A stretch of 64,000 bases of DNA from a phage. Below are positions 1 through 64,000 of this stretch, piece by piece. The DNA lies in NCBI GenBank assembly GCA_012401045.1, contig GCA_012401045.1_4704.2; one strand, written 5' to 3'. Position numbers and translations under genes: made by a program. The first letter of the stretch is position 1. Each line of letters begins with the position of its first letter. The notes below the pieces were generated by a model. It saw only the letters and a program-made list of their open reading frames with translations. It had not been told where the DNA came from and searched no databases.

Positions 1-37
1 CAGGCTCTCCAATGAAGGAGAGCCTGTGGCCGTCAGT

Positions 38-739
38 TTAAGATGCAGATAATCTCGCGTACTTCTGGCGAACATGGTTCTTACGGCGAACTTCGTCGTC
101 CTCGTCACGCCATTCGAGGTAAGCAACGAATCGACGTAACTGCGCCGCCGTCATCGTTGACGAGCGGTCTTCTACGTCTAGAACAACGTAACGAACATCA
201 CCAACGCCATCGCAATCAACGTAACTGAATACCAAAAGGCCATCGCCGTACTCAACGATGGTAACTTCGAATCGTTTATCGAACAAATAAAACAGTTCCG
301 ATTCAATGATCATCGGAATGACGCATAAATCAGCACGATTGAGGATTTCCATCATCACCCGTAACGCGCGAGGAGTATGGCGAGCGAACTGGTCGTTAAA
401 ACGTTGTTTCATCGCTTGTTCCACGCCATCTGTTTTTGTTCCAAACCACGGACGTACTACAGATTTCGGTGGTGTAAGACGAAAGCGATATGCTTGTATA
501 AACAACAGAATATCAGCGACGTTAGGAAATTCTTCCTGGTCTTCGTATATCTTGCGGATAATATCCGGAATCGTAACCATCAAGTATTTCTTATCGCCTC
601 CCACTTTCTCGAGATTAGCAATATGTCCTTCTACCACAGGCTGGTAAACGAAATTATACCAATGACGGTATCTTTCGGTACGTTGGTAGTTTGGGATAAA
701 ATTAAGAATAATACTCACTGCGTGTTTTAACGGGTTCAT
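38..739 (-). CDS. hypothetical protein (233 aa)
   Basis: Long ORF at the end of a co-directional minus-strand gene array; no recognisable catalytic motif. Confidence 0.45.
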   Translation of the reverse strand: MNPLKHAVSIILNFIPNYQRTERYRHWYNFVYQPVVEGHIANLEKVGGDKKYLMVTIPDIIRKIYEDQEEFPNVADILLFIQAYRFRLTPPKSVVRPWFGTKTDGVEQAMKQRFNDQFARHTPRALRVMMEILNRADLCVIPMIIESELFYLFDKRFEVTIVEYGDGLLVFSYVDCDGVGDVRYVVLDVEDRSSTMTAAQLRRFVAYLEWRDEDDEVRRKNHVRQKYARLSAS

Positions 740-753
740 CGGAAGGATCCTTC

Positions 754-1188
754 TTATGTTTTAATATGCACATCGTCAATCCCCTCGGTAATCCAGCCGA
801 TGGGAAGGACAATCGTTGTTATCGTGTTATGGGTGTAATGATTGAGAAAGTGGAAATAGTAATTTTTGTTAGACTGTTCGATCCGTAGGTCGAGGTGCGC
901 GTCTTCAGGTAACCGTAACCAAGCACCGTACAGTTCATTAAACTTACGCTGAATTTTACCGGGGTTCATTGGAACCCCACGACCACGACGATGTAGCTGA
1001 CGTAATGATTCAATCAAACACTCAGAGATACCCGTTGTCGTTCCGTTATCGCTTGTATCAATAACGATGAACTCTCGTGACCCACGACCGAGATAAAAGC
1101 CAGCGACAAAAGCTGCAGCAACAAAAATTATCGTACCGATACCAATATACCAATAGTAAGTATCCATAACGACCTCACTTATACCCAA
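754..1188 (-). CDS. hypothetical membrane protein (144 aa, N-terminal TM helix)
   Basis: Hydrophobic N-terminal segment YWYIGIGTIIFVAAAFVAGFYL; 10-nt overlap with upstream gene suggests co-translation. Confidence 0.45.
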   Translation of the reverse strand: MGISEVVMDTYYWYIGIGTIIFVAAAFVAGFYLGRGSREFIVIDTSDNGTTTGISECLIESLRQLHRRGRGVPMNPGKIQRKFNELYGAWLRLPEDAHLDLRIEQSNKNYYFHFLNHYTHNTITTIVLPIGWITEGIDDVHIKT

Positions 1189-1712
1189 TAGTCGGCAAGC
1201 GGTTTTACCTTATTAATGGGCAACTGTACTTTACCGATGTTCTCTACATCCGCATCAGCGTAGAGAACAATTTTATCACCGTCTCTTTCCCAACGAATAA
1301 TGAATCGACCAGGAAGAAGATTACTCTGTTCAAGAGACGCAGTAACCTGTTGTGTTAAAACAGACAACCAAGCAGGCATCAGTGTTGCAACATCTAAGTC
1401 ATTTGACCATTCAGCGCGTTGCTCCACTGGACGTAACATACGTTCGACGGTGCGTTGAACTGTTGCGGTGATATAGCCTTTATCTTCGTCACTGATTGGA
1501 TCAGGACGAGACACAAAACGTTCAGCAGGCTTGTGGGTAATATATTCATGCAAATCGATGAGTGGTGTTGTCATAGTACTCGCTCCATCAGAATGTAATT
1601 GGGTAACCCGCAGGGTTGTCTGCATGCTATTCAGAAGCGCAAAAGCGCCATAAACAACAATGATACTAAGTACGACCAAAACAGAAATCATTAATGTGTA
1701 TTGCATTGTCAT
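1179..1712 (-). CDS. hypothetical membrane protein (177 aa, N-terminal TM helix)
   Basis: Hydrophobic N-terminal segment LMISVLVVLSIIVVYGAFALL followed by soluble domain. Confidence 0.45.
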   Translation of the reverse strand: MTMQYTLMISVLVVLSIIVVYGAFALLNSMQTTLRVTQLHSDGASTMTTPLIDLHEYITHKPAERFVSRPDPISDEDKGYITATVQRTVERMLRPVEQRAEWSNDLDVATLMPAWLSVLTQQVTASLEQSNLLPGRFIIRWERDGDKIVLYADADVENIGKVQLPINKVKPLADYWV

Positions 1713-1807
1713 CTCCTACTCACACGTATCTTGAAGATTAGTTAAAATCAACAAAAGAAAAAACAATATAAAGCAAGGTCCTCTGATATCAGAGGACCTC
1801 GGATCAA

Positions 1808-2464
1808 TTAGCTTGCAGCTTCTTCATTTGTATCAGGTTTGCTTCCCCCTAACAAACCGTCAAACAGACCCGTATGTTTCAGGTAGAAGAGAGCGATAGC
1901 GCCCATTGCTGCTGCGCTCGTCGCCGTTAACGCAACCCCGGCACGATACTGCCATTTACGGTCGGGCTTTTGATCAAGAGCCATACGACGCATGTATTCA
2001 GCCTCTGCTTCATTCCGATGAATTTCGGATTCAGCCAAGCGGGCTAAGGTATCGCGGTCAAGGTTATCATAACGTACGTTCATGGTGGTTTCCTCTTGTT
2101 TGGAAGTTGATTGCTTAGTGGATTCTTGGTCAACAGTCGTTTCAGATGGTTCAAACGGCTGGTTGTTCATTTTCTGATCTTTATTGGTCATGATAGACTC
2201 CTTCGATTTTTGAGACGAAATTGATTTAAACCATCGTGGATGGCGGTATTCAGTTTTACATGTGCAGTTAAGTTTCTCGTGCAGGAAAGCGTAAAAACGT
2301 TTTGCGCCTACACGTAAGGCTTTCAGCATTACCCATCCACGAGCACTCAAACGGTGTAGCTGTTGCGGTATGTCGAGTTTCCTAGCCAAGCGAAAGTATC
2401 TTTCAATCACTTCGATAGGAAACCATTGTTGTTCCACATCGGTGAGACTGAAAGTCTTATCCAT
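1808..2464 (-). CDS. hypothetical protein with C-terminal TM segment (218 aa)
   Basis: ATG at 2464; C-terminal hydrophobic stretch VALTATSAAAMGAIALFYL; conserved 24-bp promoter-like motif lies 24 nt upstream. Confidence 0.5.
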   Translation of the reverse strand: MDKTFSLTDVEQQWFPIEVIERYFRLARKLDIPQQLHRLSARGWVMLKALRVGAKRFYAFLHEKLNCTCKTEYRHPRWFKSISSQKSKESIMTNKDQKMNNQPFEPSETTVDQESTKQSTSKQEETTMNVRYDNLDRDTLARLAESEIHRNEAEAEYMRRMALDQKPDRKWQYRAGVALTATSAAAMGAIALFYLKHTGLFDGLLGGSKPDTNEEAAS

Positions 2465-2488
2465 GATTGAAATCTCGCTGGCTTACTT

Positions 2489-2512
2489 CACTTAGGTAAT
2501 ATAGCCGTGAAA
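2489..2512 (-). promoter_or_regulatory. conserved 24-bp promoter-like motif, copy 1 (minus-strand reading TTTCACGGCTATATTACCTAAGTG)
   Basis: Identical 24-mer also at 15021-15044; close variants at 43179-43202 and 51362-51385; each lies 25-140 nt upstream of a minus-strand gene start. Confidence 0.45.
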
Positions 2513-2614
2513 AATGTTGGATTAAGTTAAATACCGCAACCGCAGCTAATTTTATAGGCTTTTAGCCTAAACCAATCATCTTCGGAATCATCATCTTTGA
2601 AACAGGAATCTATC

Positions 2615-3436
2615 ATGGAAAAAGTATTTGTTTGTAAGTTGTTTACCAACGGCAATAGCCAACCAATGTATCTGACCGATCCTGTTCTAGGTAATCGGAA
2701 CAGTACCGTATTCAAAGAGGCTTTCGAATACGCTAAAAATAAAGCCGTGAGAACACTGACGTCTGATGACTGTATCAACGGTATCACGTGGGCAGAGTTA
2801 ATCGGTGATGCCGTTCGACACTTCGTTCGGGATGCGAGAAAACGGGAAATCTGTCTCACGACTATTGTTGTGCGTGAAAACGCAGAAATTTTATCAAACG
2901 TTTTGGTTGATTTTAATGACGTTTGCGTGTTTAATCCAGAGAACACGTTTGAACAATACCTTACTGCCCTGAACAACCAGCTCGGTAAAGATATTCATCC
3001 CGAATTCGCCAAGTTAACATATCAGTTACTTTTTGACGACGTCGATCCAAATACGAAGATCGATACCAGCTTATCGCCCCTGGTAAAGAAATACGGATCG
3101 GTTCTCGCTACGGCAACACCCACCACCGATGGCGGTTATGATATCGAATTGGATGGTCCATTAAAAGAACAAGAGCCTACTGGGGTTAGGGCGGTACATC
3201 ACAACCTCGTCGTTAAATCTGATGGATGCGATGAACATTACGCTATGATAAACGATGAAAACAATTACCGTTTAAGTCAAGCGATTGGTGTTCTACGCTA
3301 TACCGAACCCACTGTTGTAGACGATTATACATCGACAACAACGCACACCACGTGTTTCATTTTCATCTATCCCAATGAAAGTGTGTACATTACCGACTGC
3401 TATGGCAATACCGTAGATAGCTTACGTCGTTATTGA
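2615..3436 (+). CDS. hypothetical protein (273 aa)
   Basis: ORF track starts at TTG 2597; in-frame ATG at 2615 preceded by AGGAA SD at 6-nt spacing; followed by a clean intrinsic terminator. Confidence 0.55.
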   Translation: MEKVFVCKLFTNGNSQPMYLTDPVLGNRNSTVFKEAFEYAKNKAVRTLTSDDCINGITWAELIGDAVRHFVRDARKREICLTTIVVRENAEILSNVLVDFNDVCVFNPENTFEQYLTALNNQLGKDIHPEFAKLTYQLLFDDVDPNTKIDTSLSPLVKKYGSVLATATPTTDGGYDIELDGPLKEQEPTGVRAVHHNLVVKSDGCDEHYAMINDENNYRLSQAIGVLRYTEPTVVDDYTSTTTHTTCFIFIYPNESVYITDCYGNTVDSLRRY

Positions 3437-3442
3437 TTATCG

Positions 3443-3470
3443 AGCCTGTCCTTCGGGGCAGGCTTTTTAT
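3443..3470 (+). terminator. rho-independent terminator (hairpin AGCCTGTCC-TTCG-GGGCAGGCT followed by TTTTT)
   Basis: GC-rich stem with tetraloop and T5 tract immediately after the stop of the 2615-3436 gene. Confidence 0.7.
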
Positions 3471-3545
3471 GCTGTTAAATATCAGGAATAAGAATTAACA
3501 AAATAGGAAAATGGTGTGAATATAACACAAAGGAGGGAGATGATC

Positions 3546-3662
3546 ATGTTACTCATTTTAATGGAGAGAGCATTGCTGGCGGGTATCTGCGCATTCTCTG
3601 TTAAACACGCTGTTGCTATCATGGCTGAAGAAAGGCGTAATACGCATAATGTATTACGCTGA
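3546..3662 (+). CDS. candidate small ORF (38 aa, hydrophobic peptide MLLILMERALLAGICAFSVKHAVAIMAEERRNTHNVLR)
   Basis: Strong SD AAAGGAGGGAG 9 nt upstream of ATG; below ORF-track size cutoff; hydrophobic N-terminal half; expression unproven. Confidence 0.25.
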   Translation: MLLILMERALLAGICAFSVKHAVAIMAEERRNTHNVLR

Positions 3663-3772
3663 AAACACTGTGTGCATTAGTGTATGACGAGAAATCGTCG
3701 AGGCCCCCGTCTTCACGAGGGCCAACACCTATGCATGATTATTCATCGTCTGTTAAACAAAAGGTTATAAAC

Positions 3773-4081
3773 ATGAGCAATTTGAACGTTGAATTTACTT
3801 CAACAACGCCTGTCATGAATGGTGTTGGCACTGAAACCAAAATCGTATTAGAACCCATTCCAGGGTTACGCGATCTCGGTGATTTTTATCCACTGATGCC
3901 GCGTATACGGAAGGCCTTAAACAGTATCGATCTTGATTCCAATAAAGATTTCCAACACGATACAGAAAATACCGATCATGTATTGCTGCCATCAGGGATC
4001 GCAAAATTCACCTACACGCAAACATTGAAAGCCTCTGATGGTGAAATCCGTCGTTTTATCGTTGAAGTAGAAAGCGCATAA
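3773..4081 (+). CDS. hypothetical protein (about 102 aa from ATG 3773; ORF track extends to GTG 3680)
   Basis: The GTG at 3680 and ATG at 3731 lack an RBS; ATG at 3773 has AAAAGG upstream; bidirectional hairpin downstream. Confidence 0.4.
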   Translation: MSNLNVEFTSTTPVMNGVGTETKIVLEPIPGLRDLGDFYPLMPRIRKALNSIDLDSNKDFQHDTENTDHVLLPSGIAKFTYTQTLKASDGEIRRFIVEVESA

Positions 4082-4085
4082 AAAC

Positions 4086-4117
4086 CATCCTCCCTTCCCT
4101 TACGGGTTGGGAGGATG
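4086..4117. terminator. conserved GC-rich hairpin family, copy between convergent genes
   Basis: CATCCTCCC-TTCCC-TTAC-GGGTT-GGGAGGATG; minus-strand reading has GTAA loop and is followed by GGTTTTT. Confidence 0.5.
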
Positions 4118-4134
4118 AAATATGCCGTTAAACG

Positions 4135-4764
4135 TTATTCAACAAACCCTGCATTCAACAGATTGTCGTAAACACGATTAGCGACATCAACAGGAGAATG
4201 TGTGTTACTGGTATCTATACGCAGCGTTTTCGCGTCGCCGAGATAGTCCATAAAATCCATGTAACGATAACGTCGTTTATTGAATGTCGCTTCATCGATG
4301 TTATCAAACATCTGATGTTTAGCGTGACGAACACGGAACCGCCTTAAATACGTAGGATAGTCGATATCCAGATAAACATAGTAAGACGGCATGATAATCG
4401 ACGGTAGGTTCGGCAACAATGCGTCAAACAACTTAACGTTGGCATCATTAACCTGATAAACATACGTCGAAGCAATCGAACGATCGCTAAGCACAGTCTT
4501 CCCTTCGTTAAGGGCTGGATGAATCACCTTGTTGAAGAGATGATTACGTTGCGACATCATCGCCAATAGTTCAGTTTCTGGATCGAATCTGTTCGTTGGT
4601 GTCTGATCTTCCAGGATAAGTTTACGAATGGCTTCTCCGTAGAGCGTACCACCGGGTTCACGTACGACACAGACGTTGTTTAAACGACTGTGTAAAGACG
4701 AGATAACCGAACTCTTTCCTGAATAATCCAGACCTTCAATAACGATATATTTATTACGAGACAT
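4135..4764 (-). CDS. tmk: thymidylate kinase (dTMP kinase)
   Basis: P-loop YIVIEGLDYSGKSS and REPGGT motif collinear with bacterial Tmk; ATG at 4764 with GGAG SD (ORF track begins at TTG 4776). Confidence 0.85.
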   Translation of the reverse strand: MSRNKYIVIEGLDYSGKSSVISSLHSRLNNVCVVREPGGTLYGEAIRKLILEDQTPTNRFDPETELLAMMSQRNHLFNKVIHPALNEGKTVLSDRSIASTYVYQVNDANVKLFDALLPNLPSIIMPSYYVYLDIDYPTYLRRFRVRHAKHQMFDNIDEATFNKRRYRYMDFMDYLGDAKTLRIDTSNTHSPVDVANRVYDNLLNAGFVE

Positions 4765-4780
4765 TCCCCGCTCCAATTAA

Positions 4781-6034
4781 CTACTTCGTTTTCGCCGTTA
4801 TCGGCTGCGATACTGTAATCTCGACCCGATCGACATCGGTACGTTTAACGATGATAAGGCTGCGTTCATCACCGAATGGTTCTGAGATCTTACAAGCCTC
4901 TTTAAGATTTTCGAGAATCGTGCCATGGGGTTCAAACACCGCAAAACCGGAACTAGCGTCGATTCTTATTAAATATACACGCACATTGTTTACGGTAATG
5001 GTGTCATCCGTCTTGAACCCACAGCAGGAGGGTAGACAGAACTGACCATTAACGCAATTAGCTAAGTATGCCTCACCACCGAACATTTCTATTAACGTCA
5101 CCGGTTTAAATGTTTTCTCTGGGAAAGCATTATTAAGAATATCGTTTCCATTCACAAACCAGATCGTTACTTTATCTTCGGAATACGCTAGTCTGTATGG
5201 TTGGGTTGCGGACGCCTGCGCTTTATGCTGGTTAAATAACTTTGATTTTGTCGCAATCACAGCACGACCTTGGGCGTCAAAGTACAGAACTTCATACCCA
5301 ACACATCCGATAAACACGCGACGGTTATTAAGTTCCGGAATTCTGACTACTAACGCATTACCATCTTCCGTCGGTGTAATACCACGTAGGATGATAGATT
5401 CGTTGTTCAATGTTGAGTTGCTCACGATGACGCTTCGCATTACCGCTGGCGACACTATTTCATCTGCTGCAGGTTCAAGTTGCTCCGCTGTTACAGTCAC
5501 GGATCTGTCTTCCTTTTCAACTGGCCAGTTGAAAAGGATTGTTTTATTAAGACAAACAATTGGGGTAATTTCGCCGATACTCCGTATCTTGACTGAGGGG
5601 CAATTGCACACATACGGAACAAAAACATCAATATCGTTGGTCGCTTCTTCAAGCATGCTAGCATACGCCATTGCTTCGGGACGATCGGTGAGATGAATAA
5701 CAGCATAGACGATATCGTCTTTTAACCACGCACGTTTCACTCGTCCTATAACACGATTGATGTCTACAATAACTCTCTGAGCTTTCATCTCCCATTTTAC
5801 TGCATCAGTACCACCCGCAACCACGTTCGGTTTATCCGTGTTTACACGATGAAGGAAACTATTGATTATTTCCTCATCGATCTGGATATCCTTTCTCGCA
5901 AAATTCAACAACGGAATAACGAACTCATTGTTACCGCACTTCTCTGCTCCGCGAATGATAGGAGTACACTTCTTGTTCTCATCTGATCCCCAGATAACTT
6001 TAGTCATTTTCTGTTTCCTTCTTGGGTTTTGCAC
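4781..6034 (-). CDS. hypothetical protein (417 aa), Cys-rich C-terminal half
   Basis: Long ORF in the recombination/nucleotide-metabolism cluster; no metallophosphatase motif order recognisable. Confidence 0.5.
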   Translation of the reverse strand: MQNPRRKQKMTKVIWGSDENKKCTPIIRGAEKCGNNEFVIPLLNFARKDIQIDEEIINSFLHRVNTDKPNVVAGGTDAVKWEMKAQRVIVDINRVIGRVKRAWLKDDIVYAVIHLTDRPEAMAYASMLEEATNDIDVFVPYVCNCPSVKIRSIGEITPIVCLNKTILFNWPVEKEDRSVTVTAEQLEPAADEIVSPAVMRSVIVSNSTLNNESIILRGITPTEDGNALVVRIPELNNRRVFIGCVGYEVLYFDAQGRAVIATKSKLFNQHKAQASATQPYRLAYSEDKVTIWFVNGNDILNNAFPEKTFKPVTLIEMFGGEAYLANCVNGQFCLPSCCGFKTDDTITVNNVRVYLIRIDASSGFAVFEPHGTILENLKEACKISEPFGDERSLIIVKRTDVDRVEITVSQPITAKTK

Positions 6035-6040
6035 AAGTTT

Positions 6041-6655
6041 CTAACGGCGTTTTGTACCGACCTTCCCATTTCGATGGTCATCAAGAATACGCCATTCTTC
6101 GAACAGGAGTTCGGCTGCGAAATAACCTACAGCGATGCTGTCTATCGCATGCTCATCAAGATTCGCTAACACAACACCGTTTCTGGGTGTGATGTTCATG
6201 AGGTTCAACACTTTCTGGCGAACATCGTCCTTACCAACACGGGACGTCATAATCCCAACAGCGCGTTTTGCGCTTCGGTTATCAACCCCTAAGAAAGATA
6301 CCGTAGGATCAAAATCGATAACCGTTGTCTGAATCGCTGAAAACAGCTCGCTGAGCGCCATACCGCTTTGCTTGAAACGACCGATGAATGGCGTCTCACA
6401 AGCGACCGCTTGCGGCTGGTACTCTTGCAATAACGTTGTCAGTGAACGACGGTGTTCTTGGATACGTGCGGCACGATTACCGTATCCAAGCGCAATATCG
6501 CCATCGGGATCATATCGACGTGAAGCGTGCCATGTCCCTGCATACAGCAGTTCAATATCTTCGACACGCACGTCCAAACGTAGTAACGACGCACCGAGTG
6601 TATCGGTGCCAGGGTCGATTGCCAGAATATCGTAAGCGTATTCTGGTGGGATCAT
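6041..6655 (-). CDS. RuvC-like Holliday junction resolvase
   Basis: ILAIDPGTDTLG N-terminal motif, QPQAVACETPF, and C-terminal DEHAIDSIAVGYFA collinear with RuvC catalytic regions; start taken at ATG 6655, which forms an ATGA overlap with the upstream stop (track start 6682). Confidence 0.65.
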   Translation of the reverse strand: MIPPEYAYDILAIDPGTDTLGASLLRLDVRVEDIELLYAGTWHASRRYDPDGDIALGYGNRAARIQEHRRSLTTLLQEYQPQAVACETPFIGRFKQSGMALSELFSAIQTTVIDFDPTVSFLGVDNRSAKRAVGIMTSRVGKDDVRQKVLNLMNITPRNGVVLANLDEHAIDSIAVGYFAAELLFEEWRILDDHRNGKVGTKRR

Positions 6656-7467
6656 GGTGTTACAACAGCCTCTACTGACCATGGGAAGGTTTTCGCAACA
6701 ACACCTTCCAGGAAGCGTTCAACTTCCGATTGCTCATACACCGAAAGCTTTTCGAACGGCGTTTGGTCTTCGGTTAAACCTATCGCATGAATAGGACCCA
6801 GGTCTTTAACCAGAGTAACTTCACCTTTAACGCCTTCGCGTTTAACGATGATCGCATGATCATTAACCTTGGGATCATACAGCACGCGCATCATGGTTAC
6901 CGCGTCATCCGGTTCATGACCGAAATCGATGGCAACACGGGCATTCGTCCCTTCATCGTCCAGAAGCTTGCTTAGCGCTTTACAACGGTCTTCAATCCAA
7001 TCCAAAGCGACCACGGTTTCTTGGCGTAGCTGAACCTCAACCTCTTTTCCTTGTTCGTCGATACGTTTCACGGTAACAAAATCGTGTAATAAACGGTCAG
7101 GAAGGAGAGAAGAAATAAGCTCAATGTTGGGTTCAGGTTTTTCGTTTTCCAGAATGATGGTCGCTTGTGCGTCCAGATGTTCTTTAAAACGGATGTAGCG
7201 CGTTAATCGCAGAACTTCATCTTGGGATTTTGCGTCTTCGGGAATAATCTCCGTCATGACGTTATAAATCTTTTCAGCGAACGTCGGAATTACGGTGATT
7301 GTAATTCGTGCTGGTGTACCACGCTCCTGGTACTCATCGGCTAACTTCTTCGCCATCCCGTTAAAGTAGGTCTGGAGAAACGGTTGCTGCGTTAAAAACA
7401 TTTTCTCCAGATCGGAATAGCGATGCTTGCGTGCATGGCCTAGCTTCTTCATGGGTTTTTTCATCAA
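6652..7467 (-). CDS. hypothetical protein (271 aa)
   Basis: ORF between Rad50-like and RuvC-like genes, translationally coupled to the latter; no nuclease motif identified. Confidence 0.5.
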   Translation of the reverse strand: MMKKPMKKLGHARKHRYSDLEKMFLTQQPFLQTYFNGMAKKLADEYQERGTPARITITVIPTFAEKIYNVMTEIIPEDAKSQDEVLRLTRYIRFKEHLDAQATIILENEKPEPNIELISSLLPDRLLHDFVTVKRIDEQGKEVEVQLRQETVVALDWIEDRCKALSKLLDDEGTNARVAIDFGHEPDDAVTMMRVLYDPKVNDHAIIVKREGVKGEVTLVKDLGPIHAIGLTEDQTPFEKLSVYEQSEVERFLEGVVAKTFPWSVEAVVTP

Positions 7468-7485
7468 CAGAAATCCTTATTTGTC

Positions 7486-9942
7486 TTAAATAATCGTGAC
7501 GTGTTCGTTATACGTTTCAGGGAGAATGATGTTCGTTTTATCAAGAACCATACACTCGGCTTTACGGAATGATGCATGGTTGATCACATAGTGACTGATG
7601 AACCACACCTGGCTTACGCGGTGACCATCAACCAGACGACGAACAAAATCCATGGCATTAGATTGGTGCTGTGGATCAAATGTTGATGCGAATTCATCTA
7701 ACATCAACGGATAATCCGTGAACCCTTTGTAATGCATCATCGCGATGATGAACGCGATATTGATAATTTCCTTTTGTCCCTTACTCCCATAAACAATATC
7801 TTTTCGCGGTGTCGGATACTTCTCAGTTAAAAGCGGAAAACGATAGTTCAATCCTTGCGCGTCGATAGCACACGGGAGTATCTGAAGTTGGTATTCCCAA
7901 ATACTCGCAATGATGCCGTTCATGTACTCAACGAACGCGTTGATGGGACCCGCAATTGTTTCGGCAATCAGTCCGTTGGATGGACTCAACTCATCCAGAA
8001 CAAGTTGTGCGTAACTGAGCTGTTCTTCCACCTCTTTTTGTGTCGTTTCCAACTGAGCCAGAAGCTGCTGGTCGGTTTTAGCTTCCTGTAACTGCTGTTC
8101 GACATGACTTATTCGGCGAACTGTATCAGACATCGCAGCACGTAACGATTTCGTGTAGAGGTGTTGCAGATACTCTAACCACAGTTGCGTTAACGCTTTA
8201 TCGCTGTTATCAGAACGTACCTGATCTTCCATAATCGCCGTAATGGTTTCCAATCTACCTTCCGTAGCTGTGATGGCTTGTGTTAACCGCTCAACGGTTG
8301 TTAACAACTCTGTCCTGTTCTTATAAAGCAATTCTCGACGTTGCTGTAACGGTTCAACATCAACCGCTTGTACCCGTTCGAGCATACCTTGAAGATGCTT
8401 CCGTTCCTGTTCGGCTTGTGTGTAACGCGCAAGTTTCTCAAACGCAAGCAACCAATCGTTAATGATTCCAATGCTGCGGAATCCTAAACCGTTTTTACGT
8501 CCTTCTTCCAGCAGATTATCCCACATGGGTTTAATGGCGTAATAATCCTTCGTCCAACGTGTTAACTGACGATGCTGTTCCATCCAGAGCGTATAGCGCT
8601 GAACCTTCTCACTAAGCTCAGCTAACGATTTCTCTTGTTCTTCAACCCAAGCACGGCCTTTCTGAATGCGTTGTTCAATACTCGCTTTGCTGGTCTTTTC
8701 TGTCTCACCAACGTGAAAGCGATAATTGCATTTTGGACAGCTGGTCTGGGGTTGATGATTCAGGTGGTCAAGATGCGCTTCCAAATCGGCTAACGCATGT
8801 TTCGCGTTACGCAAACGCATTCTTGCCGCCTCTTCCTCCTTGATGTAAGCTTCAGCATCGTAAACATGATAGGTGTTGTCGGTATCAATCCATTCTTGGA
8901 GTAATTCTGTTAACGGAGCCTGAACTTGCGTGAGCTGTTGTAAACAAACCGCAGCGTCCAGATTCATTGTTAAAAGCTCACCTGGATGATCTTGCTGAAG
9001 TTGTTCGTCCAAACGTGCAATGCGGGCTTTAATTTGATCGATATCACCTTCGCCAGACTGTTTCAACTGGTCAAGGATATTATCGATACCCAACAGCTCG
9101 TCAACCTGACTTTCGAGTTTCGCATTCGCATTCGCGAGTTGTTCTCTTAGTTCAGCCAGATTCTGCTGTTCTTGTTGCGATGTTCCTCCTTGGTAACGAA
9201 CAACCGCACGAAGAAGCTCGCGATTAAAATGATGGGCACGTTGTGCGGATTCCAGAAGCTGTCGTTGATCAACATCGCTATCGAATAACGGCAATCCCAT
9301 CATCGCTTCGAGCGCTGAGCGTTGCTGCTTTAACTCCGCTTCCAATCCCTGATGGTCGGTGCCGGTGTATTTCGCTTCAATGCGTTGTGATGTTTCAACC
9401 AACTTATTCAGTGTATGCTCATTCACCGCTTTCAGTGAACGTACTTGTTGCTTAACCACCTGAAACAACTCGAGTGCGTAATCGACGTTAACCGGACATA
9501 TCTGCGTTAATCGTTCGCGACGTTTCATCGGTCCCATTTCGGTGAACTGATAAGCCGTTTCGTAACCTAACAACAAACGAATGGTGTCATCATTAAGTTC
9601 AAAATGTTCTTCGATCAGTTTCCACTGGGCCGGTTGTGTGCCACCACCATTCAGGTTATCGCTATCGTTAACGTAGAACTCATGCTTAAACCCTTTTTCT
9701 AAACGACTGATAAGACGGTATTGCTTATTACGATGTTCGCAGCGGTACTCGTAATACCCGTCTTTATCAAAATCGGCACGCTCAGGAACGGTCGGATACA
9801 GCAAAGGCAATAGACTACTCTTACCGGAACCATTACTACCTAAAATGAGTTGTACGGGATTATCTGGCCGGATGACCAGCTCCCGAATCATCCCGGTATC
9901 AAAACGATTGAATCCACGTAAGTGGAGATAGGTGCATCGCAT
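7486..9942 (-). CDS. Rad50/SbcC-like recombination ATPase
   Basis: Walker A GSNGSGKSS, long coiled-coil middle with CPKC zinc-hook motif, C-terminal SKGQK signature-like and LMLDEFAS Walker B; start taken at ATG 9942 (MRCTYLHLRGF), track start 10005. Confidence 0.7.
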   Translation of the reverse strand: MRCTYLHLRGFNRFDTGMIRELVIRPDNPVQLILGSNGSGKSSLLPLLYPTVPERADFDKDGYYEYRCEHRNKQYRLISRLEKGFKHEFYVNDSDNLNGGGTQPAQWKLIEEHFELNDDTIRLLLGYETAYQFTEMGPMKRRERLTQICPVNVDYALELFQVVKQQVRSLKAVNEHTLNKLVETSQRIEAKYTGTDHQGLEAELKQQRSALEAMMGLPLFDSDVDQRQLLESAQRAHHFNRELLRAVVRYQGGTSQQEQQNLAELREQLANANAKLESQVDELLGIDNILDQLKQSGEGDIDQIKARIARLDEQLQQDHPGELLTMNLDAAVCLQQLTQVQAPLTELLQEWIDTDNTYHVYDAEAYIKEEEAARMRLRNAKHALADLEAHLDHLNHQPQTSCPKCNYRFHVGETEKTSKASIEQRIQKGRAWVEEQEKSLAELSEKVQRYTLWMEQHRQLTRWTKDYYAIKPMWDNLLEEGRKNGLGFRSIGIINDWLLAFEKLARYTQAEQERKHLQGMLERVQAVDVEPLQQRRELLYKNRTELLTTVERLTQAITATEGRLETITAIMEDQVRSDNSDKALTQLWLEYLQHLYTKSLRAAMSDTVRRISHVEQQLQEAKTDQQLLAQLETTQKEVEEQLSYAQLVLDELSPSNGLIAETIAGPINAFVEYMNGIIASIWEYQLQILPCAIDAQGLNYRFPLLTEKYPTPRKDIVYGSKGQKEIINIAFIIAMMHYKGFTDYPLMLDEFASTFDPQHQSNAMDFVRRLVDGHRVSQVWFISHYVINHASFRKAECMVLDKTNIILPETYNEHVTII

Positions 9943-10056
9943 GCTATGATAATCCTTCTTCGATACCTTCTGAACCACGGGTTCAGAATGCGAAGCTGAA
10001 GCCATACTTCAGCGTTATTTTCTATATCGTTATTTAAATCAGTAGGAGATTACAGC

Positions 10057-11145
10057 ATGAGCGACCTGGCAACAGACAATCGCACAAAAGGGAGTCAGCT
10101 AGCTCCAGACAACAACGTAAGCGTTTTCCGTATCTATGCCTTGGGTACTGTTGCTGCCGACTTTTCCAATAAAAGTCTGGAGGAAGATCCTAACCAGACG
10201 CTGGAGGTCTTTCTTGATGAGATGATGTCAGGCGCTGATGGGAAAGTTGAAGCGGCGGGAAGCGTTAAAGAAGTCAGTGCAACAGACGCTCAAGGGAACA
10301 GTTATACGGCGAAAGCGGCAACGACTACCAGTGTACAGTGTTACTGGTTACCCTTTGGTAGTAACCGGATGACAGCACCTAACTTGAGGAAAGGTCAGCG
10401 TGTGGTGGTTTGGCGTACCGCCGATGAAGAACAACTCTACTGGCAACCCAAAGGAGGGGATAGTGAGCTGATGACCATGGAATCGGTTATCCTCACCGTC
10501 AGCGCACGTCCTAGCGCCAAGAAGGACCGTAAATCGATTTCAACGGAAGACTGCTATTACCTAATGGTTGATACCTTCCTCAAGAAAGCGGTTATCGGCA
10601 CCAGCGCACAGCTTGGTGAAGTTACCCAAGTCTACATGGAACTTAATCTGGACGAGGGTTACCTACAGGTTGCGGACAGCGTTCATCAAAATCTGTTGTT
10701 ACTCCATTTTGTCGAGCATATGCTGCGTTATCAAAACCAGGACGACAGCATCATCGACGTGACAAAAAAGAACATCACGTTCCAGTGCGAGGATACGCTC
10801 AAAGCCATTGCTAAGAACGATATCCGAATGAAAGCAAAAAACATTTATACCGAATGTGAGAACTTCGAGCGTACCAGCAAAACAGAAAGCGTTACGAGTC
10901 AGAATGTTTCTTTGAAGTGTGATCGTTACACCGCGCAAGTATCAGGACAGACCACGTTTAAATGTCCGAATACGGTATTCACTGGAGCTGTAAGCTTCAC
11001 AGGTGAAGACGGAAACACGATGACGTTGAATGGGAACTTCGTACACATCGCAGGCTCTTGGCGTTCACCAACCGGAACAAACGTATACACCCACGATCAC
11101 GGTGGTGTAGATCGTGGTAGCGGTCGTACAGACCCGTTCCAATAA
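10057..11145 (+). CDS. hypothetical protein (362 aa), possibly virion or baseplate associated
   Basis: ATG with AGGAG SD; C-terminal Gly-rich region with HDH motif (THDHGGVDRGSG) loosely reminiscent of spike-tip metal sites; assignment speculative. Confidence 0.45.
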   Translation: MSDLATDNRTKGSQLAPDNNVSVFRIYALGTVAADFSNKSLEEDPNQTLEVFLDEMMSGADGKVEAAGSVKEVSATDAQGNSYTAKAATTTSVQCYWLPFGSNRMTAPNLRKGQRVVVWRTADEEQLYWQPKGGDSELMTMESVILTVSARPSAKKDRKSISTEDCYYLMVDTFLKKAVIGTSAQLGEVTQVYMELNLDEGYLQVADSVHQNLLLLHFVEHMLRYQNQDDSIIDVTKKNITFQCEDTLKAIAKNDIRMKAKNIYTECENFERTSKTESVTSQNVSLKCDRYTAQVSGQTTFKCPNTVFTGAVSFTGEDGNTMTLNGNFVHIAGSWRSPTGTNVYTHDHGGVDRGSGRTDPFQ

Positions 11146-11164
11146 AAAAGAAATGCTATACAAC

Positions 11165-11199
11165 CTCCTTCCCCGGCCTTGACGGCTAGGGAAGGAGGA
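11165..11199 (+). terminator. GC-rich hairpin terminator (variant of the conserved hairpin family)
   Basis: CCTCCTTCC...GGAAGGAGG stem followed by ATTATAGTTTATTTATT. Confidence 0.5.
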
Positions 11200-11213
11200 T
11201 TATAGTTTATTTA

Positions 11214-11603
11214 TTAACGCGTTGCATTCTGGATGATTTCTTTTCCGATCTTAACCAAAGCGGGTATCTGTACAGCGGTTGCGCCTCGATGACGAAACGC
11301 GGTCGTTAACGCGGTATCGATACTCACCGCACGTCCGTGAAGACGATCGAAATAGACTTGAGTGATTGCGGTAGCGTAATCCTTTCGCTGTTTCTTGGTT
11401 TGGCTCAACAGCGCCGCACTATGACTAACGATGAAGTAAGCGATTAAGAAGAACGCCGCTGACCGCGAACCAGGTAGAAAACCTTGTCGCTTAGGAAGCA
11501 TCTCACAATCGCGAACAGTATTATCGTTCGCGAGCTCTTCCATGTCAACACAGCATAATTTTGCATAGGTGTGGAGATAGTGGGTAAAAGTTGAATTTAA
11601 CAT
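11214..11603 (-). CDS. hypothetical small protein (129 aa), central hydrophobic segment
   Basis: ORF in array of small co-directional genes. Confidence 0.4.
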   Translation of the reverse strand: MLNSTFTHYLHTYAKLCCVDMEELANDNTVRDCEMLPKRQGFLPGSRSAAFFLIAYFIVSHSAALLSQTKKQRKDYATAITQVYFDRLHGRAVSIDTALTTAFRHRGATAVQIPALVKIGKEIIQNATR

Positions 11604-11708
11604 TTTCTTTCCTCGATTGCCATGAGTTCAATGTATAGCTTAAACGTCACAGAACGACGTATAACGGTTTGTTTTAATTTCTAAGGGGTTTCCTTATCTA
11701 AGATTGAA

Positions 11709-12071
11709 TTAAAGCGTTCTGAAGAGTTCTGTAGCGTTCTCGTCACGTAGACAGGCTTCGTTCAACAATTCAGCTAACAGCTTCGACCGAACTTCAACAA
11801 ATGTCCTGAGGCGATGCTCCCATTCTAAACGGATAGTGTACGTATTATCCAGGTTTTTGTAATCAACGACAGATGTGGAACAACGGGCTTCGCGTTTGTT
11901 CACAGCACTCCAAACATCACGGATAACCGTCACGCCTTTCTTGGTACACGTAAACGTTAAAATAAAGCGATTATTCGCTGCTTCTTCACGGACATGACTA
12001 AATTCACTTCGTAACGATGAGACTTTGATAAGTCGGTCAATAGCTAACGATAAACCGATACGTTGTTGCAT
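11709..12071 (-). CDS. hypothetical small protein (120 aa)
   Basis: ORF in array of small co-directional genes. Confidence 0.4.
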   Translation of the reverse strand: MQQRIGLSLAIDRLIKVSSLRSEFSHVREEAANNRFILTFTCTKKGVTVIRDVWSAVNKREARCSTSVVDYKNLDNTYTIRLEWEHRLRTFVEVRSKLLAELLNEACLRDENATELFRTL

Positions 12072-12072
12072 A

Positions 12073-12498
12073 TCAAATCCCCTCTTTCAGAATCTCATTA
12101 AGACCGTCAGTAATCCAGTCGAACTTCGTCTTAATCATGGCTGGGTTCAATCCATATACTTCCCACACAAGCTGGGGTTTATGTGTTCCATCGTCCAAAC
12201 AAAGCACATCGATTGAGAGTACCATACCACCCGTCAATTTCATGTTCTCGCAACTACGAAGATATGCGGATTCTAGCAATACTTTCCCTAACGCAGTGCA
12301 AGCAAATGTTAACCGGGAAGAGTACAGGTACGATGACGTTTTACAGTAGGTTGCTGATATCGGTTGAATATGTTTGCGGAGTTTGGCGTCTTCACGTAAA
12401 AGCAATAACGTGTGATGTAACCGCGTATGCTCGGTAACCGATGAGCTATACTCACCGATGCACTCTTCGGCGACTGATTTAGGCCATTTAATTTGCAT
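12073..12498 (-). CDS. hypothetical small protein (141 aa)
   Basis: ORF in array of small co-directional genes; 1-nt gap to next gene. Confidence 0.4.
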   Translation of the reverse strand: MQIKWPKSVAEECIGEYSSSVTEHTRLHHTLLLLREDAKLRKHIQPISATYCKTSSYLYSSRLTFACTALGKVLLESAYLRSCENMKLTGGMVLSIDVLCLDDGTHKPQLVWEVYGLNPAMIKTKFDWITDGLNEILKEGI

Positions 12499-12513
12499 GT
12501 TCGATTCCCCTTG

Positions 12514-12957
12514 TTAGCAGTACGTGTCGTTCAACACGCGACTCACGTCTAAATGTTCTAGTTGATGTATAATGCCATCAGCAATGCGTTGTAGATAGGC
12601 TGTCTTATCCAATACCGAATCCGATGAAATCGCCCAGTAGGCTTCTGATACCCGATATTCGCTACCTTCACCGAGACTGACCTGATTAACCAGCTTCACA
12701 TCAGCGTATCTCGTCCCACGTTCAGCGTACCAGTAGATGTTTTCCAGTACGTCCTTTCCCGTTTGTGAAAACACAAACCAAAGCTTCACGTCTAAGCCGG
12801 ATACTTCGACAACAACGCAGCGAAGATGATTCTCCAAAGGCGCAAAAGAGGCTAAACGTTCCAGCGCGTTTTGCAGCGTGGGGTGATTAAGCTTTTCTAG
12901 ATCTTTAGCGGGTTGTTTAGATGATAGCGCGATCGATTTACAGAATTTGGTTTCCAC
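12514..12957 (-). CDS. hypothetical small protein (147 aa)
   Basis: GTG start with AGAGGAA SD; 20-bp palindrome 30 nt upstream. Confidence 0.4.
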   Translation of the reverse strand: METKFCKSIALSSKQPAKDLEKLNHPTLQNALERLASFAPLENHLRCVVVEVSGLDVKLWFVFSQTGKDVLENIYWYAERGTRYADVKLVNQVSLGEGSEYRVSEAYWAISSDSVLDKTAYLQRIADGIIHQLEHLDVSRVLNDTYC

Positions 12958-12987
12958 GGTAGGTTCCTCTTGATAGATGGTAGTAAC

Positions 12988-13007
12988 GGGGATACCGCGG
13001 TATCCCC
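12988..13007. promoter_or_regulatory. perfect 20-bp palindrome GGGGATACCGCGGTATCCCC
   Basis: Located between two small minus-strand genes, about 30 nt upstream of the 12957 start; shares GGATACC half-site with palindrome at 26312. Confidence 0.3.
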
Positions 13008-13065
13008 TAAGTCTTTATAACACATTCCAAGCCATATTGGATACAGGCTCGTTACGTTCGATGAA

Positions 13066-13467
13066 TCACATCAGTTGTTCTTTAAGTTGGGTTAACTTAT
13101 TCGCAACGATGGTCTCAACATCGATGATCTTGTTCATGTTGTCGAGGGTATCCTGCCAGATGAAAATATCCACAGAACGGGTTCCGGTTAACCCGTTCTC
13201 AGGACGATGGTCGCGGGTCACGTAGCGTGGTCTCTGCGGGCTGGTTTGTAACTCGATCCAAAGCGCATCTAACGGACCGTGGTCCGTGACACCTAAGGCG
13301 AAGAATTCACCTCGTACGACCAGAACATCATCAGCCGTCCTGACACGGGTTGATCCTTCGTACACCAATTCCATCTTTGCTCGGCAGGCCGGGTTCCCGT
13401 TCCACGCCTGGACGGCATCGGCAAGGGCTATTGACGTTGCGGTGGTGTTCGTTTGATCATGTTGCAT
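13066..13467 (-). CDS. hypothetical small protein (133 aa)
   Basis: ORF in array of small co-directional genes. Confidence 0.4.
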   Translation of the reverse strand: MQHDQTNTTATSIALADAVQAWNGNPACRAKMELVYEGSTRVRTADDVLVVRGEFFALGVTDHGPLDALWIELQTSPQRPRYVTRDHRPENGLTGTRSVDIFIWQDTLDNMNKIIDVETIVANKLTQLKEQLM

Positions 13468-13543
13468 TCTAAGCTCCTGTAACGCTCTCTAAGCGTCGTT
13501 TTAAGTTAAGGTATGTTTCCCTTCCTTGGGTTAGGTTATTGCG

Positions 13544-13819
13544 TTACACGGCTTTACAGCTTGCGTAAACCACAACTGTTCCGTTGTTGATTGCCTCAAC
13601 AACATCCTGGGTCAGTTTGGTCGCGAGTTTATTATCCGCATTCGGTACGTAATAACCTTCTCCTGTTTCAGTGACTAGGCGGTAACGTACTAATCCCACT
13701 GTACGCTCGACGCGTATCACCTTTTCAAGTTTGTATTTGATGATCTTCGTCAGGCCGACTGTGTCTGACGCGTAGATTGCTTTATAAACCTTGTTCTTTG
13801 CTGTCGGTTTCATCAACAT
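13544..13819 (-). CDS. hypothetical small protein (91 aa)
   Basis: ORF in array of small co-directional genes. Confidence 0.35.
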   Translation of the reverse strand: MLMKPTAKNKVYKAIYASDTVGLTKIIKYKLEKVIRVERTVGLVRYRLVTETGEGYYVPNADNKLATKLTQDVVEAINNGTVVVYASCKAV

Positions 13820-13859
13820 GATTTCTGTTGTACTTTCCTTTTCGCTTGTTGGTGTTGGA

Positions 13860-14159
13860 TTAAGGTTTAGGTTCCGTTTTGTGTTGTGCGAGTAGTGTGT
13901 TGATCTGCTCCCGTTGTTCTTTTAAGTATGCGGGAAGCTGGTCTTCCCGTACCGTTCCGATTTCCAACGTGATGTACCAGCGTTGTTCGGAAGCCTGCCA
14001 TTGAAAACCGCTCTGTAACCGTAGGATGCTAGGATCACGTACCTTGCTTGCGCTGTAACGGTTGAACCAATCCAGGTATTCTGCTTTCCCTTCCTCGTCG
14101 GCAACGTAACGCTGCACGCTGTTCTTGCCTTTGTTCTCGTATCCCGTTGCACGTATCAT
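13860..14159 (-). CDS. hypothetical small protein (about 99 aa)
   Basis: Start taken at internal ATG 14159, which forms an ATGA overlap with the stop of the upstream gene (track start 14213). Confidence 0.4.
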   Translation of the reverse strand: MIRATGYENKGKNSVQRYVADEEGKAEYLDWFNRYSASKVRDPSILRLQSGFQWQASEQRWYITLEIGTVREDQLPAYLKEQREQINTLLAQHKTEPKP

Positions 14160-14938
14160 GCGAACGTTTCTCCTGTAACGTGTTGTGGACGTTGTAGCAT
14201 GGTAGCATCCCATTGTACGATCCGGCTCCGGCTTACCAGCATCATGACGGATTCATCGTCAAGCCCTGGTTGCGCAACCGGCAACCAACGTTCGTTAAGC
14301 ACCTTCGCTTCAACGCGTTTCTTGCGGGGATTGTAACGCACCTCGCTAACCCAAGCGAACCCAAGTGGATGCACAACCCGCGGATAATACGTGCGAAGCA
14401 ATTGATGCATCCGATCTGTCACCTCCAAGCTCGCCTCCGCCATGTAAGGTTTCACCGTGGTAAGCTTTTTGGTGTAATACGTTCCAACGGTATGGTTACG
14501 CCAACTTGGCAAGGCATGATCCCCTTCTCTCAGTTTGCTATCCGAGTTCATCGGCCAGACCTGCTGTTTACCGGCCAGCATCGCGTACTGCCGATCAACG
14601 CAACGAACCTGATCGGCGAACAATGGATCCAGAACATCATCCACCGCACCCTTATTGCGATAACCGTGATGTACCACCAACCTGCTTGCGCTCATCGATG
14701 CGGGATGCTGGCTCTTATGCGCATACAGCCCTCCGTCACCGCGAGGGTCGTAAAGATAGCCGCATGCGCCACGCCATATCACCTTGCCTACGGTTCTCTC
14801 GTTTTCAAGCAGCATCGTCGGCCCATCAAGCAAATTGGTGAACCACTGCACCTTCACGCATTCCGCTTGGACATGCTCAGGTAATGCCTGATACTCTTTT
14901 TGGGTGTATAAGGTATCAAAAATGATTTCATCGTTCAT
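14156..14938 (-). CDS. hypothetical protein (260 aa)
   Basis: ATG with AGAGGA SD; first gene downstream of promoter-like motif copy 2. Confidence 0.5.
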   Translation of the reverse strand: MNDEIIFDTLYTQKEYQALPEHVQAECVKVQWFTNLLDGPTMLLENERTVGKVIWRGACGYLYDPRGDGGLYAHKSQHPASMSASRLVVHHGYRNKGAVDDVLDPLFADQVRCVDRQYAMLAGKQQVWPMNSDSKLREGDHALPSWRNHTVGTYYTKKLTTVKPYMAEASLEVTDRMHQLLRTYYPRVVHPLGFAWVSEVRYNPRKKRVEAKVLNERWLPVAQPGLDDESVMMLVSRSRIVQWDATMLQRPQHVTGETFA

Positions 14939-15020
14939 TTAAAAGATCCTCTGTTTTTCACGTTAATTAAACAACGTATTGATTTCTATTTGACAGAACA
15001 CGAACATTGTACGTATCTAT

Positions 15021-15044
15021 CACTTAGGTAATATAGCCGTGAAA
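15021..15044 (-). promoter_or_regulatory. conserved 24-bp promoter-like motif, copy 2
   Basis: Identical to copy at 2489-2512; about 80 nt upstream of the 14938 start. Confidence 0.45.
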
Positions 15045-15151
15045 GGATTTGTGTTACTGTAAGGGTTTTGTTTTTAAGAAGGGATGGATTTAGAAGAGGT
15101 GTTTCAAGGAAGGTAAACGAGGATAGGTATTTTGATTTAAGTAAGTAAGAT

Positions 15152-15249
15152 GTTATCTGTATTGTCTAAGTTATCTTGTTTATCTTAGGTTTAAGTTGTT
15201 TTTATTTATCTTGTTTGTATGTTTAAATTAGATCAATAAGCTTATCTTC
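15152..15249. repeat. iteron-like short direct repeats (five TTATCT-containing units) in AT-rich non-coding region
   Basis: GTTATCTGT, GTTATCTTGTT, TATCTTAGG, TTATCTTGTTTG, CTTATCTTC within about 100 bp. Confidence 0.35.
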
Positions 15250-15263
15250 AAAACAATGGATAA

Positions 15264-15311
15264 CATGTGTTTACTACGCTCGTTGAGTTATAACTCAACG
15301 GTAACACATGT
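15264..15311. repeat. nested inverted repeat (ACATGTGTT ... GTTGAGTTATAACTCAAC ... AACACATGT)
   Basis: 18-bp perfect palindrome flanked by 9-bp inverted arms, inside the gene-free region. Confidence 0.35.
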
Positions 15312-15719
15312 CATCTGTGCATTACACTCCGTTACATGCTAGTTAACAACGTTTTGTGAAGACAAAACGTTCAACTCAAAAAACATTTGTGATACTCTTC
15401 TTCACGTTGTTCATCAGAGTATCTCGTCTATACTCATTGCATTCGTATACGACATAACCGTTATACGCTAACGCTACGCTTATAGCTTGATAACTCTAAG
15501 GATAAAAACATAAACTCGCTTCGCTCGTTTAGTTTTTCTTTTTCTTAGAGTTATCCTGTTGCTCGTCTCTAAAGGACTTCGCTCCTCCCCCGTCCCCCGA
15601 AGGGGCCGAGGTCGTGGAAATTTTACTTTCCAAATACATTTACAACATCTGTAAACTTTTACTCCAGGTACTTAATCTTATCATTAGAAATTATAAAAGA
15701 GAATAAACACAAACATAAA

Positions 15720-15752
15720 CCTTCCTCCTTCCCTTACGGGTTGGAGGAAGGG
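15720..15752 (-). terminator. conserved GC-rich hairpin family copy downstream of the 15763-16656 gene
   Basis: Minus-strand reading CCTTCCTCC-AACCC-GTAA-GGGAA-GGAGGAAGG followed by TTTATGTTTG. Confidence 0.5.
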
Positions 15753-15762
15753 AGAGATTAAA

Positions 15763-16656
15763 TTATTCGGAAACGTTATAACCGAATACTGCTTTACCGT
15801 AGGTGTGGGTACCGTCGGTTAACGACACCACTAACACATTGCTGTACGTAGCGTTAACACCCTTGTCGGTAGACCCGGTGGTAACACCGTTATAGACAAA
15901 GGTAGCTGTTTGCAGATTGGTTTTCAGTTCATTGATGATATCATCACTCACACCGGTCTGCTCTTTGATCAGGGTAGTCAGGTTACCTGCCAGGCTTGCA
16001 TCGATCTTGGTTTCGTTACTGGTAATAGCTTGTAAACCTGCAGTGTAGGTGCTGAAGTCTAACGGATAGGTTAACAGACGTGCTGACGTTTTGGTACCAT
16101 CGCCTTCATCAACATAGGTTAAGTTACCCAGGTTGGTAACCTTGATGATGTTAGCCAGATCCAGCGTGGTGTTATAAACTTTAACTTGAACAGAGCCATA
16201 CCACGCCAACGAATCTTCTTTGGCTTCCAGGGTGATCGTCTGGATACCATGATCGTCGAAGGTAACAGGATTAGCTAACGTATCGGCTTTGATGTCTTTC
16301 GCTTTATCCAGGAACTTCTCACCGGAAGGCGTGATCATACCGTAGCGTTGAGCTACAAGGTCAACCACATCACCGATGGTGGTGTTAGCAGTAACGTTAA
16401 CACGTACGGCGATCTTCTGGAACCACTTAGCCAGATCCAGACGATGGTAGGTAACATCGCGTTCATTGAAGTAAGGGGTACCTTCACCAGGGCTAAGCGT
16501 TAAAGTTGCTTCTGGAGCAGAAGCGCTTTTGGATTTAAGAACGTATTTAAGATCACTGTATTGGAAGCTGGCACCAGTGTCGGCGTTGAGCTGGTTGATC
16601 TCATCAACGATAAGTTGCCAAGGTGTTTTTAAAGTAAGTGAAACTTGAGTTGCCAT
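15763..16656 (-). CDS. paralogous virion-type protein family member (297 aa)
   Basis: ATG with GAGGT SD; shares about 90-aa domain (Y-x-R-L-D-L ... YG[ML] ... LAW[YT]GSVQV) with ORFs at 16798, 27716, 29538 and 30400; codon usage biased. Confidence 0.55.
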   Translation of the reverse strand: MATQVSLTLKTPWQLIVDEINQLNADTGASFQYSDLKYVLKSKSASAPEATLTLSPGEGTPYFNERDVTYHRLDLAKWFQKIAVRVNVTANTTIGDVVDLVAQRYGMITPSGEKFLDKAKDIKADTLANPVTFDDHGIQTITLEAKEDSLAWYGSVQVKVYNTTLDLANIIKVTNLGNLTYVDEGDGTKTSARLLTYPLDFSTYTAGLQAITSNETKIDASLAGNLTTLIKEQTGVSDDIINELKTNLQTATFVYNGVTTGSTDKGVNATYSNVLVVSLTDGTHTYGKAVFGYNVSE

Positions 16657-16797
16657 TTTCTACCTCTATGGTTGTTACATCACTCTCAAAAGATGTAAGT
16701 GTTTACAGAAATAAGTATATTTTATATTAATGTAAATAATATGGAGAACGACTCCGAATCTCCTTTTCGACCATCAAAAATCAGAGGACACACAATC

Positions 16798-17340
16798 ATG
16801 GCCTTAGACTTTAACAAAGCAGCGAAATCCCTTCTGCTTGATCTTATTAACACCAAAGCGACCCGCACATTGGCTGAAGAAGAACTGCAGTTCGGTACTC
16901 CGGGGGCATCTTCCGAACATGAAAAGAACACCGTTATTCAGCTGGACGCTGCAGTTGGTGCAGAAAACCTGCAGGGTAGTCAGCAGTTCTACTACGATCG
17001 TCTGGCTCTGTCCGAAGTTTTCGCTGATGTAACCGGCGATGTTACTTTCGAACTGCCGCATGGCACTGACAGCATCCAGGCTTCTGAACTGGTAAGCAAG
17101 CTGGTCACCAAATTCGGCCTGGCTTCCCTGACCGGTGAAATCCAGGAAGAAACCTTCCAGCTGTCTGCAGGTACTGTTGGTCAGGTAACTCTGACTGCGA
17201 TCGAGGGCGGCCTGGTATATACCGGCACCCTGCAGGTTGCACTGACCTACGCAGCTGCACCGAAAGATGACCTGGCAACCGTTCTGGCGAATAACGTAGC
17301 TGAAGGCTTCGAGAAACCGACCGTTAGCGTTGTTGGCTAA
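16798..17340 (+). CDS. short highly expressed paralog of the same family (180 aa), candidate abundant virion protein
   Basis: ATG 16798 with GAGGA SD (track start 16699 lacks RBS); strongly optimised codon usage; two hairpins downstream. Confidence 0.55.
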   Translation: MALDFNKAAKSLLLDLINTKATRTLAEEELQFGTPGASSEHEKNTVIQLDAAVGAENLQGSQQFYYDRLALSEVFADVTGDVTFELPHGTDSIQASELVSKLVTKFGLASLTGEIQEETFQLSAGTVGQVTLTAIEGGLVYTGTLQVALTYAAAPKDDLATVLANNVAEGFEKPTVSVVG

Positions 17341-17539
17341 TAAGCACATAGAGCAATAGTATGGGTTTTGTACAGCTCGGCTATTGCTCTTCTACAATTT
17401 GGTTGTAACAATCTGCGTGGTTGCACGCTTATCTTTCTCATTGAGCGCTTCGTATGAAGCGTGGTGTTGAAAGGGTTGTGGATCTCCTCAAGCGGCCAGG
17501 GACCCAGACCAACCTGAATAAACACGAACACCTGTTAAG

Positions 17540-17571
17540 CCCCTCCTCATCCGTTATTGGGTGAGGAGGGG
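17540..17571 (+). terminator. GC-rich hairpin terminator (CCCCTCCTCA...TGAGGAGGGG) followed by TCTTATACGTCTTTATG
   Basis: 10-bp stem, 11-nt loop, T-rich tail, downstream of the 16798-17340 gene. Confidence 0.5.
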
Positions 17572-17634
17572 TCTTATACGTCTTTATGCGTTCCGTTCGT
17601 TCTGGAGCGTTTTAGAACGGTTTACGACAGGGTT

Positions 17635-18270
17635 TTATTCAACACTGAAACCGTTCAAACAGATAGCTTCGTAACGCTTACGTTCACGACGTTTACGCGC
17701 CTGCCAACCGTAAATGAACTTCTCGTCTTTCTCACGACGTTCCGCTAATTCGATGTAATAGGTGCTCTGCATGTCCAGCATTGCATCGATGAGATAATCC
17801 TTACCGGTTGCGCCACGCTTAGCGATATAGGCATCAAGAGCCGCCAGTGATTTGGGGCCCATTGCGCCATCAGCATCAATATCTTTCCAGTAAGTTTGGC
17901 GGTTGTTCATGACGTTCAGATAACGCTGGAGGTTCTTAACTGCGACTGATTTGCCTGCGTTGATACCCAGGTCAAAGAGACGGTCAGCTAAAAACACAGA
18001 ACGTTTCATGACTTCATCAAGCTTCATCTTATCCCAGAAGTGGGCCTTGTAGATAAAGAACGCCATTTCCGTGGTAAGGTTACGCATGTTACCGTTCCAG
18101 CCGAATTTCGTTTTCAGCGTGGTTTTGTATTGATCAGCAAGTGCTTGCGTAATGCCGTGGTTTGTACATTTTCCGCTGTCGTCTGGGTCATCAACATACC
18201 CGCCTTCAACATCGGTTTTGTCGCGAATGATGAATTCGCAGGTAAAATCTTTTTCAGTAATCTTAGCCAT
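17635..18270 (-). CDS. endolysin, GH108-type lysozyme with C-terminal peptidoglycan-binding domain
   Basis: EGGYVDDPDDSGKCTNHGIT motif, YKAHFWD and DGAMGPKSLAAL segments collinear with GH108/PG_binding_3 proteins; ATG with GAGGAG SD. Confidence 0.8.
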   Translation of the reverse strand: MAKITEKDFTCEFIIRDKTDVEGGYVDDPDDSGKCTNHGITQALADQYKTTLKTKFGWNGNMRNLTTEMAFFIYKAHFWDKMKLDEVMKRSVFLADRLFDLGINAGKSVAVKNLQRYLNVMNNRQTYWKDIDADGAMGPKSLAALDAYIAKRGATGKDYLIDAMLDMQSTYYIELAERREKDEKFIYGWQARKRRERKRYEAICLNGFSVE

Positions 18271-18373
18271 TAGAACTCCTCGTTGGAATAACGATTTAGA
18301 GGAACAGGAAGGGTCTAGAACGCGATAAACGATTTAATCCAGGCAAACCCCAGGTTAAACTTTTCTAAGCGTT

Positions 18374-18387
18374 AGAACGCGTTCTAG
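18374..18387. promoter_or_regulatory. 14-bp palindrome TAGAACGCGTTCTA (related CGCGTTCTAGA repeat at about 18315 and TTAGAACGG at about 17605)
   Basis: Repeated GTTCTA-containing palindromic elements flank the endolysin gene. Confidence 0.3.
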
Positions 18388-18396
18388 AGCGCAATA

Positions 18397-20445
18397 TCAA
18401 ATACCTTTGGTTCCTTTCACGTGATGTGCAATTTCTTCAATCATTGCACGCAGGGCACGAAGCTGTTGGTCGTGTTCGTACCAACCGCCTAATAGAACCC
18501 CGCTATACACCATGGTGTCAAGACTTAACAGCCCTTTATCTGATACGTTGATCATTTCCGGGAACTGTTCTTGAACACGCTGTGCGATAACACCGATCTT
18601 CTCGACATCAGGATCGTAGTTGTGACGGAAACGGGCAAGCCCGCTGCGCGCCATTTCACGTAAACGTTCACTGAGAGATTCCGGATGATCTTTCAGATAA
18701 CGGATGTCGTGTTTACTGCGTTCATCCGAGCGGATGTATGCGTTAGGAACATCGATATTGCTGTTGAAGTACAGCGCACTACCACCGCCTGCAGAGTTCC
18801 CCCAATAGAAGCGTGTGATCTCACCGCCACCATTTTCCGTGATGATGACATGTTTACCTAAACGCGTACCACCGTTACCATCAACGAAGACCAGTTTGTT
18901 TCCGCTGTAAGAACCCCAGAACAAGCGTGTATCGATGATGTGTGTTGCAGCGAGACGGGCGTTACGTGGTGTAGAATACACGGTGTTCACATCTTGCTGT
19001 GCATGCGCATCGGAAGCGATACCGTAGTTCTGTACGTTACCCAATCCTACCTGCGCTTTTGTAACAGCATGAGGGTTATCCCGGCGGTTAGCGTGAGCGT
19101 TAACCAGATCACCCGCTAATTTCTGGATTGCCCAGTTGGTAGACTGTGGCGTCATGTAACGGTTAGTTGCAGAACCACCTTGCGCTTCAGCTTGGTTAGC
19201 GGTTGGATAGTTCTCAACGCTCCCTAACCCTACTTGTGCTTTAGACACTTGGTGTGGGTTATTCTTGTCAGCGATGTGTGCATTCAGCGGAACTAACGCG
19301 AAGGTCTCAATGGACGCTTTGGTTGTGTTCGGTGCCATTAATCGGTTAGCTGCAACACCGGCACGCGCTTCTTCTTCAGACGCCATTGGGTAGTCTTGCA
19401 CATTCCCTAACCCAACCTGTGCTTTGGTCACCCTGTGTGGGTTGTTATAATCGGCTTTATGCGCATTAAGCGGAATCAATGCGAATTGTTCGATCGCGGC
19501 AACGGTACGTAGCGGCGTCATGAAACGGTTGTTCGCTGTTCCGGCTTTCGCCTCATCATCCGAAGCGGTCGGGAAGTTATCAACGTTCCCAAGGTTAACC
19601 TGTGCTTTGGTGACGCTGTGTGGGTTATCCCGGCGGTTAGCATGCGCGTCGACTAGATCGCCCGCCAGTTTAGCAATCGCCCAGCCAACCGTTTGTGCGG
19701 TCATGTAACGGTCAGGTGCAGTACCGGCTTCTGCCTCCGCCTTGTTTGCGGTAGGATAGTTCTGTACGTTACCTAGTCCGACTTGGGCTTTTGTTACTTC
19801 GTGCGGGTTATCGGTACGGTTAGCATGCGCGTAATGCAGATCGGTCAGATCTTTATCCGCCGCTTGCATGTCTTTGCGTAGCTGATCGATTGCCGCCCAG
19901 AGACGGTTATCGGACGCAGCATCACCGATAAGTATTGCGGCTTTTAACGAATAGATCGCTAAGCAAAGATGTTCGGTACCGTAAATAGCACTAACGTGGT
20001 GGATGTGTGGTTCAGGCGGATAGAGTTCCGGTTTGTTCTTGATGTCGTCCCAGTTGATCGGACGATCGTCAAGTTTGAGTTCTTCGATAGCCTGATATAA
20101 CGCGTCAATAAGACTTACGTAAACACCACCGATGATACGATAGTCGTTAATTAACGTCCCCTCGATATCATCGTTGATGATGGCGATCGCCGCACAGATT
20201 TCTTTACCTGCGTAAAGCGTCGCATCCTGATACAAGAAGATGGGTTTATAATCCACGCCTCGTACCAGTGTCTTACCGGTAAGCTTTTCAGTGATGACCA
20301 GACTTTCGGTAAAGAACGGTCCGCCATCAAGGGCGTAACATTTATTCTCGGTTCGTGGAACGGTATGCTCTTCACCAACGATGTGGTTGCTGGCGAGTGT
20401 ACCGGTCCAGTCCTCGGGGTACTTCAGGGTAATTGGTGTCGACAT
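18397..20445 (-). CDS. tail fibre protein with C-terminal intramolecular chaperone (S74-type autoproteolytic) domain
   Basis: Five to six repeats of NPHxVTKAQVGLGNVxNY (phage tail fibre repeat type); C-terminal SDERSKHD motif with downstream chaperone-like region. Confidence 0.75.
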   Translation of the reverse strand: MSTPITLKYPEDWTGTLASNHIVGEEHTVPRTENKCYALDGGPFFTESLVITEKLTGKTLVRGVDYKPIFLYQDATLYAGKEICAAIAIINDDIEGTLINDYRIIGGVYVSLIDALYQAIEELKLDDRPINWDDIKNKPELYPPEPHIHHVSAIYGTEHLCLAIYSLKAAILIGDAASDNRLWAAIDQLRKDMQAADKDLTDLHYAHANRTDNPHEVTKAQVGLGNVQNYPTANKAEAEAGTAPDRYMTAQTVGWAIAKLAGDLVDAHANRRDNPHSVTKAQVNLGNVDNFPTASDDEAKAGTANNRFMTPLRTVAAIEQFALIPLNAHKADYNNPHRVTKAQVGLGNVQDYPMASEEEARAGVAANRLMAPNTTKASIETFALVPLNAHIADKNNPHQVSKAQVGLGSVENYPTANQAEAQGGSATNRYMTPQSTNWAIQKLAGDLVNAHANRRDNPHAVTKAQVGLGNVQNYGIASDAHAQQDVNTVYSTPRNARLAATHIIDTRLFWGSYSGNKLVFVDGNGGTRLGKHVIITENGGGEITRFYWGNSAGGGSALYFNSNIDVPNAYIRSDERSKHDIRYLKDHPESLSERLREMARSGLARFRHNYDPDVEKIGVIAQRVQEQFPEMINVSDKGLLSLDTMVYSGVLLGGWYEHDQQLRALRAMIEEIAHHVKGTKGI

Positions 20446-20458
20446 AACCTGGAGGTCC

Positions 20459-23056
20459 TTATAACGTGACTGTACCTAATTTGGTTGTCTTATTGAGATT
20501 AATGACAGAGATCTGGGTATCGCTGGTCGTAATCGTTCCGATATTAACGCGCTGTCCTTTATCATCTTCTTGCTTGTAGATGGTTAACTCCAGTTCTAAC
20601 TGGTCGCCATTAGGAACAACGGAAACGTACCATGTTTTATTACCTGGTGAACTATTATAGTCTTTTAGGTTATAATGGCCTTTAGGTAAGGTCATGGCCT
20701 TACCGGCAAACAAACATGAAATGTCCTCGTTGATATAAACGTCGAAACCGGAAGAAGCGATGACTGTTGAGGCCATTATTCGAGACGCGACGATACCACG
20801 ATTATAGTCGTCGATTGTGGTACCTATGACATTGAATACTTGCCCCCCGTTACCCATAATGGTCGATTCGCTAGTGTTTACGTAGCCGATACCCCAAGTC
20901 GGATGAATGTTCCAGCGGTACCCACTGTTTTGTAAATACGTATACAAGTCTTCATAGGCCGCATTCACCCAACTACCATCACTTTTTCGTCCAGCCCTAA
21001 ATTGGAATGTGTTGCTATTTCCAGATGTTCCTCGGCCAAGAGGGACATGTCCCGCCACCAACCAACCATCTGTACTTTGCATATACGCGAACGAACCGTA
21101 CGCTCTGTTATCGGCCCAAATATTCACGGTATCAACACGTTCAACGTAGGCGATCACCTTTTGTACGCCGGTTATAGCGATTGAACCCTTGCGTGCCGAC
21201 ACATTAACTTCAGCAATTACGACACCCATTTTCCGCTGGCTGCTGTTAAATCCCAATACGACCATTAAACACGGTGCGTTTGTTGTTTCTGGAGGAATCG
21301 TTATCGATTGTTTCCAGTCGGTGATTCCGCTGAGTTTCGTTCCAGTATATGCGTTCCAGACGGTTTGTCCAGCCGATTTCAGATTCTGTTCAGAAATAGA
21401 AATGGCCTCGCCCTCAGGGATTAACGTGTCGTAATTGAGACCAATGTTGCTGGATAGACGAAGGTCGTTTAAGTAAGATCCGCTGAGTGTGACGTTACCG
21501 TTACGATAAATTGTCAAGAATGGCGCAGCCAGGGAGTTTAATACCGTAAAGTTACTCGATGGCATGAAACCATAGACATCGATGCCATTACCGTGGTAAT
21601 GGTAGTTTGTCCAACTACCTTGATAACTTACGGTACGTGCATCGTAGTGGCCTTGTCCAAGACCGCTGCTGGATAACGTGTATATCTTGGTTGCTGATAG
21701 AAATGCGAGATATCCATGCGCTGCCAGAGCTCCAACTACCCTGTCTTTTATCTTTAACCAAGCTGAAGTATACAACGTACTGTCGGGATTCATTTTGGCT
21801 ATTTCATCGTAAGCTGTGCCTGCGAAGTTTCCGATAGTGTACGTACGTATATCCGGCTGTCCGTTATTGTCGTTCTGTACAGCAATTACTTGCCCAGAAT
21901 CATTGATATCGATATTACCGATACAGTTGTGAGCCCCCCACACCCAATATCCATCTTTATAATTGGATTCTCCTTGTGTAAATGTCGACGGTCCTCGCCA
22001 CGCGATGCCGTTCGATTCGGCGTAGTAGGTAGCTTGTCCCGATCCTGGATTCATGGCGTATCTGTTATTGGTCGGGTCAAAATCGATGTAAAAATGATGC
22101 ATTCCTTGACGTTGACGGTTGTCCCGATCATTTGTCCACCACGACGAACCGACCAGAATTCGCGCCTTACCATTTTTTACAGTGGACCATAAACGTATTG
22201 CGGCGCGCCAGACGATTTGACCGATCCCGTTGGACGGGAAACTATTCGTACTGATGCTGTTGCAGACAACGAGCTCGCTGCTGTTGTTTATTTGAGTCCC
22301 TTCAATTGTAACGCCGTTTATGTTAGTAATCAGTGTTGCCGATACACTACCCCCTGTAGGGGCGATAGAGGAACGTTGAACGGTGTAAATTTTTAGTGAT
22401 AATTTATAGCCGCTCCGAATAGCTATACCAATGTAAATAGTTCCGTTAATTTCCCAACAACAAACATCGGGCATTGTTTCTTTGAAATCGGATAAAGCAC
22501 CGTCGATATACATCGCAACGTGTTTACTGGCGTCGAATGTGCCGTCCGTTAACGCGATGAACATTTTGGCATTATTACCGTTGATATCAGCCGCTAATCC
22601 GAGTAGTATGTTGTTCTGATGACAGTAGATGGCTTTAGGTGCTAGATCCAACATAGCTGGTTGGTACTGTCGGCTTGTTGGTATTACGCTAGTAACTGCA
22701 CCATTCTGATCCGTTTTACAAATAACGTAATATACACCGTGTATGATGCTGTTTGTCGCTGACCTCAGTAGGACGATCGTCCCGTCAGATTCACGACATA
22801 TACCGTAATGGCGATAGTCGGTGATTAAACCGATAGCGCCATCGGCCGAACCTTCGATTGCCAGAGGAAAATAACTTTGGTCCCCAACCTGTTCGATATC
22901 GGTTGCGCCAATATCGATGTATTTTTCCATCTCAGTGTTGAACTCAGCGGTACTGTAGGCACCGAGATCGCTCGCCTTTAGTCCCGTTGGGTTGTCACGA
23001 CTGGCGATACGCGTAGTAACGCTACTCACCAGTTCGCTGAACTTTTTCATTGTCAT
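20459..23056 (-). CDS. tail fibre or baseplate-associated protein (865 aa)
   Basis: Embedded in fibre module; N-terminus shares a SEL...DNP...A(A/S) motif with the two downstream small proteins. Confidence 0.5.
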   Translation of the reverse strand: MTMKKFSELVSSVTTRIASRDNPTGLKASDLGAYSTAEFNTEMEKYIDIGATDIEQVGDQSYFPLAIEGSADGAIGLITDYRHYGICRESDGTIVLLRSATNSIIHGVYYVICKTDQNGAVTSVIPTSRQYQPAMLDLAPKAIYCHQNNILLGLAADINGNNAKMFIALTDGTFDASKHVAMYIDGALSDFKETMPDVCCWEINGTIYIGIAIRSGYKLSLKIYTVQRSSIAPTGGSVSATLITNINGVTIEGTQINNSSELVVCNSISTNSFPSNGIGQIVWRAAIRLWSTVKNGKARILVGSSWWTNDRDNRQRQGMHHFYIDFDPTNNRYAMNPGSGQATYYAESNGIAWRGPSTFTQGESNYKDGYWVWGAHNCIGNIDINDSGQVIAVQNDNNGQPDIRTYTIGNFAGTAYDEIAKMNPDSTLYTSAWLKIKDRVVGALAAHGYLAFLSATKIYTLSSSGLGQGHYDARTVSYQGSWTNYHYHGNGIDVYGFMPSSNFTVLNSLAAPFLTIYRNGNVTLSGSYLNDLRLSSNIGLNYDTLIPEGEAISISEQNLKSAGQTVWNAYTGTKLSGITDWKQSITIPPETTNAPCLMVVLGFNSSQRKMGVVIAEVNVSARKGSIAITGVQKVIAYVERVDTVNIWADNRAYGSFAYMQSTDGWLVAGHVPLGRGTSGNSNTFQFRAGRKSDGSWVNAAYEDLYTYLQNSGYRWNIHPTWGIGYVNTSESTIMGNGGQVFNVIGTTIDDYNRGIVASRIMASTVIASSGFDVYINEDISCLFAGKAMTLPKGHYNLKDYNSSPGNKTWYVSVVPNGDQLELELTIYKQEDDKGQRVNIGTITTSDTQISVINLNKTTKLGTVTL

Positions 23057-23068
23057 TATTCACCTCGA

Positions 23069-23554
23069 TTAAATAGGCGAGTCGGGTAGCTGACCATCAT
23101 CGATCTCGATGGTGGCCACCTTACGTGTTGCAGCAAGATGTGATGTACCCTGGATTTTGTTCCAGGTGCCGATACGCATGGCGTTTTTGTAGCTGCTATC
23201 GCTATCGTTCAGCGTGTAAACAAAACCGCTATCGGTTACGGCAAGATAGATCCAGCCTACAGACTCACTGATGCCTGACACGTCCAAAGTTGCTGCTGGC
23301 ACCGTCCCTACCACCGTGTTGTATTCCGCTGTACCTTGACCAATGCTGATCCGTCCGTTGCTGTAAGTGGCTGCCGGAAGCGTTTTATTTCGACTGAAGA
23401 AAAGAAACGGAAGGTAACGCTGAGTAACAAGCGGTGCAAGTTTAGGAGCCACTTCGGTCTTAACGTAGACGTTTGTTTGTGCTGGCGTTACCTCGTGAGG
23501 GTTCTTTTGGGTGAGATACGCTCCCCATTCAGAAAGCAATGTTGATAGCTTCAT
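23069..23554 (-). CDS. tail fibre module small protein (161 aa)
   Basis: N-terminal LSEWGAYLTQKNPHEVTPAQ resembles fibre N-termini and fibre repeat. Confidence 0.4.
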   Translation of the reverse strand: MKLSTLLSEWGAYLTQKNPHEVTPAQTNVYVKTEVAPKLAPLVTQRYLPFLFFSRNKTLPAATYSNGRISIGQGTAEYNTVVGTVPAATLDVSGISESVGWIYLAVTDSGFVYTLNDSDSSYKNAMRIGTWNKIQGTSHLAATRKVATIEIDDGQLPDSPI

Positions 23555-23558
23555 GCGG

Positions 23559-24074
23559 TTACCCCATGTAACGTTTTTGGCCGAGGATGAAGACTTTGTT
23601 AAAGACCACCGAAGTGATTCCTGTTGCGTTACAGCTCACCTGCCCGACGCGAATTGCTGTTGATGTATCGACCCCAGCACTACTCTGCCAGATCCAATCG
23701 ATCGATCCGTCTTTCTGACGAATGAAAAGATAACCGGTTTTGTTCGCCCAGTCGGAAGTAAGTTTTTTGATGTCTAGCGTTCCCTTCGCCAGAATATAGT
23801 CGGTACCGGCGATCATGACGGGTATTTCAGGATACGAGATTACCGTACCGCTGGCAGTAACGTTGCTGATGCGTTCGCTACGAATATCGGTACAGTCACC
23901 GAAATACGCTACGGGGAGTATTCCCTTAGGGAGCTTTTTGCCGATTCTCGTATCGATAGTGTTTTTATCGGGTGCGTCGATTTGCGCTGCAGTGACTTGG
24001 TTAGGGTTATCCTTCCTTGCGTACCATGTCGTCATGCGAGCACCCAATTCACTCATTTTTGTGCCCATTTTCAC
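23559..24074 (-). CDS. tail fibre module small protein (171 aa)
   Basis: N-terminal MSELGARMTTWYARKDNPNQVTAAQ resembles neighbour; paralog of 23069-23554. Confidence 0.4.
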   Translation of the reverse strand: MKMGTKMSELGARMTTWYARKDNPNQVTAAQIDAPDKNTIDTRIGKKLPKGILPVAYFGDCTDIRSERISNVTASGTVISYPEIPVMIAGTDYILAKGTLDIKKLTSDWANKTGYLFIRQKDGSIDWIWQSSAGVDTSTAIRVGQVSCNATGITSVVFNKVFILGQKRYMG

Positions 24075-24084
24075 ATCCTATCGA

Positions 24085-24120
24085 AAAATAAAAAGAAGGA
24101 AAGGTGGGTAGAACCCACCC
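24085..24120 (-). terminator. hairpin GGTGGG-TAGAA-CCCACC with T-rich tail on minus strand (intra-operon terminator or attenuator)
   Basis: Located in the 51-nt gap after the 24126-26279 fibre gene. Confidence 0.4.
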
Positions 24121-24125
24121 ATCCG

Positions 24126-26279
24126 TTATAACGTTTCGAAGTCGGTTGCTTTGATAACCGCGTTGAAGTTGGCAAGGAATTCCTTAAGCAGTGCTTGGAA
24201 GACATCACGAAACGCTGTGTTCGTCTGCAAGCTGGTTAAATAATCGTTCTTAAGGTAATCGCTCAGCTTACCGATCTTCTGCATCTTCTCGCCGTCTTGG
24301 TTCTCTCCAGGTTCTTGGCTGTTGATGTTAACCCATTTGATCCCTTCGAGATCGCCATCGGCAAGGAAGTTGGCGGGTGTCTCATCGTCGTTCAGGATTT
24401 TAATCGTATCACTGGATTCAATGCCACCGTAAGCTTCCAGAAGCTGGTTGACTGTTAGCTTATTGGTGTTGATTGAACCATTGACACCATCGATACCGAT
24501 GCCTGCACCTGTGATGGATGTCGCCGAAAGATCGATCGGTCCGGTTAACTTACCACCGTTGATCGGTAACGCACCAACTTGCTCAGCGGTGTGTGTATGG
24601 TCAGCTAACGCCGCAAACGCCACGATAGACTTATATGTCGAATACGGCGTCATATACGCTGATTGGTTGGTGTTGTCAGCCGCTTCAGTATCGGTAGCGA
24701 CATTAAAGTTCTGCACGTTGCTGAGACCGACCTGCACCTTCGTTACTTCATGCGGGTTGTTCTTATTGACAACGTGTGCTGCAAAACCATCACCAGCTAA
24801 AGCAGTGATTGCCGCTTTTGTCGCAGCCGGTGTCATATAGCGGTTGGTTGCTTCACCCGTTTGCGCCTCTTCGTCGGAAGCAACAGGATAGTTCTCAACG
24901 CTTCCCAAACCGACTTGGGCTTTTGTTACTTGGTGTGGGTTTTCGGTATTCGCAATATGACTACTGAACCCTTGACCCGCCAGTTGCTCGATTGCGTAAC
25001 GAACAAGTATTGGTGTCATGTACTTGTTGTTAACTTGACCATCGATAGCTTCTTGGGTGGTGGCAACCCCGAAGTTTTGCACGCTCCCCAACCCAACTTG
25101 CGCTTTTGTAACAGCATGAGGGTTATTGGTGTTACCGATGTGATCGGTAACCGTTGGGGTGATTAATCCTGCGATAGCGGCTGCCGTGGTCGCAGGGGTC
25201 ATGTATTTATCGTTAGCAACACCCGCAGCAGCTTCTACGTTAGATGCTACACCGTAGTTCAATACATTTCCTAACCCAACCTGCGCCTTGGTTACCCCGT
25301 GGGGGTTGTTCTTGTCTCCGGTATGGGTTGTCAACGTAGCGTTAACGTTATCGATACGCGTGCTTAAGCTATCAGTGATTGCTTTGATTGCGGCTCGTAC
25401 ACCCGCTGGTGTTGTGTACAGATCTGTGGCCGTACCGGTAATGGTTGTATTACTATCGGCTACACCGTAGTTCTCAACGTTTCCGAGTCCCACCTGGGCT
25501 TTCGTTACCTTGTGTGGGTTGTTGTAGTTGCTGATGTGCGCAGCAGCACTATCACCACTCAGGTTAGCGATCATTTTACGCGTCATCGCCAACGTCATGT
25601 ACAGATTTTCACCGATGGTTTCCAGATCGCTCTCGGTCGCCGTTGTGAAGTTCTGAACATTTCCTAACCCAACTTGAGCCTTGGTTACGCCGTGGGGGTT
25701 ATCGCGACGATTCTCGTGCTGCAGCAATGCAGTCATTGCTTTATTGAACCCTTCTTCAAGCGGTTCTTTCAATGATTCGATTGCAGCCACCACATCGTCC
25801 CACGTCATTGTGTCGGTTTCGACATTATGTTGGTGGTTGATTGGCGGGAATACGGAAGGAACGTCAGCAACCTTTTCCCAGAACGTAACGCGAGGGTCGT
25901 AAAGGTTGTTGGCTAAAACGTTAAGAATTTGTTGTTGATCAAGTGTAAACTCACCCCCCAGTGAATAGTAGTTCAGTTGCAACTGTCCACTGAATGCGGT
26001 GTCCAACAGCATGATGGAACCGTATAATTCCAGGCCGGTCAGCGCAGCCATGGCACGGAAGGGGTGAGTGCATAAAAAGTCAACGCCTTCTTCCAGATAC
26101 GCGTTTGTTTCAGGGTTGTAGATCTTTAACCCATTGCGAAAATATGGCGCGTATTTAGGAACGAGAAAGTTAAATCCGGTCCCCGTGGAAGGACGGACAG
26201 TGACGAGTTCTTCTGGAACCCATGCGCCATCCAAATTCCCCTGCGGGTTATACGGAAGGCGTTTAATTTCATCTGTCAT
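24126..26279 (-). CDS. tail fibre protein (717 aa)
   Basis: About eight repeats of NPH[GAQE]VTKAQVGLGNVxN[FY]; ATG with AAAGGG SD. Confidence 0.7.
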   Translation of the reverse strand: MTDEIKRLPYNPQGNLDGAWVPEELVTVRPSTGTGFNFLVPKYAPYFRNGLKIYNPETNAYLEEGVDFLCTHPFRAMAALTGLELYGSIMLLDTAFSGQLQLNYYSLGGEFTLDQQQILNVLANNLYDPRVTFWEKVADVPSVFPPINHQHNVETDTMTWDDVVAAIESLKEPLEEGFNKAMTALLQHENRRDNPHGVTKAQVGLGNVQNFTTATESDLETIGENLYMTLAMTRKMIANLSGDSAAAHISNYNNPHKVTKAQVGLGNVENYGVADSNTTITGTATDLYTTPAGVRAAIKAITDSLSTRIDNVNATLTTHTGDKNNPHGVTKAQVGLGNVLNYGVASNVEAAAGVANDKYMTPATTAAAIAGLITPTVTDHIGNTNNPHAVTKAQVGLGSVQNFGVATTQEAIDGQVNNKYMTPILVRYAIEQLAGQGFSSHIANTENPHQVTKAQVGLGSVENYPVASDEEAQTGEATNRYMTPAATKAAITALAGDGFAAHVVNKNNPHEVTKVQVGLSNVQNFNVATDTEAADNTNQSAYMTPYSTYKSIVAFAALADHTHTAEQVGALPINGGKLTGPIDLSATSITGAGIGIDGVNGSINTNKLTVNQLLEAYGGIESSDTIKILNDDETPANFLADGDLEGIKWVNINSQEPGENQDGEKMQKIGKLSDYLKNDYLTSLQTNTAFRDVFQALLKEFLANFNAVIKATDFETL

Positions 26280-26311
26280 GATGCGCCCTTTACAAGTTGT
26301 TAGTAAGTATG

Positions 26312-26329
26312 GGATACCCTGGGGTATCC
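26312..26329. promoter_or_regulatory. inverted repeat GGATACCC-TG-GGGTATCC in divergent promoter region
   Basis: 8-bp arms; between fibre gene start 26279 and plus-strand gene start 26384. Confidence 0.3.
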
Positions 26330-26383
26330 TGTGTTAACAGCGGTAAAATATTACTGTAACTATAAAATAAGGGGGCCTCTCCC

Positions 26384-27664
26384 ATGTATACATTGGTAAA
26401 AACTTACGGGTTACCCGTAGGTTCTGGCACGGCCTGGACAGCGCTTGAGGCGGGTGAAAGTGTCCTGAGTACGTTGTTCTCAACGTATCAAAAACTCAAG
26501 ATCCAGGTCCACGAAAGCTATGCTGACCAGCAACAAGTTATTGATCTGTACACATTTCAATCCGAGCTTCAAAACAGCAGCGATACGCTCAATGCGTGGT
26601 TGAAAGCGAAATCGGATGCGCATACCAACCTTCGTGGACAGCCTGGCGAGCTGTCGATTAAAACCCACAAGCTTTATTGTCACGACGCTATTACTGTAGG
26701 CTTTCTCCCTAAAGTCGGTAATAGTGGCTATCATCCGAGCAACGCGATCCCTGAGTCGGAACGCACTGATATCCTGTTGACGAAAGCGAATACGAATTAC
26801 GAAAATATCGGCAAACACTGCTTGTTCACCGTAGGCGGTTATGTTCATCCTCACGTCTACGGTAAAGACGTCGGTGTCTATATCCAGGGTGGGTTCAAGA
26901 CGGCACAGCGCAGCCAAGAAAACGATATCGGCATGATTGATTTTAGCCGTATCGGGAGTTTGGAAATCCATGCTATCACAGAAGAGATGATTGCTGATTC
27001 CACGAAGCTCTTGCCGTATAAGGACGAGATGTACTTGCGGTTACCGCGCAAGGTCGCCGAAGATGAAACCGTCGCGCTGGTGTTCGGGGGATATTTACAT
27101 CTTCTTGACGATTGTTACACGATCGTTAGCGACACGACAGCGAAAATAAACTGCATTAACATGTTTCTCTATGAACGGTACTTCCGTTCCCGTAAATACC
27201 TTGATCTAACATCTCTTGGTATTCTGTTGAACGAAGAAGACCCACAGTCCGACATTGTTGCCAATCGTTTATTGTCCGATAAAGCATTAAAAGCGTGGGT
27301 GACGCATCCTTGCAGTTTCTGGGTGTATATCAAAGCAACATCAATTCAGGTTACGCAAGAACCTTTACCACGAAGCGGTGTACCGGGACAGTATTTCTTA
27401 GGTAAGAAACCGGAAGGATTGATTCGGGCCGATCTCGGTGAGTTACCCGCTTACGTGCAGACCTATGAAAAACCGTTATGGGTACTTCACTCGCGCTGGG
27501 GACTTCGTAAGAACATGTTGTTTGAAAATACGTTGTACAAACATACGCGCGTTAAGCGACTTAACGATACGCCTTATCTTCACCAGGTCTGGTTGGAAAC
27601 GCATGCGACGTTGCAGACAGTACACAAGCTCGAATTGATCGATTCCAGTCAGAAAAACAAATAA
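26384..27664 (+). CDS. hypothetical protein (426 aa)
   Basis: ATG with AAGGGGG SD; divergent from fibre module; followed by conserved hairpin. Confidence 0.5.
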   Translation: MYTLVKTYGLPVGSGTAWTALEAGESVLSTLFSTYQKLKIQVHESYADQQQVIDLYTFQSELQNSSDTLNAWLKAKSDAHTNLRGQPGELSIKTHKLYCHDAITVGFLPKVGNSGYHPSNAIPESERTDILLTKANTNYENIGKHCLFTVGGYVHPHVYGKDVGVYIQGGFKTAQRSQENDIGMIDFSRIGSLEIHAITEEMIADSTKLLPYKDEMYLRLPRKVAEDETVALVFGGYLHLLDDCYTIVSDTTAKINCINMFLYERYFRSRKYLDLTSLGILLNEEDPQSDIVANRLLSDKALKAWVTHPCSFWVYIKATSIQVTQEPLPRSGVPGQYFLGKKPEGLIRADLGELPAYVQTYEKPLWVLHSRWGLRKNMLFENTLYKHTRVKRLNDTPYLHQVWLETHATLQTVHKLELIDSSQKNK

Positions 27665-27674
27665 CCAAACATAA

Positions 27675-27706
27675 CCCTCCTCCAACCCGTAAGGGAAGGA
27701 GGAGGG
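27675..27706. terminator. conserved GC-rich hairpin family copy (CCCTCCTCC-AACCC-GTAA-GGGAA-GGAGGAGGG)
   Basis: Between convergent genes; GNRA-type GTAA loop closed by CCC/GGG. Confidence 0.5.
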
Positions 27707-27715
27707 AATATGCTG

Positions 27716-28621
27716 TTATGCTACATATAACGTCAGATAACCGTCGATGAGCGTATTCATCACACTGAGTTGAAGTACGACAGCTTTACTAACATCTGTA
27801 CGTACACCGAACGGTAGTGTTTTGAATTGCTCTGGATCGGCTATTACTTGCGCATTCTGCAAGTTGAGCGGTCCAGGCATTGCTGACAATACCCAGCGAT
27901 CGTTGACCATAAGGCCGTCGATCTCTTCAGAGAGACCCAATTGCAGTGCGTTCATTTCTGCGATTAGTGCCTCCGATTGCGTATCGCCTGAGGTTAGCGT
28001 ATACCCATCGGTAAGCGATGCCAGAACACCAGCAGATACGAACCAGTTGTACGAAACAATAGCGCCTGGGAGTTTACTGCTATCTCGATCGATGATATAA
28101 TTCAACCCAGCCAACATATTGTTGCGAATGAGGTTGTTGAGGTCGTTATGTCCTGAAGTTAACTCAACAAGTAATTGACCAACCCATACTTGGTTACCAG
28201 GTTTAGGTGTTATCGCAACATGTATCGGTGATTTGGATTTATCCAGATCCGCGTCGACGATCTCGGTTTTATTGAGAAGGATACCGTACGTTGATGCTAA
28301 GACAGGTAATATCTCAGAGACCTTGGTTAGTGTATCTAAGGTTTCGATCTCGATGGGCCAGCGGTGCTGTCCACCAGGCCAAATACCCAGTTTACCAAGA
28401 TCGACGCGGTTATAATAGATGTCGACAGAGTTCACCAGCCCCGAACCCGGTTGGGGATGCACGGTTAACTTGCTGTTACGCTTGTACCCTGTGCTTTCAG
28501 AAGCCTCACCGATAACCAGTTTATCCAGCGTTACGCCTCGAGCATCGAAATCGCTATGCTTTCGAATCAGCCGAAAGAGGATTTCTTTCGATTCTAACCC
28601 TAGGATTTCACTGTACTCCAT
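27716..28621 (-). CDS. paralogous virion-type protein family member (301 aa)
   Basis: Contains the IYYNRVDLGKL ... STYGILL family domain. Confidence 0.5.
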   Translation of the reverse strand: MEYSEILGLESKEILFRLIRKHSDFDARGVTLDKLVIGEASESTGYKRNSKLTVHPQPGSGLVNSVDIYYNRVDLGKLGIWPGGQHRWPIEIETLDTLTKVSEILPVLASTYGILLNKTEIVDADLDKSKSPIHVAITPKPGNQVWVGQLLVELTSGHNDLNNLIRNNMLAGLNYIIDRDSSKLPGAIVSYNWFVSAGVLASLTDGYTLTSGDTQSEALIAEMNALQLGLSEEIDGLMVNDRWVLSAMPGPLNLQNAQVIADPEQFKTLPFGVRTDVSKAVVLQLSVMNTLIDGYLTLYVA

Positions 28622-28636
28622 TTAACACCCCTTAGG

Positions 28637-29521
28637 TTACGGTAGGATTTCTGCGCCCGTCGGGCCTGCCTTACGAGCTTCCAACGCACCAAGGTCGTAT
28701 TTCAACGTCAGCGTATCGTTGGTGGTAAATAGGTTGTGGTAAGTCGAAATCAGGTCGGTAACCTGCGCACCGACGATTTCGTTCATGTCGAAGGCAGAAC
28801 CTTGACCATCATCAGCACGAACGATTTTGTCACCAGCGGAGACCATCCCAATTTCAGAAATAACCGCGTACTCTTCACCACCTTCGGTGAGTTTAGCTAC
28901 ATTGAGGTATTCGTTAATATCCCATGGTGTCCAAACCAAAGAGACTTTACAGCTATAATCGTAATACTCCCCGGTCGCCACCAGAATTCCTGTTGTTGGA
29001 ATATCCGGTCGAGGTGGGTTGAGGTTCTTGTCGGTCGGATGCCATTCGATAGTCTGAGCAACACCATCGATGTACTTGGTATATCGCGTGGAGCGGACAA
29101 CGTTATCGAAATCGATGCGACGACCGTAATAACAGATGTATTTTTTACCGTTTTCCAGCGTCTCAATACGACGTAACCCAAATCTAGCACGTTCGTCCGT
29201 GGTCAAATCGTTACCAACTTCACGCATCACGAAAGGTTTGATTTTCCATGGTGAAAGATCGCTTGCTTCGTGAGCGATCGGCATCGAGGAAGGGATGCCG
29301 TTAGCGTTGCGGATGAATTCGTGACCTTGGTTGCCGATACAGAAGTAACGTACAGCAGGATTACCGTCGGGGTAAATCTTTGATTGAATCTGAAGCTTTT
29401 CGTTCAAGGTGCTGTGTTCTTCCCACGCATGAGGAAGACCGAGCGTAAGGTTCGTTTGTACTTGACCGCCGATAATCGTACGGACGATACGATCGGTAGC
29501 ACGGATTTGTGTAGAAGCCAT
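28637..29521 (-). CDS. hypothetical protein (294 aa)
   Basis: ORF between family paralogs. Confidence 0.5.
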   Translation of the reverse strand: MASTQIRATDRIVRTIIGGQVQTNLTLGLPHAWEEHSTLNEKLQIQSKIYPDGNPAVRYFCIGNQGHEFIRNANGIPSSMPIAHEASDLSPWKIKPFVMREVGNDLTTDERARFGLRRIETLENGKKYICYYGRRIDFDNVVRSTRYTKYIDGVAQTIEWHPTDKNLNPPRPDIPTTGILVATGEYYDYSCKVSLVWTPWDINEYLNVAKLTEGGEEYAVISEIGMVSAGDKIVRADDGQGSAFDMNEIVGAQVTDLISTYHNLFTTNDTLTLKYDLGALEARKAGPTGAEILP

Positions 29522-29537
29522 GTCTTTTCCTATTTAA

Positions 29538-30389
29538 TCAGTTATATTGCATCAACAGGATACCGCCGTAGTTCGTGCAGTAATCTTGGCTAAGCGTAAC
29601 GATAACAGCGTTAGCGAACGCGGGGTTAACAGGATAACCCTGTGCGATAAGTTCTGTTGTTTTACCGGTTGCGAGTACGGTAGACCCGTAAAGGTTGTTT
29701 TCGTCTTCACGGCCGTTATAAACCCATGGGGTTGGTGCAACGTTGTTGAATAAGCTAACCATTGCGCTTAGGTTACCACCAACCTTTAACCCGGCAAGAT
29801 CGGAACGGATTGCTGTGCAGTCTATAGCGTAACTGTAGACCAACGCTTGGATACGATTTGCGGTGTAGTACGGGAAATTGAGACCGGTCATCACCGTGGT
29901 CTTCATCATCCCCGCAATATCGTGGGCACTATCGAGAAGATAGAACGTAACGCTCCCCGTCCAAGCCAATCCAGTTGTTTTCAATTCTACGGTGTGTGGG
30001 AACGGATATTCATCGCCTCGTACAATCGGAGAATCGACGCAGCTATCCTGATCGATAACGATACCGTACGTTGATTGAATCAGAGGGATAAGATCGTGTG
30101 TCGTTTTAACCCCGGCATCGATAGCAAGCTTCGGTTCCATCCCCAAGAAGAAGTCTTGGATAGGGATACGATCGTACCACACGTAGCTGCTTTCACGGTA
30201 TTGTGCTGGTGTTACTGTTGCCGAAGGCGATACTTTCGCGCGGGTGTTCCGTTTATACGCATGGTTTCCGTTTTCAGCAACATCCGTGATATCAAGTGCA
30301 TCGAAGTTAAAGTCGAAGTCAGGATTGGCTGCCTGAATAAGTTCAGCGACCAGTACTTTAGGACTTTTGTTTAACAATTTCTGACTCAT
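29538..30389 (-). CDS. paralogous virion-type protein family member (283 aa)
   Basis: Contains YVWYDRIPIQDF ... STYGIVI ... GLAWTGSVTF family domain. Confidence 0.5.
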   Translation of the reverse strand: MSQKLLNKSPKVLVAELIQAANPDFDFNFDALDITDVAENGNHAYKRNTRAKVSPSATVTPAQYRESSYVWYDRIPIQDFFLGMEPKLAIDAGVKTTHDLIPLIQSTYGIVIDQDSCVDSPIVRGDEYPFPHTVELKTTGLAWTGSVTFYLLDSAHDIAGMMKTTVMTGLNFPYYTANRIQALVYSYAIDCTAIRSDLAGLKVGGNLSAMVSLFNNVAPTPWVYNGREDENNLYGSTVLATGKTTELIAQGYPVNPAFANAVIVTLSQDYCTNYGGILLMQYN

Positions 30390-30399
30390 TGTTTATTCC

Positions 30400-31335
30400 T
30401 TAGCCTTGTTCTTCTGGAGAACGACCCTGGAGGCTTGCGGTATGTCCGTCGACGTTGTAATAGAAAATCAATGGACCGCCAACGGCAGTACAGTAGTTTT
30501 CATCCAGACTGATCTCGATACCGTATTGGTAACCTGCTCTTGCTGGAATACGTCCGCCTAACTCACCGTTGAAAGCCACTTTAGCATTATACAGGTTATA
30601 CGGTGCGACATTGTCGTCTAATACCCAACGATCGGTAGTCATTTCAGCCAGAAGATCGGCAACCACCACATCGCTAATAACTGTACCTGTTACCAGCGAA
30701 GCCAGCAGTTCACCGTAATCAGAGGTATCACGACTGTAACTGTAAATCTCACCGCTAGCGCGTACGCCTTGACCAAAGAACTTAAGACCATCCAGCTCCT
30801 TGATCGCGATAATATCATCAAGATTCGGTACACGCGACTTCATCAAGATACGAACGCTCCCCGTCCAAGCCAGGCAGTTAGATGCGACACGAAGCAATTG
30901 TCCGTTAACAGTATCCCAGTTAAGTTCGTCGTTGACGATTTCTTCCGCGGTAAGACCAAGACCGAAACGTTCTTTGATGATAGGCCAGATATCACGCATC
31001 TTGGCGGCGTCTGGCGCATCGATAAGAATAGGCGCTACGTTACGCAGATACGCACCGATGTTAATACGGTCGTAATACAGTGTCGTCGAACCTTCGTAAT
31101 CGTCTAACTCGGTAAGCTTAGCGGTTGCTGTCGCCGTAATCTGGGTGTCGCGCTCATAGGCGCTTTGGTTGGTGGTTGGTGTTCCTAAAACCAATAATTC
31201 AGGGGTTAGGATATGCTCTCCGTTCTGAGGTGGGTTATCGTGGTTGATAAGACCATACACGAGATCGGATGAGGGTAAAGAGACGTCGACCGGGTAAAGT
31301 TCGGTGTCGTCAATAGTTGTTACCGTATCACTCAC
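30400..31335 (-). CDS. paralogous virion-type protein family member (311 aa)
   Basis: Contains LYYDRINIGAYL ... ERFGLGL ... CLAWTGSVRI family domain; GTG start with GAGGAGG SD. Confidence 0.5.
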   Translation of the reverse strand: MSDTVTTIDDTELYPVDVSLPSSDLVYGLINHDNPPQNGEHILTPELLVLGTPTTNQSAYERDTQITATATAKLTELDDYEGSTTLYYDRINIGAYLRNVAPILIDAPDAAKMRDIWPIIKERFGLGLTAEEIVNDELNWDTVNGQLLRVASNCLAWTGSVRILMKSRVPNLDDIIAIKELDGLKFFGQGVRASGEIYSYSRDTSDYGELLASLVTGTVISDVVVADLLAEMTTDRWVLDDNVAPYNLYNAKVAFNGELGGRIPARAGYQYGIEISLDENYCTAVGGPLIFYYNVDGHTASLQGRSPEEQG

Positions 31336-31394
31336 GGTGACCTCCTCGCCAGGAATTAGATAAAAAAGACTTTACGATTTGCTGCGCTATCACG

Positions 31395-33875
31395 TTAAAC
31401 GTCCTCGATAGGCAAAGGTTTAACAATCAAACGATTGAGCGGATTCGATAGACGCATACTGATAGGCTTATACGCAACATGATTCGTCTCACTTAGAGCC
31501 ACTGATCTGAAACGACCGTTCAACTGTTTGTAAATCGGTTCTATCCAGAGACCTCGAAGATCACGTTTACGGAAACGTTGTTCGAACGGTTTGATTGGGG
31601 TTACGGTTAACCCACGCAACGACTCTGACGGTAAACGCTCACGAAGGTCGCGTGGTGCCCGACCTGGGAACGGTGCAAGCCACAAACCATCGAGCGGATT
31701 TTTACGGAAACGCAACGAGACAGGATCGCTAATGACTTGTGCCCAATATTGCGTACTGAATCGAACCGTTTGGGTATTCTCGTAACCGCTACAATCACAC
31801 CAGGTTGGTTTCGGAGGCGCTTCCAAACTTTCAACCGCTGATTCACGCCAGTTCGTCATCGGGTTGTTATCATGCACGAATTTGATAACTTCCGTAGCCT
31901 GGTTATCCGTATCATGAACGTTTGCCTGTGCCCAGTCTTCCCACAGTTCTTCACTACCACTTACTAAACTCGAACCGAGACGAACGGCGATTTTGTTTAG
32001 TGGTTTGATTGGGTCACTGTTGATTGTCTGGATAAAATGGATGGTGTAACTGCTCAATGTCTTAAGCAGCTGCAGCATTCCGTATTGAATATCCTTAAGA
32101 CTGGTGACATCTTCCAAATCCTGGCCGGTGGCCTTTGTGAAGATATCGAGAGCCAGAATACCCGCCTCTTCTTGACTGATTGCGTCAAGCTCCCAATCCA
32201 TCGATAAGAACCATTCCTTGTAAAGCTGTCCAATACCGAAGTCGACACCAACATCCATGTAGAAGTTTTCAACGATGGCTTCAGCCATGCCTCGAGCTTG
32301 ATAATGTTCTTGGAGCTGATACATGAACTGATGACGACGCCAGCCCTGGTAGATCTCGGTAACGGCGCTCAGAAACTCTTCAGTACTGACGACAGCACGC
32401 AGCGTCACTTGCTTATCCAAACACCACCAGATCAGTTTATCGGGAATGATAGCAGGATCGGTAATGCTACGGAGATGGTCGAATGTCGGTAGCGTTAACA
32501 CCCTGACGTGGTTAGCATGGATCTTAGGTACTTCAATCAGCGTCATGCCCATCGAATAGTTCAGCAAATACAAGAACAGCTTGTAGGCATCTTTCATCGA
32601 CATCGTCATGGTATCACCCGTCACCGGGTTGGTTGTCGTTAACCGTGACTGATACATGCCTATTGCGCTAAGATGAATCCATTCATTCAGCAGGAAATCA
32701 TACTTAGGATACAATTCACTGTCTGTAAGGTCTTCGGCTTCACTTTCCAACACCTTGGTCGTTAAGGTATTGTTGTCATGCATCGACATTTTCTCTATCG
32801 TGCGGTTAAGCTCGGTATAATACTCCGCTTCGTTATCCCGCGCTAGAGGGAACTGTTGCTGCATCACGGTGGTGACCTTACGTCTTACCGTGCCATTACC
32901 GACGATCTCTTGAAGGTTAAGCGGTTTACGCTCCATGTAAACTGCGGGTTTTAACGTCTGGGGTATCTCGGAAGCGTCTTGTTTGATCGAGAACGCACCG
33001 ATTGGAATCCCACGATCGGTTAATACCTTTTGAATGAGCTTATCGTAGTTTTCCGTTCTGCCCATGTTTCTTTCAACGTAAGCGATGTTACGATAGAACC
33101 AGAGCATTTGGGATTCGGTCATGTACCGCTTGAATCGATCAAGGCCTTGATGGCTTGCCAGATAACTCCAGATATGGAAGCTATGGGCATAATGGGTATG
33201 ACAGTTTTCCCAACGAATACCTTTTATCATCTCAGGTATTTGTGTGAATAGGATGGCGTATAGCGCAGGCCAATGAAGCATATCGACGCTCTCGTATGCC
33301 GGATGTTCCCAGCGTCTGAAGTAATCGTCGATTTCTTGCTGTAAACGTGGAATAAGATTGGCCTCGCGTGACTCAACCTCTTGTCTATCGTACCAGAGAA
33401 TCTCATGATTGCGTGCCGCAATTGCTTTCTCGATATCGATGGGGTTAAGGATACCCAAGATCAACATACGTTGTTCCGGGTACCGCGCAATTAAACGATT
33501 GAAATAATCTCCGCCATACGCGTATTCCCTTGCCGTCATGCGATGCCGTAACATGTTTTCCTTGGTGAACTCGATCTCTTCGAGCGTATCCAGGGAATTT
33601 ACGGTCATCATTGTCTGACAAGGATGATACTCGCCAGCGAGATTCATGTAGTATAACCACGTGCGTGGGTCGTCCCCGACGGCCATCTGGTAGACTTCGG
33701 AAACCTTGAGGTTTAACCGTTCTGCCGTGATGTCGCTTTTAATAATCAGGGTGTCCGTTAGACGCTGCACGCTTTCCGAATAAAGCTGATAGTCAGTGTT
33801 GGACACGATCGGTCCTCCAAGGAGCCAGTGTAAATGAACGATATAAATAAAGGGCGCGTCGCCCTCGAACGTCAA
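31395..33875 (-). CDS. large hypothetical protein (about 803-826 aa) with C-terminal RFRK...GLW repeats
   Basis: Track start is TTG at 33875; a GTG at 33806 with GGAGGA SD is the more likely start; internal repeat RFRKNPLDGLWLAPFP / RFRKRDLRGLWIEPIY. Confidence 0.5.
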   Translation of the reverse strand: MTFEGDAPFIYIVHLHWLLGGPIVSNTDYQLYSESVQRLTDTLIIKSDITAERLNLKVSEVYQMAVGDDPRTWLYYMNLAGEYHPCQTMMTVNSLDTLEEIEFTKENMLRHRMTAREYAYGGDYFNRLIARYPEQRMLILGILNPIDIEKAIAARNHEILWYDRQEVESREANLIPRLQQEIDDYFRRWEHPAYESVDMLHWPALYAILFTQIPEMIKGIRWENCHTHYAHSFHIWSYLASHQGLDRFKRYMTESQMLWFYRNIAYVERNMGRTENYDKLIQKVLTDRGIPIGAFSIKQDASEIPQTLKPAVYMERKPLNLQEIVGNGTVRRKVTTVMQQQFPLARDNEAEYYTELNRTIEKMSMHDNNTLTTKVLESEAEDLTDSELYPKYDFLLNEWIHLSAIGMYQSRLTTTNPVTGDTMTMSMKDAYKLFLYLLNYSMGMTLIEVPKIHANHVRVLTLPTFDHLRSITDPAIIPDKLIWWCLDKQVTLRAVVSTEEFLSAVTEIYQGWRRHQFMYQLQEHYQARGMAEAIVENFYMDVGVDFGIGQLYKEWFLSMDWELDAISQEEAGILALDIFTKATGQDLEDVTSLKDIQYGMLQLLKTLSSYTIHFIQTINSDPIKPLNKIAVRLGSSLVSGSEELWEDWAQANVHDTDNQATEVIKFVHDNNPMTNWRESAVESLEAPPKPTWCDCSGYENTQTVRFSTQYWAQVISDPVSLRFRKNPLDGLWLAPFPGRAPRDLRERLPSESLRGLTVTPIKPFEQRFRKRDLRGLWIEPIYKQLNGRFRSVALSETNHVAYKPISMRLSNPLNRLIVKPLPIEDV

Positions 33876-36743
33876 ATGAGTAATAATGACGTTGCGAAGG
33901 CACTCATGAACAAATTTGTCGCTCCTGCTCCGCAGTCACGTCTTTATAATACACGTGATGCGGAAGGAGCGAACGGTCGTTTCGGGTTAGTTGTTCCCGA
34001 CCAAATGACGATGAACACGGTTACGCGTGCGACCGCGACAAACATCGAGGATAATAAAAACATCCTCGAGTTGTTCCCTGAACTTAAACGTGTGATGCAG
34101 ATCTACGTTGCCGCGTTGACGAACCCTAACGATCTTAAGACGGTCGAGATGTTTATCGATAGCGAAGATTTCCCCGGCAGAGTCGCAGAAATCGTTCAGC
34201 CGATGATCGATACCATCGACACGCATTTTAAGAATATCTATAAAATAAAGACGCTTATCCCTCGTATCATCGAAGACGTCTTCTTTATCAAGGGCAGTTA
34301 TAACTTCGTTGTTCTGCCGGAAAGCACGCTCGACCGCGCCATTAATGGTAACGGTCAACTGAAACTTGAAGAATACGGATTTAAAGACAACCATTTTGCA
34401 AGTTGGGGGCTTCTAGGTAACGACAGTCGCAAACGCCACGAAAATCAATTACCTGCGACGGTTTCGATGGAAGATTATTTCTCGGGTGTTAATGAAACCA
34501 TACCGTACGATCCTGTTGTTCGCATAGACAGCATCAAGTTTACCAATACCCTGCTTCGCGATAAGGACGGTAAATTCATTGAAGCGAAGATCGATATTCC
34601 GGATATGGTTACGGTTGTCGATAACCCAGACATCCTCCGCATGCCTATTCTGCATCAACGTCGAGCAGCGACAGCAGTGCAGCGTGCGTTACGCGCAAAC
34701 ACGTTAGGAGGTAGTGGTTTGGTAACGCTGTCAGGCGATCCGACCCTAACCGCTAACCGACGTGAGCTGTCGCAAGAACAGGTTAACGAGATCTGGAATA
34801 AGCTCAACATCCAGCGCCACACCAAGGTATCGCCCGTTTACGCGCTGGCAACCCCAGATACGCTTGATCGTCAAAGCGTTGGCCATCCTGGCGTGATGCA
34901 TGTACCACCTGAGGCATTAGAACCCGTACATGCGCCCGGTGATCCTGAGAACCATATCGGGTATTTGGTTCAGTTGGATGAGTTTGGTTATCCAGTACGT
35001 TTGGTTGAAGATGCGGCGTATTACAAGCAGTTGGAAGGTCGGTTGTCGAAGATCACCGCAGATATCGCAGGTACGTCAAGCAACGGCATGGCGAGCGAGA
35101 TGATTGGTGCAGCCAAGAACATGATCCAGGGTACGTCATGTAATCAGGTAGACATGTCGGCCTTCGTATCATCGTACGAATCGCTGATGCAACGTTACAT
35201 TGTCGAACGTATCGTTAACGGTTATCTTGGCAGTGCGGTGGAGATCGGTGCGACATCATCGTTTTATCTGTCGATGCTTGCTCGTAGCCTCGCTCACAAG
35301 CAGACCCGTGTTTTGTTTATTCCTCGAGAGATGGTGACTTACATCGCTTATGAATACAACAAATACGGTATCGGTCGTTCGCTGCTTGAAAGTACGAAGA
35401 TGATCTCATCGCAACGAGCCATGCTCATGGTTCAAGAACTGATGGCGAAAATCAAAAGTTCGTTGAACTATACGACGCTAAGCGTAATGCTTGAAGACAC
35501 CGACAGAAACCCGGTCGATACCGTCGAACAAGCGCTGCATAGTTTCGCTCGTGTCTACCAGTCTGGTTTCCCTCTGGGTGAAACTAACCCGATGGATATC
35601 ATCAACGCGTACGAACGAAGCTCGATTCGATTGAAGGTTGAGGGGAATAACCCACGCTTCCCGAAATTGAATACAGACGTCAGTGTTGAGCAGCGTAACT
35701 ATCAGTCTCCTGATAATGAGCTGATGGATCGTTACCGTCGTGACCATTTCATGGGCTTGGGTGTGTCTCCGGAGATTATCGATACTTCCTACCAATCTGA
35801 ATTCGCAGCTTCTGTGATTACAGCTAACGCGATGCAAGAGAAACAGTTCACGGTTTGTCGTGAGGTGATCACGAATGGGTTATCGGACCACATCAAGAAA
35901 TATACGGCATACAGTCCCGTGTTGTTGACGTCGTTACGAAACACGGTTCGTGCGAACATGTCTAAGCTCTCCCAGGCACAATTGAAGCAGCTTTTTGGTA
36001 GCGATTTCGAAAACGGTGTTATCCGTAACGTTAACGCCTATCAGGAGATTGACGACCAATCAGCAACAATGGATCTGGATTACACTAAACCAGAAGTCCA
36101 GGAAGTTATTGCCGATGCTTATGTGTCCATGTTCTTAAACAGCCTGCGTGTGCGTTTACCGGATAGCAATGCCCGTCGCCTTGAAGATCAGGTACGTGAA
36201 TATAATCAGTACAAGGAAGCGATTACTGCGCAACTTGATGATTATTTAACGCCTGATTACGTCATGGGTCTGGGTGGGGTTGATGAAACAACGCTGCAGA
36301 TGATCCGCGCATGCATTATTGGTACCGCGATGCGTACGTGGGCAAAAGAGAACAACTTCAATCAGGAGCTGGCTGATCTCTTCAGTCTTGACGATAAGAA
36401 GAATGCCGTGCAAGATTGGAAACGTATGTCCATGGAACATATTGAAGTCATGGGTAAATGCATGGGTGATTTTGCATTGTATATTCAGAATCTGACGAAG
36501 AAGATTGAAGAGAAGATGGGAGCTCAAGCACAGGACGGTAGCGTTTCATCTGATGGTTCGTGGTCATCCGATTCAAGTAGCGATACCGGTTCTTCTGATG
36601 ACTTCGGTGGCGGTGACGATTTCGGAGATACCGATTTCGATACCGAAACGATGGAGGAAACCTCAACAGAAGAAACAACCACATCTGAGGATACGACGAC
36701 CGACACAACGTCAGAAGACGATACTTCAGGTGACATTGTCTAA
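33834..36743 (+). CDS. portal protein candidate (969 aa) with acidic Ser/Thr/Asp-rich C-terminal tail
   Basis: Size and highly acidic low-complexity C-terminus typical of portals; ATG with AAGGAG SD; not confirmed by search. Confidence 0.35.
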   Translation: MNDINKGRVALERQMSNNDVAKALMNKFVAPAPQSRLYNTRDAEGANGRFGLVVPDQMTMNTVTRATATNIEDNKNILELFPELKRVMQIYVAALTNPNDLKTVEMFIDSEDFPGRVAEIVQPMIDTIDTHFKNIYKIKTLIPRIIEDVFFIKGSYNFVVLPESTLDRAINGNGQLKLEEYGFKDNHFASWGLLGNDSRKRHENQLPATVSMEDYFSGVNETIPYDPVVRIDSIKFTNTLLRDKDGKFIEAKIDIPDMVTVVDNPDILRMPILHQRRAATAVQRALRANTLGGSGLVTLSGDPTLTANRRELSQEQVNEIWNKLNIQRHTKVSPVYALATPDTLDRQSVGHPGVMHVPPEALEPVHAPGDPENHIGYLVQLDEFGYPVRLVEDAAYYKQLEGRLSKITADIAGTSSNGMASEMIGAAKNMIQGTSCNQVDMSAFVSSYESLMQRYIVERIVNGYLGSAVEIGATSSFYLSMLARSLAHKQTRVLFIPREMVTYIAYEYNKYGIGRSLLESTKMISSQRAMLMVQELMAKIKSSLNYTTLSVMLEDTDRNPVDTVEQALHSFARVYQSGFPLGETNPMDIINAYERSSIRLKVEGNNPRFPKLNTDVSVEQRNYQSPDNELMDRYRRDHFMGLGVSPEIIDTSYQSEFAASVITANAMQEKQFTVCREVITNGLSDHIKKYTAYSPVLLTSLRNTVRANMSKLSQAQLKQLFGSDFENGVIRNVNAYQEIDDQSATMDLDYTKPEVQEVIADAYVSMFLNSLRVRLPDSNARRLEDQVREYNQYKEAITAQLDDYLTPDYVMGLGGVDETTLQMIRACIIGTAMRTWAKENNFNQELADLFSLDDKKNAVQDWKRMSMEHIEVMGKCMGDFALYIQNLTKKIEEKMGAQAQDGSVSSDGSWSSDSSSDTGSSDDFGGGDDFGDTDFDTETMEETSTEETTTSEDTTTDTTSEDDTSGDIV

Positions 36744-36773
36744 ACGGATGTAAAAAAAATAACACATAGTTAA

Positions 36774-36809
36774 CCTTCTCCCCAACCCGATGAGGGAAGG
36801 GGAGAAGGG
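36774..36809 (+). terminator. conserved GC-rich hairpin family variant followed by T-rich tract
   Basis: CCTTCTCCCC-AACCC-GATGA-GGGAA-GGGGAGAAGG then CTATGCGCTATTTAATTTATT. Confidence 0.5.
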
Positions 36810-36828
36810 CTATGCGCTATTTAATTTA

Positions 36829-37101
36829 TTACGAGGTTAACCACGATTCAATTGTGGTGAGTTTGCTTCTCAGTACGCGCCAACTAGGGTGTGGTGGGAT
36901 CACAGCGCCTTTGTCGATTACGGTTAGCTGAACCTGGTACTTCTGCTGCATACGCGCTACCGTGTCGCTTATCGAGAGGAAAAGCTGGTAACGTTCATAT
37001 GCCGTCAGTTCACTGTCCTGTTGAACTGCGTTGGCCGCTAACGTAATTTCGCGTAAGTCCTTTGCATCCACAGAGACGGTAATGAGTTTATATTGACTCA
37101 T
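36829..37101 (-). CDS. hypothetical small protein (90 aa)
   Basis: ORF convergent with the portal candidate. Confidence 0.4.
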   Translation of the reverse strand: MSQYKLITVSVDAKDLREITLAANAVQQDSELTAYERYQLFLSISDTVARMQQKYQVQLTVIDKGAVIPPHPSWRVLRSKLTTIESWLTS

Positions 37102-37162
37102 ACGGTTTCCTTATCAACTAGGGTATTGCAAATACAATACCCACCGTCGGACGATAAGTTAA

Positions 37163-39721
37163 TTACTGCTCTTCACGTTCCAGCAGATACTCGGAAGCGG
37201 TAATACCGTTTACCGTACGTACTGCTTTCAGACGAGTATCATCGCTCAGAATTACAGTAACAGATTGCAGACCTTTTACTTTGGTTTCGAAGGTCTTGAA
37301 CACCTGATCCAGCATACGAGCAATGCTTGGGTTGGTTGCAGCCGATGCGTGGGTGTAACCGCTCTGATTCAGCTTCAGAATCTTGGCGTTGGTCGGTACG
37401 CGAACAACAACATGCGGGCGCATCGCGAATACGCTGTGATTGAACCAGTAAGCGTCGTTACTATCTTCGTCGGTAACGATGTCTGGATTAACACGCATAT
37501 CCTCGACAGCCGCATCCGCCAAACGACGTTCGATTTCATCGGCGTCCAGAGAGCCATCTTTCTCCAGTTCTGCACGATACTCACTCATGGCAACCAGATG
37601 ACGTTCACGATTCGCTGCGGATTTTTCGTGAGCTGCTTTCAGGTAGTCATGCATGTTGTACAGTTCTGCCATGGAAAGACGAATGTTCCACTGACCTTCG
37701 CCGTCACGATTGCAGTAGAGACACTTCAGCATGTTGACCCAGGTATAGTAGCAATTGGAGAATTCATCTTCAATGAACTTCTGGTCCATTTTAAGATCGT
37801 GAATCAGCCAACCGGACAGTTCTCCGATATCATCAACGAAGCTAGAGATGGTGGTTTCAGAGAAGTTCTTCGGTACGATACGTTTGATCAGCTTATTGAC
37901 GTCTTTGGTCATGCTATCGTTCAGGAAATGCCAAATACGCAGAGGAATAACATCTCGATACTGTTGCATGATCTGACGATAAGCTTTGATATCGTCGCTA
38001 CGACCTTTATCAATAGACAACGCATCCAGGAATTCATGGATTGCATCCAGCTCTTTGTCGGTATAGGTTCCCAGATAGGAATTGACGGTGGCAAGGAATG
38101 CTAATGCGTCGTTTTGGTTGACGTCGGTGTTGGTCTGCTGAATGATTGCCACTGAAGCTTTGGTTTCAGCATCCTCAACGCTTGACGCTGCGATTGCGTC
38201 GGTGACGGTAAACAGTTTCATTTCGCGCTGCTCACCGACAACGATTGGCTCACGTTGAACCGGTTTGTTAAGACTAACACGAACAACTTCTGCTTGCGCG
38301 ATGCGATCCAGTTTTGCCATTTCCTGCTCTGCCATACGACGAGCGGTTGGATCTGATTCAAGTTCGATGTATTCCACTTCTTCCTCCGTGAGGGATGTAA
38401 TGTCAACAATGGTTTCATGAAGAATTCCGTTTTCGTCGATACGTGCTCGACGAGCGAAGTGCCTGAAGTCATACAACGTCGGCCAACGACTATTAGGTGC
38501 AAAGTCTTTGGCTTTCAGACGCATCTGCATAAATTCTTCATGTTGAACAACACGACCGTAACGCTTAGCATCTTCGGTCGCATCAATTGGATTAACGGTC
38601 TTTGTTACCGTAGCAGAACGAGCCGTACGAACGGGTTCCGGTTTCACCTGCGCAGGTTCAGGTTGAACGGGTTTCTGCTGCCCAGCCTTAACATGCCATT
38701 CTGGCTCTTCGTACTGTTCAGCAAACTGTTCAGCCGCTGCAAAGATATCGTTGATACCACCAATATCTCCTTCAGGATTTGTCGAGTAAATCCGTGGTTG
38801 TGGTGCCTCGTAACGCGGCGCTGTGTTAACAGGTACCTCATCAACGATAGGATCGTCATCACCAACATCATACAAACGGTTGAACGCACAATCCTTCGAA
38901 TCGATGTATGATGGCGCTTGTGGTTGGACAACCGTAGGTCGAGGTTGTGTGCCGTATCCTGGTGTTGTTGGAGCCATACCACGCATAACTGCAGGACTAG
39001 GTTGGTATTGCGGTTGTGGGTAGGTTCCACCATACATGGCGTACGCAGGCTGTTGTGGTTGACCATACCCGTTGCTAACCATCGCGCTTGCTTGCGGCCC
39101 ACGATAAGTCATCCCCATCTGCATCACCTGCTGCTTCAAACCACGTGATTTCTGAGCGATTTGCGCCAGGCTTCCGCTTTTATTCAGCTGCGTGTACTTA
39201 TTCGCGGCTTCCGGGTTAATGCGTGATAATTCAATCGCGCGATAATATTCCGGGTACTGATTCGGTTCAAAGAGCCACGTTACAAGATGATACAGCGCAA
39301 CTGTACTCACGGCAGCAGAGACGATCTGGTCATCGGACGCGTTCTGTGGCATCGGGTTGATGTAAGAGAACACGTTCCAACAACAGTCTTCAACAAGCGA
39401 TTCCATCATCATATCGTTATTGGTATAACGTGCGACGAACTCGGTTTGTATTTTGTCTTGCTGAGCGAAGTCTTTCAGGACATTAAAGATGGCTTGACGG
39501 ATTTTGACGATCGTCGCTTCTTGGGTGATGAAGTTATAGTTCTGCTGATATGAGGGTTGTTGGTATTGTGGTGGTTGATAGGCGTTATTCGGGTATGCGC
39601 CGTACGGCGATTGCTGATACTGTTGCTGACTAACCTGTTCAGCCGCATAATTAACCGTGCTCGTATAAGGGTTTTCGCTATAGCCCATTTGTTGATACAT
39701 GTTGTTACTGCCATTATACAT
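37163..39721 (-). CDS. hypothetical protein (852 aa) with Q/Y/P/N-rich low-complexity N-terminal region
   Basis: N-terminal about 60 aa and a second stretch around residues 200-270 rich in Q, Y, P, N, G (QQYQQSPYGAYPNNAYQPPQYQQPSYQQNY). Confidence 0.55.
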   Translation of the reverse strand: MYNGSNNMYQQMGYSENPYTSTVNYAAEQVSQQQYQQSPYGAYPNNAYQPPQYQQPSYQQNYNFITQEATIVKIRQAIFNVLKDFAQQDKIQTEFVARYTNNDMMMESLVEDCCWNVFSYINPMPQNASDDQIVSAAVSTVALYHLVTWLFEPNQYPEYYRAIELSRINPEAANKYTQLNKSGSLAQIAQKSRGLKQQVMQMGMTYRGPQASAMVSNGYGQPQQPAYAMYGGTYPQPQYQPSPAVMRGMAPTTPGYGTQPRPTVVQPQAPSYIDSKDCAFNRLYDVGDDDPIVDEVPVNTAPRYEAPQPRIYSTNPEGDIGGINDIFAAAEQFAEQYEEPEWHVKAGQQKPVQPEPAQVKPEPVRTARSATVTKTVNPIDATEDAKRYGRVVQHEEFMQMRLKAKDFAPNSRWPTLYDFRHFARRARIDENGILHETIVDITSLTEEEVEYIELESDPTARRMAEQEMAKLDRIAQAEVVRVSLNKPVQREPIVVGEQREMKLFTVTDAIAASSVEDAETKASVAIIQQTNTDVNQNDALAFLATVNSYLGTYTDKELDAIHEFLDALSIDKGRSDDIKAYRQIMQQYRDVIPLRIWHFLNDSMTKDVNKLIKRIVPKNFSETTISSFVDDIGELSGWLIHDLKMDQKFIEDEFSNCYYTWVNMLKCLYCNRDGEGQWNIRLSMAELYNMHDYLKAAHEKSAANRERHLVAMSEYRAELEKDGSLDADEIERRLADAAVEDMRVNPDIVTDEDSNDAYWFNHSVFAMRPHVVVRVPTNAKILKLNQSGYTHASAATNPSIARMLDQVFKTFETKVKGLQSVTVILSDDTRLKAVRTVNGITASEYLLEREEQ

Positions 39722-39755
39722 TTCTTACGATCCTTTTTATTTATTCGGTTATGTG

Positions 39756-41552
39756 TCAATCGATTATGTCACGATCGTTAATTTCTACAATTTCTTCATC
39801 GAATCGACCGACGTCTTTCTTCAAGCCTGCATTGGTTGCTGCAACGTCATTTGCAATTTGTGGGGTAATGATTAACCGACCGCGTTCGTCGATAGGTGCG
39901 TACATACTGAACTTCTGACGTCCGGTTGGTTCGGAGTGTGGAAGATTCAGATAGCTTGCGCAGAACGGGATGGAACCACTAACCAAACGACTCTCGTCAG
40001 CCAATGCAGCACCGCCTGCGTTTTGGCTCTGGAGAACAACATGCGTGCTCACTTTGAACAGCATGCAATCACCAGGTGACTGAATCGATGTTGCCACTTT
40101 CTCACGTTTGTCACGATTGCTCTGGATATTGAGAATCGCTTCCGTTGCAACTTGATTTCGCAACGCCTTCTGTACATCGCGATTGGTCATCTCTTTACGG
40201 TTGTTCTGTCGTTTACCACGCTCCGTGGTTTTAAGATGGAACCCCAGTTTAAAGATGCTCTTACGCACATCCTCCATGACATATTCCAACACCATCAATT
40301 CCTTACCGAACATCGTCGTGGTATCAACACGACTCATTTCGATAGTAACATTGTCAATCAGATAGGCCATAAATTCATAGAAGTCGTCGCAAGGAATATT
40401 TTCCTGTTTGAACTTCTTCTGCTGAATTTCGTCAACGTAAAGATCGAGACTGTCGATGTGGTGGTTTACATCACGCAACAAACGCGCATCCGCATTGTTG
40501 TTATTAAAGATAATCAAACCGAGTAATGTACGCCAATGGTCTGGCGCATTCGCGAACTCCTCAACCGGATAGTCTTCCGGAAAACGATCGTAATAACGGT
40601 CGATGAGATACAAGAATGCACCGACAAGGCCAAGAACAATACGTTCCGTGCCTCCACGTCTTACAGCAATTTGAATATCAGGATGTTTGTAACGTACAGC
40701 GCTAGCGCTACGACTTTTACCGCTTTTGCTGATACTAAAACCTTTAGGAATAACCCCCATGGTGCGATAGATTACCCATTGGTCACGCGGAAAATCGCGT
40801 TCAGCAAGGTTCCGTCCGGTTACGGCTTCGACACCTGCAAAACGTCGGAAACACTCACCCACCCCGTACTTCGCAAAGAGATAGTGACCCAGTGTGGTTA
40901 CGCTGGTGTGGTTGATGTTGTCACCGTTCACTTTACTTTGTTTGGTAAGATGATAGATTTGTGACCAGGGTAATGACAGGTAATGACGATAATCGATACC
41001 GGTCGGTGTATCATTGCTCAGGAACTGATACGGCGTACGTTTAACCGTGATTTTGTCACGCGGAAGCATGATGAACGCCATGTCTTTCGTGTAACTGATT
41101 ACCGGGTCAGCGAGCACTGCACTGAGAATGAAGTTCGCACCACGTAGACGCATTTTACCACCCTGACCTACCGCGGGTAATAGGAGAGGATGTCGGATAA
41201 TGCAGTAGTCCTTTCCGGGTTCACGACGGTCACCTGATTCCATCGCGCCGTACCAGCGGAATTCTAGCATCACCATAAACACATCGGATGGCGCAAGGTC
41301 GAAGGTCAGCTTACCGCTATCCTTCCCTTTGGTTTTCTTTCCTCCGCTTAAGTAGTGGAACTGTTCGCGGGCCATACAGCGACGCAGGCCATGATACACC
41401 AGATCCTTAGGTAAACTATCTTTGCTGTTCCGCCAAAGACGATCAACATAGGACTCAACATCTTGCATCTTATCGACGACGATGTTGCGTGCTATCTTCT
41501 CGTTCATCTTCGGTGCAAGCCCAGCGACAGCTTTGCAGAATCTAGGATCCAT
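39756..41552 (-). CDS. hypothetical protein (598 aa)
   Basis: ATG 41552 with AAAGGAG SD (track begins at GTG 41555). Confidence 0.55.
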   Translation of the reverse strand: MDPRFCKAVAGLAPKMNEKIARNIVVDKMQDVESYVDRLWRNSKDSLPKDLVYHGLRRCMAREQFHYLSGGKKTKGKDSGKLTFDLAPSDVFMVMLEFRWYGAMESGDRREPGKDYCIIRHPLLLPAVGQGGKMRLRGANFILSAVLADPVISYTKDMAFIMLPRDKITVKRTPYQFLSNDTPTGIDYRHYLSLPWSQIYHLTKQSKVNGDNINHTSVTTLGHYLFAKYGVGECFRRFAGVEAVTGRNLAERDFPRDQWVIYRTMGVIPKGFSISKSGKSRSASAVRYKHPDIQIAVRRGGTERIVLGLVGAFLYLIDRYYDRFPEDYPVEEFANAPDHWRTLLGLIIFNNNNADARLLRDVNHHIDSLDLYVDEIQQKKFKQENIPCDDFYEFMAYLIDNVTIEMSRVDTTTMFGKELMVLEYVMEDVRKSIFKLGFHLKTTERGKRQNNRKEMTNRDVQKALRNQVATEAILNIQSNRDKREKVATSIQSPGDCMLFKVSTHVVLQSQNAGGAALADESRLVSGSIPFCASYLNLPHSEPTGRQKFSMYAPIDERGRLIITPQIANDVAATNAGLKKDVGRFDEEIVEINDRDIID

Positions 41553-41591
41553 CACACACTCCTTTCAGAAAGTTGCTTAAGCAGATTAAAG

Positions 41592-43028
41592 TTACTTTTT
41601 CGATGACGCTTTCTCAAGAATCTTGAAAAAGGTCATACCTATACCGACAACGGCCGCGGTTATGCTCGCAGCGGCTTTCCAAACATCGACGTTACGTTGA
41701 CGTCGCGCTTCTTCCGCTTCACGTTGTCTTTTTGCCTCTTCATCACGTCGACGTATCTCAGCAGCAAACTCGTCGTGCTTACGTTTGGATTCTTCGTCTC
41801 GACGACGAAGTTCAGCGACGAATTCTTCATGTTTGCGTTTAGCCTCGTCGTCACGACGTTTTAAATCAGCTTGATAATCTTCGTGTATTTGTCTACGTAG
41901 ATCATCTTGACGCTTCATTTCGGCTTGGTGTTGTTCCATCCTACGTTTTTGTTCGTCTTTAAGCTGATCGAGTTCGGCTTTATGTTGTTCATCGCGCAGC
42001 TTTGCGTCGGCGCGATGCGCCTCATGCATCTGTGAGATAACTGCCTTGTGTTCATCCGCCATACGTCGCATTTCAGCCATCACCCCTTTAAGGGTTTCTT
42101 CTGATGCCTTACGTTCGTAGCTACGTTGGTCGAAATCATTTTTGTAGGCTTCTTTTTGGATGGGGTCGCGCCAATGCAATGCCGATTCACGTGTCGGAAA
42201 AACATTGTACTTCCACATCTCTTTTTCCAAATCTTCGACCGGTACGAAGATGGAGTCATTATTCCCGAAGGTAACCAACATGCCTGGCGCGCCTGCTCCA
42301 TTCGTTGGTTTTATTTCGAACGCTTTCCCCAACACGTTAACCCATAAGCTATACGGATTATGAAAGTCGGGCGGCGTCCAATGGATAGTGAGTTGCGTTC
42401 CGAGAATCCGGAAACCCTCTGTTTTTCCCGTCAAGCTCCGCGCGCACGTTGCGATGTAGGGGTGATCAATCCCTTTCGTAACGTGGTCTGCGCTTTTGTA
42501 TTCTCCTTTAACTTTTACGATTGCCACGTTGATTTGCGCGACATAAGCGGGTTGATTAAAGTTCAACGTGTTGAGGTCAATTTGACATATTTCATCCAGC
42601 GTATCGTACCAGTCTTGCTGGTCTAATAGACGCGGCATTTTCTCTGTGTTAACAATACGACGGATATGCGGTTTCCTTATCGCGTAACCTGTACCGTTTT
42701 TAACACGGAGTATATCCCGACGTCTACCCGCGTAGACGAAGTTTCTGAATGCACCATTCGCATTAGATACGTCATGGCTGTCAACTATTACAGGACTACG
42801 AAATTTTGAACGTCGTACGATCCTGAATGTATTGCCGTCCTCAACCCTACCAGGAATGTACTGGAACATATTGTCGGAGGTGATAACCAACACGGTATGG
42901 CCAGATTCATTAATACATGCCCATCCTAATTCCAGGTCATATAACGGTTCAGCATAACCGTCAATGCGATAAGCGTGCGTACCATCCCACGGTTCGAACG
43001 CGGTATCACATATTGGCATGGAGGGCAT
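41592..43028 (-). CDS. tail-anchored coiled-coil protein (about 478 aa): globular N-domain, KR/DE-rich repeat coiled coil, C-terminal TM helix
   Basis: Three tandem 17-aa repeats RRRDEE[AS]KRKH[DE]EF[VA]AE[LI]; C-terminal hydrophobic AAASITAAVVGIGMTFFKIL; ATG 43028 with GGAGG SD. Confidence 0.55.
   Translation of the reverse strand: MPSMPICDTAFEPWDGTHAYRIDGYAEPLYDLELGWACINESGHTVLVITSDNMFQYIPGRVEDGNTFRIVRRSKFRSPVIVDSHDVSNANGAFRNFVYAGRRRDILRVKNGTGYAIRKPHIRRIVNTEKMPRLLDQQDWYDTLDEICQIDLNTLNFNQPAYVAQINVAIVKVKGEYKSADHVTKGIDHPYIATCARSLTGKTEGFRILGTQLTIHWTPPDFHNPYSLWVNVLGKAFEIKPTNGAGAPGMLVTFGNNDSIFVPVEDLEKEMWKYNVFPTRESALHWRDPIQKEAYKNDFDQRSYERKASEETLKGVMAEMRRMADEHKAVISQMHEAHRADAKLRDEQHKAELDQLKDEQKRRMEQHQAEMKRQDDLRRQIHEDYQADLKRRDDEAKRKHEEFVAELRRRDEESKRKHDEFAAEIRRRDEEAKRQREAEEARRQRNVDVWKAAASITAAVVGIGMTFFKILEKASSKK
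41690..41850 (-). repeat. tandem about 51-nt coding repeats (3 units) inside the 41592-43028 gene
   Basis: Repeated ACGACGAAG...TTCTTCATGTTTGCGTTT units encoding the RRRDEEAKRKHEEF repeats; boundaries approximate. Confidence 0.4.
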
Positions 43029-43178
43029 CGTCAACCTCCATCAGATTGAAAACTATCACGCATAATACATTTCCCTTTTCTTGTTCTTATCGAGCCGACA
43101 GCCGACGGTTTCAGCATCGTTCCTAGCGCGAGAACGACCTTACGTGTTGTCTATGCCTTATTCATCGCAGGCGTCTGT

Positions 43179-43202
43179 CACCTAGGTAATGTAAGCGTCA
43201 AA
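43179..43202 (-). promoter_or_regulatory. conserved 24-bp promoter-like motif, copy 3 (variant TTTGACGCTTACATTACCTAGGTG)
   Basis: Downstream of capsid-gene hairpin and about 150 nt upstream of the 43028 start. Confidence 0.4.
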
Positions 43203-43236
43203 TTTTTTCTATTCGCAACGATAAACGGCATAGAAA

Positions 43237-43266
43237 CCTCCCCCAACCCTTGCGGGCTGAGGGAGG
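43237..43266 (-). terminator. GC-rich hairpin (family variant) downstream of the capsid-like gene
   Basis: Minus-strand CCTCCC...GGGAGG stem followed by TTTCTATGCC. Confidence 0.45.
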
Positions 43267-43365
43267 CTGACTTATGTATCACGGTGCCGGATGAATGTCC
43301 GGTGCAATGAAACCATCCGCAACGTTGTCATCAAGAATATCATCCAACGAAGCAGCTACGGTAGT

Positions 43366-45588
43366 TCAGTTAGTCTGAACCGGCAGCTTGATGTTTTCAG
43401 TGTAGACCTTACGCAGGTTCACAACGTTAATCAGACCCAGCAGCGGGCAGTTGTTAACGAAGCGGCAGCGCGGCTGAACCATGGTTTCTTTAGAAACCTG
43501 ACCGTTACGGGTAACCTGAGCAACAGATACCAGTTCCGGTACGTACAGGAACATACCGAAGGTCAGCGGATCCGGAGAACCCTGGATACCACGAGACAGG
43601 GTCACGAAGATCTTATCGCGCAGCATGACGTTCGGGTTATCTACAACCACGAAGTTGAAGCTTACACCGACGGTACGGAAATCGCCATCGGTCTGCAGGA
43701 ACTGCGGGATGTAGTTGTCAGTTGCTACTACGCAACGCGGTTTCTCATCGGCGTTGGAAGACAGCAGCTGCAGAGCTGGCTGATAACCAGACTCGGAGTA
43801 CATGCGGTATGCCATCTCACGAATCACGTTCATGATCGCAGCAGACACTTCAGCACGACGTTCTGCAGTGGTGGTACCCTGAACAGATTTCTCCAGGTCC
43901 AGATTGATTTCTTCGAACCACGGACGGATCAGGTAACGACCGAAACCTTCGATCTGGATGTCACCGAACTGACGGAAGCGAGAGGTCGCAACCGCTTTCA
44001 GTGCGTCTTTGTAGCTGAACAGTTTCTCAACCATCAGGTTGTCGAAACGTGCGTTAGCAGCTTGGATCAGAACGTCCAGGTCAGCAGCGTTTTCTTCCCA
44101 ATCCAGCGGACGAGGAATGGAGAACGGAGCCAGCAGGCCGATTGCGTAACGTTCTTGCTTCATGTTGAAGTCAAGGTGCTTACCGCGTTCACGACGGTTG
44201 CTGTTGTTACGGCGGATACGCAGTTCGTAACCAACCAGTTTGAAGCTCAGGTCTTCAGCCAGTTGTTTGAACTCTTCGCTCTTACGCGGTTGTTCGATGT
44301 TGTCCTGATCAACCAGGCGATACAGTTCAGCGTTAGCGCCGTTAACACGCAGACCCGCTTTCTCTACGTTGGAAGAACCGTAAACTTCGATCGCCAGCTG
44401 AGCAGCAGATTTCGCATCGATGATGTCCTGCAGCGCTTCGGCTTTCGCACCTTTAACGTCTTTGGTGTTCTCATCAACGAAGATGGAGTGGGTGTCGAAC
44501 GCCAGGGTCATTTTGCGGAAGTCGCCTTCCAGGGATTTCTGGAAACCGTTGGTGATCAGACCAGATACGTCGAACGGTACGTAAGAGGTTTTGCTGTGCT
44601 TGGTAGATTTGATTTCCACCAGGATTTTGGTCAGCGTGATCTGGGCGTCCAGCGCGTCGGTGTTGTCGCTATAACCGTTAGCCAGGATGCTATCGTCTTC
44701 AGCGATACCGATCATGTCGATCAGTTTATCAACAGCCAGGTAAGACGTTTTATAAGTTACGCCTTTAATTTCGATGTCGCGCGGAGCAACGATAGCTTTG
44801 TCAACGAAGTACTGCGCGTTAGCATCGTCAGCACGATAGATCGGATGCAGATCGGTCACGTCGTTGGACAGAACGTCGTTGTACATGAACGCATCCAGCA
44901 GCGGACGACGTACCCAATCAGCCGGAGTACCGTCGGCGTTACGACGCAGGTGGTTGAACACCAGCGGACGACGGAAAGATACGTCGTAACCGATCTGGTT
45001 CGGAGCCAGAACGATGGTGTTGTACAGTTCGTTACCCATGCGGCTCAGACGAGAAGCCTTCACGTTGAACACAACGGAGTACGGCATCATGTCACGCAGT
45101 TCTTTCTGGTCGTAGGACAGCTGAACCAGTTCTTCAGATTCGCAACCGCAGGAATCAGCAGCCATCATGACGAAGTTAGAGCTGTCAACTTCACGGCCAG
45201 ACGGAGTGGTGCTGATGTTCATGGAACGTGCTTGTTTAGCATATTCCACCGGGTTACCATGAGCCAGCATGATCAGTGCTGCTGCACGAGCCTGCTGTGC
45301 GTTCATGGTGAACAGCTGTTCTTCAATACGCTGCTTCTCTTCCGGAGTGGTGGTTTCGAAGCCCAGCATGGACAGAACCGGTTCTTCTGCTTTACGGATG
45401 TCGCTGCTGAAGCTCTTAACATCCATTTCGTTAACCAGTTTGTCCATGGATTTGAAATCAACCTTAGAAGCAGATTCCATAGACAGGAAGGTGTTCTCCA
45501 GACCTTTGTCTGCTGGTTTGCTACCATTAGCGGTCAGGAACTGGCGAGTGGCCGCGACCTGTTGGCTAAGAAGGGTTTTATCATTCAT
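43366..45588 (-). CDS. major capsid protein candidate (740 aa)
   Basis: Extreme highly-expressed-gene codon bias, capsid-like size for a jumbo phage, AAGGA SD, own upstream AT-rich region; could alternatively be another very abundant virion protein such as sheath. Confidence 0.5.
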   Translation of the reverse strand: MNDKTLLSQQVAATRQFLTANGSKPADKGLENTFLSMESASKVDFKSMDKLVNEMDVKSFSSDIRKAEEPVLSMLGFETTTPEEKQRIEEQLFTMNAQQARAAALIMLAHGNPVEYAKQARSMNISTTPSGREVDSSNFVMMAADSCGCESEELVQLSYDQKELRDMMPYSVVFNVKASRLSRMGNELYNTIVLAPNQIGYDVSFRRPLVFNHLRRNADGTPADWVRRPLLDAFMYNDVLSNDVTDLHPIYRADDANAQYFVDKAIVAPRDIEIKGVTYKTSYLAVDKLIDMIGIAEDDSILANGYSDNTDALDAQITLTKILVEIKSTKHSKTSYVPFDVSGLITNGFQKSLEGDFRKMTLAFDTHSIFVDENTKDVKGAKAEALQDIIDAKSAAQLAIEVYGSSNVEKAGLRVNGANAELYRLVDQDNIEQPRKSEEFKQLAEDLSFKLVGYELRIRRNNSNRRERGKHLDFNMKQERYAIGLLAPFSIPRPLDWEENAADLDVLIQAANARFDNLMVEKLFSYKDALKAVATSRFRQFGDIQIEGFGRYLIRPWFEEINLDLEKSVQGTTTAERRAEVSAAIMNVIREMAYRMYSESGYQPALQLLSSNADEKPRCVVATDNYIPQFLQTDGDFRTVGVSFNFVVVDNPNVMLRDKIFVTLSRGIQGSPDPLTFGMFLYVPELVSVAQVTRNGQVSKETMVQPRCRFVNNCPLLGLINVVNLRKVYTENIKLPVQTN

Positions 45589-45737
45589 TGAAAGTATCCT
45601 TTACAGAATTAACTTATATAAGTCGGTCGATAGACCATAGCGTACACGCGTGCATGCGCCACTATAGTATCAGTAAACACTTACCGTTATTGAGGTCGTG
45701 ATACAACACTAAAAATGCCGCATAACTTTTCCCTACG

Positions 45738-46358
45738 TCATAAACGACGCAGGCGATAATGGATGGAACGATTGGTGCAATATGAACGGAACAGCGGCAA
45801 TTGCGCAACTTCCGCAAGACTCATATTAATTCGCAGGTGTTCAATAACGGCGCTGTAGTTATCAGCAATACGATCGCTCAATAACTCTTCTGCCAATAAA
45901 GGAAGACAATCGACAACAATCGCGATCACATCCTCATTAACATAACGCACCCGAACACTCAACGGACGTTTGTCTGGGCTGTAAGTTGGATCCGCCAAAC
46001 GACGTTCAATATCACGCGGATAGCTCGTCAGTAAATGGTAATAACCATTGTCATAACGATTGATGTACTCACACAGCACATCAACATTCTTCTCTGGCGG
46101 CAAACCTGTTTCGTCATAGTGATACGCAAACATACCACCAAGCAGGTTGTTAAGATGAACCGCAGGGTTCGCTTGTTCGTGTTCTTTCGTGATGAAGAAA
46201 GGCACATTTTGAGCTGCGAAATAAAAACCTACATCATTGGGCGATAGTATGCCGAAAAGACTTTTAGGGTCTAATAACACCTGTAAGTCATCACGCGCAT
46301 TTCGAATAATCGCGTGTTCTACCCAATTCGGAACGACGAGATATCGGAGTTCCTTCAT
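45738..46358 (-). CDS. hypothetical protein (206 aa)
   Basis: ATG with AGAGGT SD; head-to-head with plus-strand gene 40 nt away. Confidence 0.5.
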   Translation of the reverse strand: MKELRYLVVPNWVEHAIIRNARDDLQVLLDPKSLFGILSPNDVGFYFAAQNVPFFITKEHEQANPAVHLNNLLGGMFAYHYDETGLPPEKNVDVLCEYINRYDNGYYHLLTSYPRDIERRLADPTYSPDKRPLSVRVRYVNEDVIAIVVDCLPLLAEELLSDRIADNYSAVIEHLRINMSLAEVAQLPLFRSYCTNRSIHYRLRRL

Positions 46359-46397
46359 TATGATTACCTCTTTGCAAGTATCGAAAGGATTGAGTCG

Positions 46398-48008
46398 ATG
46401 GACCCAAAACAGATAGCCATTAAGATTATTACGTTACTGTTTCGTAATGCACAATTGAACCATCCCGATCCCAGTACGATCGAACATGTTAAATCCGTCT
46501 TAGATAAAGTCGAACCCCCGAAAAACCATCTCGCTACAGACGTAGATAGAGAGGTTTTCAACAACCTGATGAATACCATTCATTGGATGTTGGAACAACC
46601 ATTATCGGAACCTTTCGATAAACAACAGTTGTTACAAAGGATACGTTTGGATTGCCTTGAACAAAGCAATCTTTACGAGATTCTTGCCGACGGACTGTAC
46701 GATATCGAAGACGACGCTCATATCAGTAAGGTCTGTTCACTCTATTACAACGAATTACGTAATCTGATTACCCGTCGTCGTGTTTTCGAAACCTTTAGAA
46801 ACACGTACATGGATATCAGTAACGGGCGACTTGGGGATAAAGAATTTTTCGATGCAATGGCGAATCTGAAATTATCGCTAGACAGTATCGAAATGGATAC
46901 CGAAAATCCCGAAGAGATGTCGTGTATGATTGACGGCTTTATCGCTGACAGCGAAGACGATATCGAGAAAGTCGAACGTATGTTCGTCAAAGCGATGGAA
47001 CGTAACAGTCCTGAAGGTGGATTTGTAACCGGCTGGCAAGGCTTTAATAAAATGTTGGGGTCGGTCGGCGTTTTACGTCGCGGTACCTTAGGACTGATCG
47101 GTGCAATGCAGCACCGGAACAAGTCAGGCGTGTTGTTAAAACTGTTCACACATCTGGCATTGTACAACAAACCCCATTTCTTTTTCCCGGAGCGAGCAAA
47201 GAAAGCATTACTGATTCATTTGTCGACAGAAAACGAAGTGGAAGAAAACACGCTTCAGATATACAAGAACATGCGAGAACAGGAAACAGGCGAATATGTC
47301 GATATTCGTAAGATTGACCCTCGCGAGGCATCACGTTATGTGTTGAAGGTGTTCAACGATGCGGGTTTCTCTGTTTGTATGCGTCGTGTTGATGGGATGA
47401 GTTATAAACAACTCGCTAATCTCATCGACCATTTCGAACGCATGGGTTATGAAGTCATGGCGTTGTTCATTGACTATCTGAAAATGTTCTCATCGGAAGG
47501 GTTGGATAGAAATGGACCGACCGGCGCATGGCTCCAAGAACTCTTCAACAAAGTACGTAACCTCTGCAGCGTCAAACGTATTTTAGGTATGACTGTACAC
47601 CAGCTGTCATCCGATGCGAAGATGCGTGCGCGTGATGGTAACGATGAAGAGTTTGTTGACCAGGTCGCAGGTTTAAGTTACTGGGATGGTTGTAAAGGGA
47701 TCGACCGTGAGATTGACCTTGAAGTGATTGTTGATATCGTTAAGGAGCCGGGCAAACGTCAAAGCTGGCAGGTCTTTGCGTTAGGGAAAGACCGTCAACC
47801 GGATAACGGTTCAACGAAACCTGAAGACAAACATTTCGCGATGCCATTCCAAACCATCGGGATGCTTCCTGATGATTACGGTAAGAAAGCAGTATATTGC
47901 CGCAAGGTTGGCGGACAACCTGTCTCCGAGGGAGGTAAAGGTCCGTGGAACAAGTTCGATGAAAACGCAGCACCGAGTAATGAATTACAATTTGATTTAG
48001 AATTTTAA
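46398..48008 (+). CDS. hypothetical protein (about 536 aa)
   Basis: ATG 46398 with AAAGGA SD (track start is GTG 46314 overlapping neighbour); followed by A13 tract and conserved hairpin. Confidence 0.5.
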   Translation: MDPKQIAIKIITLLFRNAQLNHPDPSTIEHVKSVLDKVEPPKNHLATDVDREVFNNLMNTIHWMLEQPLSEPFDKQQLLQRIRLDCLEQSNLYEILADGLYDIEDDAHISKVCSLYYNELRNLITRRRVFETFRNTYMDISNGRLGDKEFFDAMANLKLSLDSIEMDTENPEEMSCMIDGFIADSEDDIEKVERMFVKAMERNSPEGGFVTGWQGFNKMLGSVGVLRRGTLGLIGAMQHRNKSGVLLKLFTHLALYNKPHFFFPERAKKALLIHLSTENEVEENTLQIYKNMREQETGEYVDIRKIDPREASRYVLKVFNDAGFSVCMRRVDGMSYKQLANLIDHFERMGYEVMALFIDYLKMFSSEGLDRNGPTGAWLQELFNKVRNLCSVKRILGMTVHQLSSDAKMRARDGNDEEFVDQVAGLSYWDGCKGIDREIDLEVIVDIVKEPGKRQSWQVFALGKDRQPDNGSTKPEDKHFAMPFQTIGMLPDDYGKKAVYCRKVGGQPVSEGGKGPWNKFDENAAPSNELQFDLEF

Positions 48009-48037
48009 ACGCAAAAAAAAAAAAAGATTGTACGGTT

Positions 48038-48069
48038 CCCTCCTCCAACCCGTAAGGGAAGGAGGAAGG
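48038..48069. terminator. conserved GC-rich hairpin family copy, flanked by A13/T13 homopolymer
   Basis: CCCTCCTCC-AACCC-GTAA-GGGAA-GGAGGAAGG; preceded by 13 A at about 48012-48026. Confidence 0.5.
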
Positions 48070-48085
48070 TTTATGACCGCTTTGA

Positions 48086-48412
48086 TTAACTTATTGTCAT
48101 GAATTCATTAGGTGAAAATTTCCAGCCGTTCTCAGTGAGAAGCGTGTTGAGTTTTGCCGCAACGATAAGCCATGCATGCATGGCCGTTACATCGTATTGG
48201 CGATTCACTCGACGTTGGTTTTCGATATTGATTTGCTCCTGTTCAGTGATGTTTGGATAAAGTGCGATAGCGCTAGGTTTACCCAGCGCGCTAGTCATCA
48301 CCGCCGTACATTCACTGATAATGTTGTTTAAGTGGTAGTTATACACCGTTCCACGCATGACGCGATGACGGCATTCGATAATAGCGTCGTAAATGATTTC
48401 TCGAGTAATCAT
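48086..48412 (-). CDS. hypothetical small protein (108 aa)
   Basis: ORF in minus-strand array. Confidence 0.4.
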   Translation of the reverse strand: MITREIIYDAIIECRHRVMRGTVYNYHLNNIISECTAVMTSALGKPSAIALYPNITEQEQINIENQRRVNRQYDVTAMHAWLIVAAKLNTLLTENGWKFSPNEFMTIS

Positions 48413-48418
48413 GATAAT

Positions 48419-48820
48419 TTAAAACATACGGTCGTTTTTAGCACGGGCGTCCATTACCAGATCGTAGATGCCTGCGGTTCGTAAGCACTCTTCGTAGTAA
48501 CGATGTGTGCCTTCCTCAGCCATCCACGATAACCCTCGGCTATCCGCAACGATAACCAGTTTGTTATTGTTGAACGCACACACCACACGGTAGGTCGCGT
48601 TGTTATTCGGATCGCGAGTGATAAGTTCGTAAACGCCGTTAACAGGTTTACTGAATTCGCCGTTTAACGGAACGAGTTCGGTAGTACCTTCAGCAAACGT
48701 TACGTTGATCGGTGATGGGTCTTTAGCGATAACAGTATATTCCACATTGTGTTCTTTACTGGTCATAATACCGAAGTAAGAACTCACAGGGGAACGCGGT
48801 ACACTAAGAATATTAAACAT
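48419..48820 (-). CDS. hypothetical small protein (133 aa)
   Basis: ORF in minus-strand array. Confidence 0.4.
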   Translation of the reverse strand: MFNILSVPRSPVSSYFGIMTSKEHNVEYTVIAKDPSPINVTFAEGTTELVPLNGEFSKPVNGVYELITRDPNNNATYRVVCAFNNNKLVIVADSRGLSWMAEEGTHRYYEECLRTAGIYDLVMDARAKNDRMF

Positions 48821-48889
48821 AAATGTTGTCCTCTTAATTGGATTTAGATTGTTGGGTATGTGATTGGAAATGAAAACGTTGTTTCGGTT

Positions 48890-49459
48890 TTAGACGATGA
48901 GTGACCAGGTGGTAAGCACCCCACTTGCGAATTCGAGCTTAAGACGTTTACCGATAAGTTGTTGCTGGATCATCTTCTCGGTGATACGTCGATCATGCTG
49001 AACCGCTTTATCAAACGCTTCTTTCGCTTCAGCTTGGTAGAAGTTCGTTTCTTCGTTTTCGTCGATCTCTTCGAGAGCATCGTCGTCGATGTCAGCAAGT
49101 TTCACTCGACCGTTTTCATCAGGTTGTTCTGCAGGTTCATTGTCATACGGCGTGTCTTTTGTTGGTGCGACACGATGTTGCAACTCGACCTGCGTTAACA
49201 TGATCTCCATCTCACCATCGATAGGAATGATTTCATCGGCGCTGCCGTTTTCGGTCAGCTCGCGACTTTCCAGTAATGTCGTCGTAACAGAGAACACCTC
49301 TTCAACAGGAACCTCATCATCGTCGATGGTGTTAACCGTGTTGCTGGTAACTTCAGCAACAACCATCAAATCAAATGCGTGAGGGTCACCTGGCATTTTG
49401 ATTCCTGGAAGTTTGTTGAGGTACCAAGGATCAAGAATCATGATTTCTGGATTAAACAT
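48890..49459 (-). CDS. hypothetical acidic protein (189 aa)
   Basis: Asp/Glu-rich ORF in minus-strand array. Confidence 0.4.
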   Translation of the reverse strand: MFNPEIMILDPWYLNKLPGIKMPGDPHAFDLMVVAEVTSNTVNTIDDDEVPVEEVFSVTTTLLESRELTENGSADEIIPIDGEMEIMLTQVELQHRVAPTKDTPYDNEPAEQPDENGRVKLADIDDDALEEIDENEETNFYQAEAKEAFDKAVQHDRRITEKMIQQQLIGKRLKLEFASGVLTTWSLIV

Positions 49460-49535
49460 CGTATTTTACCTTTCTATGTTAGGTGGATTTCGGATAGAAG
49501 AATCAATGCATAAACTAATTTAAGTTTGTTAAGGT

Positions 49536-50438
49536 TTACTTAGCCTTTGAGTTATACGGACTAACATGTTGTTGTACTCGTTGGATTGTATCGTAGTACG
49601 GGTTAAGTTGATTGAACATGTTGTTGTGTGGGTGATAGCCATATGGCGCATTTTGCCTTGTTGGTGAGAAACCTTGTTGAGAAGGACGGTTTGAATTAAC
49701 CGCGAGTACGTAGTAAACCAAATTTTGGCGGTCGAACGTTCCTTCGTTTTTGAAGGTGTCGGCGTAGGCGCTTACCGCTGGAGCGAGCCTATCACCATCG
49801 GTTGTAATGATTGTGCCATCGGGATAAACTTCCCGAACGACGCACCATGTTCCGATGAGAACATCTTTGGGTGATGTATTACCGTATCCGGTTGTAACGG
49901 TAAGGTAAGTATCGAACCCTTCAGAACAACAAGGATGACGATAGATGGGTCCTGTCATTTCCAGTCTATCGGTGTCACCGCATTTCTCTATTGAGAGCGA
50001 TGATGTGTCGGTTTTGAAATTGTCAAATTCTTTCTTTAAGTCGATTACGGGTTCTTTCGTATAGTACTTCTTGATTGCTTTGACGTAAAGATCGGGAACG
50101 GTTGTCAGCAATCCGTTATACCTGATTCTCAGGTTTTCGAGTAATCCAAAGATGCTCGCGCATGCCTGTTCGCGAGGTTTTGTAAGATAAGAGATCCCCC
50201 CAGGAACGCTGGGATCTTTGAGAAAGAAGATTGCGTTATTGTCGTTGTGCGATGCGTTGAAGAAAACGATTGATTCGATATATACGGAGCATAGGCTGTC
50301 GTTGGCGTCGTCAGATAACACCCAGATGCACTCATCGGTCGTCTTGTTTAAAAGTTCTGTTTTGTCGACCAAACGTTGTTTCATTGCGAGGAAATGTGCC
50401 TGTTGTTCAGCGGATAATTCACGATAAATGGTGGTCAT
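49536..50438 (-). CDS. hypothetical protein (300 aa), paralog of 50524-51306
   Basis: Shared motif IY-x-HP-x-C ... YLT-x-T-x-G ... REVYPDG-x-I; ATG with AAGGAG SD. Confidence 0.5.
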   Translation of the reverse strand: MTTIYRELSAEQQAHFLAMKQRLVDKTELLNKTTDECIWVLSDDANDSLCSVYIESIVFFNASHNDNNAIFFLKDPSVPGGISYLTKPREQACASIFGLLENLRIRYNGLLTTVPDLYVKAIKKYYTKEPVIDLKKEFDNFKTDTSSLSIEKCGDTDRLEMTGPIYRHPCCSEGFDTYLTVTTGYGNTSPKDVLIGTWCVVREVYPDGTIITTDGDRLAPAVSAYADTFKNEGTFDRQNLVYYVLAVNSNRPSQQGFSPTRQNAPYGYHPHNNMFNQLNPYYDTIQRVQQHVSPYNSKAK

Positions 50439-50523
50439 GTTGAGCTCCTTGATTACGATAAGGATGATTGCGGTTTTGTGGTGTTGGTAGGGCCCTAAAC
50501 AAATGAACCCTACTAATATTAGG

Positions 50524-51306
50524 TTAATCGGGATCGGCGTAGAAATGGTGAGGATAGCCGGAGTACGATCCCGCGTTACCGGTTATGGATTCTTTCTGGG
50601 AATCGACGACGAGTGCATAGAACTGTCGGGAATTTGTTAGCGTTGAGAAATAAGAGGAAAGGACTTTTTCATTCAACGCATCGCAAGGTAGACAGGTGCG
50701 ACCGCAAAACGTCACGATACGGCCGTCAGGATAGATCTCACGAATCATTCTCCACTCGCCAATATCGACTGGTGATGGCGCTGCTACACCACCTGTTATC
50801 GTTAAGTAACGATCGTACGTGGTATGGCATTCAGGATGAACGTAAATCGGTTGGGCATCAATACTATCGTTTTCTGTTTGATCTTTATTCACGTATACCT
50901 CAAGGTAGATTGTTGGTAACCCGGTTAGAACGCCAGTGTCACGACGTTTTTTGGTAATCCGGGGACGGATATTATCGAGCACGCCTTCCAGTTTTTCTGC
51001 GACTTCGTCAGCCGGTAATATATACCCGTATGTTGGTTCTGGGTCATCACCGTGGCTAAATAAGATACGACAGTCGTTTTTATTAAATTCTATATCTTCA
51101 GGTGGGAAGATGATGACGCGAACCGTATGGCGTTCTGCGATATAAAATCCTTCAGGCCCCTCAGTTTTGGTAAGTGTAAAGGACCAGGATGAATGATCTT
51201 CAAGTGACGTGCCTGCCAGGAAAAAGTCCGCCCGAATTGGTGCGTTCCATTTCGCGATCATATTGGCGTGACCAATAACGCCTAATTTTTGATAAATATC
51301 TGTCAT
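50524..51306 (-). CDS. hypothetical protein (260 aa), paralog of 49536-50438
   Basis: Shared Cys/His-containing motif; ATG with GAGGA SD; promoter-like motif copy 4 upstream. Confidence 0.5.
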   Translation of the reverse strand: MTDIYQKLGVIGHANMIAKWNAPIRADFFLAGTSLEDHSSWSFTLTKTEGPEGFYIAERHTVRVIIFPPEDIEFNKNDCRILFSHGDDPEPTYGYILPADEVAEKLEGVLDNIRPRITKKRRDTGVLTGLPTIYLEVYVNKDQTENDSIDAQPIYVHPECHTTYDRYLTITGGVAAPSPVDIGEWRMIREIYPDGRIVTFCGRTCLPCDALNEKVLSSYFSTLTNSRQFYALVVDSQKESITGNAGSYSGYPHHFYADPD

Positions 51307-51361
51307 GATTGTATCCTCGGTTATTAAGAGAATTTACAACGATAACAGTAACCGCTGTTAT

Positions 51362-51385
51362 CACCTAGGTAATGTAGTCGCGAAA
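51362..51385 (-). promoter_or_regulatory. conserved 24-bp promoter-like motif, copy 4 (variant TTTCGCGACTACATTACCTAGGTG)
   Basis: About 55 nt upstream of the 51306 start, immediately downstream of a family hairpin. Confidence 0.4.
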
Positions 51386-51419
51386 TAAACTGGAGTAATG
51401 CGAAATAAGACAGCATAAG

Positions 51420-51451
51420 CCCTCTCCCAACCCGTAAGGGAAGGGAGAGGG
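51420..51451 (-). terminator. conserved GC-rich hairpin family copy
   Basis: CCCTCTCCC-AACCC-GTAA-GGGAA-GGGAGAGGG just past the stop of the 51456-52823 gene. Confidence 0.5.
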
Positions 51452-51455
51452 AATA

Positions 51456-52823
51456 TTAAACGGTTGGACGAACGGTGTTGTCTTTTTCTGGTGCAAGCCA
51501 TAACGTGACCGTACCATGGCATGTCCACTGTGGTTCACGTACAGAAGAACCTGCCATTGTAACAGCGCAATCGGTACGCATGATAACCCCGTATGCTTCG
51601 CAGAGATTGTTATCTTGCATCCACACAACTTTAGCAGGCATGCCGGGATACAACATATCCATGTTTGCGTATTCCCACACCAACTGCATTGTTCTACCGC
51701 GTAATCCAGCAGTATTACTTAATTCACGCCATCGGTTATCGGTTACGCGTCCCATCCCTTTCGCCACCTTCACGTTATCGCTACGTTCTTCAGTTACGTA
51801 CTCGCTAACGTTTACGGTACGACTGATTATCGTATCACCCCCTTTTGATAACGTCATTCCCTGACTCATCTGACTTGCCGAAACAAAACGCCCACCCGCA
51901 TTACCTAACAACGAAGCCGCGTTATTGATGTCGCTTACCGACGCCCCTCTCGTACATGCAATTTCCACGTATTTGTCACGATTGATCCAGGTCTTGTCCA
52001 TGCCCGGAAACATGTCGGCAGGATAGTTGTAAAAGATAGCCGTGCGCCGACCGTCAGAGAAACGGGTTTCGTCGTAGAGAGGATAAATATACAGATACGG
52101 AGATTGATAATAACAACCGACATCCGCTGAATAAATACCGACCTGGTTCTGGATTTTGTCTACGAGATCCATTGCGTTGGTGCCGTGCGGAAGAATAAGC
52201 AACTTGAACAGGTTGTCGTTATTCGGTGCAACAATATCCACGCCCTGCATTTTGAACCCGGTGTCGGCTTCAACCGCAGAAAGTATCTTGCTGAATTCGA
52301 GCCGTAACACATCCAGCACTTTCGACCCGGTATAGTTTTCACCGGTTTCTGATTGCATGAAGCTTTCAAGAACAGGATCGAACAGTTGAAATTGAAGATC
52401 GACCATTTGTTCGTAGTCTTTCTTCGAAGAATCGGTTGCGGTACGTTCGTCGTTAGCAGACATACGACTGTCTACGGTTGTTAAACAAACCGCTCGGTAG
52501 ACGTAAGCTTGTGCGGCATCGTCTACGGTTTGGCGTTGTCCGCGCATCAGGCTGTACGCCTGCACGATGATGCGCATTTTAAGTTGTTGTTGGTACGGTA
52601 GAATGTATTTTCCGTAACTGCCGGGCGGGAACTTTACAGAGATATAGAGTTCATCTCCAGCGTTACGTTCATAGTCTCGATACGTGTGGACTTGAGTCAC
52701 TAAAGGAACAGACACCGTCATTGACGGCGTGATTAATTCCGCGGTGACTTTATACGCAACAGCAACTGCTTCCTGCGCAAATGTACCGATATACCGTCCT
52801 AACGGCGTCTGTTTGTAATCCAT
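51456..52823 (-). CDS. hypothetical protein (455 aa), probable structural protein
   Basis: Long ORF in head-gene region; no enzyme motif. Confidence 0.5.
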   Translation of the reverse strand: MDYKQTPLGRYIGTFAQEAVAVAYKVTAELITPSMTVSVPLVTQVHTYRDYERNAGDELYISVKFPPGSYGKYILPYQQQLKMRIIVQAYSLMRGQRQTVDDAAQAYVYRAVCLTTVDSRMSANDERTATDSSKKDYEQMVDLQFQLFDPVLESFMQSETGENYTGSKVLDVLRLEFSKILSAVEADTGFKMQGVDIVAPNNDNLFKLLILPHGTNAMDLVDKIQNQVGIYSADVGCYYQSPYLYIYPLYDETRFSDGRRTAIFYNYPADMFPGMDKTWINRDKYVEIACTRGASVSDINNAASLLGNAGGRFVSASQMSQGMTLSKGGDTIISRTVNVSEYVTEERSDNVKVAKGMGRVTDNRWRELSNTAGLRGRTMQLVWEYANMDMLYPGMPAKVVWMQDNNLCEAYGVIMRTDCAVTMAGSSVREPQWTCHGTVTLWLAPEKDNTVRPTV

Positions 52824-52825
52824 GT

Positions 52826-53431
52826 TTAACGACCCCGTTGCTGTTGTTGAATGATGAATTCTTCGATCTTCGTACCACGGAATTCGCTGTGACGAACCGC
52901 TTGCAGTTGCTCTTCAACGGTTGGGCCTGCATTGAGACCACCACGACGTGCGCGGTTGATGCCGATTTTACGGCGCTGACCGATTTCACGTAAACGTGAA
53001 GATAATCCGCTCATTTCGGTTGGGTCTTTAATGCGACCGCGTGCAACGTTCCACAGACCACCCATGAACTCTTCGAGAATACGACTGGCTTCGAGAGACG
53101 GTACGCGTGCGTTAGGATCGTTTTCGAGATTGTATTTAACGTATTCCGTGTGTTCCAGAAGAAGCATGAACATCTTCATGGCGTTCACGTCAGGATTTGC
53201 AATACGCATAGGAACACCACGAGAATGTTTTTCAGCAGCCTGCGGTACGGTAAGCTGTGCGGGCACCTCTTCGTTCATGGCCATATCGTCGATTTCTGCA
53301 ACCCCTGAAGAGTAGACGCCGCTGACCTCATTGGTGTAATTGTCCACCATGAATTTACGGGGAATCCAGAATTCGAATTTACGTTCAAATAGACGTTTGG
53401 TTGGGGTATCTTTAACGTGTTGTAGACTCAT
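52826..53431 (-). CDS. hypothetical protein (201 aa)
   Basis: ATGA start/stop overlap with upstream gene. Confidence 0.45.
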   Translation of the reverse strand: MSLQHVKDTPTKRLFERKFEFWIPRKFMVDNYTNEVSGVYSSGVAEIDDMAMNEEVPAQLTVPQAAEKHSRGVPMRIANPDVNAMKMFMLLLEHTEYVKYNLENDPNARVPSLEASRILEEFMGGLWNVARGRIKDPTEMSGLSSRLREIGQRRKIGINRARRGGLNAGPTVEEQLQAVRHSEFRGTKIEEFIIQQQQRGR

Positions 53432-54744
53432 GGTTCAATAGCTCCTGCTCGTAACAGCATAATAACGAACGGTGTGAAATAATAACGATCCAGCGGAGAA
53501 AGCAACGGTATTGCGTCAACCATCTGTTTCAGTGCCGGATGGCTGATCGCTTTCTCATCGACCATATCACGTACCATACTCTCAATAATCGTCATTGGGG
53601 CTTGGTTGCGGTAGAAAGCCTCTGTGAAAACATAGTACGGATCGTCTGCTACCGATGGAAACAACGGAACGCCGTCATACTCCATCGATGTAAGGTTGGT
53701 CACCAACGGATTTGTCGGTGGTGTGTTTTCAGGTACAGCCAACTCTTTACCGACGTCTTCACCGAGCGACGTGGTCGCAGGCCACATACAGAATCGCGCC
53801 CCGCTAAAACGAATCCCACCTGCAGCCGGGTACTGATAGAAACGCTTTGTTGACAACAGTGTGAATTTCACCGTCAACCGCGCCTCGTCTTCCCGACGTC
53901 CGTCCATTACCCATTCAAAGACAGAAATCGCATTCGCTTCCTGGCTGTCGTCTACGTTAAGACGTCCGAAGTTCCATGAAGGTTTTCCTTCAAGCGACGA
54001 CCATAATTTCGTAAACGCGTTAACACACCAGGGATCGTAGGTTGCCGCATCCTGACCAGGAACAAGTAGTGTGTTTAATTCACGGCTGTAAAATTCGTGG
54101 TAATACGCATGACAAAGTCCCAGCGCACGACGGAGATAATCATACTTACGATTGTATTTCTCCGTTGCCATTACGGGATGTTTTCCGTGCTTCAACTGGT
54201 CTTGGTCGTACAGTGTATCCTCAACGATTTTCGCTTCCAGTTCGATAAGCTGTTTTTCGTCAAGAATACGCTGGAAGGAAATATCGCATTCGTAAGCCGG
54301 TGCTAAGCTAATGTTCTTCGGCGTGATTCGGGTGATCGTGTACACCGCGATACGATGATCGAGACCGGAGATTAACAGCATGTTACCTAAAAGAGGAACC
54401 GATACCGCCGGAAGTATACACGTACCCTCGGATTGAAAACGTGCGGTCCCGTTGTCGTACGATGGCGTCAATGACGACATTAACTTGATAGGGTAATGTC
54501 TGATGCGACGGTACTGCTGTTCAGCGATATCGCGGTTAGCTTGAAAACTGCTTTGTTCATCATCGCGACCGAGAATCTGTTCGTAATAATCACATTCTAC
54601 GGAATAACCGGATGCGTAATTCACTAACCCGATTTGACTATTGTATTGCTCATCCACCACCGCAGAACGATAAACATCGTCGCGAGCCTTCGCGGGTTGT
54701 TGGGGGTTGATGATGGGTTTCGCGGGCTTCTTAGCGAGCGCCAT
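53428..54744 (-). CDS. hypothetical protein (438 aa)
   Basis: ORF overlapping upstream gene end by 14 nt. Confidence 0.5.
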   Translation of the reverse strand: MALAKKPAKPIINPQQPAKARDDVYRSAVVDEQYNSQIGLVNYASGYSVECDYYEQILGRDDEQSSFQANRDIAEQQYRRIRHYPIKLMSSLTPSYDNGTARFQSEGTCILPAVSVPLLGNMLLISGLDHRIAVYTITRITPKNISLAPAYECDISFQRILDEKQLIELEAKIVEDTLYDQDQLKHGKHPVMATEKYNRKYDYLRRALGLCHAYYHEFYSRELNTLLVPGQDAATYDPWCVNAFTKLWSSLEGKPSWNFGRLNVDDSQEANAISVFEWVMDGRREDEARLTVKFTLLSTKRFYQYPAAGGIRFSGARFCMWPATTSLGEDVGKELAVPENTPPTNPLVTNLTSMEYDGVPLFPSVADDPYYVFTEAFYRNQAPMTIIESMVRDMVDEKAISHPALKQMVDAIPLLSPLDRYYFTPFVIMLLRAGAIEP

Positions 54745-56296
54745 AGCGTTTCACTCCTACGATGGTACCGACAAGAATTCTCGGTACGAATAAACTACGA
54801 TGTTTGAACCATGAAGCGGTTGTTGGGATACGTTTGATGGCTTCGATAAGCCCGATTAGCGTATAGCATCCCCGACTGTTCTTCTTAGGCCAGTACTTTT
54901 TATCTAGACCTAATACTGCAAACAGCTCATCCACCAGATTGGGATAACAACACAATGCTTCAAGTGTTTCAACCTGTAACTGACTTAAATCTAACAGTAT
55001 CGCTAGACGAACGTGGTAATCACTCCGTAAGTCTAACGGATCTTTCGCTTCAAGATCACCAACGTCGGTTAATGTCCACGCGTCTCTTGCGTAGCGGTAT
55101 TTACCCTTCCAAACCTCAAGGAAAAAAGGAGATTGGTAATGACATTTTGACCATTCTGGGTACTCACGGAACCACCGAACAAGATCGGGATGGAATTCAC
55201 CTTCTTCGGCTAACGAGTCCAACGTCACCAACAGGTTAGGTTGTTCAGGATCGATGGCAAGCAGCGCGGTGAAAAGCGTGCTTGATGGAAGTTCGGTTTC
55301 CACACTTGATGGCGGTAGCCATTCATCCAGATCAGGATACCGATACGCTTGAATCGACTCACCCTGCTCGGGCAAGAACGAATCACGAAGAATGTCCTGA
55401 TACTGCACCACCATACCACCACGACGCGCACGGGATTTATCGCGCACCGAGAGGCTCGGTTTGTAAAGGTACTCTTCGGGGAGTATCTGTTGGTGTACTT
55501 GAACAGGATACCGTGCTACGATATGTGTTGGCGTGTCGTACGTGTAACGGTAAGAGAAGGTTGCGTTGTACGAAGAACTGTTCTCATTCTTCTCTGGCTT
55601 CGGAGCGTCGGTGAAATCAAATTGACCAGAGATCTCTTCTTGCATTTCCCTGATAACCAATTTAACGCTCTTACCGTCACCGGCAACTGTCGTCATGGTG
55701 GTTGCGCGGTTGTCGAACCCGTCTCTAAGGTATTCGCTGAACTTATCCCCGTAACCCGCTATTGCTTCCCGGTGTGTATGAATAACTTTTAACAACATGA
55801 GAAACTGTGTTGGGATCGCATAGCTGTATTCGGCGCTAAGGAAGGCAGCGACATGCTGACTTGTGAGCAACCGTTTCATGTCGTACCACCAACGTTCGGC
55901 AGTGACCTGATCTTCGAACCGTTTGGTGATCTGCATGGTTGCAACCATCGTACTGTAAACAGGTACTAACGATACGCCAAGGTTACGGTCTTCAAATACG
56001 GGAAGACTGTTTCGTTTGTAAACGGTATCGTACATAGAGGCCTGTTCTTCAGGGACAATGTTAAGCTCAATTTGGATAAACCCGTCAGCAGGCCCCTTTA
56101 CATCCTGATCAACAACTTGCGGCGGTTGCTCGTTCGCAGCACTCATTTTAGCGTGAAGAGCTTCCCCTCGAAAAAGAATGTTCTCCCGACTATAATCCCA
56201 CCCGCAAAGCTCGCTGATCTGCCGTAACACCGCGATTGCAACCGGACGTGTTACCGTCGCGTATACGTCATTGATTTTTCGATCAAGTTTAGGCAT
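54731..56296 (-). CDS. hypothetical protein (about 521 aa)
   Basis: ATG 56296 with GAGGA SD (track begins at GTG 56323). Confidence 0.5.
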   Translation of the reverse strand: MPKLDRKINDVYATVTRPVAIAVLRQISELCGWDYSRENILFRGEALHAKMSAANEQPPQVVDQDVKGPADGFIQIELNIVPEEQASMYDTVYKRNSLPVFEDRNLGVSLVPVYSTMVATMQITKRFEDQVTAERWWYDMKRLLTSQHVAAFLSAEYSYAIPTQFLMLLKVIHTHREAIAGYGDKFSEYLRDGFDNRATTMTTVAGDGKSVKLVIREMQEEISGQFDFTDAPKPEKNENSSSYNATFSYRYTYDTPTHIVARYPVQVHQQILPEEYLYKPSLSVRDKSRARRGGMVVQYQDILRDSFLPEQGESIQAYRYPDLDEWLPPSSVETELPSSTLFTALLAIDPEQPNLLVTLDSLAEEGEFHPDLVRWFREYPEWSKCHYQSPFFLEVWKGKYRYARDAWTLTDVGDLEAKDPLDLRSDYHVRLAILLDLSQLQVETLEALCCYPNLVDELFAVLGLDKKYWPKKNSRGCYTLIGLIEAIKRIPTTASWFKHRSLFVPRILVGTIVGVKRYGAR

Positions 56297-56672
56297 CGAT
56301 GTCGTCCTCGCTAATTTCCTCACCTCCTTGTTGTCGATATCCGGTATAATGAATCAGACTGCTCTGTAGAAGCTCTTTAACGAGCCCTAGACGCGTTTTA
56401 TCTGTTTCATTGGACGTTTCCATTAATGTTTCTATTTCGTTGTTTAAAACAGCGTATAGCGCTTCTAACGGCAATCCTTGGATGATTGGTTTGATGGTAC
56501 CTTCCGGTAGTGCCGCAACAGGAATCTGCACGACGGTTTCGTGTGCGGTATGTGGGTTAATACGGCAAATATACATACCGGGTACTGAATGTCGCGGGCA
56601 CGCCGCTACCAAGCATGTCTGTTGCTGCGCACCGTTAAGTGCGAGTGAAAGAAATTTTGCTTCACGTGTCAT
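56289..56672 (-). CDS. hypothetical small protein (127 aa)
   Basis: ORF in minus-strand array. Confidence 0.4.
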   Translation of the reverse strand: MTREAKFLSLALNGAQQQTCLVAACPRHSVPGMYICRINPHTAHETVVQIPVAALPEGTIKPIIQGLPLEALYAVLNNEIETLMETSNETDKTRLGLVKELLQSSLIHYTGYRQQGGEEISEDDIDA

Positions 56673-56724
56673 CGCAGATTCCTGTTTGAAAGATAAGATA
56701 TCACATGATGGTCGACAGCATAAA

Positions 56725-56744
56725 GCCCACCCCGAAGGGCGGGC
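56725..56744 (-). terminator. hairpin GCCCGCCC-TTCG-GGGTGGGC (minus-strand reading) followed by TTTATG
   Basis: Immediately downstream of the 1125-aa gene stop. Confidence 0.45.
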
Positions 56745-56760
56745 TGTTTATGCGTACGGA

Positions 56761-59700
56761 TTACTTGTAGGCACCGCAATGGGCTTTGATGAGGAAAAGC
56801 ACCGCTTGCATCGGTTTATTGAACTGTTGCCATAACGTCAATGCCGGATGGAACAACCAATCTTCCAGGCCGAGAACAATACCGTAGTTAACGACATTAT
56901 TAACATCGTTCTCAACGTTGAGTTCGCTATCCAGGAATTTATCGATTGAACGCAGGGTCTGCATGGCGTTGTCAGCAATAAGCCAAGCTTCATGTGCTTC
57001 ACGAGCCGCACGCAGCACTGCCTCCAGTTCGCTGATAGTAGCTACCGGTAATTCCTCACTGGTGAGGTCGTCAGAAACCGTAAACTGGCGATTGATACCG
57101 GTGTAGATCCACTGCATCAGTTTCGCTGCTTCCTCGTTCGGGTTGTTACGCGTTGTCGCATAAGTCGCGCTCACCTTCACGATGTGCGTTTCACCAAGAT
57201 ACGCTTTGGACCCAACACCTTTACGATCGCTGTCTTTCCACGGTTGTACGGTAGCGACCATGAGCTTATCCCATTTCTGAATAGGAATACGCTTCAGACC
57301 AACAACCGATCCAGCGGATGTTTCGGACTGGTTGCTCTTCCGCACGTCGCTGAGCTCACGATCGATCGCAACGATTAATTCACGCGTCATGTTACCAAGC
57401 ATTTTGATTTCACCCAACGCAGCGATGAGCTTCTTCACATCGGTAACAGGTTCACCACCGATGGTAAGATGACGGATGAAACGTTTCAGAATAATCCGTT
57501 CTGCTGCTGGGTTACCGCGCCGCGCTTTGGCCAACGCTTGCTGTGTTTCGGCGAACAGCTTATCCCATGGAGCCGTAGCGGCGGTATAGTAACGATGGTT
57601 GGTTTCAATCCAGTTACCGATACGGTTGACCGCGGTCTTAACGGTATCCATGAATCCTTCCATCGCAATTTCGGTAGCTTCGACGTTACCCTGGAAGTTA
57701 TCAGGACCGATCTCGCGTGCCGCTACCAGAATACCTTCCACCGCGCTCACCGCGTGGCGACCGATAGCCAGATTTCGCTGCGCTTCTTCAGCACGCTCAA
57801 CGAATTCCACCACCGCAGGATCGTCAACGATTTCCACCTCAGCAACAACACGAGTACCAGCATCGCCTTCCAGTGTTTCGATGGTGACAACAGGATCGTT
57901 TTCACCAGCAACATCCTGGTATTCTTCCTGTTTGAGATCGCCGTTATCAGCCGCTGCGACAGCGGTGAGTATACGAATGGTAACATCGCCGAGTTCTTTT
58001 GCAGCGAATCCGTAAACGGTGCATGCGGTCGTTGCAAAGTTCATCAGGGTACGTGTGCGCTGCGTGACGTAGCGTGCGCCCGATTCGTTTTCCACTTTGT
58101 CTAGATCGCGGAGTAACTGCTCAGCCGTCTCCTGAAGTTGAGTAGCTGCTTTCAGGAGGTCTTCGTCAAACAGTTTTGTTGATGCATCGATCAGCATTTC
58201 AACGCTAACGTTGGGCGGTACAGCATCATCCTGCTGTTTCATGGCGCTAAGTTCGTAACGGAACTCACGAATGCCGTTTAACGCGTCGTCGATAGAATAT
58301 CCGAACGCTTTCACGCCCGCCATTCCAAGAGCTGCTTTCATTTCAGCTGGATGCTGAACTTGCTCGCCTTCCTTGCTGTTCTTTAACTCATCGAAATATT
58401 TCTTCGACGCGTCCGCAATACGTTTACTGTCTTTAACCGCATTTACGATCTTATCGACAGATTTCGAGTCGTTTGCGAGCAGCGTATCCAGTTTATTCCA
58501 CTCAACGTCAACCTTCTTGGTGTCGCTCGGCGGAGGAAGCAGTTTCATCACTGGTGCTGTGCGTTGTTCTTTGGTCAGCTTGTTGGCCTTCTCTTCGATT
58601 TTTTTCTTATTAACACCAAAGAGATTTTTCAAACGCGCCACGAGGGCTTTTAAGAACTTCGCGACCGCTTCGTAAACCGATTTCAGAATCTGTTTAAAGC
58701 GACCCGGCTGCTTTTCCCCGTCTTCCAGATTGAGATCGCTGTTCAGTGCGACATCAAGCTGTTTGTACGATTCCATGATGTATTCGTCTTTGATTTCAGG
58801 ACGAATCTCGAAGCTTTCCATCGGACCTTCAGCCGGACGGAATTCCATTTTCAGTTCGCCTTGCAGGGTAGGGTCGACAATGGCGATCGCTTCACCCTGA
58901 CCATCAGCGTTAAAGCGTTCAGCGTAACGAGTACGGCGAACAATAACACTCTTACCCCCGTCAAGACGACGTACCACCATGGTGCCAGGAATGTACGGTT
59001 GTTCTGTTTCAATGACGGTTACATCTGTTTCACCCTCACCGAGAATAACAGATGCACGCTGTTCAACAACAGGAACATCTAATACACCACGGGCTTCCAG
59101 CTCTTGATGAATTTCGAACGACTCTTGTTTCAGATCTTCATCTTCTTCGTTTTCGTCGTCTTCATCATCGCCACCTTTGGTGTTTTCATCACCCTTGGTG
59201 GTTGTGTCGTCGGTGGCACCAGCGTCAGCGTCGGTGTTAGCAGGTTCTTCGGACGCAGGTTCGGTGGTGTTGTCCTCCGTGGACGACCCGTCAGTGTTAT
59301 CGACATCAACATCACCTTGCAGTTCTGTTTCCTGAGCAACTGCTTCGGCTTTCTGCTCGCCGGTATTGCCGTCATTAGCGTCAACGACAGGTTGTTCGTC
59401 AGCGACGGTATCTTCAACCTTTTCTACTTTCTCCACGACACGTTTAATCACGGTGACTTTGATGGGTTCTTCCGTCGTTTTGGTTTCTGGCGTCGCCTCG
59501 GCTACCTCAGCTGCTGTTTCAGCAACAGGTTCTGCTTTTTCCGGTTCGACGACATTGCCTTTAACACCTTCGGTGGTTTCTGCAGGTTGCGTCGCCTGTT
59601 CGATTTGTGCCGGATTGGTTGGATCGATGGCGTTAGCCGCATCCTGAATCTTGTTCTTCAGGTTGTCGCGGTCAGCGTTAACGGTCGGGTCGTTGGTCAC

Positions 59701-60138
59701 TTTCGGTGCCGGTGTTTCGGTCGGTGCGTTTGCCGGATACGGGTTCTTCGGCTCTTCGCCAGGTGCGGTCGGTACCGCGATCAGAACGAACGGTTGAACA
59801 TCGTTACCGTCTTCCATGGTTACGCCACCGTTGCTCGGTGTGAAACGAATTCGTAAACTACCATCAATAGGACGGGTCACAATAACAGCACGTACGACAT
59901 CCTCACCGTTCTCATCCGTGCTACGAATCACACGAACAGCGTCATCAACGGTAGCCCCTTCCTCGAGCGTATCTGATTCGATCGTCGCTTCGATGCTGTC
60001 TGGCCGTGCCGCTGTAGGTAATGCGATCACTTGCTCTTCTTTATCAGTAGAAAGCGTTGCTTTGACTTCGATAGGTGTATCGCCGCTTTCCAGGTTAAGA
60101 TGCGACTTACGCATCAGATCAGCTAACGATTTTTTCAT
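56761..60138 (-). CDS. giant acidic virion-type protein (1125 aa) with internal repeats and D/E/T-rich low-complexity region
   Basis: Central DDEDDENEEDED tract, T/E/P-rich linker, duplicated about 35-aa segment (VVRAVIVTRPIDGSLRIRF / MVVRRLDGGKSVIVRRTRY); candidate head internal or ejection protein by analogy. Confidence 0.5.
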   Translation of the reverse strand: MKKSLADLMRKSHLNLESGDTPIEVKATLSTDKEEQVIALPTAARPDSIEATIESDTLEEGATVDDAVRVIRSTDENGEDVVRAVIVTRPIDGSLRIRFTPSNGGVTMEDGNDVQPFVLIAVPTAPGEEPKNPYPANAPTETPAPKVTNDPTVNADRDNLKNKIQDAANAIDPTNPAQIEQATQPAETTEGVKGNVVEPEKAEPVAETAAEVAEATPETKTTEEPIKVTVIKRVVEKVEKVEDTVADEQPVVDANDGNTGEQKAEAVAQETELQGDVDVDNTDGSSTEDNTTEPASEEPANTDADAGATDDTTTKGDENTKGGDDEDDENEEDEDLKQESFEIHQELEARGVLDVPVVEQRASVILGEGETDVTVIETEQPYIPGTMVVRRLDGGKSVIVRRTRYAERFNADGQGEAIAIVDPTLQGELKMEFRPAEGPMESFEIRPEIKDEYIMESYKQLDVALNSDLNLEDGEKQPGRFKQILKSVYEAVAKFLKALVARLKNLFGVNKKKIEEKANKLTKEQRTAPVMKLLPPPSDTKKVDVEWNKLDTLLANDSKSVDKIVNAVKDSKRIADASKKYFDELKNSKEGEQVQHPAEMKAALGMAGVKAFGYSIDDALNGIREFRYELSAMKQQDDAVPPNVSVEMLIDASTKLFDEDLLKAATQLQETAEQLLRDLDKVENESGARYVTQRTRTLMNFATTACTVYGFAAKELGDVTIRILTAVAAADNGDLKQEEYQDVAGENDPVVTIETLEGDAGTRVVAEVEIVDDPAVVEFVERAEEAQRNLAIGRHAVSAVEGILVAAREIGPDNFQGNVEATEIAMEGFMDTVKTAVNRIGNWIETNHRYYTAATAPWDKLFAETQQALAKARRGNPAAERIILKRFIRHLTIGGEPVTDVKKLIAALGEIKMLGNMTRELIVAIDRELSDVRKSNQSETSAGSVVGLKRIPIQKWDKLMVATVQPWKDSDRKGVGSKAYLGETHIVKVSATYATTRNNPNEEAAKLMQWIYTGINRQFTVSDDLTSEELPVATISELEAVLRAAREAHEAWLIADNAMQTLRSIDKFLDSELNVENDVNNVVNYGIVLGLEDWLFHPALTLWQQFNKPMQAVLFLIKAHCGAYK

Positions 60139-60153
60139 AAAGCGTTATTCCTC

Positions 60154-61260
60154 TTAAAAGTAATATTTCAGCGCCTCGCGAGAGACATCAAGCATAGCCG
60201 CTGTTGAATTCGTAAAGAACTCGGCATAGCCCACAAGCGGCACCTTGATCCACGCGGTATACGCTGTAAGGTATCGAGAAAGGGCTACCATAGCATCATC
60301 AGAAGCAGTAGTAACTGACAACTGACCTTGTTGACGATAAACGTCGTTAAGTTTTGCTTGTAGATTCCCTGCGATTTCGAGTAACTCGTTGGCGTACTTT
60401 TTACGATGGTAACTAACCAGTAAATCAACACCCGTATTTACCGACTCGAGTAGCACACCAACTTGTTCTAATGTTGGCATTGTAACCACCATATCCCGTT
60501 CAACGGACGGTACATCCTGGACTTCAAACCGTGCGGATTGAATAGCGAGGGACTGTTGAATTGAACCAGAACCTGAGGTGGTAACCTGATCGAGTCGTAG
60601 CGTACGGTTACCCAGTAACGTTACATTGACGAGTCTCGATTCGTTCAGCGTACTGTAGACTTTATGCAATAACGTATACGCGTCACGGTTAATCACATCG
60701 ATTAATGCGGTATCCGTCTGTTTTAAGATAATGTCGAGCGCTCTATCTAACGTATTAGCGAACTGTTTGAAATCATCACGGAACGACGAAGACAAGAGAT
60801 ATTCAGCGATTGCCAAATTCTGTTTGTATAACGTATTCCCAGTTGTGAAGTCGAATCCAAAACTGTTCCCATACCGTAGGTGCGGTGCCAGCGTTGACGA
60901 AGCTTCGAAGCTTTGCGCGATGGGTTTACGACCAACGGCTTTTGTGTAGTGACGGCGGATGTTGCTGAGTTCGAGCTGTAGTGCGCGACTACGATCGATA
61001 AACCGGGCGATAAACGCAGTGATGTTCCGCAACGTTGTCCAGATTGCATCGATGATGGCTTTGATGATTTTCATCGCAAGCTGATTGTACGATTCCATCG
61101 TGAGGAGATCAGCACTTTCCGTGGTATAACTGGTTGTCGGAATACCGCCCGCTTGCTGATAAATGAGCTGGTGAATTTGTCGTTGCGTTGCTGTCTCTGG
61201 CACAGGTAATTTTTTTAACAAGCTTAACGCTTGAATCTGTCCATCATAGGTCTGCAGCAT
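60154..61260 (-). CDS. hypothetical protein (about 368 aa), head-gene cluster
   Basis: ATG 61260 with GAGGAA SD (track start 61302 overlaps upstream gene by 59 nt). Confidence 0.5.
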   Translation of the reverse strand: MLQTYDGQIQALSLLKKLPVPETATQRQIHQLIYQQAGGIPTTSYTTESADLLTMESYNQLAMKIIKAIIDAIWTTLRNITAFIARFIDRSRALQLELSNIRRHYTKAVGRKPIAQSFEASSTLAPHLRYGNSFGFDFTTGNTLYKQNLAIAEYLLSSSFRDDFKQFANTLDRALDIILKQTDTALIDVINRDAYTLLHKVYSTLNESRLVNVTLLGNRTLRLDQVTTSGSGSIQQSLAIQSARFEVQDVPSVERDMVVTMPTLEQVGVLLESVNTGVDLLVSYHRKKYANELLEIAGNLQAKLNDVYRQQGQLSVTTASDDAMVALSRYLTAYTAWIKVPLVGYAEFFTNSTAAMLDVSREALKYYF

Positions 61261-62545
61261 TGCTGGTTTCCTCAAGTTCGAGATGCGCGTCAAGATAATC
61301 ATTAAGACCGTCGATGACGTCGCAGACAGTTAACAGGAATCGGGCAAAAGCAACCGCCTGGAAGCCGACGACGTTACGCGCGATACCCACACGTTGAACG
61401 ATAGCGGATGCGGCGGTATCGTTGTTGTCCATCTGTTGTAGCAGGCGCTCGTAAGGTTGAATCCATTCGTCCTGATCGGCAAGGCTTGCTTCAAGACAAC
61501 GTTTAAATTCCAACTGTCGTAGCGTAGACCATAACGTACTTAATGCGTTGATGATCGCGTTGGTTCCGTCGATAACATCGTTTAACGGCAAGAAACGGAA
61601 TCCGTCTTTTGCTGATTGGAAAGGTACGGCTTCCCACACAACGCTGAATTGCGTTCCTGTTGCGTCTTCGATGTTGTGTAATTTAAGATAGGAAGCACCA
61701 ACAGGTACGTCAACGACTAGATCGTCTGTTCCGGTAGGCGTTAACGGCTTCTCGCATAACGCATCGTTGATGACTTCAAGGATATTCTCCCAACAGGCTT
61801 CGTTTTCTGCAGCGATACCTTCTTTGTTATCCGCTGATGGTGCTTTTAGTAGCCGCATTAATAACGGATCGAGTTGACGATGCCACGCTGCGAGGATTCC
61901 TGTGTTCGTTACGATGTTTTCTGCGGTTTGTCGTAAATCAGCAATACTGCTTACCGCACCGCCTTTCGGATGAAGATAACGCCAGTTGTAGGGAAAGTTC
62001 TCCCAGAACGCGTTATCTTCATCGACGTCGTATTCGGAAATATTTTTCAACGCAACCGCTTTCTTTAATAACGGCTTCACCTGACGAACGAATCGACGAT
62101 AACAACGATTACAGATATCGATCGCGTAACGGTATAACTCGTTCATGTAAAGCCATAACGCTCGGGTTGCTTCTTTTGCGGTCTTGTCAAAACTTTCCAT
62201 GTTCAAGCTCATCCCGCTGGAAGTTTCCTCTTCCAGACCCTCGATGATTTGGTTTGGGTCCATCCCCATCCCGGCTGCTGCGGTTGTTGCGATATGTTTG
62301 ATGGTGTTAATATCGCGTTCTTCAACTTCAGCCATGTTTGGGACAATATCCAGCCTGAGTTTATTTAATGTTTGAAGGTGTTGTTCACCTTCTTTCATCA
62401 CCGTGTTTGTTTCGTCGATTGAGTGAAACTGATTCTCAATATTACTGGCATCGAGAACGTTGCCAGCGATACCGAACGATTCTACAGGTTCATCATCAAT
62501 CCCTTGAAATAACGATGTCATGGGTTGTTGTAACACGTTTTCCAT
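61244..62545 (-). CDS. hypothetical protein (433 aa), paralog of 62694-63983
   Basis: Shared N-terminal SLF and I-x-x-IA-T/S-x-AA-x-x-GM segments with the upstream gene; ATG with AGGAG SD. Confidence 0.5.
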   Translation of the reverse strand: MENVLQQPMTSLFQGIDDEPVESFGIAGNVLDASNIENQFHSIDETNTVMKEGEQHLQTLNKLRLDIVPNMAEVEERDINTIKHIATTAAAGMGMDPNQIIEGLEEETSSGMSLNMESFDKTAKEATRALWLYMNELYRYAIDICNRCYRRFVRQVKPLLKKAVALKNISEYDVDEDNAFWENFPYNWRYLHPKGGAVSSIADLRQTAENIVTNTGILAAWHRQLDPLLMRLLKAPSADNKEGIAAENEACWENILEVINDALCEKPLTPTGTDDLVVDVPVGASYLKLHNIEDATGTQFSVVWEAVPFQSAKDGFRFLPLNDVIDGTNAIINALSTLWSTLRQLEFKRCLEASLADQDEWIQPYERLLQQMDNNDTAASAIVQRVGIARNVVGFQAVAFARFLLTVCDVIDGLNDYLDAHLELEETSNAADL

Positions 62546-62652
62546 TTGGGACTCCTACGTAGGAAAATCTTGGCGGGTGATCATGTCCGCCATTTACCTT
62601 CTGAACCGTTGATTCAGAAGTCAAAAGATAACCGGATACCAACGCCATAAAC

Positions 62653-62684
62653 CTTCCTCCAACCCAACAGGGAAGGAGGAAGGG
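62653..62684 (-). terminator. conserved GC-rich hairpin family copy (loop variant AACA)
   Basis: CCTTCCTCC-AACCC-AACA-GGGAA-GGAGGAAGG; minus strand followed by TTTATGGCG. Confidence 0.5.
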
Positions 62685-62693
62685 ATATGGTGA

Positions 62694-63983
62694 TTATGCT
62701 TTTTCGGTCGCTGCGTTGAAGTATTTCGCAGCAGCAAATACAGCATCCGCATATTGACGTATCGAAGCGCGAAGAATCTTGGTTGACAATACTGTACTTA
62801 AACGTGCCATTTCAGAAACCGCGCTTACATAAGGACGGATGGTTTCACGATCGGCTTCAGGCAGCTTGTCAAGCATATCACCCCACTTCGTTTTGATTTT
62901 CATGCCGTTGAGTTTAGCGGTACGCTCCACAGAACCAGCCAAAGCTTCAACCATGTGGAAATAAGAGGAGTCTATCGTACGGAACACGTTAAGATAGGAA
63001 GTCAATGCACCTTTCAGTTCGTTATCGTCTTTGAAAATGTTTGCGTTCTCTATCTCACCGGTCGCCGTCGTCTCGGTTTCAACCCGAATATTTTTCACCA
63101 ACGTGTAGGCTTTAATCGCATCACGTTCGTTTTCAACAGCATCGAGACCTTGAATAACGAAACGTTTCCCACCGCTCTCTGGAAAAACAACTTTATTCAG
63201 AGCCGATTTGATCGCAAGCAGGTATTTGTCTAAGATAGACGGAAGCAGTGTGAGGTCAGTGAGGTCTGCGACCTTTTTATTGATATCAGCCACTTGCTTA
63301 AACAATGAATCCACCCCGCTTGCGCTTGCAGCGAGTTGTTCGATATGCTTGCTTGCAAACACGGCATTCGCTGATTTCGCATTAGGGAACATATTGACCA
63401 TATTTCCAGTGGGCTTATCCAACTGTTTGATATGGCGCTCACCTTTATTCACAGCGGTTGCGATGTTGACAATTTTGTTGTATGCGACAACCAGGTTCTT
63501 GAACAACATCTGGAACAGTTTGAACAGCTGCTCAGCGATATTCGCAATGATTACCCAGACCGCATATAACGCTTGTGCTGCGCGTTCTTTAAAACCTTCC
63601 AGTACAATAGCTTGCCCTTCCACCAAACGATCGTCGGCTTGGAACATGTCTTCATCGGACATCCCCAGGTTAGCTGCTGACGTCGAAGCAATCTGACGGA
63701 TAAGTGCGATGTCGCTGGCGCGAGCTTCAGGGATCGTAGGTGCGATCATGTACGCGGTATCTTCCAGCGTTGCTGAGGTACGCACCGCAATTTCAGCCAG
63801 TTCGCTGGATTCATCGATCGTCTCGTCGGTACGTCGAATCACCAACTCAACTTCGTCCTCTTCGATTTCTGCGTTAGGATCGTGTTGCTCCGCTGGAATT
63901 GCTGCAAGAAGATCTTCGGCGCTGAGCAATGCGAGTTCGAATGCGTTTTTATTGACGTTATCAAAAAGAGAAATACGTGCCAT
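62694..63983 (-). CDS. hypothetical protein (429 aa), paralog of 61244-62545
   Basis: ATG with AAGGAA SD; similar size and shared motifs with neighbour. Confidence 0.5.
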   Translation of the reverse strand: MARISLFDNVNKNAFELALLSAEDLLAAIPAEQHDPNAEIEEDEVELVIRRTDETIDESSELAEIAVRTSATLEDTAYMIAPTIPEARASDIALIRQIASTSAANLGMSDEDMFQADDRLVEGQAIVLEGFKERAAQALYAVWVIIANIAEQLFKLFQMLFKNLVVAYNKIVNIATAVNKGERHIKQLDKPTGNMVNMFPNAKSANAVFASKHIEQLAASASGVDSLFKQVADINKKVADLTDLTLLPSILDKYLLAIKSALNKVVFPESGGKRFVIQGLDAVENERDAIKAYTLVKNIRVETETTATGEIENANIFKDDNELKGALTSYLNVFRTIDSSYFHMVEALAGSVERTAKLNGMKIKTKWGDMLDKLPEADRETIRPYVSAVSEMARLSTVLSTKILRASIRQYADAVFAAAKYFNAATEKA

Positions 63984-64000
63984 GTTAGTTCCTTAACCTT

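Follow-up and report, generated by a model that had tools for sequence, protein, structure and literature searches.

How can two genes be transcribed away from each other when only 27 nt separate their start codons? The question is raised by a stretch of phage DNA of 64,000 nt, the whole of which we call the window, in which a baseplate (upper) wedge gene and the portal gene lie head to head. The window belongs to a Goslar-like Escherichia jumbo phage, with 97.8% identity to vB_EcoM_Goslar (Goslar), and Goslar-like phages are nucleus-forming (Chimalliviridae) jumbo phages. An earlier note on this DNA had drawn attention to this pair and to a second one arranged in the same way, and had argued that promoters must lie inside the neighbouring coding sequence and that the leaders must be antisense to each other, with reciprocal regulation as one possible consequence. 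Where, then, do the two transcripts begin, and does their overlap serve a purpose?

Results

The wedge and portal genes start back to back

Both proteins are homologous to solved structures, one as a gp128-type baseplate wedge protein and the other as a Chimalliviridae portal protein (Table 1), with roles taken from PMC13250141 and the Goslar cryo-EM preprint. The wedge protein matched PHROG 3222 (E 1e-209, from residue and profile position 1), the PDB chains 11lx_Bh (803 aa, over residues 1–802) and 36za_sR, and PHIKZ128 (9xqs_C, E 2e-110), and it aligned from residue 1 with phiKZ gp128 and 201phi2-1 gp213 (MSNTDY / MSNVYF) at 32–36% identity. For the portal protein, matches were obtained to PHROG 3004 (E 6e-161), to the 969-aa chain of 'Portal Protein gp36' (PDB 11ed_J, residues 1–969), to another chain from residue 5, and to PHIKZ129 (9xpe_M, E 1e-75); the Goslar cryo-EM preprint models gp36 residues 5–923. 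The wedge gene heads a five-gene minus-strand block that reaches 27716, and the next gene after the portal gene is convergent to it.

Table 1. Features of the two divergent junctions, in window coordinates; the SD sites were read from the sequence.
Feature	Position	Strand	Details
Baseplate (upper) wedge gene	31395..33806	-	GTG start, 803 aa; homologue of Goslar gp35, phiKZ gp128 and 201phi2-1 gp213
Invariant block	33543..33881		338 nt, no variation among four Goslar-like genomes
Wedge/portal spacer	33807..33833		27 nt between start codons, GATCGGTCCTCCAAGGAGCCAGTGTAA
Wedge SD GGAGGA (plus-strand TCCTCC)	33814..33819	-	6 nt 5' of GTG
Portal SD AAGGAG	33819..33824	+	9 nt 5' of ATG
In-frame TAA	33831..33833	+	directly 5' of portal ATG (33834–33836)
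Portal gene	33834..36743	+	ATG start, 969 aa; homologue of Goslar gp36 and phiKZ gp129
Terminator-like element	33837..33866	-	inside portal codons 2–11; hairpin and T/A-rich tail
gp042-like gene	45738..46358	-	206 aa, ATG 46358; directly upstream of major capsid gene
Second-pair spacer	46359..46397		39 nt
DnaB-like replicative helicase (Goslar gp043)	46398..48008	+	536 aa; PF20307 E 1e-120, PHROG 3213 from residue 1

The two start codons proposed in the earlier note were found in place, each with its SD sequence, and both are also the starts annotated in the Goslar GenBank record. The portal gene can start no further upstream than 33834, because an in-frame TAA directly precedes its ATG. The wedge GTG, which reads as CAC at 33804–33806 on the plus strand, is in frame with the open reading frame 31395..33875, and its 803-aa product is matched from residue 1; the TTG at 33875, which had been offered as another wedge start, is not needed. 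Both starts are firm, on the strength of the in-frame TAA, of cryo-EM from portal residue 5 and of N-terminal homology. One could still suppose that the tight spacing is an annotation artefact, with one true start further downstream and a larger intergenic region, as the wedge start codon is a GTG and in-frame alternatives lie downstream, at +36 nt (GTG) in the wedge gene and at +42 and +72 nt (ATG) in the portal gene. This is very improbable, however, given that the cryo-EM model of gp36 starts at residue 5, that phiKZ gp128 and 201phi2-1 gp213 begin with residues that align to wedge residues 2–6, that the wedge protein matches its PHROG profile from position 1, that each proposed start has a strong SD at the proper distance, and that dozens of independently assembled relatives are also tightly spaced.

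The portal SD abuts the wedge SD, with A33819 common to both, and the opposed sites are spanned by TCCTCCAAGGAG at 33813–33824. The near-palindrome described earlier is thus present; as a separate feature it dissolves into the two opposed SDs, without an RNA-structure signal. Folding of the overlap gave no significant structure (z = -1.68 and -0.13), and the Rfam search returned only a chance CRISPR-DR match (E 0.45). The same near-palindrome or abutting SDs recur in three distant relatives (L023, L031 and L062). We conclude that the near-palindrome arises from the back-to-back placement of two ribosome-binding sites, and so from compaction, and is not a regulatory element.

The tight divergent layout is conserved

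The divergent layout of the wedge and portal genes is shared across the nucleus-forming phage family, being present in 61 of the 61 related loci that hold both. Their spacers comprise 49 distinct sequences with a median length of 40 nt (minimum 21, maximum 221), and measure 35 nt in phiKZ as well as in 201phi2-1; the 27-nt spacer of the window recurs unchanged in Goslar and two IMG/VR relatives. The description of a head-to-head pair with almost no intergenic DNA is borne out, and the tight divergent layout exceeds chance. Among the 20 divergent spacers of Goslar, 27 nt is the smallest, followed by 31, 34, 39, 54, 64 and 96–254 nt, and the other late/late divergent pairs of that phage have spacers of 54–221 nt; compaction is permitted, not required. 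A rule by which late/late pairs would be tight and early-containing pairs wide was tried and rejected: late/late spacers cover 27–221 nt and early-containing ones 31–254 nt, and the Goslar gp171/172 pair (31 nt) is tight yet reads as early.

The second pair shares the layout

The second pair, at 46358 (-) and 46398 (+), has the layout that had been attributed to it, with both ATG starts present and a 39-nt spacer. Its minus-strand member is the positional counterpart of Ea35-70 Ea357_312, to which the protein shows weak homology (E 9e-6), and probably also of phiKZ gp119 (E 0.15 against PHIKZ119). The divergence of the helicase gene from the small gene is kept in Ea35-70, with a 28-nt spacer, and in phiKZ, with one of 211 nt. 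The junction corresponds in position to the phiKZ DnaB-helicase/gp119 junction, where the helicase gene likewise faces away from a small gene on the other strand that comes just before the major capsid gene. In phiKZ, the promoter P119L lies inside the 211-nt spacer (TATG G at 117615), 47 nt before gene 119, whereas an equivalent promoter in the window would have to lie within the helicase coding sequence or very near the start codon, because the spacer is so short (39 nt, and 28 nt in Ea35-70). On the plus strand, CATTATGA, with TATG at 46359–46362, lies directly against the gp042 start codon, at a distance of 36 nt upstream from the helicase ATG, and matches, by sequence only, the phiKZ late start-site motif.

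Partners of both pairs are expressed late and together

Expression was assessed with RNA-seq data from Goslar (bioRxiv 10.1101/2023.09.20.558163), which is 97.8% identical to the window and not the window's own isolate. At 30 min, gp035 and gp036 were both abundant, with about 1500–2400 reads each. Read counts were 1477/1814/1873 in controls versus 8/12/15 in nucleus-blocked samples for gp035, and 1990/2340/2438 versus 16/7/10 for gp036. In the ChmA knockdown, gp035, gp036, gp042 and gp043 of Goslar were all down about 50–100-fold; the flanking convergent genes gp037 and gp044 were unaffected by the nucleus block. The partners of each pair fall into the same expression class with similar read density, in a Goslar library that is possibly not strand-specific. 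Both pairs consist of co-expressed, late, nucleus-dependent genes. That the wedge and portal genes are both expressed is seen in the Goslar RNA-seq and in the presence of both proteins in the virion structure. The idea of reciprocal regulation is not supported by these data, in which both partners of both pairs are co-expressed late at similar read densities.

Leaders are predicted to overlap, and a mapped phiKZ promoter lies inside the wedge gene

As the two SDs abut, the leaders would have to overlap in antisense, and promoter DNA would have to lie within the neighbour's coding sequence. A leadered portal mRNA has to start at or before about 33815 and a leadered wedge mRNA at or after about 33823, and neither the 27-nt spacer with its abutting SDs nor the 39-nt spacer of the second pair is long enough for two separate leaders and promoters. 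A start site of this kind has been mapped in phiKZ by ONT-cappable-seq: transcription from P070, a late-class promoter that ends TTTTATGA, begins at 130258 (+), a point 70 nt within gp128 and 106 nt short of the portal ATG, and yields TU100, a monocistronic unit of PHIKZ129 alone. The same phiKZ data report no TSS for PHIKZ128. At an adjacent divergent pair of phiKZ they place two overlapping starts, P072 (134420, +) and P073 (134428, -).

Invariant DNA covers the junction in six clades

The invariant block (Table 1) reaches from wedge nt 263 across the spacer to portal nt 47 and is the longest such run in 13 kb. Of the 804 third codon positions of the wedge gene 124 vary, but none of the first 87 does (hypergeometric P = 1.9e-7), and the first variable site lies 263 nt from the wedge start, compared with 8–131 nt in the other genes of the same 13 kb. 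In the phiKZ clade, for which PA7 was the only phiKZ-like relative in the IMG/VR scan, a 304-nt invariant run, the longest in 5.7 kb, contains P070 (P = 2.8e-6), and in four further sequence pairs the top-ranked invariant run maps to the junction or to wedge nt 1–140. The overlapped coding DNA thus carries extra, non-protein constraint in Goslar-like phages, in the phiKZ clade and in the four pairs. Across six independent clades, each represented by few and related genomes, the longest local invariance falls at the junction or in the first ~80–260 nt of the wedge gene, synonymous sites included.

The pairwise identity between the window and Goslar is mosaic, with identical blocks of up to 1135 nt elsewhere, and was rejected as sole evidence of conservation for that reason; an identical run of 253 nt at the second pair is unexceptional. 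Other constraints, for instance translation initiation or recombination mosaicism, could account for part of the invariant block. A search for a hidden plus-strand small ORF under the block found only ORFs of 25–32 aa with TTG starts, and no conserved motif was visible in the portal 5' end across distant relatives.

Promoter signals near the junctions

In phiKZ, the late promoter is T(-3)ATG(+1), without a conserved upstream element. The window position orthologous to P070 is 33736–33747, where the DNA reads TTTTAATAAT, and no TATG occurs in the 536 nt that precede the portal ATG or in the 693 nt that precede the wedge GTG; the late-promoter signal that Goslar uses at this locus would accordingly differ from the phiKZ TATG. 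Among 53 relatives, TAT[GA] was found near the junction at 22 and 33 loci, compared with about 48% expected by chance, and was not enriched. No sigma-70 promoter was detected in 33300–34300 (500 nt either side). A k-mer enrichment on Goslar upstream regions recovered the early-promoter motif and TTATGC, and no late-promoter motif; TTATGC was rejected as a stand-alone promoter, as it is the tail of intrinsic terminators. The early (virion RNA polymerase) motif of Goslar, about 25 nt long and derived from 8 intergenic sites (TTTTCACGGCTATATTACyTAgGTGA), occurs in the window only at 2503 (-) and 15035 (-), and at neither junction.

A terminator-like hairpin precedes the wedge gene

Upstream of the wedge gene, the hairpin GAGGGCG-ACG-CGCCCTT (33866–33850) is followed by a T/A-rich run ending in TATATCGTT (33845–33837), 39 nt before the GTG. 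The same composite of hairpin and TATATCGTT occurs upstream of a divergent baseplate gene at 9995–10031 (+) of the window and upstream of chmA in Goslar, and thus before the first genes of three operons that start at divergent junctions (gp013, gp035 and chmA). The 1-kb junction region holds 3 terminator-like sites, compared with 1.1 +/- 1.0 expected. On its own, TATATCGTT has 3 exact copies in the window; it was rejected as a promoter word, with 24 one-mismatch matches versus 20.5 expected (not significant), and only the hairpin-linked subset is of interest.

The element resembles phiKZ-type intrinsic terminators, which consist of a GC hairpin and TTATKYYGT, in that 33866–33837 reads as a GC hairpin and then TTTATT-TATATCGT, and its tail shares a TAT-NN-CGT core with the Goslar terminator tail TTATGC[CT]GT. 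Unlike such terminators, it lies inside opposite-strand coding sequence, 2.98 kb from the nearest upstream same-strand gene and directly before the operon's first ribosome-binding site; its stem is short, with 5 G-C pairs (7 with wobble/A-T), and it carries TATATCG instead of the usual TTATGC. We infer that the hairpin and TATATCGTT are a candidate insulator and/or initiation region of the wedge operon.

Discussion

A probable compact bidirectional control region

We consider it likely that the junction serves two late structural transcription units as a compact, bidirectional control region, with embedded late promoters, co-expressed genes and no dedicated function of the overlap. The leftward unit would be the baseplate-wedge operon and the rightward unit the portal gene, monocistronic in the phiKZ orthologue. 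Each mRNA would start beyond the other gene's SD, giving an antisense leader overlap of at least ~10 nt, and the promoter DNA of each gene would lie inside the 5' coding sequence of the other. In the window, portal transcription probably begins inside the first ~260 nt of wedge coding sequence, and wedge transcription probably inside the first ~45 nt of portal coding sequence, on the downstream side of the 33866–33850 hairpin. Late genes would be transcribed by the phage's own non-virion RNA polymerase, which we infer to be the enzyme acting here as well; promoters could be written into codons because the phiKZ non-virion-polymerase promoter is a 4-nt TATG without -35/-10-type boxes. The nucleus-stage programme would then switch on wedge and portal together, and the antisense overlap would have no dedicated regulatory role. 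The earlier proposal of promoters in the neighbour's coding DNA and overlapping antisense leaders is thereby supported, by the abutting SDs, by the position of P070 within gp128 and by the invariant junction.

Alternative explanations

The overlap might instead be a regulatory device, in which antisense pairing of the leaders, or collision or occlusion of polymerases, sets the portal/baseplate ratio or timing. Leader overlap is unavoidable here and amounts to at least ~106 nt on the portal side in phiKZ, the layout and the underlying DNA are unusually conserved, and, as the literature has it, these phages transcribe and translate in physically separate places, so that complementary RNAs coexist in the phage nucleus. 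Yet the partners share a temporal class and have comparable read densities at 30 min, which gives no sign of mutual exclusion; neither a significant RNA structure nor an Rfam family was found; the spacer ranges from 21 to 221 nt among relatives, so that the amount of overlap is not constant; and most late/late divergent pairs of Goslar have wide spacers. We regard such a device as rather unlikely. A more elaborate version holds that the junction is a conserved Chimalliviridae cis-regulatory module, in which a ~300-nt dual-use segment, an insulating hairpin and antisense leaders couple portal and baseplate output. The segment may then comprise wedge codons 1 to ~87 and portal codons 1 to ~15 with both promoters and leaders; the hairpin, with initiation just after it, may shield the late baseplate operon from early antisense read-through; and the antisense overlap of the leaders may form inside the phage nucleus. 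We give this module little credence; if true, the hairpin with TATATCGTT would be a new promoter-proximal insulator class in the window's phage.

An explanation of the opposite kind dispenses with local embedded promoters altogether and has distant promoters or read-through supply one or both genes, the invariant block reflecting a constraint on the wedge mRNA, for example at its translation-initiation region, or diversity lowered by recombination. It fits with the lack of a recognisable promoter motif close to either start, with PHIKZ128 having no reported TSS, with the binding of ChmC to phage mRNAs near start codons, and with the mosaic identity between the window and Goslar. It is nevertheless improbable, as the phiKZ portal TSS is local, 106 nt upstream; a terminator-like hairpin 45–60 nt upstream of the wedge start, on the wedge strand, would stop long read-through; gp037, upstream on the same strand, is in another expression class than gp035; the invariance extends 263 nt into the wedge gene, against 8–131 nt for other genes in the 13 kb; and this pattern is repeated in six clades. 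Local, embedded promoters therefore remain the reading that we prefer.

Relation to known systems

The closest counterpart is phiKZ gp128/gp129 with P070, where the orthologous genes are likewise divergent, across a 35-nt spacer, and an invariant block covers the junction as it does in the window; that the portal transcript begins inside the wedge gene and is monocistronic was mapped in phiKZ and would apply to the window by analogy. The window differs in its 27-nt spacer with directly abutting SDs, in having no TATG near either start, and in its proteins, which are only ~24–33% identical to those of phiKZ.

Short control regions shared by opposed units are familiar from lambda PR/PRM and Tn10 tetA/tetR, where polymerase bound at one of the starts can affect its opposite. 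Their promoters are of the host sigma-70 type and intergenic, with a repressor bound between them, and expression is reciprocal or autoregulated. The window pair, in contrast, has no sigma-70 promoter and no room for an operator, and its partners are co-expressed in Goslar.

The wedge/portal layout is real, but already annotated and largely explained, and these findings do not overturn current understanding. In practical terms, one probably cannot freely recode, tag or interrupt the opening ~90 wedge codons and ~15 portal codons of Goslar-like and phiKZ-like phages, as any such change may disturb the opposite gene. This bears on phage engineering, N-terminal tagging, transposon and knockdown screens, and the reading of polar effects. 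Annotation rules based on sigma-70 promoters, which expect at least ~100 nt between divergent genes, do not apply to phages with their own multisubunit polymerases. To the single published phiKZ start, our comparison adds a family-wide footprint, the most invariant local DNA in six clades.

Head-to-head arrangement of the wedge and portal genes

Bases 31000–37000 of the window match Escherichia phage vB_EcoM_Goslar at 97.8% identity. Goslar is a nucleus-forming jumbo phage of the Chimalliviridae with a 237-kb genome, and the same genes, with identical starts, are annotated in its record. The plus-strand gene encodes the portal, counterpart of phiKZ gp129 and Goslar gp36 and a dodecamer in the cryo-EM studies of both phages, and the minus-strand gene encodes a baseplate wedge protein; in phiKZ, gp128 and two copies of gp87 make up a wedge heterotrimer, and Goslar gp35 belongs to the upper wedge. 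The wedge gene is the first of a five-gene minus-strand structural block that ends at an annotated terminator, while the gene 3′ of the portal is convergent.

The junction reads ...CAC(33804–06) GATCGG TCCTCC AAGGAG CCAGTGTAA ATG(33834)..., with a spacer of 27 nt and abutting Shine-Dalgarno (SD) sequences, and its near-palindrome is the look of two opposed ribosome-binding sites with nothing between them. An earlier note had described this arrangement, correctly, and both starts have external support. An in-frame TAA at 33831–33833, directly 5′ of the portal ATG, makes a start further upstream impossible; portal residues 1–969 match a 969-aa PDB chain ('Portal Protein gp36'), a second portal chain starts at residue 5, which is also where the wing domain begins in the description given by the Goslar cryo-EM preprint. 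For the wedge gene, the note's preference for GTG 33806 is upheld, since the 803-aa product matches an 803-aa PDB chain, matches PHROG 3222 from position 1 and has an N-terminus (MSNTDYQLY) that aligns with those of 201phi2-1 gp213 (MSNVYFDVY) and phiKZ gp128, making the longer TTG 33875 form unnecessary. The second divergent pair, a gp042-like gene and a DnaB-like helicase gene (gp043), proved equally sound: AGAGG lies 9 nt 5′ of the gp042 ATG and AAAGGA 8 nt 5′ of the helicase ATG, and the PHROG and Pfam matches of the helicase both begin at residue 1. This pair, too, is conserved: the same two genes lie 28 nt apart in Ea35-70, and the phiKZ counterparts, helicase and gp119, are 211 nt apart.

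Coordinates of features at and around the divergent junctions (window positions unless stated; reads as three values each for control and knockdown)
Feature	Position	Strand	Remarks
gp035 (wedge) start	33806; Goslar 33877	−	Goslar record; control 1477/1814/1873, knockdown 8/12/15
gp036 (portal) start	33834; Goslar 33905	+	Goslar record; control 1990/2340/2438, knockdown 16/7/10
gp042 start	46358	−	Goslar record; control 543/648/619, knockdown 8/9/10
gp043 (helicase) start	46398	+	Goslar record; control 1560/1953/1814, knockdown 40/18/18
Wedge SD GGAGGA	33814–19	−	adjoins portal SD
Portal SD AAGGAG	33819–24	+	adjoins wedge SD
Near-palindrome TCCTCCAAGGAG	33813–33824		
Hairpin GAGGGCG-ACG-CGCCCTT	33866–33850	−	inside portal codons 2–11
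Hairpin + TATATCGTT	9995–10031	+	upstream of baseplate gene at 10057
Hairpin + TATATCGTT	Goslar 173025	−	upstream of chmA
~25-nt motif TTTTCACGGCTATATTACyTAgGTGA	2503, 15035	−	intergenic
Same motif in Goslar	2567, 113797, 142800, 160791, 166069, 172978, 201944, 226695		
Intrinsic terminators, GC-rich hairpin + TTATGC[CT]GT	3467 (+), 51418 (−), 56723 (−)		~15 sites in Goslar
gp061/gp062 junction	Goslar 67731/67766		34 nt; homologues of phiKZ gp89/gp88; both late
gp171/gp172 junction	Goslar 155765/155797		31 nt; both early-like in RNA-seq
Segments without alignment to Goslar	49513–51301; 5486–6013; 14503–14846; 20759–22192		

Conservation of the arrangement and of the junction DNA

Relatives were represented by 58 IMG/VR loci in which the portal could be aligned, together with phiKZ, 201phi2-1 and Ea35-70. 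A wedge homologue lies on the opposite strand, head-to-head with the portal, in all loci containing both genes (61/61). When starts were picked from N-terminal alignments and SDs, the 49 distinct spacers ranged from 21 to 221 nt (median 40). Opposed SDs of the type CTCC-AA-GGAG are seen again in relatives with only ~25–30% protein identity, back-to-back examples being catAATTGTCTCCAAGGAGCTAAAatg (locus L023) and catTCTTCCTCCAAGGAGTTGTTGatg (locus L031). The divergent arrangement is thus not chance; it is ancient and constrained.

The DNA over the junction is itself unusually invariant. In a comparison of four Goslar-like genomes (the window, L005, L006 and Goslar), ~13 kb contained 861 variable sites, and no stretch free of variation was longer than the 338 nt at 33543–33881. 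This run takes in the spacer together with 263 nt of wedge and 47 nt of portal coding sequence; the first 87 third-codon positions of the wedge gene are all constant, compared with 124/804 variable overall (hypergeometric P = 1.9e-7), and in the other seven genes the first variable site lies 8–131 nt from the start. In eight phiKZ-clade genomes (95.7–100% identity), the longest run in 5.7 kb is 304 nt (P = 2.8e-6); it reaches from the 35-nt spacer 224 nt into gp128 and 44 nt into the portal gene, and a mapped transcription start site (TSS) lies inside it. Top-ranked runs also cross the junction in the Ea35-70-like pair (844 nt) and in L014/L019 (242 nt), and cover wedge nt 1–80 plus 24 nt of spacer in L030/L033 (104 nt) and wedge nt 23–140 in L047/L049 (117 nt); two further sequence pairs were identical and hence uninformative. 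These statistics come from related genomes within each clade and from blocks noticed post hoc, and the pairwise window–Goslar comparison is mosaic, with longer identical stretches away from the junction. The result is persuasive because it is repeated in six clades with the same asymmetry, extending far into the wedge gene and ~45–65 nt into the portal gene. Neither a small ORF on the plus strand, nor a signal of RNA structure, nor an Rfam family was found that would explain the block.

Probable embedded promoters and shared late expression

With starts this close, the earlier note had reasoned that promoters must lie inside the neighbouring gene, that the 5′ leaders must be mutually antisense, and that the partners might regulate each other reciprocally. 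The embedded-promoter and overlapping-leader part is sound, being logical from the sequence, observed in phiKZ and backed by sequence conservation here. The phiKZ ONT-cappable-seq supplementary tables list a late-class promoter, P070 (TSS 130258, plus strand; upstream sequence ending ...AAATTTTATGA), that gives rise to TU100, consisting of PHIKZ129 alone and ending at terminator T060. Measured against the gp128 start (130328) and the portal ATG (130364), the phiKZ portal transcript begins 70 nt inside gp128, with a 106-nt leader wholly antisense to the gp128 start; the note's inference thus has direct experimental support from the orthologous pair. The tables hold no TSS for PHIKZ128. At the next phiKZ junction, gp130/gp131, where divergent starts overlap, P072 (134420, plus) and P073 (134428, minus) cross by 9 nt, showing that overlapping divergent transcripts are present elsewhere in the phage family.

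Reciprocal regulation, on the other hand, finds no support. The supplement of the Goslar EPI-vesicle study tabulates reads at 30 min for control cells and for cells with the nuclear shell protein knocked down, which run the early programme only. Expression is seen for both ORFs of each pair. The genes gp035, gp036, gp042 and gp043 belong to the same nucleus-dependent late class; knockdown had no effect on the convergent neighbours gp037 and gp044. This shared class, together with the nearly equal read densities of gp035 and gp036, argues against reciprocal regulation of timing or on/off state. Goslar's 20 divergent junctions have spacers of 27 (wedge/portal, the tightest), 31, 34, 39, 54, 64 and then 96–254 nt, and expression class does not predict spacer length among them (late/late 27–221 nt, early-containing 31–254 nt); tight spacing is permitted, not required, by this transcription system. 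The gp061/gp062 and gp171/gp172 junctions fall outside the window; gp171 is a subunit of RNA polymerase, whereas gp172 is modelled by cryo-EM as a wedge protein, and early-like expression is odd for such a structural component.

Candidate start signals

No sigma-70-like promoter was found ≤500 nt either side of the wedge/portal junction, which fits phiKZ-like phages, whose transcription does not depend on the host. In phiKZ, the non-virion polymerase uses a late promoter that consists only of T(−3)ATG(+1), without conserved upstream sequence. The nearest TATG lies 536 nt upstream of the portal ATG on the plus strand and 693 nt upstream of the wedge GTG on the minus strand, and the start signal at this junction is not TATG. 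At the P070-orthologous site, in codons of a conserved ...IIK... motif, the window phage has CTTTTAATAATC (33736–33747, plus strand), whereas phiKZ has ATTTTATGAC. At the second pair, CATTATGA (TATG at 46359–46362) adjoins the start codon of gp042, lies 36 nt upstream of the helicase ATG and is, judged by sequence alone, a candidate match to the phiKZ late motif.

Enrichment of k-mers over Goslar upstream regions recovered the well-conserved ~25-nt motif, presumably the Goslar early promoter, whose sequence is similar to TATATTAC, the core of early (virion polymerase) promoters in phiKZ; it returned no late-promoter motif, and the enriched TTATGC turned out to be the tail of GC-hairpin terminators. 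Portal codon 4 is a rare Ile ATA (33843–33845), as is phiKZ portal codon 3 (5884–5886 of the phiKZ locus, L002), placing TATA(T/G) on the opposite strand 5–12 nt inside the portal gene. A wedge transcript could plausibly start at that distance from its gene, but this may be coincidence, 201phi2-1 being without it.

A hairpin element on the wedge side

On the minus strand, the hairpin within the portal gene leads into TTTATT and TATATCGTT (33845–33837), 39 nt before the wedge GTG. True Goslar terminators consist of a GC hairpin and TTATGC[CT]GT, a tail like the phiKZ terminator motif, 30–60 nt after a gene; the 33866–33837 element resembles them in its hairpin and TAT-NN-CGT tail, and the nearest upstream same-strand gene is 2.98 kb away. 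Two other divergent units have the same composite upstream of their first gene, and these 'orphan' elements likewise have no nearby same-strand gene to terminate; Goslar's annotators marked the one near 10008–10026 as a putative terminator. We suggest that the hairpin could stop minus-strand transcripts that read through the portal gene, since gp037, upstream on that strand, is early-class, and that the wedge operon's own start would lie just downstream of the hairpin.

The arrangement itself was already in public annotation, and the key phiKZ transcription start in a published supplement; what we add is small, namely conservation across the family, the invariant run over the junction and the orphan hairpins, none of which we found described in the literature searched on these phages.

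The TTATGC[CT]GT tails contain TATG, the phiKZ late start-site motif, 17–130 nt before the next gene, so terminator and re-initiation site may coincide there.

Outside the non-aligning segments, window–Goslar identity is mosaic, from 86% up to >1-kb blocks with zero differences. The largest non-aligning segment (49513–51301) carries two ORFs in place of Goslar's small gp047 region, 49536–50438 (300 aa) and 50524–51306 (260 aa), neither with a PHROG match. The minus-strand ORF 43366–45588 is the real major capsid gene (PHROG 3231 major head protein, E 1e-164); a 766-aa ATG-initiated plus-strand ORF (43291–45591) without a family match runs antisense over its entire length and is probably a shadow ORF from codon bias, a simple gene caller having taken the wrong strand.

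Follow-up and report, generated by a model that had tools for sequence, protein, structure and literature searches.

Nucleus-forming phages assemble their capsids on the inner membrane, and their genome moves out of a lipid vesicle into a protein shell (2025 review); a phage-encoded membrane protein for the vesicle-to-shell or the capsid-assembly step is named neither in that review nor in the literature searched. Among the conserved genes unique to chimalliviruses, 19 of 20 are essential or strongly fitness-conferring. One of the genes exclusive to chimallin-encoding phages is core gene cg35 (Goslar gp040, PhiKZ gp122; Table S3 of Prichard et al. 2023), which is labelled hypothetical in the literature and represents a family without assigned function. 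In PhiKZ, transposon insertions in orf122 numbered 0 over 1083 bp, and ASO knock-down of PhiKZ122 weakly reduced plaque efficiency and ChmA and had a strong effect on phage transcription at 30 min. Both the knock-down and the transposon phenotypes may reflect polarity on the gene for a non-virion RNA polymerase (nvRNAP) subunit, which lies directly downstream. Descriptions of the gp040/cg35 protein were not found in the Goslar, Chimalliviridae and phage-nucleus literature searched; mentions of "gp122" encountered there refer to genes of other phages and were discarded.

The locus examined here lies in a stretch of 64,000 nucleotides of phage DNA (henceforth the window), the source being a Goslar-like jumbo phage. 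We propose, with a probability of roughly 0.5, that the cg35 gene of the window encodes an early-expressed, tail-anchored membrane protein that would act as a tether for a membrane-proximal step of the nucleus-forming cycle.

The gene and its family

The coding sequence was taken from the ORF list and its translation and occupies positions 41592..43028 on the minus strand (478 aa plus stop). Reading of the sequence placed the start codon at the ATG at 43028, with a Shine-Dalgarno sequence (GGAGG, 43035..43039, minus strand) 6 nt ahead of it; the TTG at 43034, set as the start by the ORF finder, was ruled out because it leaves no spacer to the Shine-Dalgarno sequence. The ORF is 99.4% identical to Goslar gp040 and, by sequence comparison, the gene is the ortholog of Goslar gp040, i.e., Chimalliviridae core gene cg35, PhiKZ gp122 and RAY gp001.

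Further members of the family are 201phi2-1 B3FJ64 and PHROGs 7727, 7286 and 15024. Of these, phrog_7727 matched gp040 at E = 1.4e-5, and cross-links among the three PHROGs join the Goslar clade with other cg35 lineages. When only the N-domains of the Goslar clade and of other chimalliviruses were aligned with hhalign, a probability of 97.1% was obtained (E = 5e-11, 231 columns), and the family HMM matched P0015 and P0016 at ~1e-10. An HMM built from the Goslar-clade N-domain alone reached no other lineage, and the cross-lineage link rests on the reverse HMM, hhalign and the PHROGs. A Foldseek search against BFVD retrieved the same family (E down to 1.5e-11), its matches consisting of uncharacterised chimallivirus proteins only. 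In tblastn searches of gp040, P0015 and P0016 against 50,697 phage genomes, Goslar was the sole match. Among 1.84 billion representatives, two distant sequence homologs were recovered (31% identity), both retaining the stalk, the hydrophobic C-terminus and the basic tail described below, and profile searches of a set of 5.8 billion proteins added five family members (P0017 and P0018-P0021). No consistent Pfam match was obtained for the gp040 protein and 49 family N-domains, and a profile search of PDB sequences gave 0 matches at E <= 10. The gene family thus delimited occurs only in nucleus-forming phages and is uncharacterised.

Domain layout, stalk and C-terminal segment

A preliminary description of this DNA had proposed a globular N-domain, a highly charged helical region, a single C-terminal hydrophobic segment and a terminal KK tail, and this layout is present, with an N-terminal region of ~290 aa. 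AlphaFold2 (AF2) predicted a single unbroken helix over aa 289-474/475 (pLDDT up to 94). It follows a beta-rich, family-specific domain (aa 1-291; 42156..43028, minus strand), delimited by AF2 and hhalign and without a Pfam or PDB relative. In the first AF2 run (10 near-identical sequences) the N-domain stayed below pLDDT 50; the second run gave partial confidence, with strands at pLDDT 70-82 in aa 35-75, 150-170 and 212-290 (model 2). An insert at about aa 77-144 is basic, poorly predicted and confined to the Goslar clade. Confidence in the N-domain model is moderate only (pLDDT ~30-80), and a binding partner is not inferable from it.

The stalk (aa 292-451, ~160 aa; 41676..42155, minus strand) was delimited by the AF2 helix and its charge pattern and would measure 20-25 nm (~24 nm if straight). 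It had been described before as carrying three tandem 17-aa repeats encoded by DNA repeats of about 51 nt. Tandem repeats do exist, but their period is 18 aa (54 nt) and they number about eight; the motif given in support of a 17-aa period itself counts 18 positions. Autocorrelation over aa 301-446 peaked at lag 18 (z = 9.4), followed by lag 36 (z = 5.8), and together with an in-register listing defined an array of ~8 degenerate units over aa 305-448 (41685..42116, minus strand). The three best-conserved units cover aa 388-441 (DLKRRDDEAKRKHEEFVA / ELRRRDEESKRKHDEFAA / EIRRRDEEAKRQREAEEA; 41706..41867, minus strand), and it is these that had been singled out earlier. At the DNA level the copies have diverged, TRF reporting 0 arrays at a score >= 30. 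The sole DNA repeat found in the array by repeat search is an 18-nt direct-repeat pair, 54 nt apart (41919-41936 and 41973-41990, spanning 41919..41990), both copies of which encode EQH[KQ]AE.

Charged residues (D/E/K/R) make up 54% of the stalk and hydrophobic residues 16%. Pairs of opposite charge at i/i+3 and i/i+4 number 83, against 42.5 +/- 5.1 in shuffled sequences (z = 8). The peak of the hydrophobicity Fourier spectrum did not rise above shuffles (57% of which reached it), and the power was 12.2 at 3.5 residues as against 34.0 at 3.67, i.e., without a 3.5-residue peak. The coiled coil assumed at the outset has therefore to be given up: hydrophobic periodicity is not significant, a heptad signal is missing, and a canonical heptad coiled coil, with its a/d periodicity of ~3.5 residues, is not supported. 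From its sequence, the stalk looks like a charged single alpha-helix of the ER/K type, which would presumably be monomeric. With 8 His and a weak F/L stripe recurring at 18-residue intervals, it may self-associate to some extent.

The earlier expectation that repeat number could vary was borne out among close relatives, whose alleles (460, 478, 489 and 507 aa) are set apart by 18- and 11-aa indels; Goslar-clade stalks measure 142, 160, 171 and 189 aa. In allele alignments, the 18 aa missing from the 460-aa allele fall exactly between the two EQH[KQ]AE direct repeats, and in one allele the stalk is mosaic, with 78.5% nucleotide identity compared to 97% in its N-domain. Indels of unit size thus separate the alleles despite the divergence of the DNA copies.

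The whole-protein KD maximum falls on aa 452-468 (AAASITAAVVGIGMTFF; 41625..41675, minus strand), a putative tail-anchor TM helix that is followed by the short basic tail KILEKASSKK (aa 469-478; 41595..41624, minus strand). The segment comprises 17 uncharged residues (KD17 = 1.82), is marginal on the summed Hessa scale (+1.35 kcal/mol), leaves 10 residues beyond it, and has no comparable hydrophobic segment elsewhere in gp040. KD17 reached >= 1.6 somewhere in 8 of 41 large window ORFs, and gp040 was the only one of the 41 whose C-terminus carried a TM-like hydrophobicity maximum. In close relatives AAASITAAVVGIGMTFF is invariant. Because the segment has basic residues on either side, charge does not fix topology. 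Taken together, the sequence features suggest that gp040 probably sits in a lipid membrane via its last ~17-20 residues; both insertion and topology are predictions at this stage.

For the wider family, orthologs were taken as the ORF upstream of the nvRNAP gene (80 IMG/VR loci, 81 unique sequences), the nvRNAP neighbour serving as the search handle. In about 73 of the 81 positional orthologs, a stalk that is charged and poor in Pro/Gly leads to a hydrophobicity maximum at the very C-terminus, an uncharged stretch (median 16-17 residues) with K/R on both flanks, and in many of them a shared juxtamembrane motif, RKDxSExxK[WF]xP, precedes this stretch. Stalks across the family are 25-189 aa long (median 93), ~49% charged, and contain 0-3 Pro/Gly; charge pairing reaches z = 7.3-8.1 in the Goslar clade, compared to a family median of 1.8. 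The summed Hessa scale runs from -1.1 to above +4 and is positive in most members, KD17 is 2.0-2.5 in many lineages, and the PhiKZ/PhiPA3-like lineage, together with a few others, has a C-terminus that is amphipathic or weakly hydrophobic and not clearly TM. By these comparisons, no architectural feature of the family is better conserved than the C-terminal segment, marginal though its hydrophobicity is. The architecture is kept in distant relatives (~14-30% identity) with strict synteny, and a check for homologs lacking both stalk and anchor, the case named beforehand as speaking against the anchor, left it standing.

Instead of entering a bilayer, the C-terminal helix might be a protein-protein module, used for bundling of stalks or for docking in a groove of the chimallin shell or of another assembly, in which case gp040 would be a soluble or shell-bound spacer. 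Such a module would suit the shortness of the uncharged stretch, its Gly/Ala-rich and marginally hydrophobic composition with small-xxx-small spacing, the mostly positive Hessa sums, the amphipathic C-terminus of the PhiKZ-like lineage (muH 1.30, mean H 1.20) and the limitation of the family to phages in which a protein shell is built. We consider it unlikely: the segment stands at the extreme C-terminus, bracketed by K/R and with 1-10 residues after it, which is the typical layout of a tail anchor, many lineages are clearly hydrophobic, and the Goslar-clade segment is not amphipathic.

Neighbouring genes and predicted timing of expression

The upstream gene encodes a PhiKZ-type major capsid protein (Goslar gp041; 43366..45588, minus strand; Pfam PF25620, E = 5e-218). 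Downstream lies the gene for an nvRNAP beta-like subunit (Goslar gp039, PhiKZ gp123; 39756..41555, minus strand; phrog_2943, E = 1.2e-119), the tblastn matches of which are annotated as nvRNAP subunit. It begins 36 nt past the gp040 stop, without a hairpin in the gap, and a terminator-like site between the two genes was not found on the minus strand; gp040 and gp039 probably form one transcription unit. The order capsid gene, cg35, nvRNAP gene, all on the same strand, was found in the window, Goslar, the phages of P0015 and P0016, a PhiKZ-like phage and Eowyn, and in PCH45 cg35 immediately precedes the nvRNAP gene, with no capsid gene annotated alongside.

The placement of gp040 immediately downstream of the capsid gene, as given in the preliminary description, is correct in gene order, but the two genes are 337 nt apart and their spacer holds a hairpin and a promoter-like motif. 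The terminator-like hairpin 3' of the capsid gene (43232..43272, minus strand) has a 15-bp stem of mostly G-C pairs and a GCAA loop, followed by UUUCU (dG = -30 kcal/mol, z = -5.1), and like hairpins (-26 to -31 kcal/mol) follow the capsid gene in the phages of P0015 and P0016, Eowyn and the PhiKZ-like phage. The early-promoter-like motif TTTGACGCTTACATTACCTAGGTG (43179..43202, minus strand) lies 150 nt upstream of the ATG. Its core is invariant across five Goslar-clade lineages, and all four copies of this type in the window lie between genes and point in the direction of the gene that follows. The motif fits an AT-rich early virion-RNAP promoter consensus of the TATATTAC type and agrees with the early promoter consensus published for phiKZ, 201phi2-1 and EL. 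The core motif was present upstream of cg35 at 43 of 72 loci and in 32 of the 2077 windows taken as background. A sigma-70 promoter scan found nothing, as expected because the phage uses its own polymerases. If the early-promoter reading is true, transcription would be expected to start a few nucleotides downstream of TACATTAC, at ~43175-43180.

In this phage group, nvRNAP genes are early genes (PMC7598289). From its promoter motif, gp040 would be expressed early in Goslar, and on the same sequence grounds it looks like an early gene and not a capsid-assembly gene. For the earlier suggestion of a membrane-tethered scaffold or organiser of the structural region, this means that the architecture on which it was based stands, while the reading as an assembly scaffold is weakened by the conserved terminator hairpin that parts gp040 from the capsid gene, by the early motif and by the nvRNAP gene next door.

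A role in procapsid assembly was weighed by analogy with T4 prohead initiation: gp040 in the inner membrane might nucleate or hold the procapsid, via the portal or a scaffold, until its release to the phage nucleus. The conserved tail-anchor architecture would fit, cg35 follows a PhiKZ-type capsid gene in the lineages examined (PCH45, with none annotated adjacent, apart), and chimallivirus capsids are reported on the inner membrane with no phage membrane protein named for them in the 2025 review. On the other side stand the strong conserved hairpin between the two genes, the early-promoter-type motif with the coupling to an early nvRNAP gene, and the lack of a Pfam or PHROG match to scaffold, portal or chaperone families. 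The ASO screen table, moreover, labels the neighbours 119, 126 and 129 as virion proteins, unlike PhiKZ122, whose knock-down alters transcription and ChmA, which is unexpected for a pure capsid factor (polarity could explain it). Such a role is accordingly judged improbable.

The other neighbour suggests an accessory factor of the nvRNAP, whose task would be to bind, hold or deliver the subunits of that polymerase ahead of nuclear import, possibly at the membrane, or to regulate the early-to-middle transcription switch. Adjacency to the nvRNAP gene is invariant, with gaps of tens of nucleotides, at the ~80 loci that were collected through that gene; the early promoter would be common to both genes, and the strong transcription effects of PhiKZ122 knock-down at 30 min point in the same direction, with the reservation that polarity on gp123 could explain them. 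ASO RNA-seq singles out the ChmA, nvRNAP and PicA knock-downs as a tight cluster, PhiKZ122 being unnamed, and an nvRNAP factor would leave the long stalk and the conserved hydrophobic C-terminus without a role. The purified PhiKZ nvRNAP consists of the subunits gp55, gp68, gp71-73, gp74 and gp123. Gp122 is not known to belong to the purified enzyme, which counts against this explanation too, and we hold it to be more doubtful still than a procapsid role.

A holin-, spanin- or superinfection-exclusion-like lysis or envelope protein lying in the block by chance is highly improbable: there is a superficial likeness to i-spanins in the one hydrophobic helix and the long helical region, but the sole hydrophobic segment is C-terminal and not N-terminal, which would leave most of the protein in the cytoplasm, the neighbours are capsid and RNAP genes without an endolysin, holin or o-spanin (i.e., no lysis cassette), Pfam and PHROG gave no lysis-family match, and the gene is a family-specific core gene with zero transposon insertions in PhiKZ.

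Proposed role and comparison with known systems

As an early-expressed, tail-anchored tether, gp040 would be translated in the cytoplasm, and its last ~17-20 hydrophobic residues would enter a lipid bilayer post-translationally, either the inner membrane or the EPI vesicle (the lipid vesicle enclosing the injected genome in early infection). The beta-rich, family-specific N-domain would remain cytoplasmic, spaced ~24 nm from the membrane by a stiff, salt-bridged single alpha-helix of ~160 residues. Built of 18-residue (five-turn) units, this stalk could shift in length by gain or loss of 18 or 11 residues and by recombination, and may therefore be an adjustable spacer. A partner bound to the N-domain would thereby be tethered or positioned at a set distance from the membrane. 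The step served is presumed to be early and membrane-proximal, the most attractive candidate being the hand-over from the EPI vesicle to the chimallin shell; partner and step are conjectured from context.

In its most specific form, which we regard as speculative and rather unlikely, cg35 would be a phage-encoded link between both organelles, produced straight away from an early promoter and anchored in the vesicle or in the inner membrane beside it, with the N-domain capturing or nucleating the chimallin shell or the genome-transfer machinery and the stalk acting as a membrane-to-shell ruler. If true, cg35 would be the first organelle tether with a tail anchor to be described in a bacterial virus. 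The natural series of stalk lengths (25-189 aa in the family, 142-189 aa in the Goslar clade) provides a ready test of a ruler function. Irrespective of this form, cg35 is one of ~20 genes exclusive to nucleus-forming phages and is intolerant of transposon insertion in PhiKZ (with the polarity caveat), and a membrane-type C-terminal anchor on an adjustable rigid stalk, encoded by a probable early gene, would bear on an open question of phage cell biology.

With the rest of the cg35 family, gp040 shares the position between capsid and nvRNAP genes, the homologous N-domain, the charged stalk and the hydrophobic C-terminus. The Goslar clade differs in having the longest stalk (142-189 aa, compared to a family median of 93), built of 18-aa repeats and with the strongest salt-bridge patterning (z ~8, compared to a median of 1.8), and an extra basic insert in the N-domain. 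In T4, gp40 and gp20 act in membrane-bound prohead initiation, where a phage membrane protein encoded beside head genes aids capsid assembly at the inner membrane. In contrast, gp040 has no detected homology to any head-assembly family in Pfam and PHROG, is predicted to be expressed early and not late, and belongs to a family confined to nucleus-forming phages. ElaB, YqjD and YgaM (DUF883), tail-anchored inner-membrane proteins of E. coli, have their N-terminal part in the cytoplasm and, after a helical central region, end in a single hydrophobic helix and a few basic residues; gp040 would be alike in this arrangement. Its N-domain is much larger, however, its stalk far longer, and it is phage-encoded; a sequence relationship was not found (no Pfam match), and membership is not claimed. 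The stalk itself resembles the SAH (ER/K) spacers of myosin X and VI in being rich in E/K/R with opposite-charge pairing from i to i+3/i+4, in being without a hydrophobic seam and in being predicted as one long isolated helix, and differs from the SAH of the myosins in that the gp040 helix joins a globular domain to a putative membrane anchor.

Genomic context and predicted timing of gp040 expression

The feature picked out in the preliminary description is real and had been read roughly correctly, with three errors, namely in the repeat period, the coiled-coil label, and the functional context. Over window positions 39700-45700 (6 kb), the DNA shared 98.9% identity with a nucleus-forming jumbo phage, Escherichia phage vB_EcoM_Goslar (Goslar coordinates correspond to window coordinates + ~72), and the ORF (41592..43028, minus strand; 478 aa, ATG at 43028, GGAGG 6 nt upstream) corresponds to its ortholog gp040 of Goslar (YP_009820725), which carries the annotation hypothetical protein. 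Its length and three-part layout were as described. The minus-strand gene order is a PhiKZ-type major capsid gene (43366..45588; Pfam PF25620, E = 5e-218), gp040, a polymerase-family gene (gp039, 39756..41555; phrog_2943, E = 1e-119) with relatives labelled in annotations as nvRNAP (non-virion RNA polymerase) beta subunit, i.e., PhiKZ gp123, and the gp038 ortholog (37163-39721), an 852-aa protein with no assigned function. In the latter, the N-terminal ~60 aa are of low complexity and rich in Q/Y/P/N, a further Q/P/Y-rich stretch lies at ~aa 205-280, and the family search returned no match for it except a sub-threshold Cas9_C_2 (E = 0.0017); it is the positional counterpart of PhiKZ gp124, the knock-down of which in an ASO screen perturbed phage transcription too. 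A 766-aa open frame on the plus strand (43291-45591), antisense to the entire major capsid gene, is almost certainly no gene but a shadow ORF arising from the strong bias of the capsid coding sequence. Neither tRNA or tmRNA genes (ARAGORN) nor Rfam families at the gathering threshold were detected in the 64 kb.

The reading of the gp040 surroundings as a structural region was weakened. A highly stable hairpin (43232-43272, minus strand; 15-bp mostly G-C stem, GCAA loop, -30 kcal/mol, z = -5.1) is found ~95 nt 3' of the capsid stop codon, and equivalent hairpins within a CATAA...TTATG frame follow the capsid gene in distant Goslar-clade phages, Eowyn, and a PhiKZ-like phage (relatives' loci L002 ~4599-4648, L005 ~7242-7291, L007 ~4238-4287, and L006 ~3880-3929; -26 to -31 kcal/mol, G+C-rich stem, tetraloop GCAA, UUCG, UUAC or GAAA), i.e., position and form are kept across phages ranging from Goslar-like to PhiKZ-like. 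At its end, the 3' arm reads TATG, which has been reported as the core of phiKZ late promoters; this match may or may not carry meaning. Between hairpin and gp040 lies TTTGACGCTTACATTACCTAGGTG, the core of which is invariant across five Goslar-clade lineages despite gp040 proteins being only ~30% identical. Four copies of the 24-nt motif TTTSRCGNYTAYATTACCTARGTG (2489-2512, 15021-15044, 43179-43202, and 51362-51385, all minus strand) are each intergenic, on the gene strand, and 24-150 nt upstream of a co-oriented start codon. Their agreement with the published early-promoter (virion RNA polymerase) consensus of phiKZ (TATATTAC), 201phi2-1 (TTTRARR-BTATATTACDWHDGTG), and EL (CCTACATTATY) makes them probable markers of the early transcription units that Goslar has within the window. 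The core TA[CT]ATTA[CT] was present ≤300 nt upstream of cg35, the Chimalliviridae core gene family of gp040, in 43 of 72 loci, compared to 32 of 2077 background windows. The nvRNAP genes count among the early genes and are transcribed by the injected virion polymerase (PMC7598289), and only 36 nt, without a hairpin, separate the gp040 stop from the gp039 start. Taken together, the hairpin after the capsid gene, the early-promoter motif, and the adjoining nvRNAP gene indicate that an early operon most likely starts with gp040, which would then not be a late head gene.

Repeats, stalk, and hydrophobic C-terminal segment

Self-comparison of gp040 aa 301-446 peaked at lags of 18 and 36 (z = 9.4 and 5.8, respectively), with all remaining lags within 1-39 at z ≤ 2. 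The tandem repeat hence exists, with a period of 18 residues (54 nt) rather than 17 (51 nt), and the three repeats described are the best-preserved C-terminal units of ~8 in-register 18-aa units (aa 305-448). The copies are diverged at the DNA level: Tandem Repeats Finder reported no array in the gp040 DNA, and the sole match was one pair of 18-nt seeds 54 nt apart. The anticipated variation in repeat number was observed among close relatives (85-99% identity), which have alleles of 460, 478, 489, and 507 aa; length differences all fall inside the stalk and comprise a single deletion of 18 aa and two insertions, of 18 and 11 aa, and the N-domain core and the last ~55 residues are invariant. 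The 18-aa deletion falls exactly between two direct repeats coding EQH[KQ]AE. For one allele, nucleotide identity to the window fell from 97% (N-domain) and 96% (tail) to only 78.5% within the stalk, which indicates that the stalk is also swapped by recombination. The Goslar-like gp040 alleles P0004, P0012, P0013, and P0014 are NCBI hypothetical proteins in Salmonella enterica or E. coli O157 assemblies, on contigs reaching 244 kb, so that bacterial isolate assemblies carry along genomes of Goslar-like phages. A basic stretch, RIVRRSKFRS ... GRRRDILRVKNGTGYAIRKPHIRRIV (window 42627-42830, gp040 aa ~67-134), is confined to the Goslar clade, is modelled by AlphaFold2 (AF2) with low confidence for the most part (aa 77-144), and could be a loop, specific to this clade, that binds nucleic acid or lipid.

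For the stalk, AF2 predicted a single unbroken helix (289-474/475; pLDDT up to 94, first model). The coiled coil originally proposed was not supported in its heptad form, since the hydrophobicity spectrum had no peak exceeding shuffled controls (low power at 3.5 residues) and hydrophobic residues make up only 16% of the stalk (charged residues 54%). Opposite-charge i/i+3 and i/i+4 pairs numbered 83, compared to 42.5 ± 5.1 after shuffling (z = 8), and by composition and patterning the stalk carries the signature of an ER/K single alpha-helix. Such helices are stiff spacers, and 160 residues would measure ~24 nm at 0.15 nm per residue. Eighteen residues make exactly five helical turns and therefore align the sparse F/L positions on one helix face, through which weak self-association of the stalk is conceivable.

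The hydrophobicity maximum of gp040 is AAASITAAVVGIGMTFF (aa 452-468), followed by ten residues ending KK. Its 17-residue Kyte-Doolittle mean of 1.82 makes it marginal as a hydrophobic segment on its own; of the window's 41 large ORFs, 8 reach a value of ≥1.6 somewhere on this scale, and among the 41 only gp040 has its maximum at the C-terminus. A 177-aa ORF (1179-1712, minus strand) is strongly hydrophobic near its N-terminus (KD17 = 2.89 at residue 11), in a segment that looks like a signal anchor or transmembrane helix; within the window, its product is hence a further candidate for a membrane protein.

Conservation of the architecture in the cg35 family

An exhaustive search of the N-domain against 1.84 billion representative proteins returned just two further distant homologs (P0015 and P0016, 31% identity), located on metagenomic contigs with the order capsid - X - nvRNAP as in the window and carrying a charged helix, a hydrophobic C-terminal stretch, and a basic tail. 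The same plan was found in the positional counterparts of a PhiKZ-like phage (gp122), Klebsiella phage Eowyn, and Serratia phage PCH45; stalk and putative anchor are not both missing in any of these, so that the check on homologs named in the preliminary description did not speak against it. Homology beyond analogy is supported by PHROG profiles linking the groups, by the family HMM matching intermediate sequences at ~1e-10, by profile-profile comparison of the N-domains only (97.1% probability, E = 5e-11, 231 columns), and by a structure search against viral models, where the 33 best hits were all uncharacterised chimallivirus proteins (E down to 1.5e-11).

Via the neighbouring nvRNAP gene, 80 IMG/VR loci were gathered; of 81 distinct upstream ORFs, ~73 had their global hydrophobicity maximum at the extreme C-terminus. 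The segment is an uncharged run (median 16-17 residues) with K/R on both sides and 1-10 residues after it, in many lineages preceded by the motif RKDxSExxK[WF]xP. Stalks between N-domain and segment span 25-189 residues (median 93), are about half charged and nearly without Pro/Gly, and are longest and most strongly salt-bridge-patterned in the Goslar clade. Exceptions are the PhiKZ/PhiPA3-like lineage and a few others, in which the C-terminus is amphipathic or weak. The main rival explanation, in which the hydrophobic end would serve as a module for protein-protein contact and not as a membrane anchor, is compatible with these exceptions and with the marginal hydrophobicity in gp040, and appears unlikely given the C-terminal maximum in most of the family.

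Candidate role and relation to published data

The preferred general mechanism, to which we assign a probability of about 0.5, is that gp040 is an early-made tail-anchored protein displaying its N-domain on a stiff stalk. Its C-terminal helix would enter a lipid bilayer post-translationally, and the N-domain would be shown on the cytoplasmic side, at the tip of a rigid stalk with adjustable length. Each specific role, taken by itself, is improbable. Capsid assembly is a less likely setting than an early, membrane-proximal step in the nucleus cycle, given the probable early expression, the restriction of the family to nucleus-forming phages, and the PhiKZ phenotypes, which concern chimallin (ChmA) and transcription. 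Among such steps, passage from the lipid EPI vesicle to the chimallin shell is the most attractive candidate. A capsid anchor is possible, and a 2025 review describes capsids as assembled on the inner membrane and never mentions a phage membrane protein.

The cg35 family is already catalogued, yet uncharacterised: Prichard et al. 2023 list cg35 (Goslar gp040, PhiKZ gp122, RAY gp001) as 'hypothetical' among the genes unique to chimallin-encoding phages. No statement on a membrane anchor, stalk or function of the cg35 protein was found in the searchable literature, and the tail-anchor-plus-ruler architecture with early-operon context was absent from the literature searched. In PhiKZ, both PHIKZ122 antisense oligomers caused weak loss of plaques and of ChmA, phage transcription was strongly affected in antisense RNA-seq at 30 min, and a transposon library had no insertion in orf120-124 (orf122: 0 in 1083 bp) compared to 16 in orf125; these phenotypes could be polar effects on the nvRNAP gene directly downstream. 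Among the family-unique genes, 19 of 20 were scored essential or strongly fitness-conferring. Together, the conserved tail-anchor-plus-ruler architecture and early-operon context bring an open problem of phage cell biology within reach of direct tests.

Follow-up and report, generated by a model that had tools for sequence, protein, structure and literature searches.

Two adjacent genes of a jumbo phage, encoding proteins of 300 and 260 residues (here A and B), raise three linked questions: whether they are copies of one protein, whether the copies share a metal-binding fold, and what role such a pair could have in infection. The window, by which we mean the whole 64,000-nt stretch of DNA that was analysed, is ~97% identical to Goslar, a jumbo phage of E. 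coli.

A tandem pair from an orphan family

Both open reading frames lie on the minus strand, with B (50524-51306; dN/dS 0.07-0.36) upstream of A (49536-50438; dN/dS 0.09-0.62), so that B is transcribed first; they are the first and second genes of an early operon. A sequence-only reading had taken them for tandem paralogs, and this is borne out by BLASTP, which aligns the two proteins over nearly their whole length (25% identity, 292 columns, E = 2e-19). The three motifs named in that reading are in register in the pairwise alignment, as PIYrHPcC/PIYvHPeC, YLTvTtG/YLTiTgG and REvYPDGtI/REiYPDGrI for A/B. No third copy was found in the window by tblastn or with a family HMM. A and B are true, distant tandem copies of a single orphan protein family. 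Because homology runs end to end and both AlphaFold models have the same order of secondary-structure elements, a tandem duplication of one fold is supported.

The family comprises four full-length subfamilies (A, B, C and D) together with stand-alone forms of the N-domain (134 aa; HMM E = 4e-14) and of the C-domain (148 aa). An exhaustive profile search of 1.84 billion representative proteins recovered four 50%-identity clusters and a 40-aa fragment, otherwise only two marginal matches to NHL-repeat proteins, and no relatives outside Goslar-like phages; among 5.8 billion proteins there are 24 family clusters. Named copies are all annotated as 'hypothetical protein' and lie on ~240 kb contigs of E. 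coli, Salmonella and Shigella assemblies. There was no match to A by tblastn among 50,697 phage genomes. Complete E. coli genomes and plasmids, searched at the nucleotide level, likewise gave none, and GTDB representative genomes scanned with the neighbouring gp48 yielded no relatives. The family is confined to Goslar-like chimalliviruses, which are nucleus-forming jumbo phages.

Scans of A, B, C and D against Pfam, PHROGs and NCBIfam returned nothing meaningful, and no Pfam family recurred among 15 members scanned at E ≤ 10. PADLOC, a set of models for known anti-phage defence proteins, had no match for A, B or D and one weak partial match for the C type (E = 0.019), which we judged to be chance. 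The best match of the family profile to PDB sequences, PrgE, was not significant (E = 0.66). No fold match was found for the family; with AlphaFold models of no more than moderate quality (pTM 0.51 and 0.40), this is weak evidence for a new fold.

The two proteins share a two-domain architecture, all of it encoded on the minus strand. In B, an N-terminal domain with an alpha/beta fold (aa 1-140; 50887-51306; AF2 pLDDT ~75-90) forms a variable, swappable module, and the conserved C-terminal domain (aa 152-237; 50596-50853; dN/dS 0.07-0.14) contains PIYvHPeC, YLTITGG, WRMIREIYPDGRIVT and C201/C205/C208. In A, the N-terminal domain (aa 1-125; 50064-50438; AF2 pLDDT 74-89 for residues 1-100) is joined by a linker (residues 126-162, pLDDT <50) to the conserved C-terminal domain (aa 163-250; 49689-49952), and an aromatic-rich tail follows (aa 251-300, pLDDT <50). 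Subfamilies are 14-23% identical to each other in the N-domain, which evolves fast, as against 30-44% in the C-domain. Leaving out one near-identical pair whose few substitutions are uninformative, omega ranges from 0.07 to 0.22 in the C part and from 0.11 to 0.62 in the N part. Purifying selection acts on both domains and is much stronger on the C-domain; there was no signal of pervasive positive selection, most N-domain omega values being well below 1. In three relatives (L003, L005 and L008) the B N-domain has been swapped for a version that has no nucleotide similarity detectable by blastn, with breakpoints at window positions 51293 and 50850 (approximately codons 5 and 152). Whole genes and whole N-domains move by recombination, and the diversity of the family comes mainly from cassette replacement.

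Cysteine and histidine residues of the C-domain

The motifs had also suggested a possible metal-binding fold common to both proteins, with further conserved Cys residues beyond the motifs themselves. The alignment did not bear this part out. A and B have in common a single Cys column (A C171/B C160) and a single His column (A H168/B H157), and the remaining six Cys of A and four Cys of B face non-Cys residues. Over the four subfamilies the invariant residues are, in A numbering, Y166, H168, P169, D176, Y178, L179, V193, G196, W198, R202, E203, D207, G208, T212, G215 and P220. These include one His and no Cys, leaving a metal site common to A and B unsupported. In the D subfamily a His stands where IY-x-HP-x-C has its Cys (HPYHQ, HPDHQ).

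A Cys/His metal site is possible in the 260-aa protein B alone, judging from its residue pattern. The candidate ligands are H157 and C160 together with C201-x3-C205-x2-C208, a CX3CX2C cluster limited to B-type proteins; H157, C201, C205 and C208 are kept in 17 of 17 B-type sequences and C160 in 16 of them, with Tyr in its place in P0020. The residues of A that match C201, C205 and C208 are D, L and A. In the AlphaFold model of B, part of this candidate ligand region (residues 156-164) has pLDDT <50.

These observations bear on an alternative, a narrowed form of the sequence-only idea, in which the C-domain would be a small Cys/His metal module of zinc-knuckle, treble-clef-like or Fe-S type, with the proteins acting in nucleic-acid binding or regulation. 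The near-complete conservation of the B-type ligands fits this idea, as does a basic RITKKRR patch in B-type proteins. In treble-clef fingers a Cys pair is situated at the start of a helix, and in B C205-L-P-C208 likewise lies at the start of a predicted helix (residues 211-220). We nevertheless consider this alternative unlikely. The second ligand pair is missing from the A, C and D types (LAPA, LTPT and LTPA), D types also lack the first Cys, and 1 His is all that is kept throughout. A structural zinc domain would keep three to four Cys/His ligands in all members, usually arranged as two CxxC or HxxC knuckles, whereas the second knuckle here is found in the B type only. No Pfam zinc-finger, HNH or radical-SAM family matched any of the 15 members scanned, even at E ≤ 10, and the low model confidence of the ligand region also counts against it. 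We rejected a radical SAM enzyme in particular, given that CX3CX2C occurs in B only, that the domain is a beta-rich unit of ~90 aa where these enzymes have a full or partial TIM barrel of at least 200 aa, and that PF04055 has no match at E ≤ 10.

A variable array at the head of an early operon

Comparison with Goslar by blastn shows that a segment of 1789 bp (49513-51301), covering the pair, is exchanged there for 89 bp that hold a remnant ORF; over the window's first 58 kb no other segment differs from Goslar by presence or absence. Among phages whose flanking gp48 protein is 100% identical, the array has 0, 1, 2 or 3 members. In ten such contexts we found no array in four, D only in one, B+A in three, and B+C+D C-domain in two. 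The array-less loci have a single common remnant of 25 codons, which joins the N-terminus of a D-type gene to its C-terminus, and in one of them the start codon is lost. Since Goslar, which grows well in the laboratory, has only this 25-codon remnant (gp47), the family is dispensable for lytic growth. A conserved leader of ~40 nt with a ribosome-binding site, detected by blastn, precedes the downstream paralog (50434-50475, minus strand), and in L006 the same leader is present ahead of the genes of C and D type.

Persistent, non-lytic infection is the typical setting of Goslar-like phages. As a marker of 'persistent' phages in bacterial assemblies as opposed to a plaque-forming isolate, the array was rejected: array-less alleles are also common in metagenome-derived contigs (4/10 contexts; L016), and no association can be claimed. 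Some relatives carry a gene of 210 or 236 aa beside the array, in which YRG, SFT and QRE motifs can be picked out by eye; its assignment as an ADP-ribosyltransferase was unsupported by Pfam, PHROG and PDB.

Presence and absence at one fixed intergenic site of otherwise near-identical genomes could be the mark of selfish mobile cassettes, for example free-standing homing-endonuclease-like genes that spread between co-infecting phages with no benefit to the phage. The leader before each downstream copy could guide recombination in such a case, and the invariant polar residues (H, D, R, E, D) also speak for it. We regard this explanation as improbable. The proteins have no nuclease motif and no Pfam nuclease family; for HNH and His-Me finger endonucleases specifically there was no Pfam match among the 15 members at E ≤ 10 and no PDB sequence match. 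Only four sequence types exist, at a single locus, with domains exchanged separately and no extra copies elsewhere in the 64-kb window, and the array-less allele is an internal deletion of a D-type gene rather than an empty target site.

The position of the array is informative about when it would be expressed. A and B are, as had been noted from the sequence, the first genes past the fourth copy of a promoter-like motif (51359-51390, minus strand; TTTCGCGACTACATTACCTAGGTGATA, with core CTACATTACCTAGGTGA at 51361-51377), which ends 55 nt upstream of the B ATG. CTAYATTACCTARGTGA occurs four times in the window, always on the minus strand (2488, 15020, 43178 and 51361), against 0 copies expected from shuffles, and relatives L001-L014 keep the motif in front of the array; it was also found upstream in L016, L017, L019, L020, L023, L026 and L028. 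It agrees with the published early-promoter consensuses of phiKZ-like phages (TATATTAC in phiKZ; TTTRARR_BTATATTACDWHDGTG in 201phi2-1; PMC7058600), sharing the AT-rich core of the phiKZ type, a downstream GTG and an upstream TTT-N-R-R. Such bioinformatically found motifs have been early promoters of the virion RNA polymerase (vRNAP) wherever tested (PMC7598289).

Published RNA-seq of Goslar supports this assignment. When formation of the phage nucleus is blocked, transcripts of gp1-4, gp14-21, gp37-40 and gp44-47 persist (log2FC +0.2 to +1.4), and all other genes among gp1-50 fall by 2.5 to 7.5 log2 units. The four motif copies stand exactly upstream of gp4, gp21, gp40 and gp47, the 5' ends of these four early blocks. 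As in early operons of phiKZ-like phages, one of the other copies drives an operon, the gp40 block, in which one gene is homologous to that for gp123, an nvRNAP subunit of phiKZ known to be encoded by an early gene. The promoter motif in front of the array is real and marks a probable early transcription unit. Early expression was seen for the orthologous Goslar operon, which is transcribed at the vesicle (early) stage and itself lacks A and B; A and B would be expressed early as well.

The array heads a short early operon (array, gp46, gp45, gp44) wedged between late structural operons. Upstream, a terminator-like hairpin (CCCTCTCCC-TTCCCTTACGGGTT-GGGAGAGGG; 51420-51451, minus strand), one of five in the window with the same loop, closes the late structural operon whose last gene, of 455 aa, encodes the baseplate spike cap homologous to Goslar gp48. 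The late-to-early switch in the Goslar RNA-seq falls between gp48 and gp47, with log2FC of +0.7 to +1.3 for the operon gp47-gp44 against about -3 for gp48-50. Downstream of the array, the rest of the operon (48086-49459, minus strand) encodes homologs of Goslar gp46 (189 aa, pI 4.15), gp45 (133 aa) and gp44 (108 aa), and a hairpin followed by a T run (CCTTCCTCC-TTCCCTTACGGGTT-GGAGGAGGG; 48038-48069, minus strand), common to the convergent gene for a DnaB-like helicase, likely ends it. Among the entries listed from published mass spectrometry of the Goslar virion, gp45 is present at ~6 copies, the level of cytoplasmic enzymes, and gp44, gp46 and gp47 do not appear, which speaks against a virion link.

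The location directly downstream of the spike-cap gene gp48, beside the baseplate hub gene, also invites the view that A and B are accessory proteins of the virion, which would decorate the baseplate or tail or be injected. The PF12699 'inner body' paralogs known from phiKZ and Goslar (gp53-58) belong to the surrounding structural block; like A and B, they are tandem chimallivirus paralogs, encoded in this core block at a distance of a few kilobases. In addition, IREIYPDGRIVT resembles a strand-turn-strand of the NHL beta-propeller blades that many adhesin-like proteins contain. We hold a virion role to be distinctly improbable. The terminator hairpin and the early promoter stand between the array and gp48, and packaged proteins need late synthesis, whereas the Goslar operon at the same position is of the early class and gp48-50 are late. 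PF12699 proteins are expressed late, reach high copy number in the virion and are injected; the A/B family lies behind an early promoter, has no PF12699 match and is absent from the Goslar genome, therefore also from the Goslar virion, and Goslar makes complete virions without these genes.

The NHL likeness is one of motif. The family pattern xIRExYPDGxIxTxxG resembles the 'IRRIxPDGxVxTxAG' strand-turn-strand of NHL blades, and this likeness suggests a beta-hairpin with a PDG turn. The match spans 17 residues and becomes significant only through 5 to 7 repeats in the targets. P0028 and P0029, the targets matched, have 7 and 10 NHL repeats; Pfam finds none in A, B, C or D. A beta-propeller was rejected because the family has a single hairpin-length match (profile positions 187-204), not 5-7 or more tandem blades.

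That A and B are decaying duplicates or spurious ORFs without current function is scarcely credible and largely refuted by purifying selection: repeated loss and truncation at the locus (148 aa, 25 codons), one remnant without a start codon and the fact that Goslar thrives without these genes are outweighed by omega values down to 0.07 at dS 0.2-1.9 in full-length copies, intact reading frames in dozens of independent assemblies, and 16 residues, beyond the Met-Thr start, that do not vary between subfamilies with C-domains 30-44% identical.

A proposed role in early host interaction

These data allow us to propose, tentatively, that A and B belong to an orphan early-operon family whose members act as early, non-essential host-interaction factors. 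We put this reading at a little under even odds (about 45%). Both proteins would be made within minutes of infection, from mRNA of the early infection vesicle, and would act in the host cytoplasm in counter-defence or host takeover. The conserved C-module of ~90 aa, with its invariant pattern Y-x-H-P, D-x-Y-L, G-x-W, R-E, D-G, T, G, P, would carry a constant activity or partner contact, and the exchangeable N-module of ~130 aa would set target specificity. Several diverged copies would then give a broader target range. A Cys/His metal site may stabilise the C-domain, in B-type proteins only.

Counter-defence is deduced by analogy, from the locus being early, accessory and variable. Large lytic phages offer a parallel in their hyperplastic accessory regions and tandem early paralogs, such as modA/modB of T4 and the variable stretches that separate conserved T4-like modules. 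These are non-essential, expressed early, and of varying copy number between close relatives. They are embedded between conserved core modules and shaped by recombination. Apart from early expression, which is predicted for A and B, the array shares these traits, although its proteins have no sequence, domain or fold relationship to those of T4 accessory regions. Persistence of the orthologous Goslar transcripts when the phage nucleus cannot form suggests that the array belongs with chimallivirus early operons, but it differs from those of phiKZ, 201phi2-1 and RAY in being a lineage-specific paralog array with no counterpart in other phages among 50,697 phage genomes and 1.84 billion proteins.

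A more specific version of the proposed host-interaction role, which we think a long shot, is that the proteins are modular early effectors with a new fold. The constant C-domain would offer a possible H/D/R/E/D active or docking site, and exchange of the N-domain would re-target it. Diverged arrays would let near-identical jumbo phages meet cytoplasmic defences or host states that differ across E. coli, Salmonella and Shigella, which could include persistent, non-lytic infections.

In E. coli, nucleus-forming jumbo phages are studied with Goslar as the model, the only cultured member of its group. By deletion, its laboratory strain has lost an early-gene array that is still present, in diverse forms, in many wild relatives. 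Should the array modulate host interaction, work on Goslar only would miss the effect. Array sizes of 0, 1, 2 and 3 occur naturally in nearly isogenic genomes, a ready-made experiment. Finally, the sequence motif is now tied to the early blocks of the Goslar RNA-seq, making it usable as an early-promoter consensus for the genus.

Two paralogs of an orphan two-domain family

The genes lie in tandem on the minus strand, with that encoding the 260-aa protein B (50524-51306) upstream of that encoding the 300-aa protein A (49536-50438) and an 85-nt spacer between them. A and B share 25% identity over 292 columns (BLASTP, E=2e-19), and neither tblastn nor a family HMM scan of the ORFs in all six frames found a third family copy in the window. 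The sequence-only reading, which had described a tandem paralog pair with three shared motifs, is largely correct: the proteins are true paralogs and the motifs are in register in their alignment. Its "further conserved Cys residues" did not survive alignment, in which just one Cys column (A C171/B C160) and one His column (A H168/B H157) are common to both proteins and the remaining Cys are each private to one. The spacer contains an inverted repeat, GTAGGG...CCCTAC (50484-50513), which could form an RNA processing or attenuation hairpin inside the operon.

AlphaFold models of B (pLDDT 68.9, pTM 0.51) and A (pLDDT 60.9, pTM 0.40) comprise a well-predicted N-terminal alpha/beta domain of ~125-140 aa, a variable, low-confidence linker (11 aa in B, ~37 aa in A), a beta-rich C-domain of ~90 aa modelled with moderate confidence, and an aromatic-rich C-terminal tail with pLDDT <50. 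Between subfamilies, which also include the full-length types C and D, the N-domain (14-23% identity) is less conserved than the C-domain (30-44%). With the exception of the starting Met-Thr, family-wide invariant residues are confined to the C-domain (A numbering: Y166, H168, P169, D176, Y178, L179, V193, G196, W198, R202, E203, D207, G208, T212, G215 and P220). A single His is thus invariant, and in D-type proteins the Cys of the IY-x-HP-x-C motif is replaced by His (HPYHQ, HPDHQ). The suggestion of a metal-binding fold can be retained at most for B and not for A. C201-x3-C205-x2-C208 is invariant in, and exclusive to, B-type proteins and aligns to D, L and A in protein A, so a Cys/His site (Zn, conceivably Fe-S) is plausible for B alone. 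B residues 156-164 are modelled with pLDDT <50. The CX3CX2C spacing resembles that of radical-SAM enzymes. PF04055 gave no match, however, and this domain falls far short of the size required.

Among 5.8 billion proteins, the A type was represented by 5 clusters and the B type by 19. The only matches of a profile search run exhaustively over 1.84 billion representatives were four 50%-identity clusters (A, B, C=P0025 and D=P0026), a single fragment and two NHL-repeat proteins of marginal significance. The NHL match is limited to the 17-residue hairpin IREIYPDGRIVT and these proteins exceed the threshold because they repeat such a hairpin 5 to 7 times; the relationship was rejected as motif-level resemblance. 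The family had no match in Pfam, PHROG, NCBIfam or PADLOC, among PDB sequences or, with A as tblastn query, in 50,697 phage genomes, and is an orphan. All named copies are annotated 'hypothetical protein' and lie on contigs of about 236-244 kb in assemblies of E. coli, Salmonella and Shigella.

A probable early promoter and operon boundaries

The motif TTTCGCGACTACATTACCTAGGTGA lies upstream of B. The window has four copies of CTAYATTACCTARGTGA against 0 expected, all on the minus strand (2488-2504, 15020-15036, 43178-43194 and 51361-51377). We know of no published Goslar early-promoter consensus. The consensus of the four copies, TTT[CG][AG]CGnCTAYATTACCTARGTGA, matches the early-promoter consensus sequences of phiKZ (TATATTAC) and 201phi2-1 (TTTRARR_BTATATTACDWHDGTG) (PMC7058600), and such motifs are early vRNAP promoters in every case with mapped transcripts (reviewed in PMC7598289). 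In Goslar RNA-seq comparing ChmA knockdown, where infection is arrested at the vesicle stage, with control, the genes still expressed among gp1-50 were gp1-4, gp14-21, gp37-40 and gp44-47 (log2FC +0.2 to +1.4), and all others were down 2.5 to 7.5 log2 units (bioRxiv 10.1101/2023.09.20.558163, Sup. Table 2). Mapped onto the Goslar annotation, the four copies lie directly upstream of gp4, gp21, gp40 and gp47, corresponding one-to-one to the 5' ends of the persisting blocks gp4-1, gp21-14, gp40-37 and gp47-44. The gp40 block includes a homolog of the phiKZ nvRNAP subunit gp123 (PDB 7ogp_E, E=2.9e-40). The motif upstream of the array is conserved in every relative. Together, its recurrence, consensus match and coincidence with block 5' ends indicate that the "promoter-like motif copy 4" noted before A and B is real and best read as an early promoter, placing both genes behind an early-type promoter.

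The predicted early transcript would carry A and B together with the homologs of gp46, gp45 and gp44 and end at a hairpin at 48038-48069. Late structural genes adjoin on the upstream side (gp48 spike cap, gp50 stopper, gp51 tail terminator; bioRxiv 10.64898/2026.04.21.720040), and a terminator-like hairpin lies upstream of B (51420-51451, minus). Five such hairpins, at 4081-4122(+), 15715-15756(+), 27656-27697(-), 48038-48069(-) and 51420-51451(-), delimit operons where early and late blocks meet. They share an identical centre, TTCCCTTACGGGTT, comprising an inner CCC/GGG stem and a TTAC loop, and their outer stems vary yet remain complementary (CCCTCTCCC/GGGAGAGGG, CCTTCCTCC/GGAGGAAGG and others). 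The next gene of the operon, the gp46 homolog (48890-49459, minus; 189 aa, called as 189 or 168 aa depending on the relative), has a strongly acidic product (pI 4.15, 42 D+E), conceivably a DNA-mimic-like early protein. An additional gene, for a 210/236-aa product, separates the spike-cap gene from the early promoter in some relatives (L003 5226-5858; L010 3738-4448; L012 1745-2377; L016 and L018 7307-8017; L023 5807-6517). Pfam, PHROGs and PDB sequence searches gave only weak TusA-like matches and did not support an R-S-E ADP-ribosyltransferase, proposed by eye from YRG, SFT and QRE.

Deletion and exchange at the array

Escherichia phage vB_EcoM_Goslar, a chimallivirus that forms a phage nucleus, matches the window flanks at ~97% identity. 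The 1789-bp segment containing A and B (49513-51301) corresponds to 89 bp in Goslar. Nothing else differs by presence or absence over the first 58 kb, the remaining gaps being divergent segments of equal length. In Goslar the ribosome-binding site and ATG are retained and open a 25-codon ORF (MTLLIRDPSEYENTRYNHNQFGNNF), made up of 11-12 N-terminal and 11 C-terminal residues of a D-type protein, whose full-length form (291 aa, MTLLIRDPSEHES...YNHNRFGNNF) occupies this site in other phages. The remnant junction is identical in all array-less loci examined (one, L028, has lost the start codon); a single ancestral internal deletion therefore gave a null allele. Goslar is a vigorous laboratory phage without A and B, which shows both to be dispensable. 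Goslar_00047 as annotated (62 aa; MK327938 49584-49772, L001 6531-6719, window about 51302-51417) starts within the promoter and terminator region; the conserved start (ribosome-binding site and ATG) belongs to the 25-codon D-type remnant alone, so the annotated product is probably not real. Equal-length segments at 20759-22192, 5486-6013 and 14503-14846 lack megablast similarity to Goslar within genes otherwise 94-97% identical. The largest lies in the 865-aa gp26 homolog and another in gp21, first gene of an early block. The former adjoins the gp25 homolog, tied in the Goslar annotation to a Peptidase_S74 (pfam13884) domain, which suggests host-range cassette exchange.

Sampling by exact gp48 protein identity, independent of family presence, gave 10 distinct contexts: remnant only (four), B+A (three), B and C with a D C-domain (two) and D only (one). 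Loci found by other routes carried an N-only copy with B and A (L010-12) or B, C and full-length D (L006), and two of the three Goslar-like genomes in IMG/VR lacked the array. B-type genes, when present, always come first. Array copy number and domain content are thus extremely plastic on a near-identical backbone. Against L003, L005 and L008, nucleotide similarity is absent from 51293 (codon ~5) to 50850 (codon ~152, at the PIY motif) and the rest of the locus is ~95% identical; judged from this alignment, the entire B N-domain is replaced. Against L006, B is collinear, with C plus D in place of A. A ~40-nt leader is conserved upstream of A, C and D, and could guide gene exchanges.

Isolate assemblies of Salmonella, Shigella and E. 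coli, and also metagenomes, often contain Goslar-like genomes of ~234-250 kb (the contigs behind L002-L028), and the gp48 protein by itself has index entries in 247 collection blocks. No such genome was found in RefSeq complete E. coli genomes, PLSDB plasmids or GTDB representative genomes. This distribution fits what has been published on 'persistent' virulent jumbo phages, as such contigs have been termed (bioRxiv 10.1101/2024.12.31.630880).

Possible roles of A and B

Pairwise dN/dS against orthologs was 0.07-0.22 in the C part and 0.11-0.62 in the N part, the near-identical pair L013_A having too few substitutions to be informative. By this measure A and B are functional coding genes under purifying selection, with the N-domain less constrained. 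On context and analogy rather than a biochemical lead, we favour, with a probability of about 0.45, a role as early, non-essential host-interaction factors in counter-defence or host takeover. The C-terminal module would be constant across such factors, and the exchangeable N-terminal module would set specificity. A metal-dependent or nucleic-acid-binding role particular to B is doubtful, and we consider it improbable that the genes are selfish mobile cassettes. Marginally less probable still are virion accessory proteins, against which stand the early class of the Goslar operon and the completeness of Goslar virions without A and B. Functionless decay is very improbable, the dN/dS values arguing against it. 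The locus itself is an early accessory gene array, uncharacterised and restricted to one lineage. Phage loci of this kind are familiar, and the interest of this one lies mainly in the laboratory model Goslar being its natural deletion mutant.
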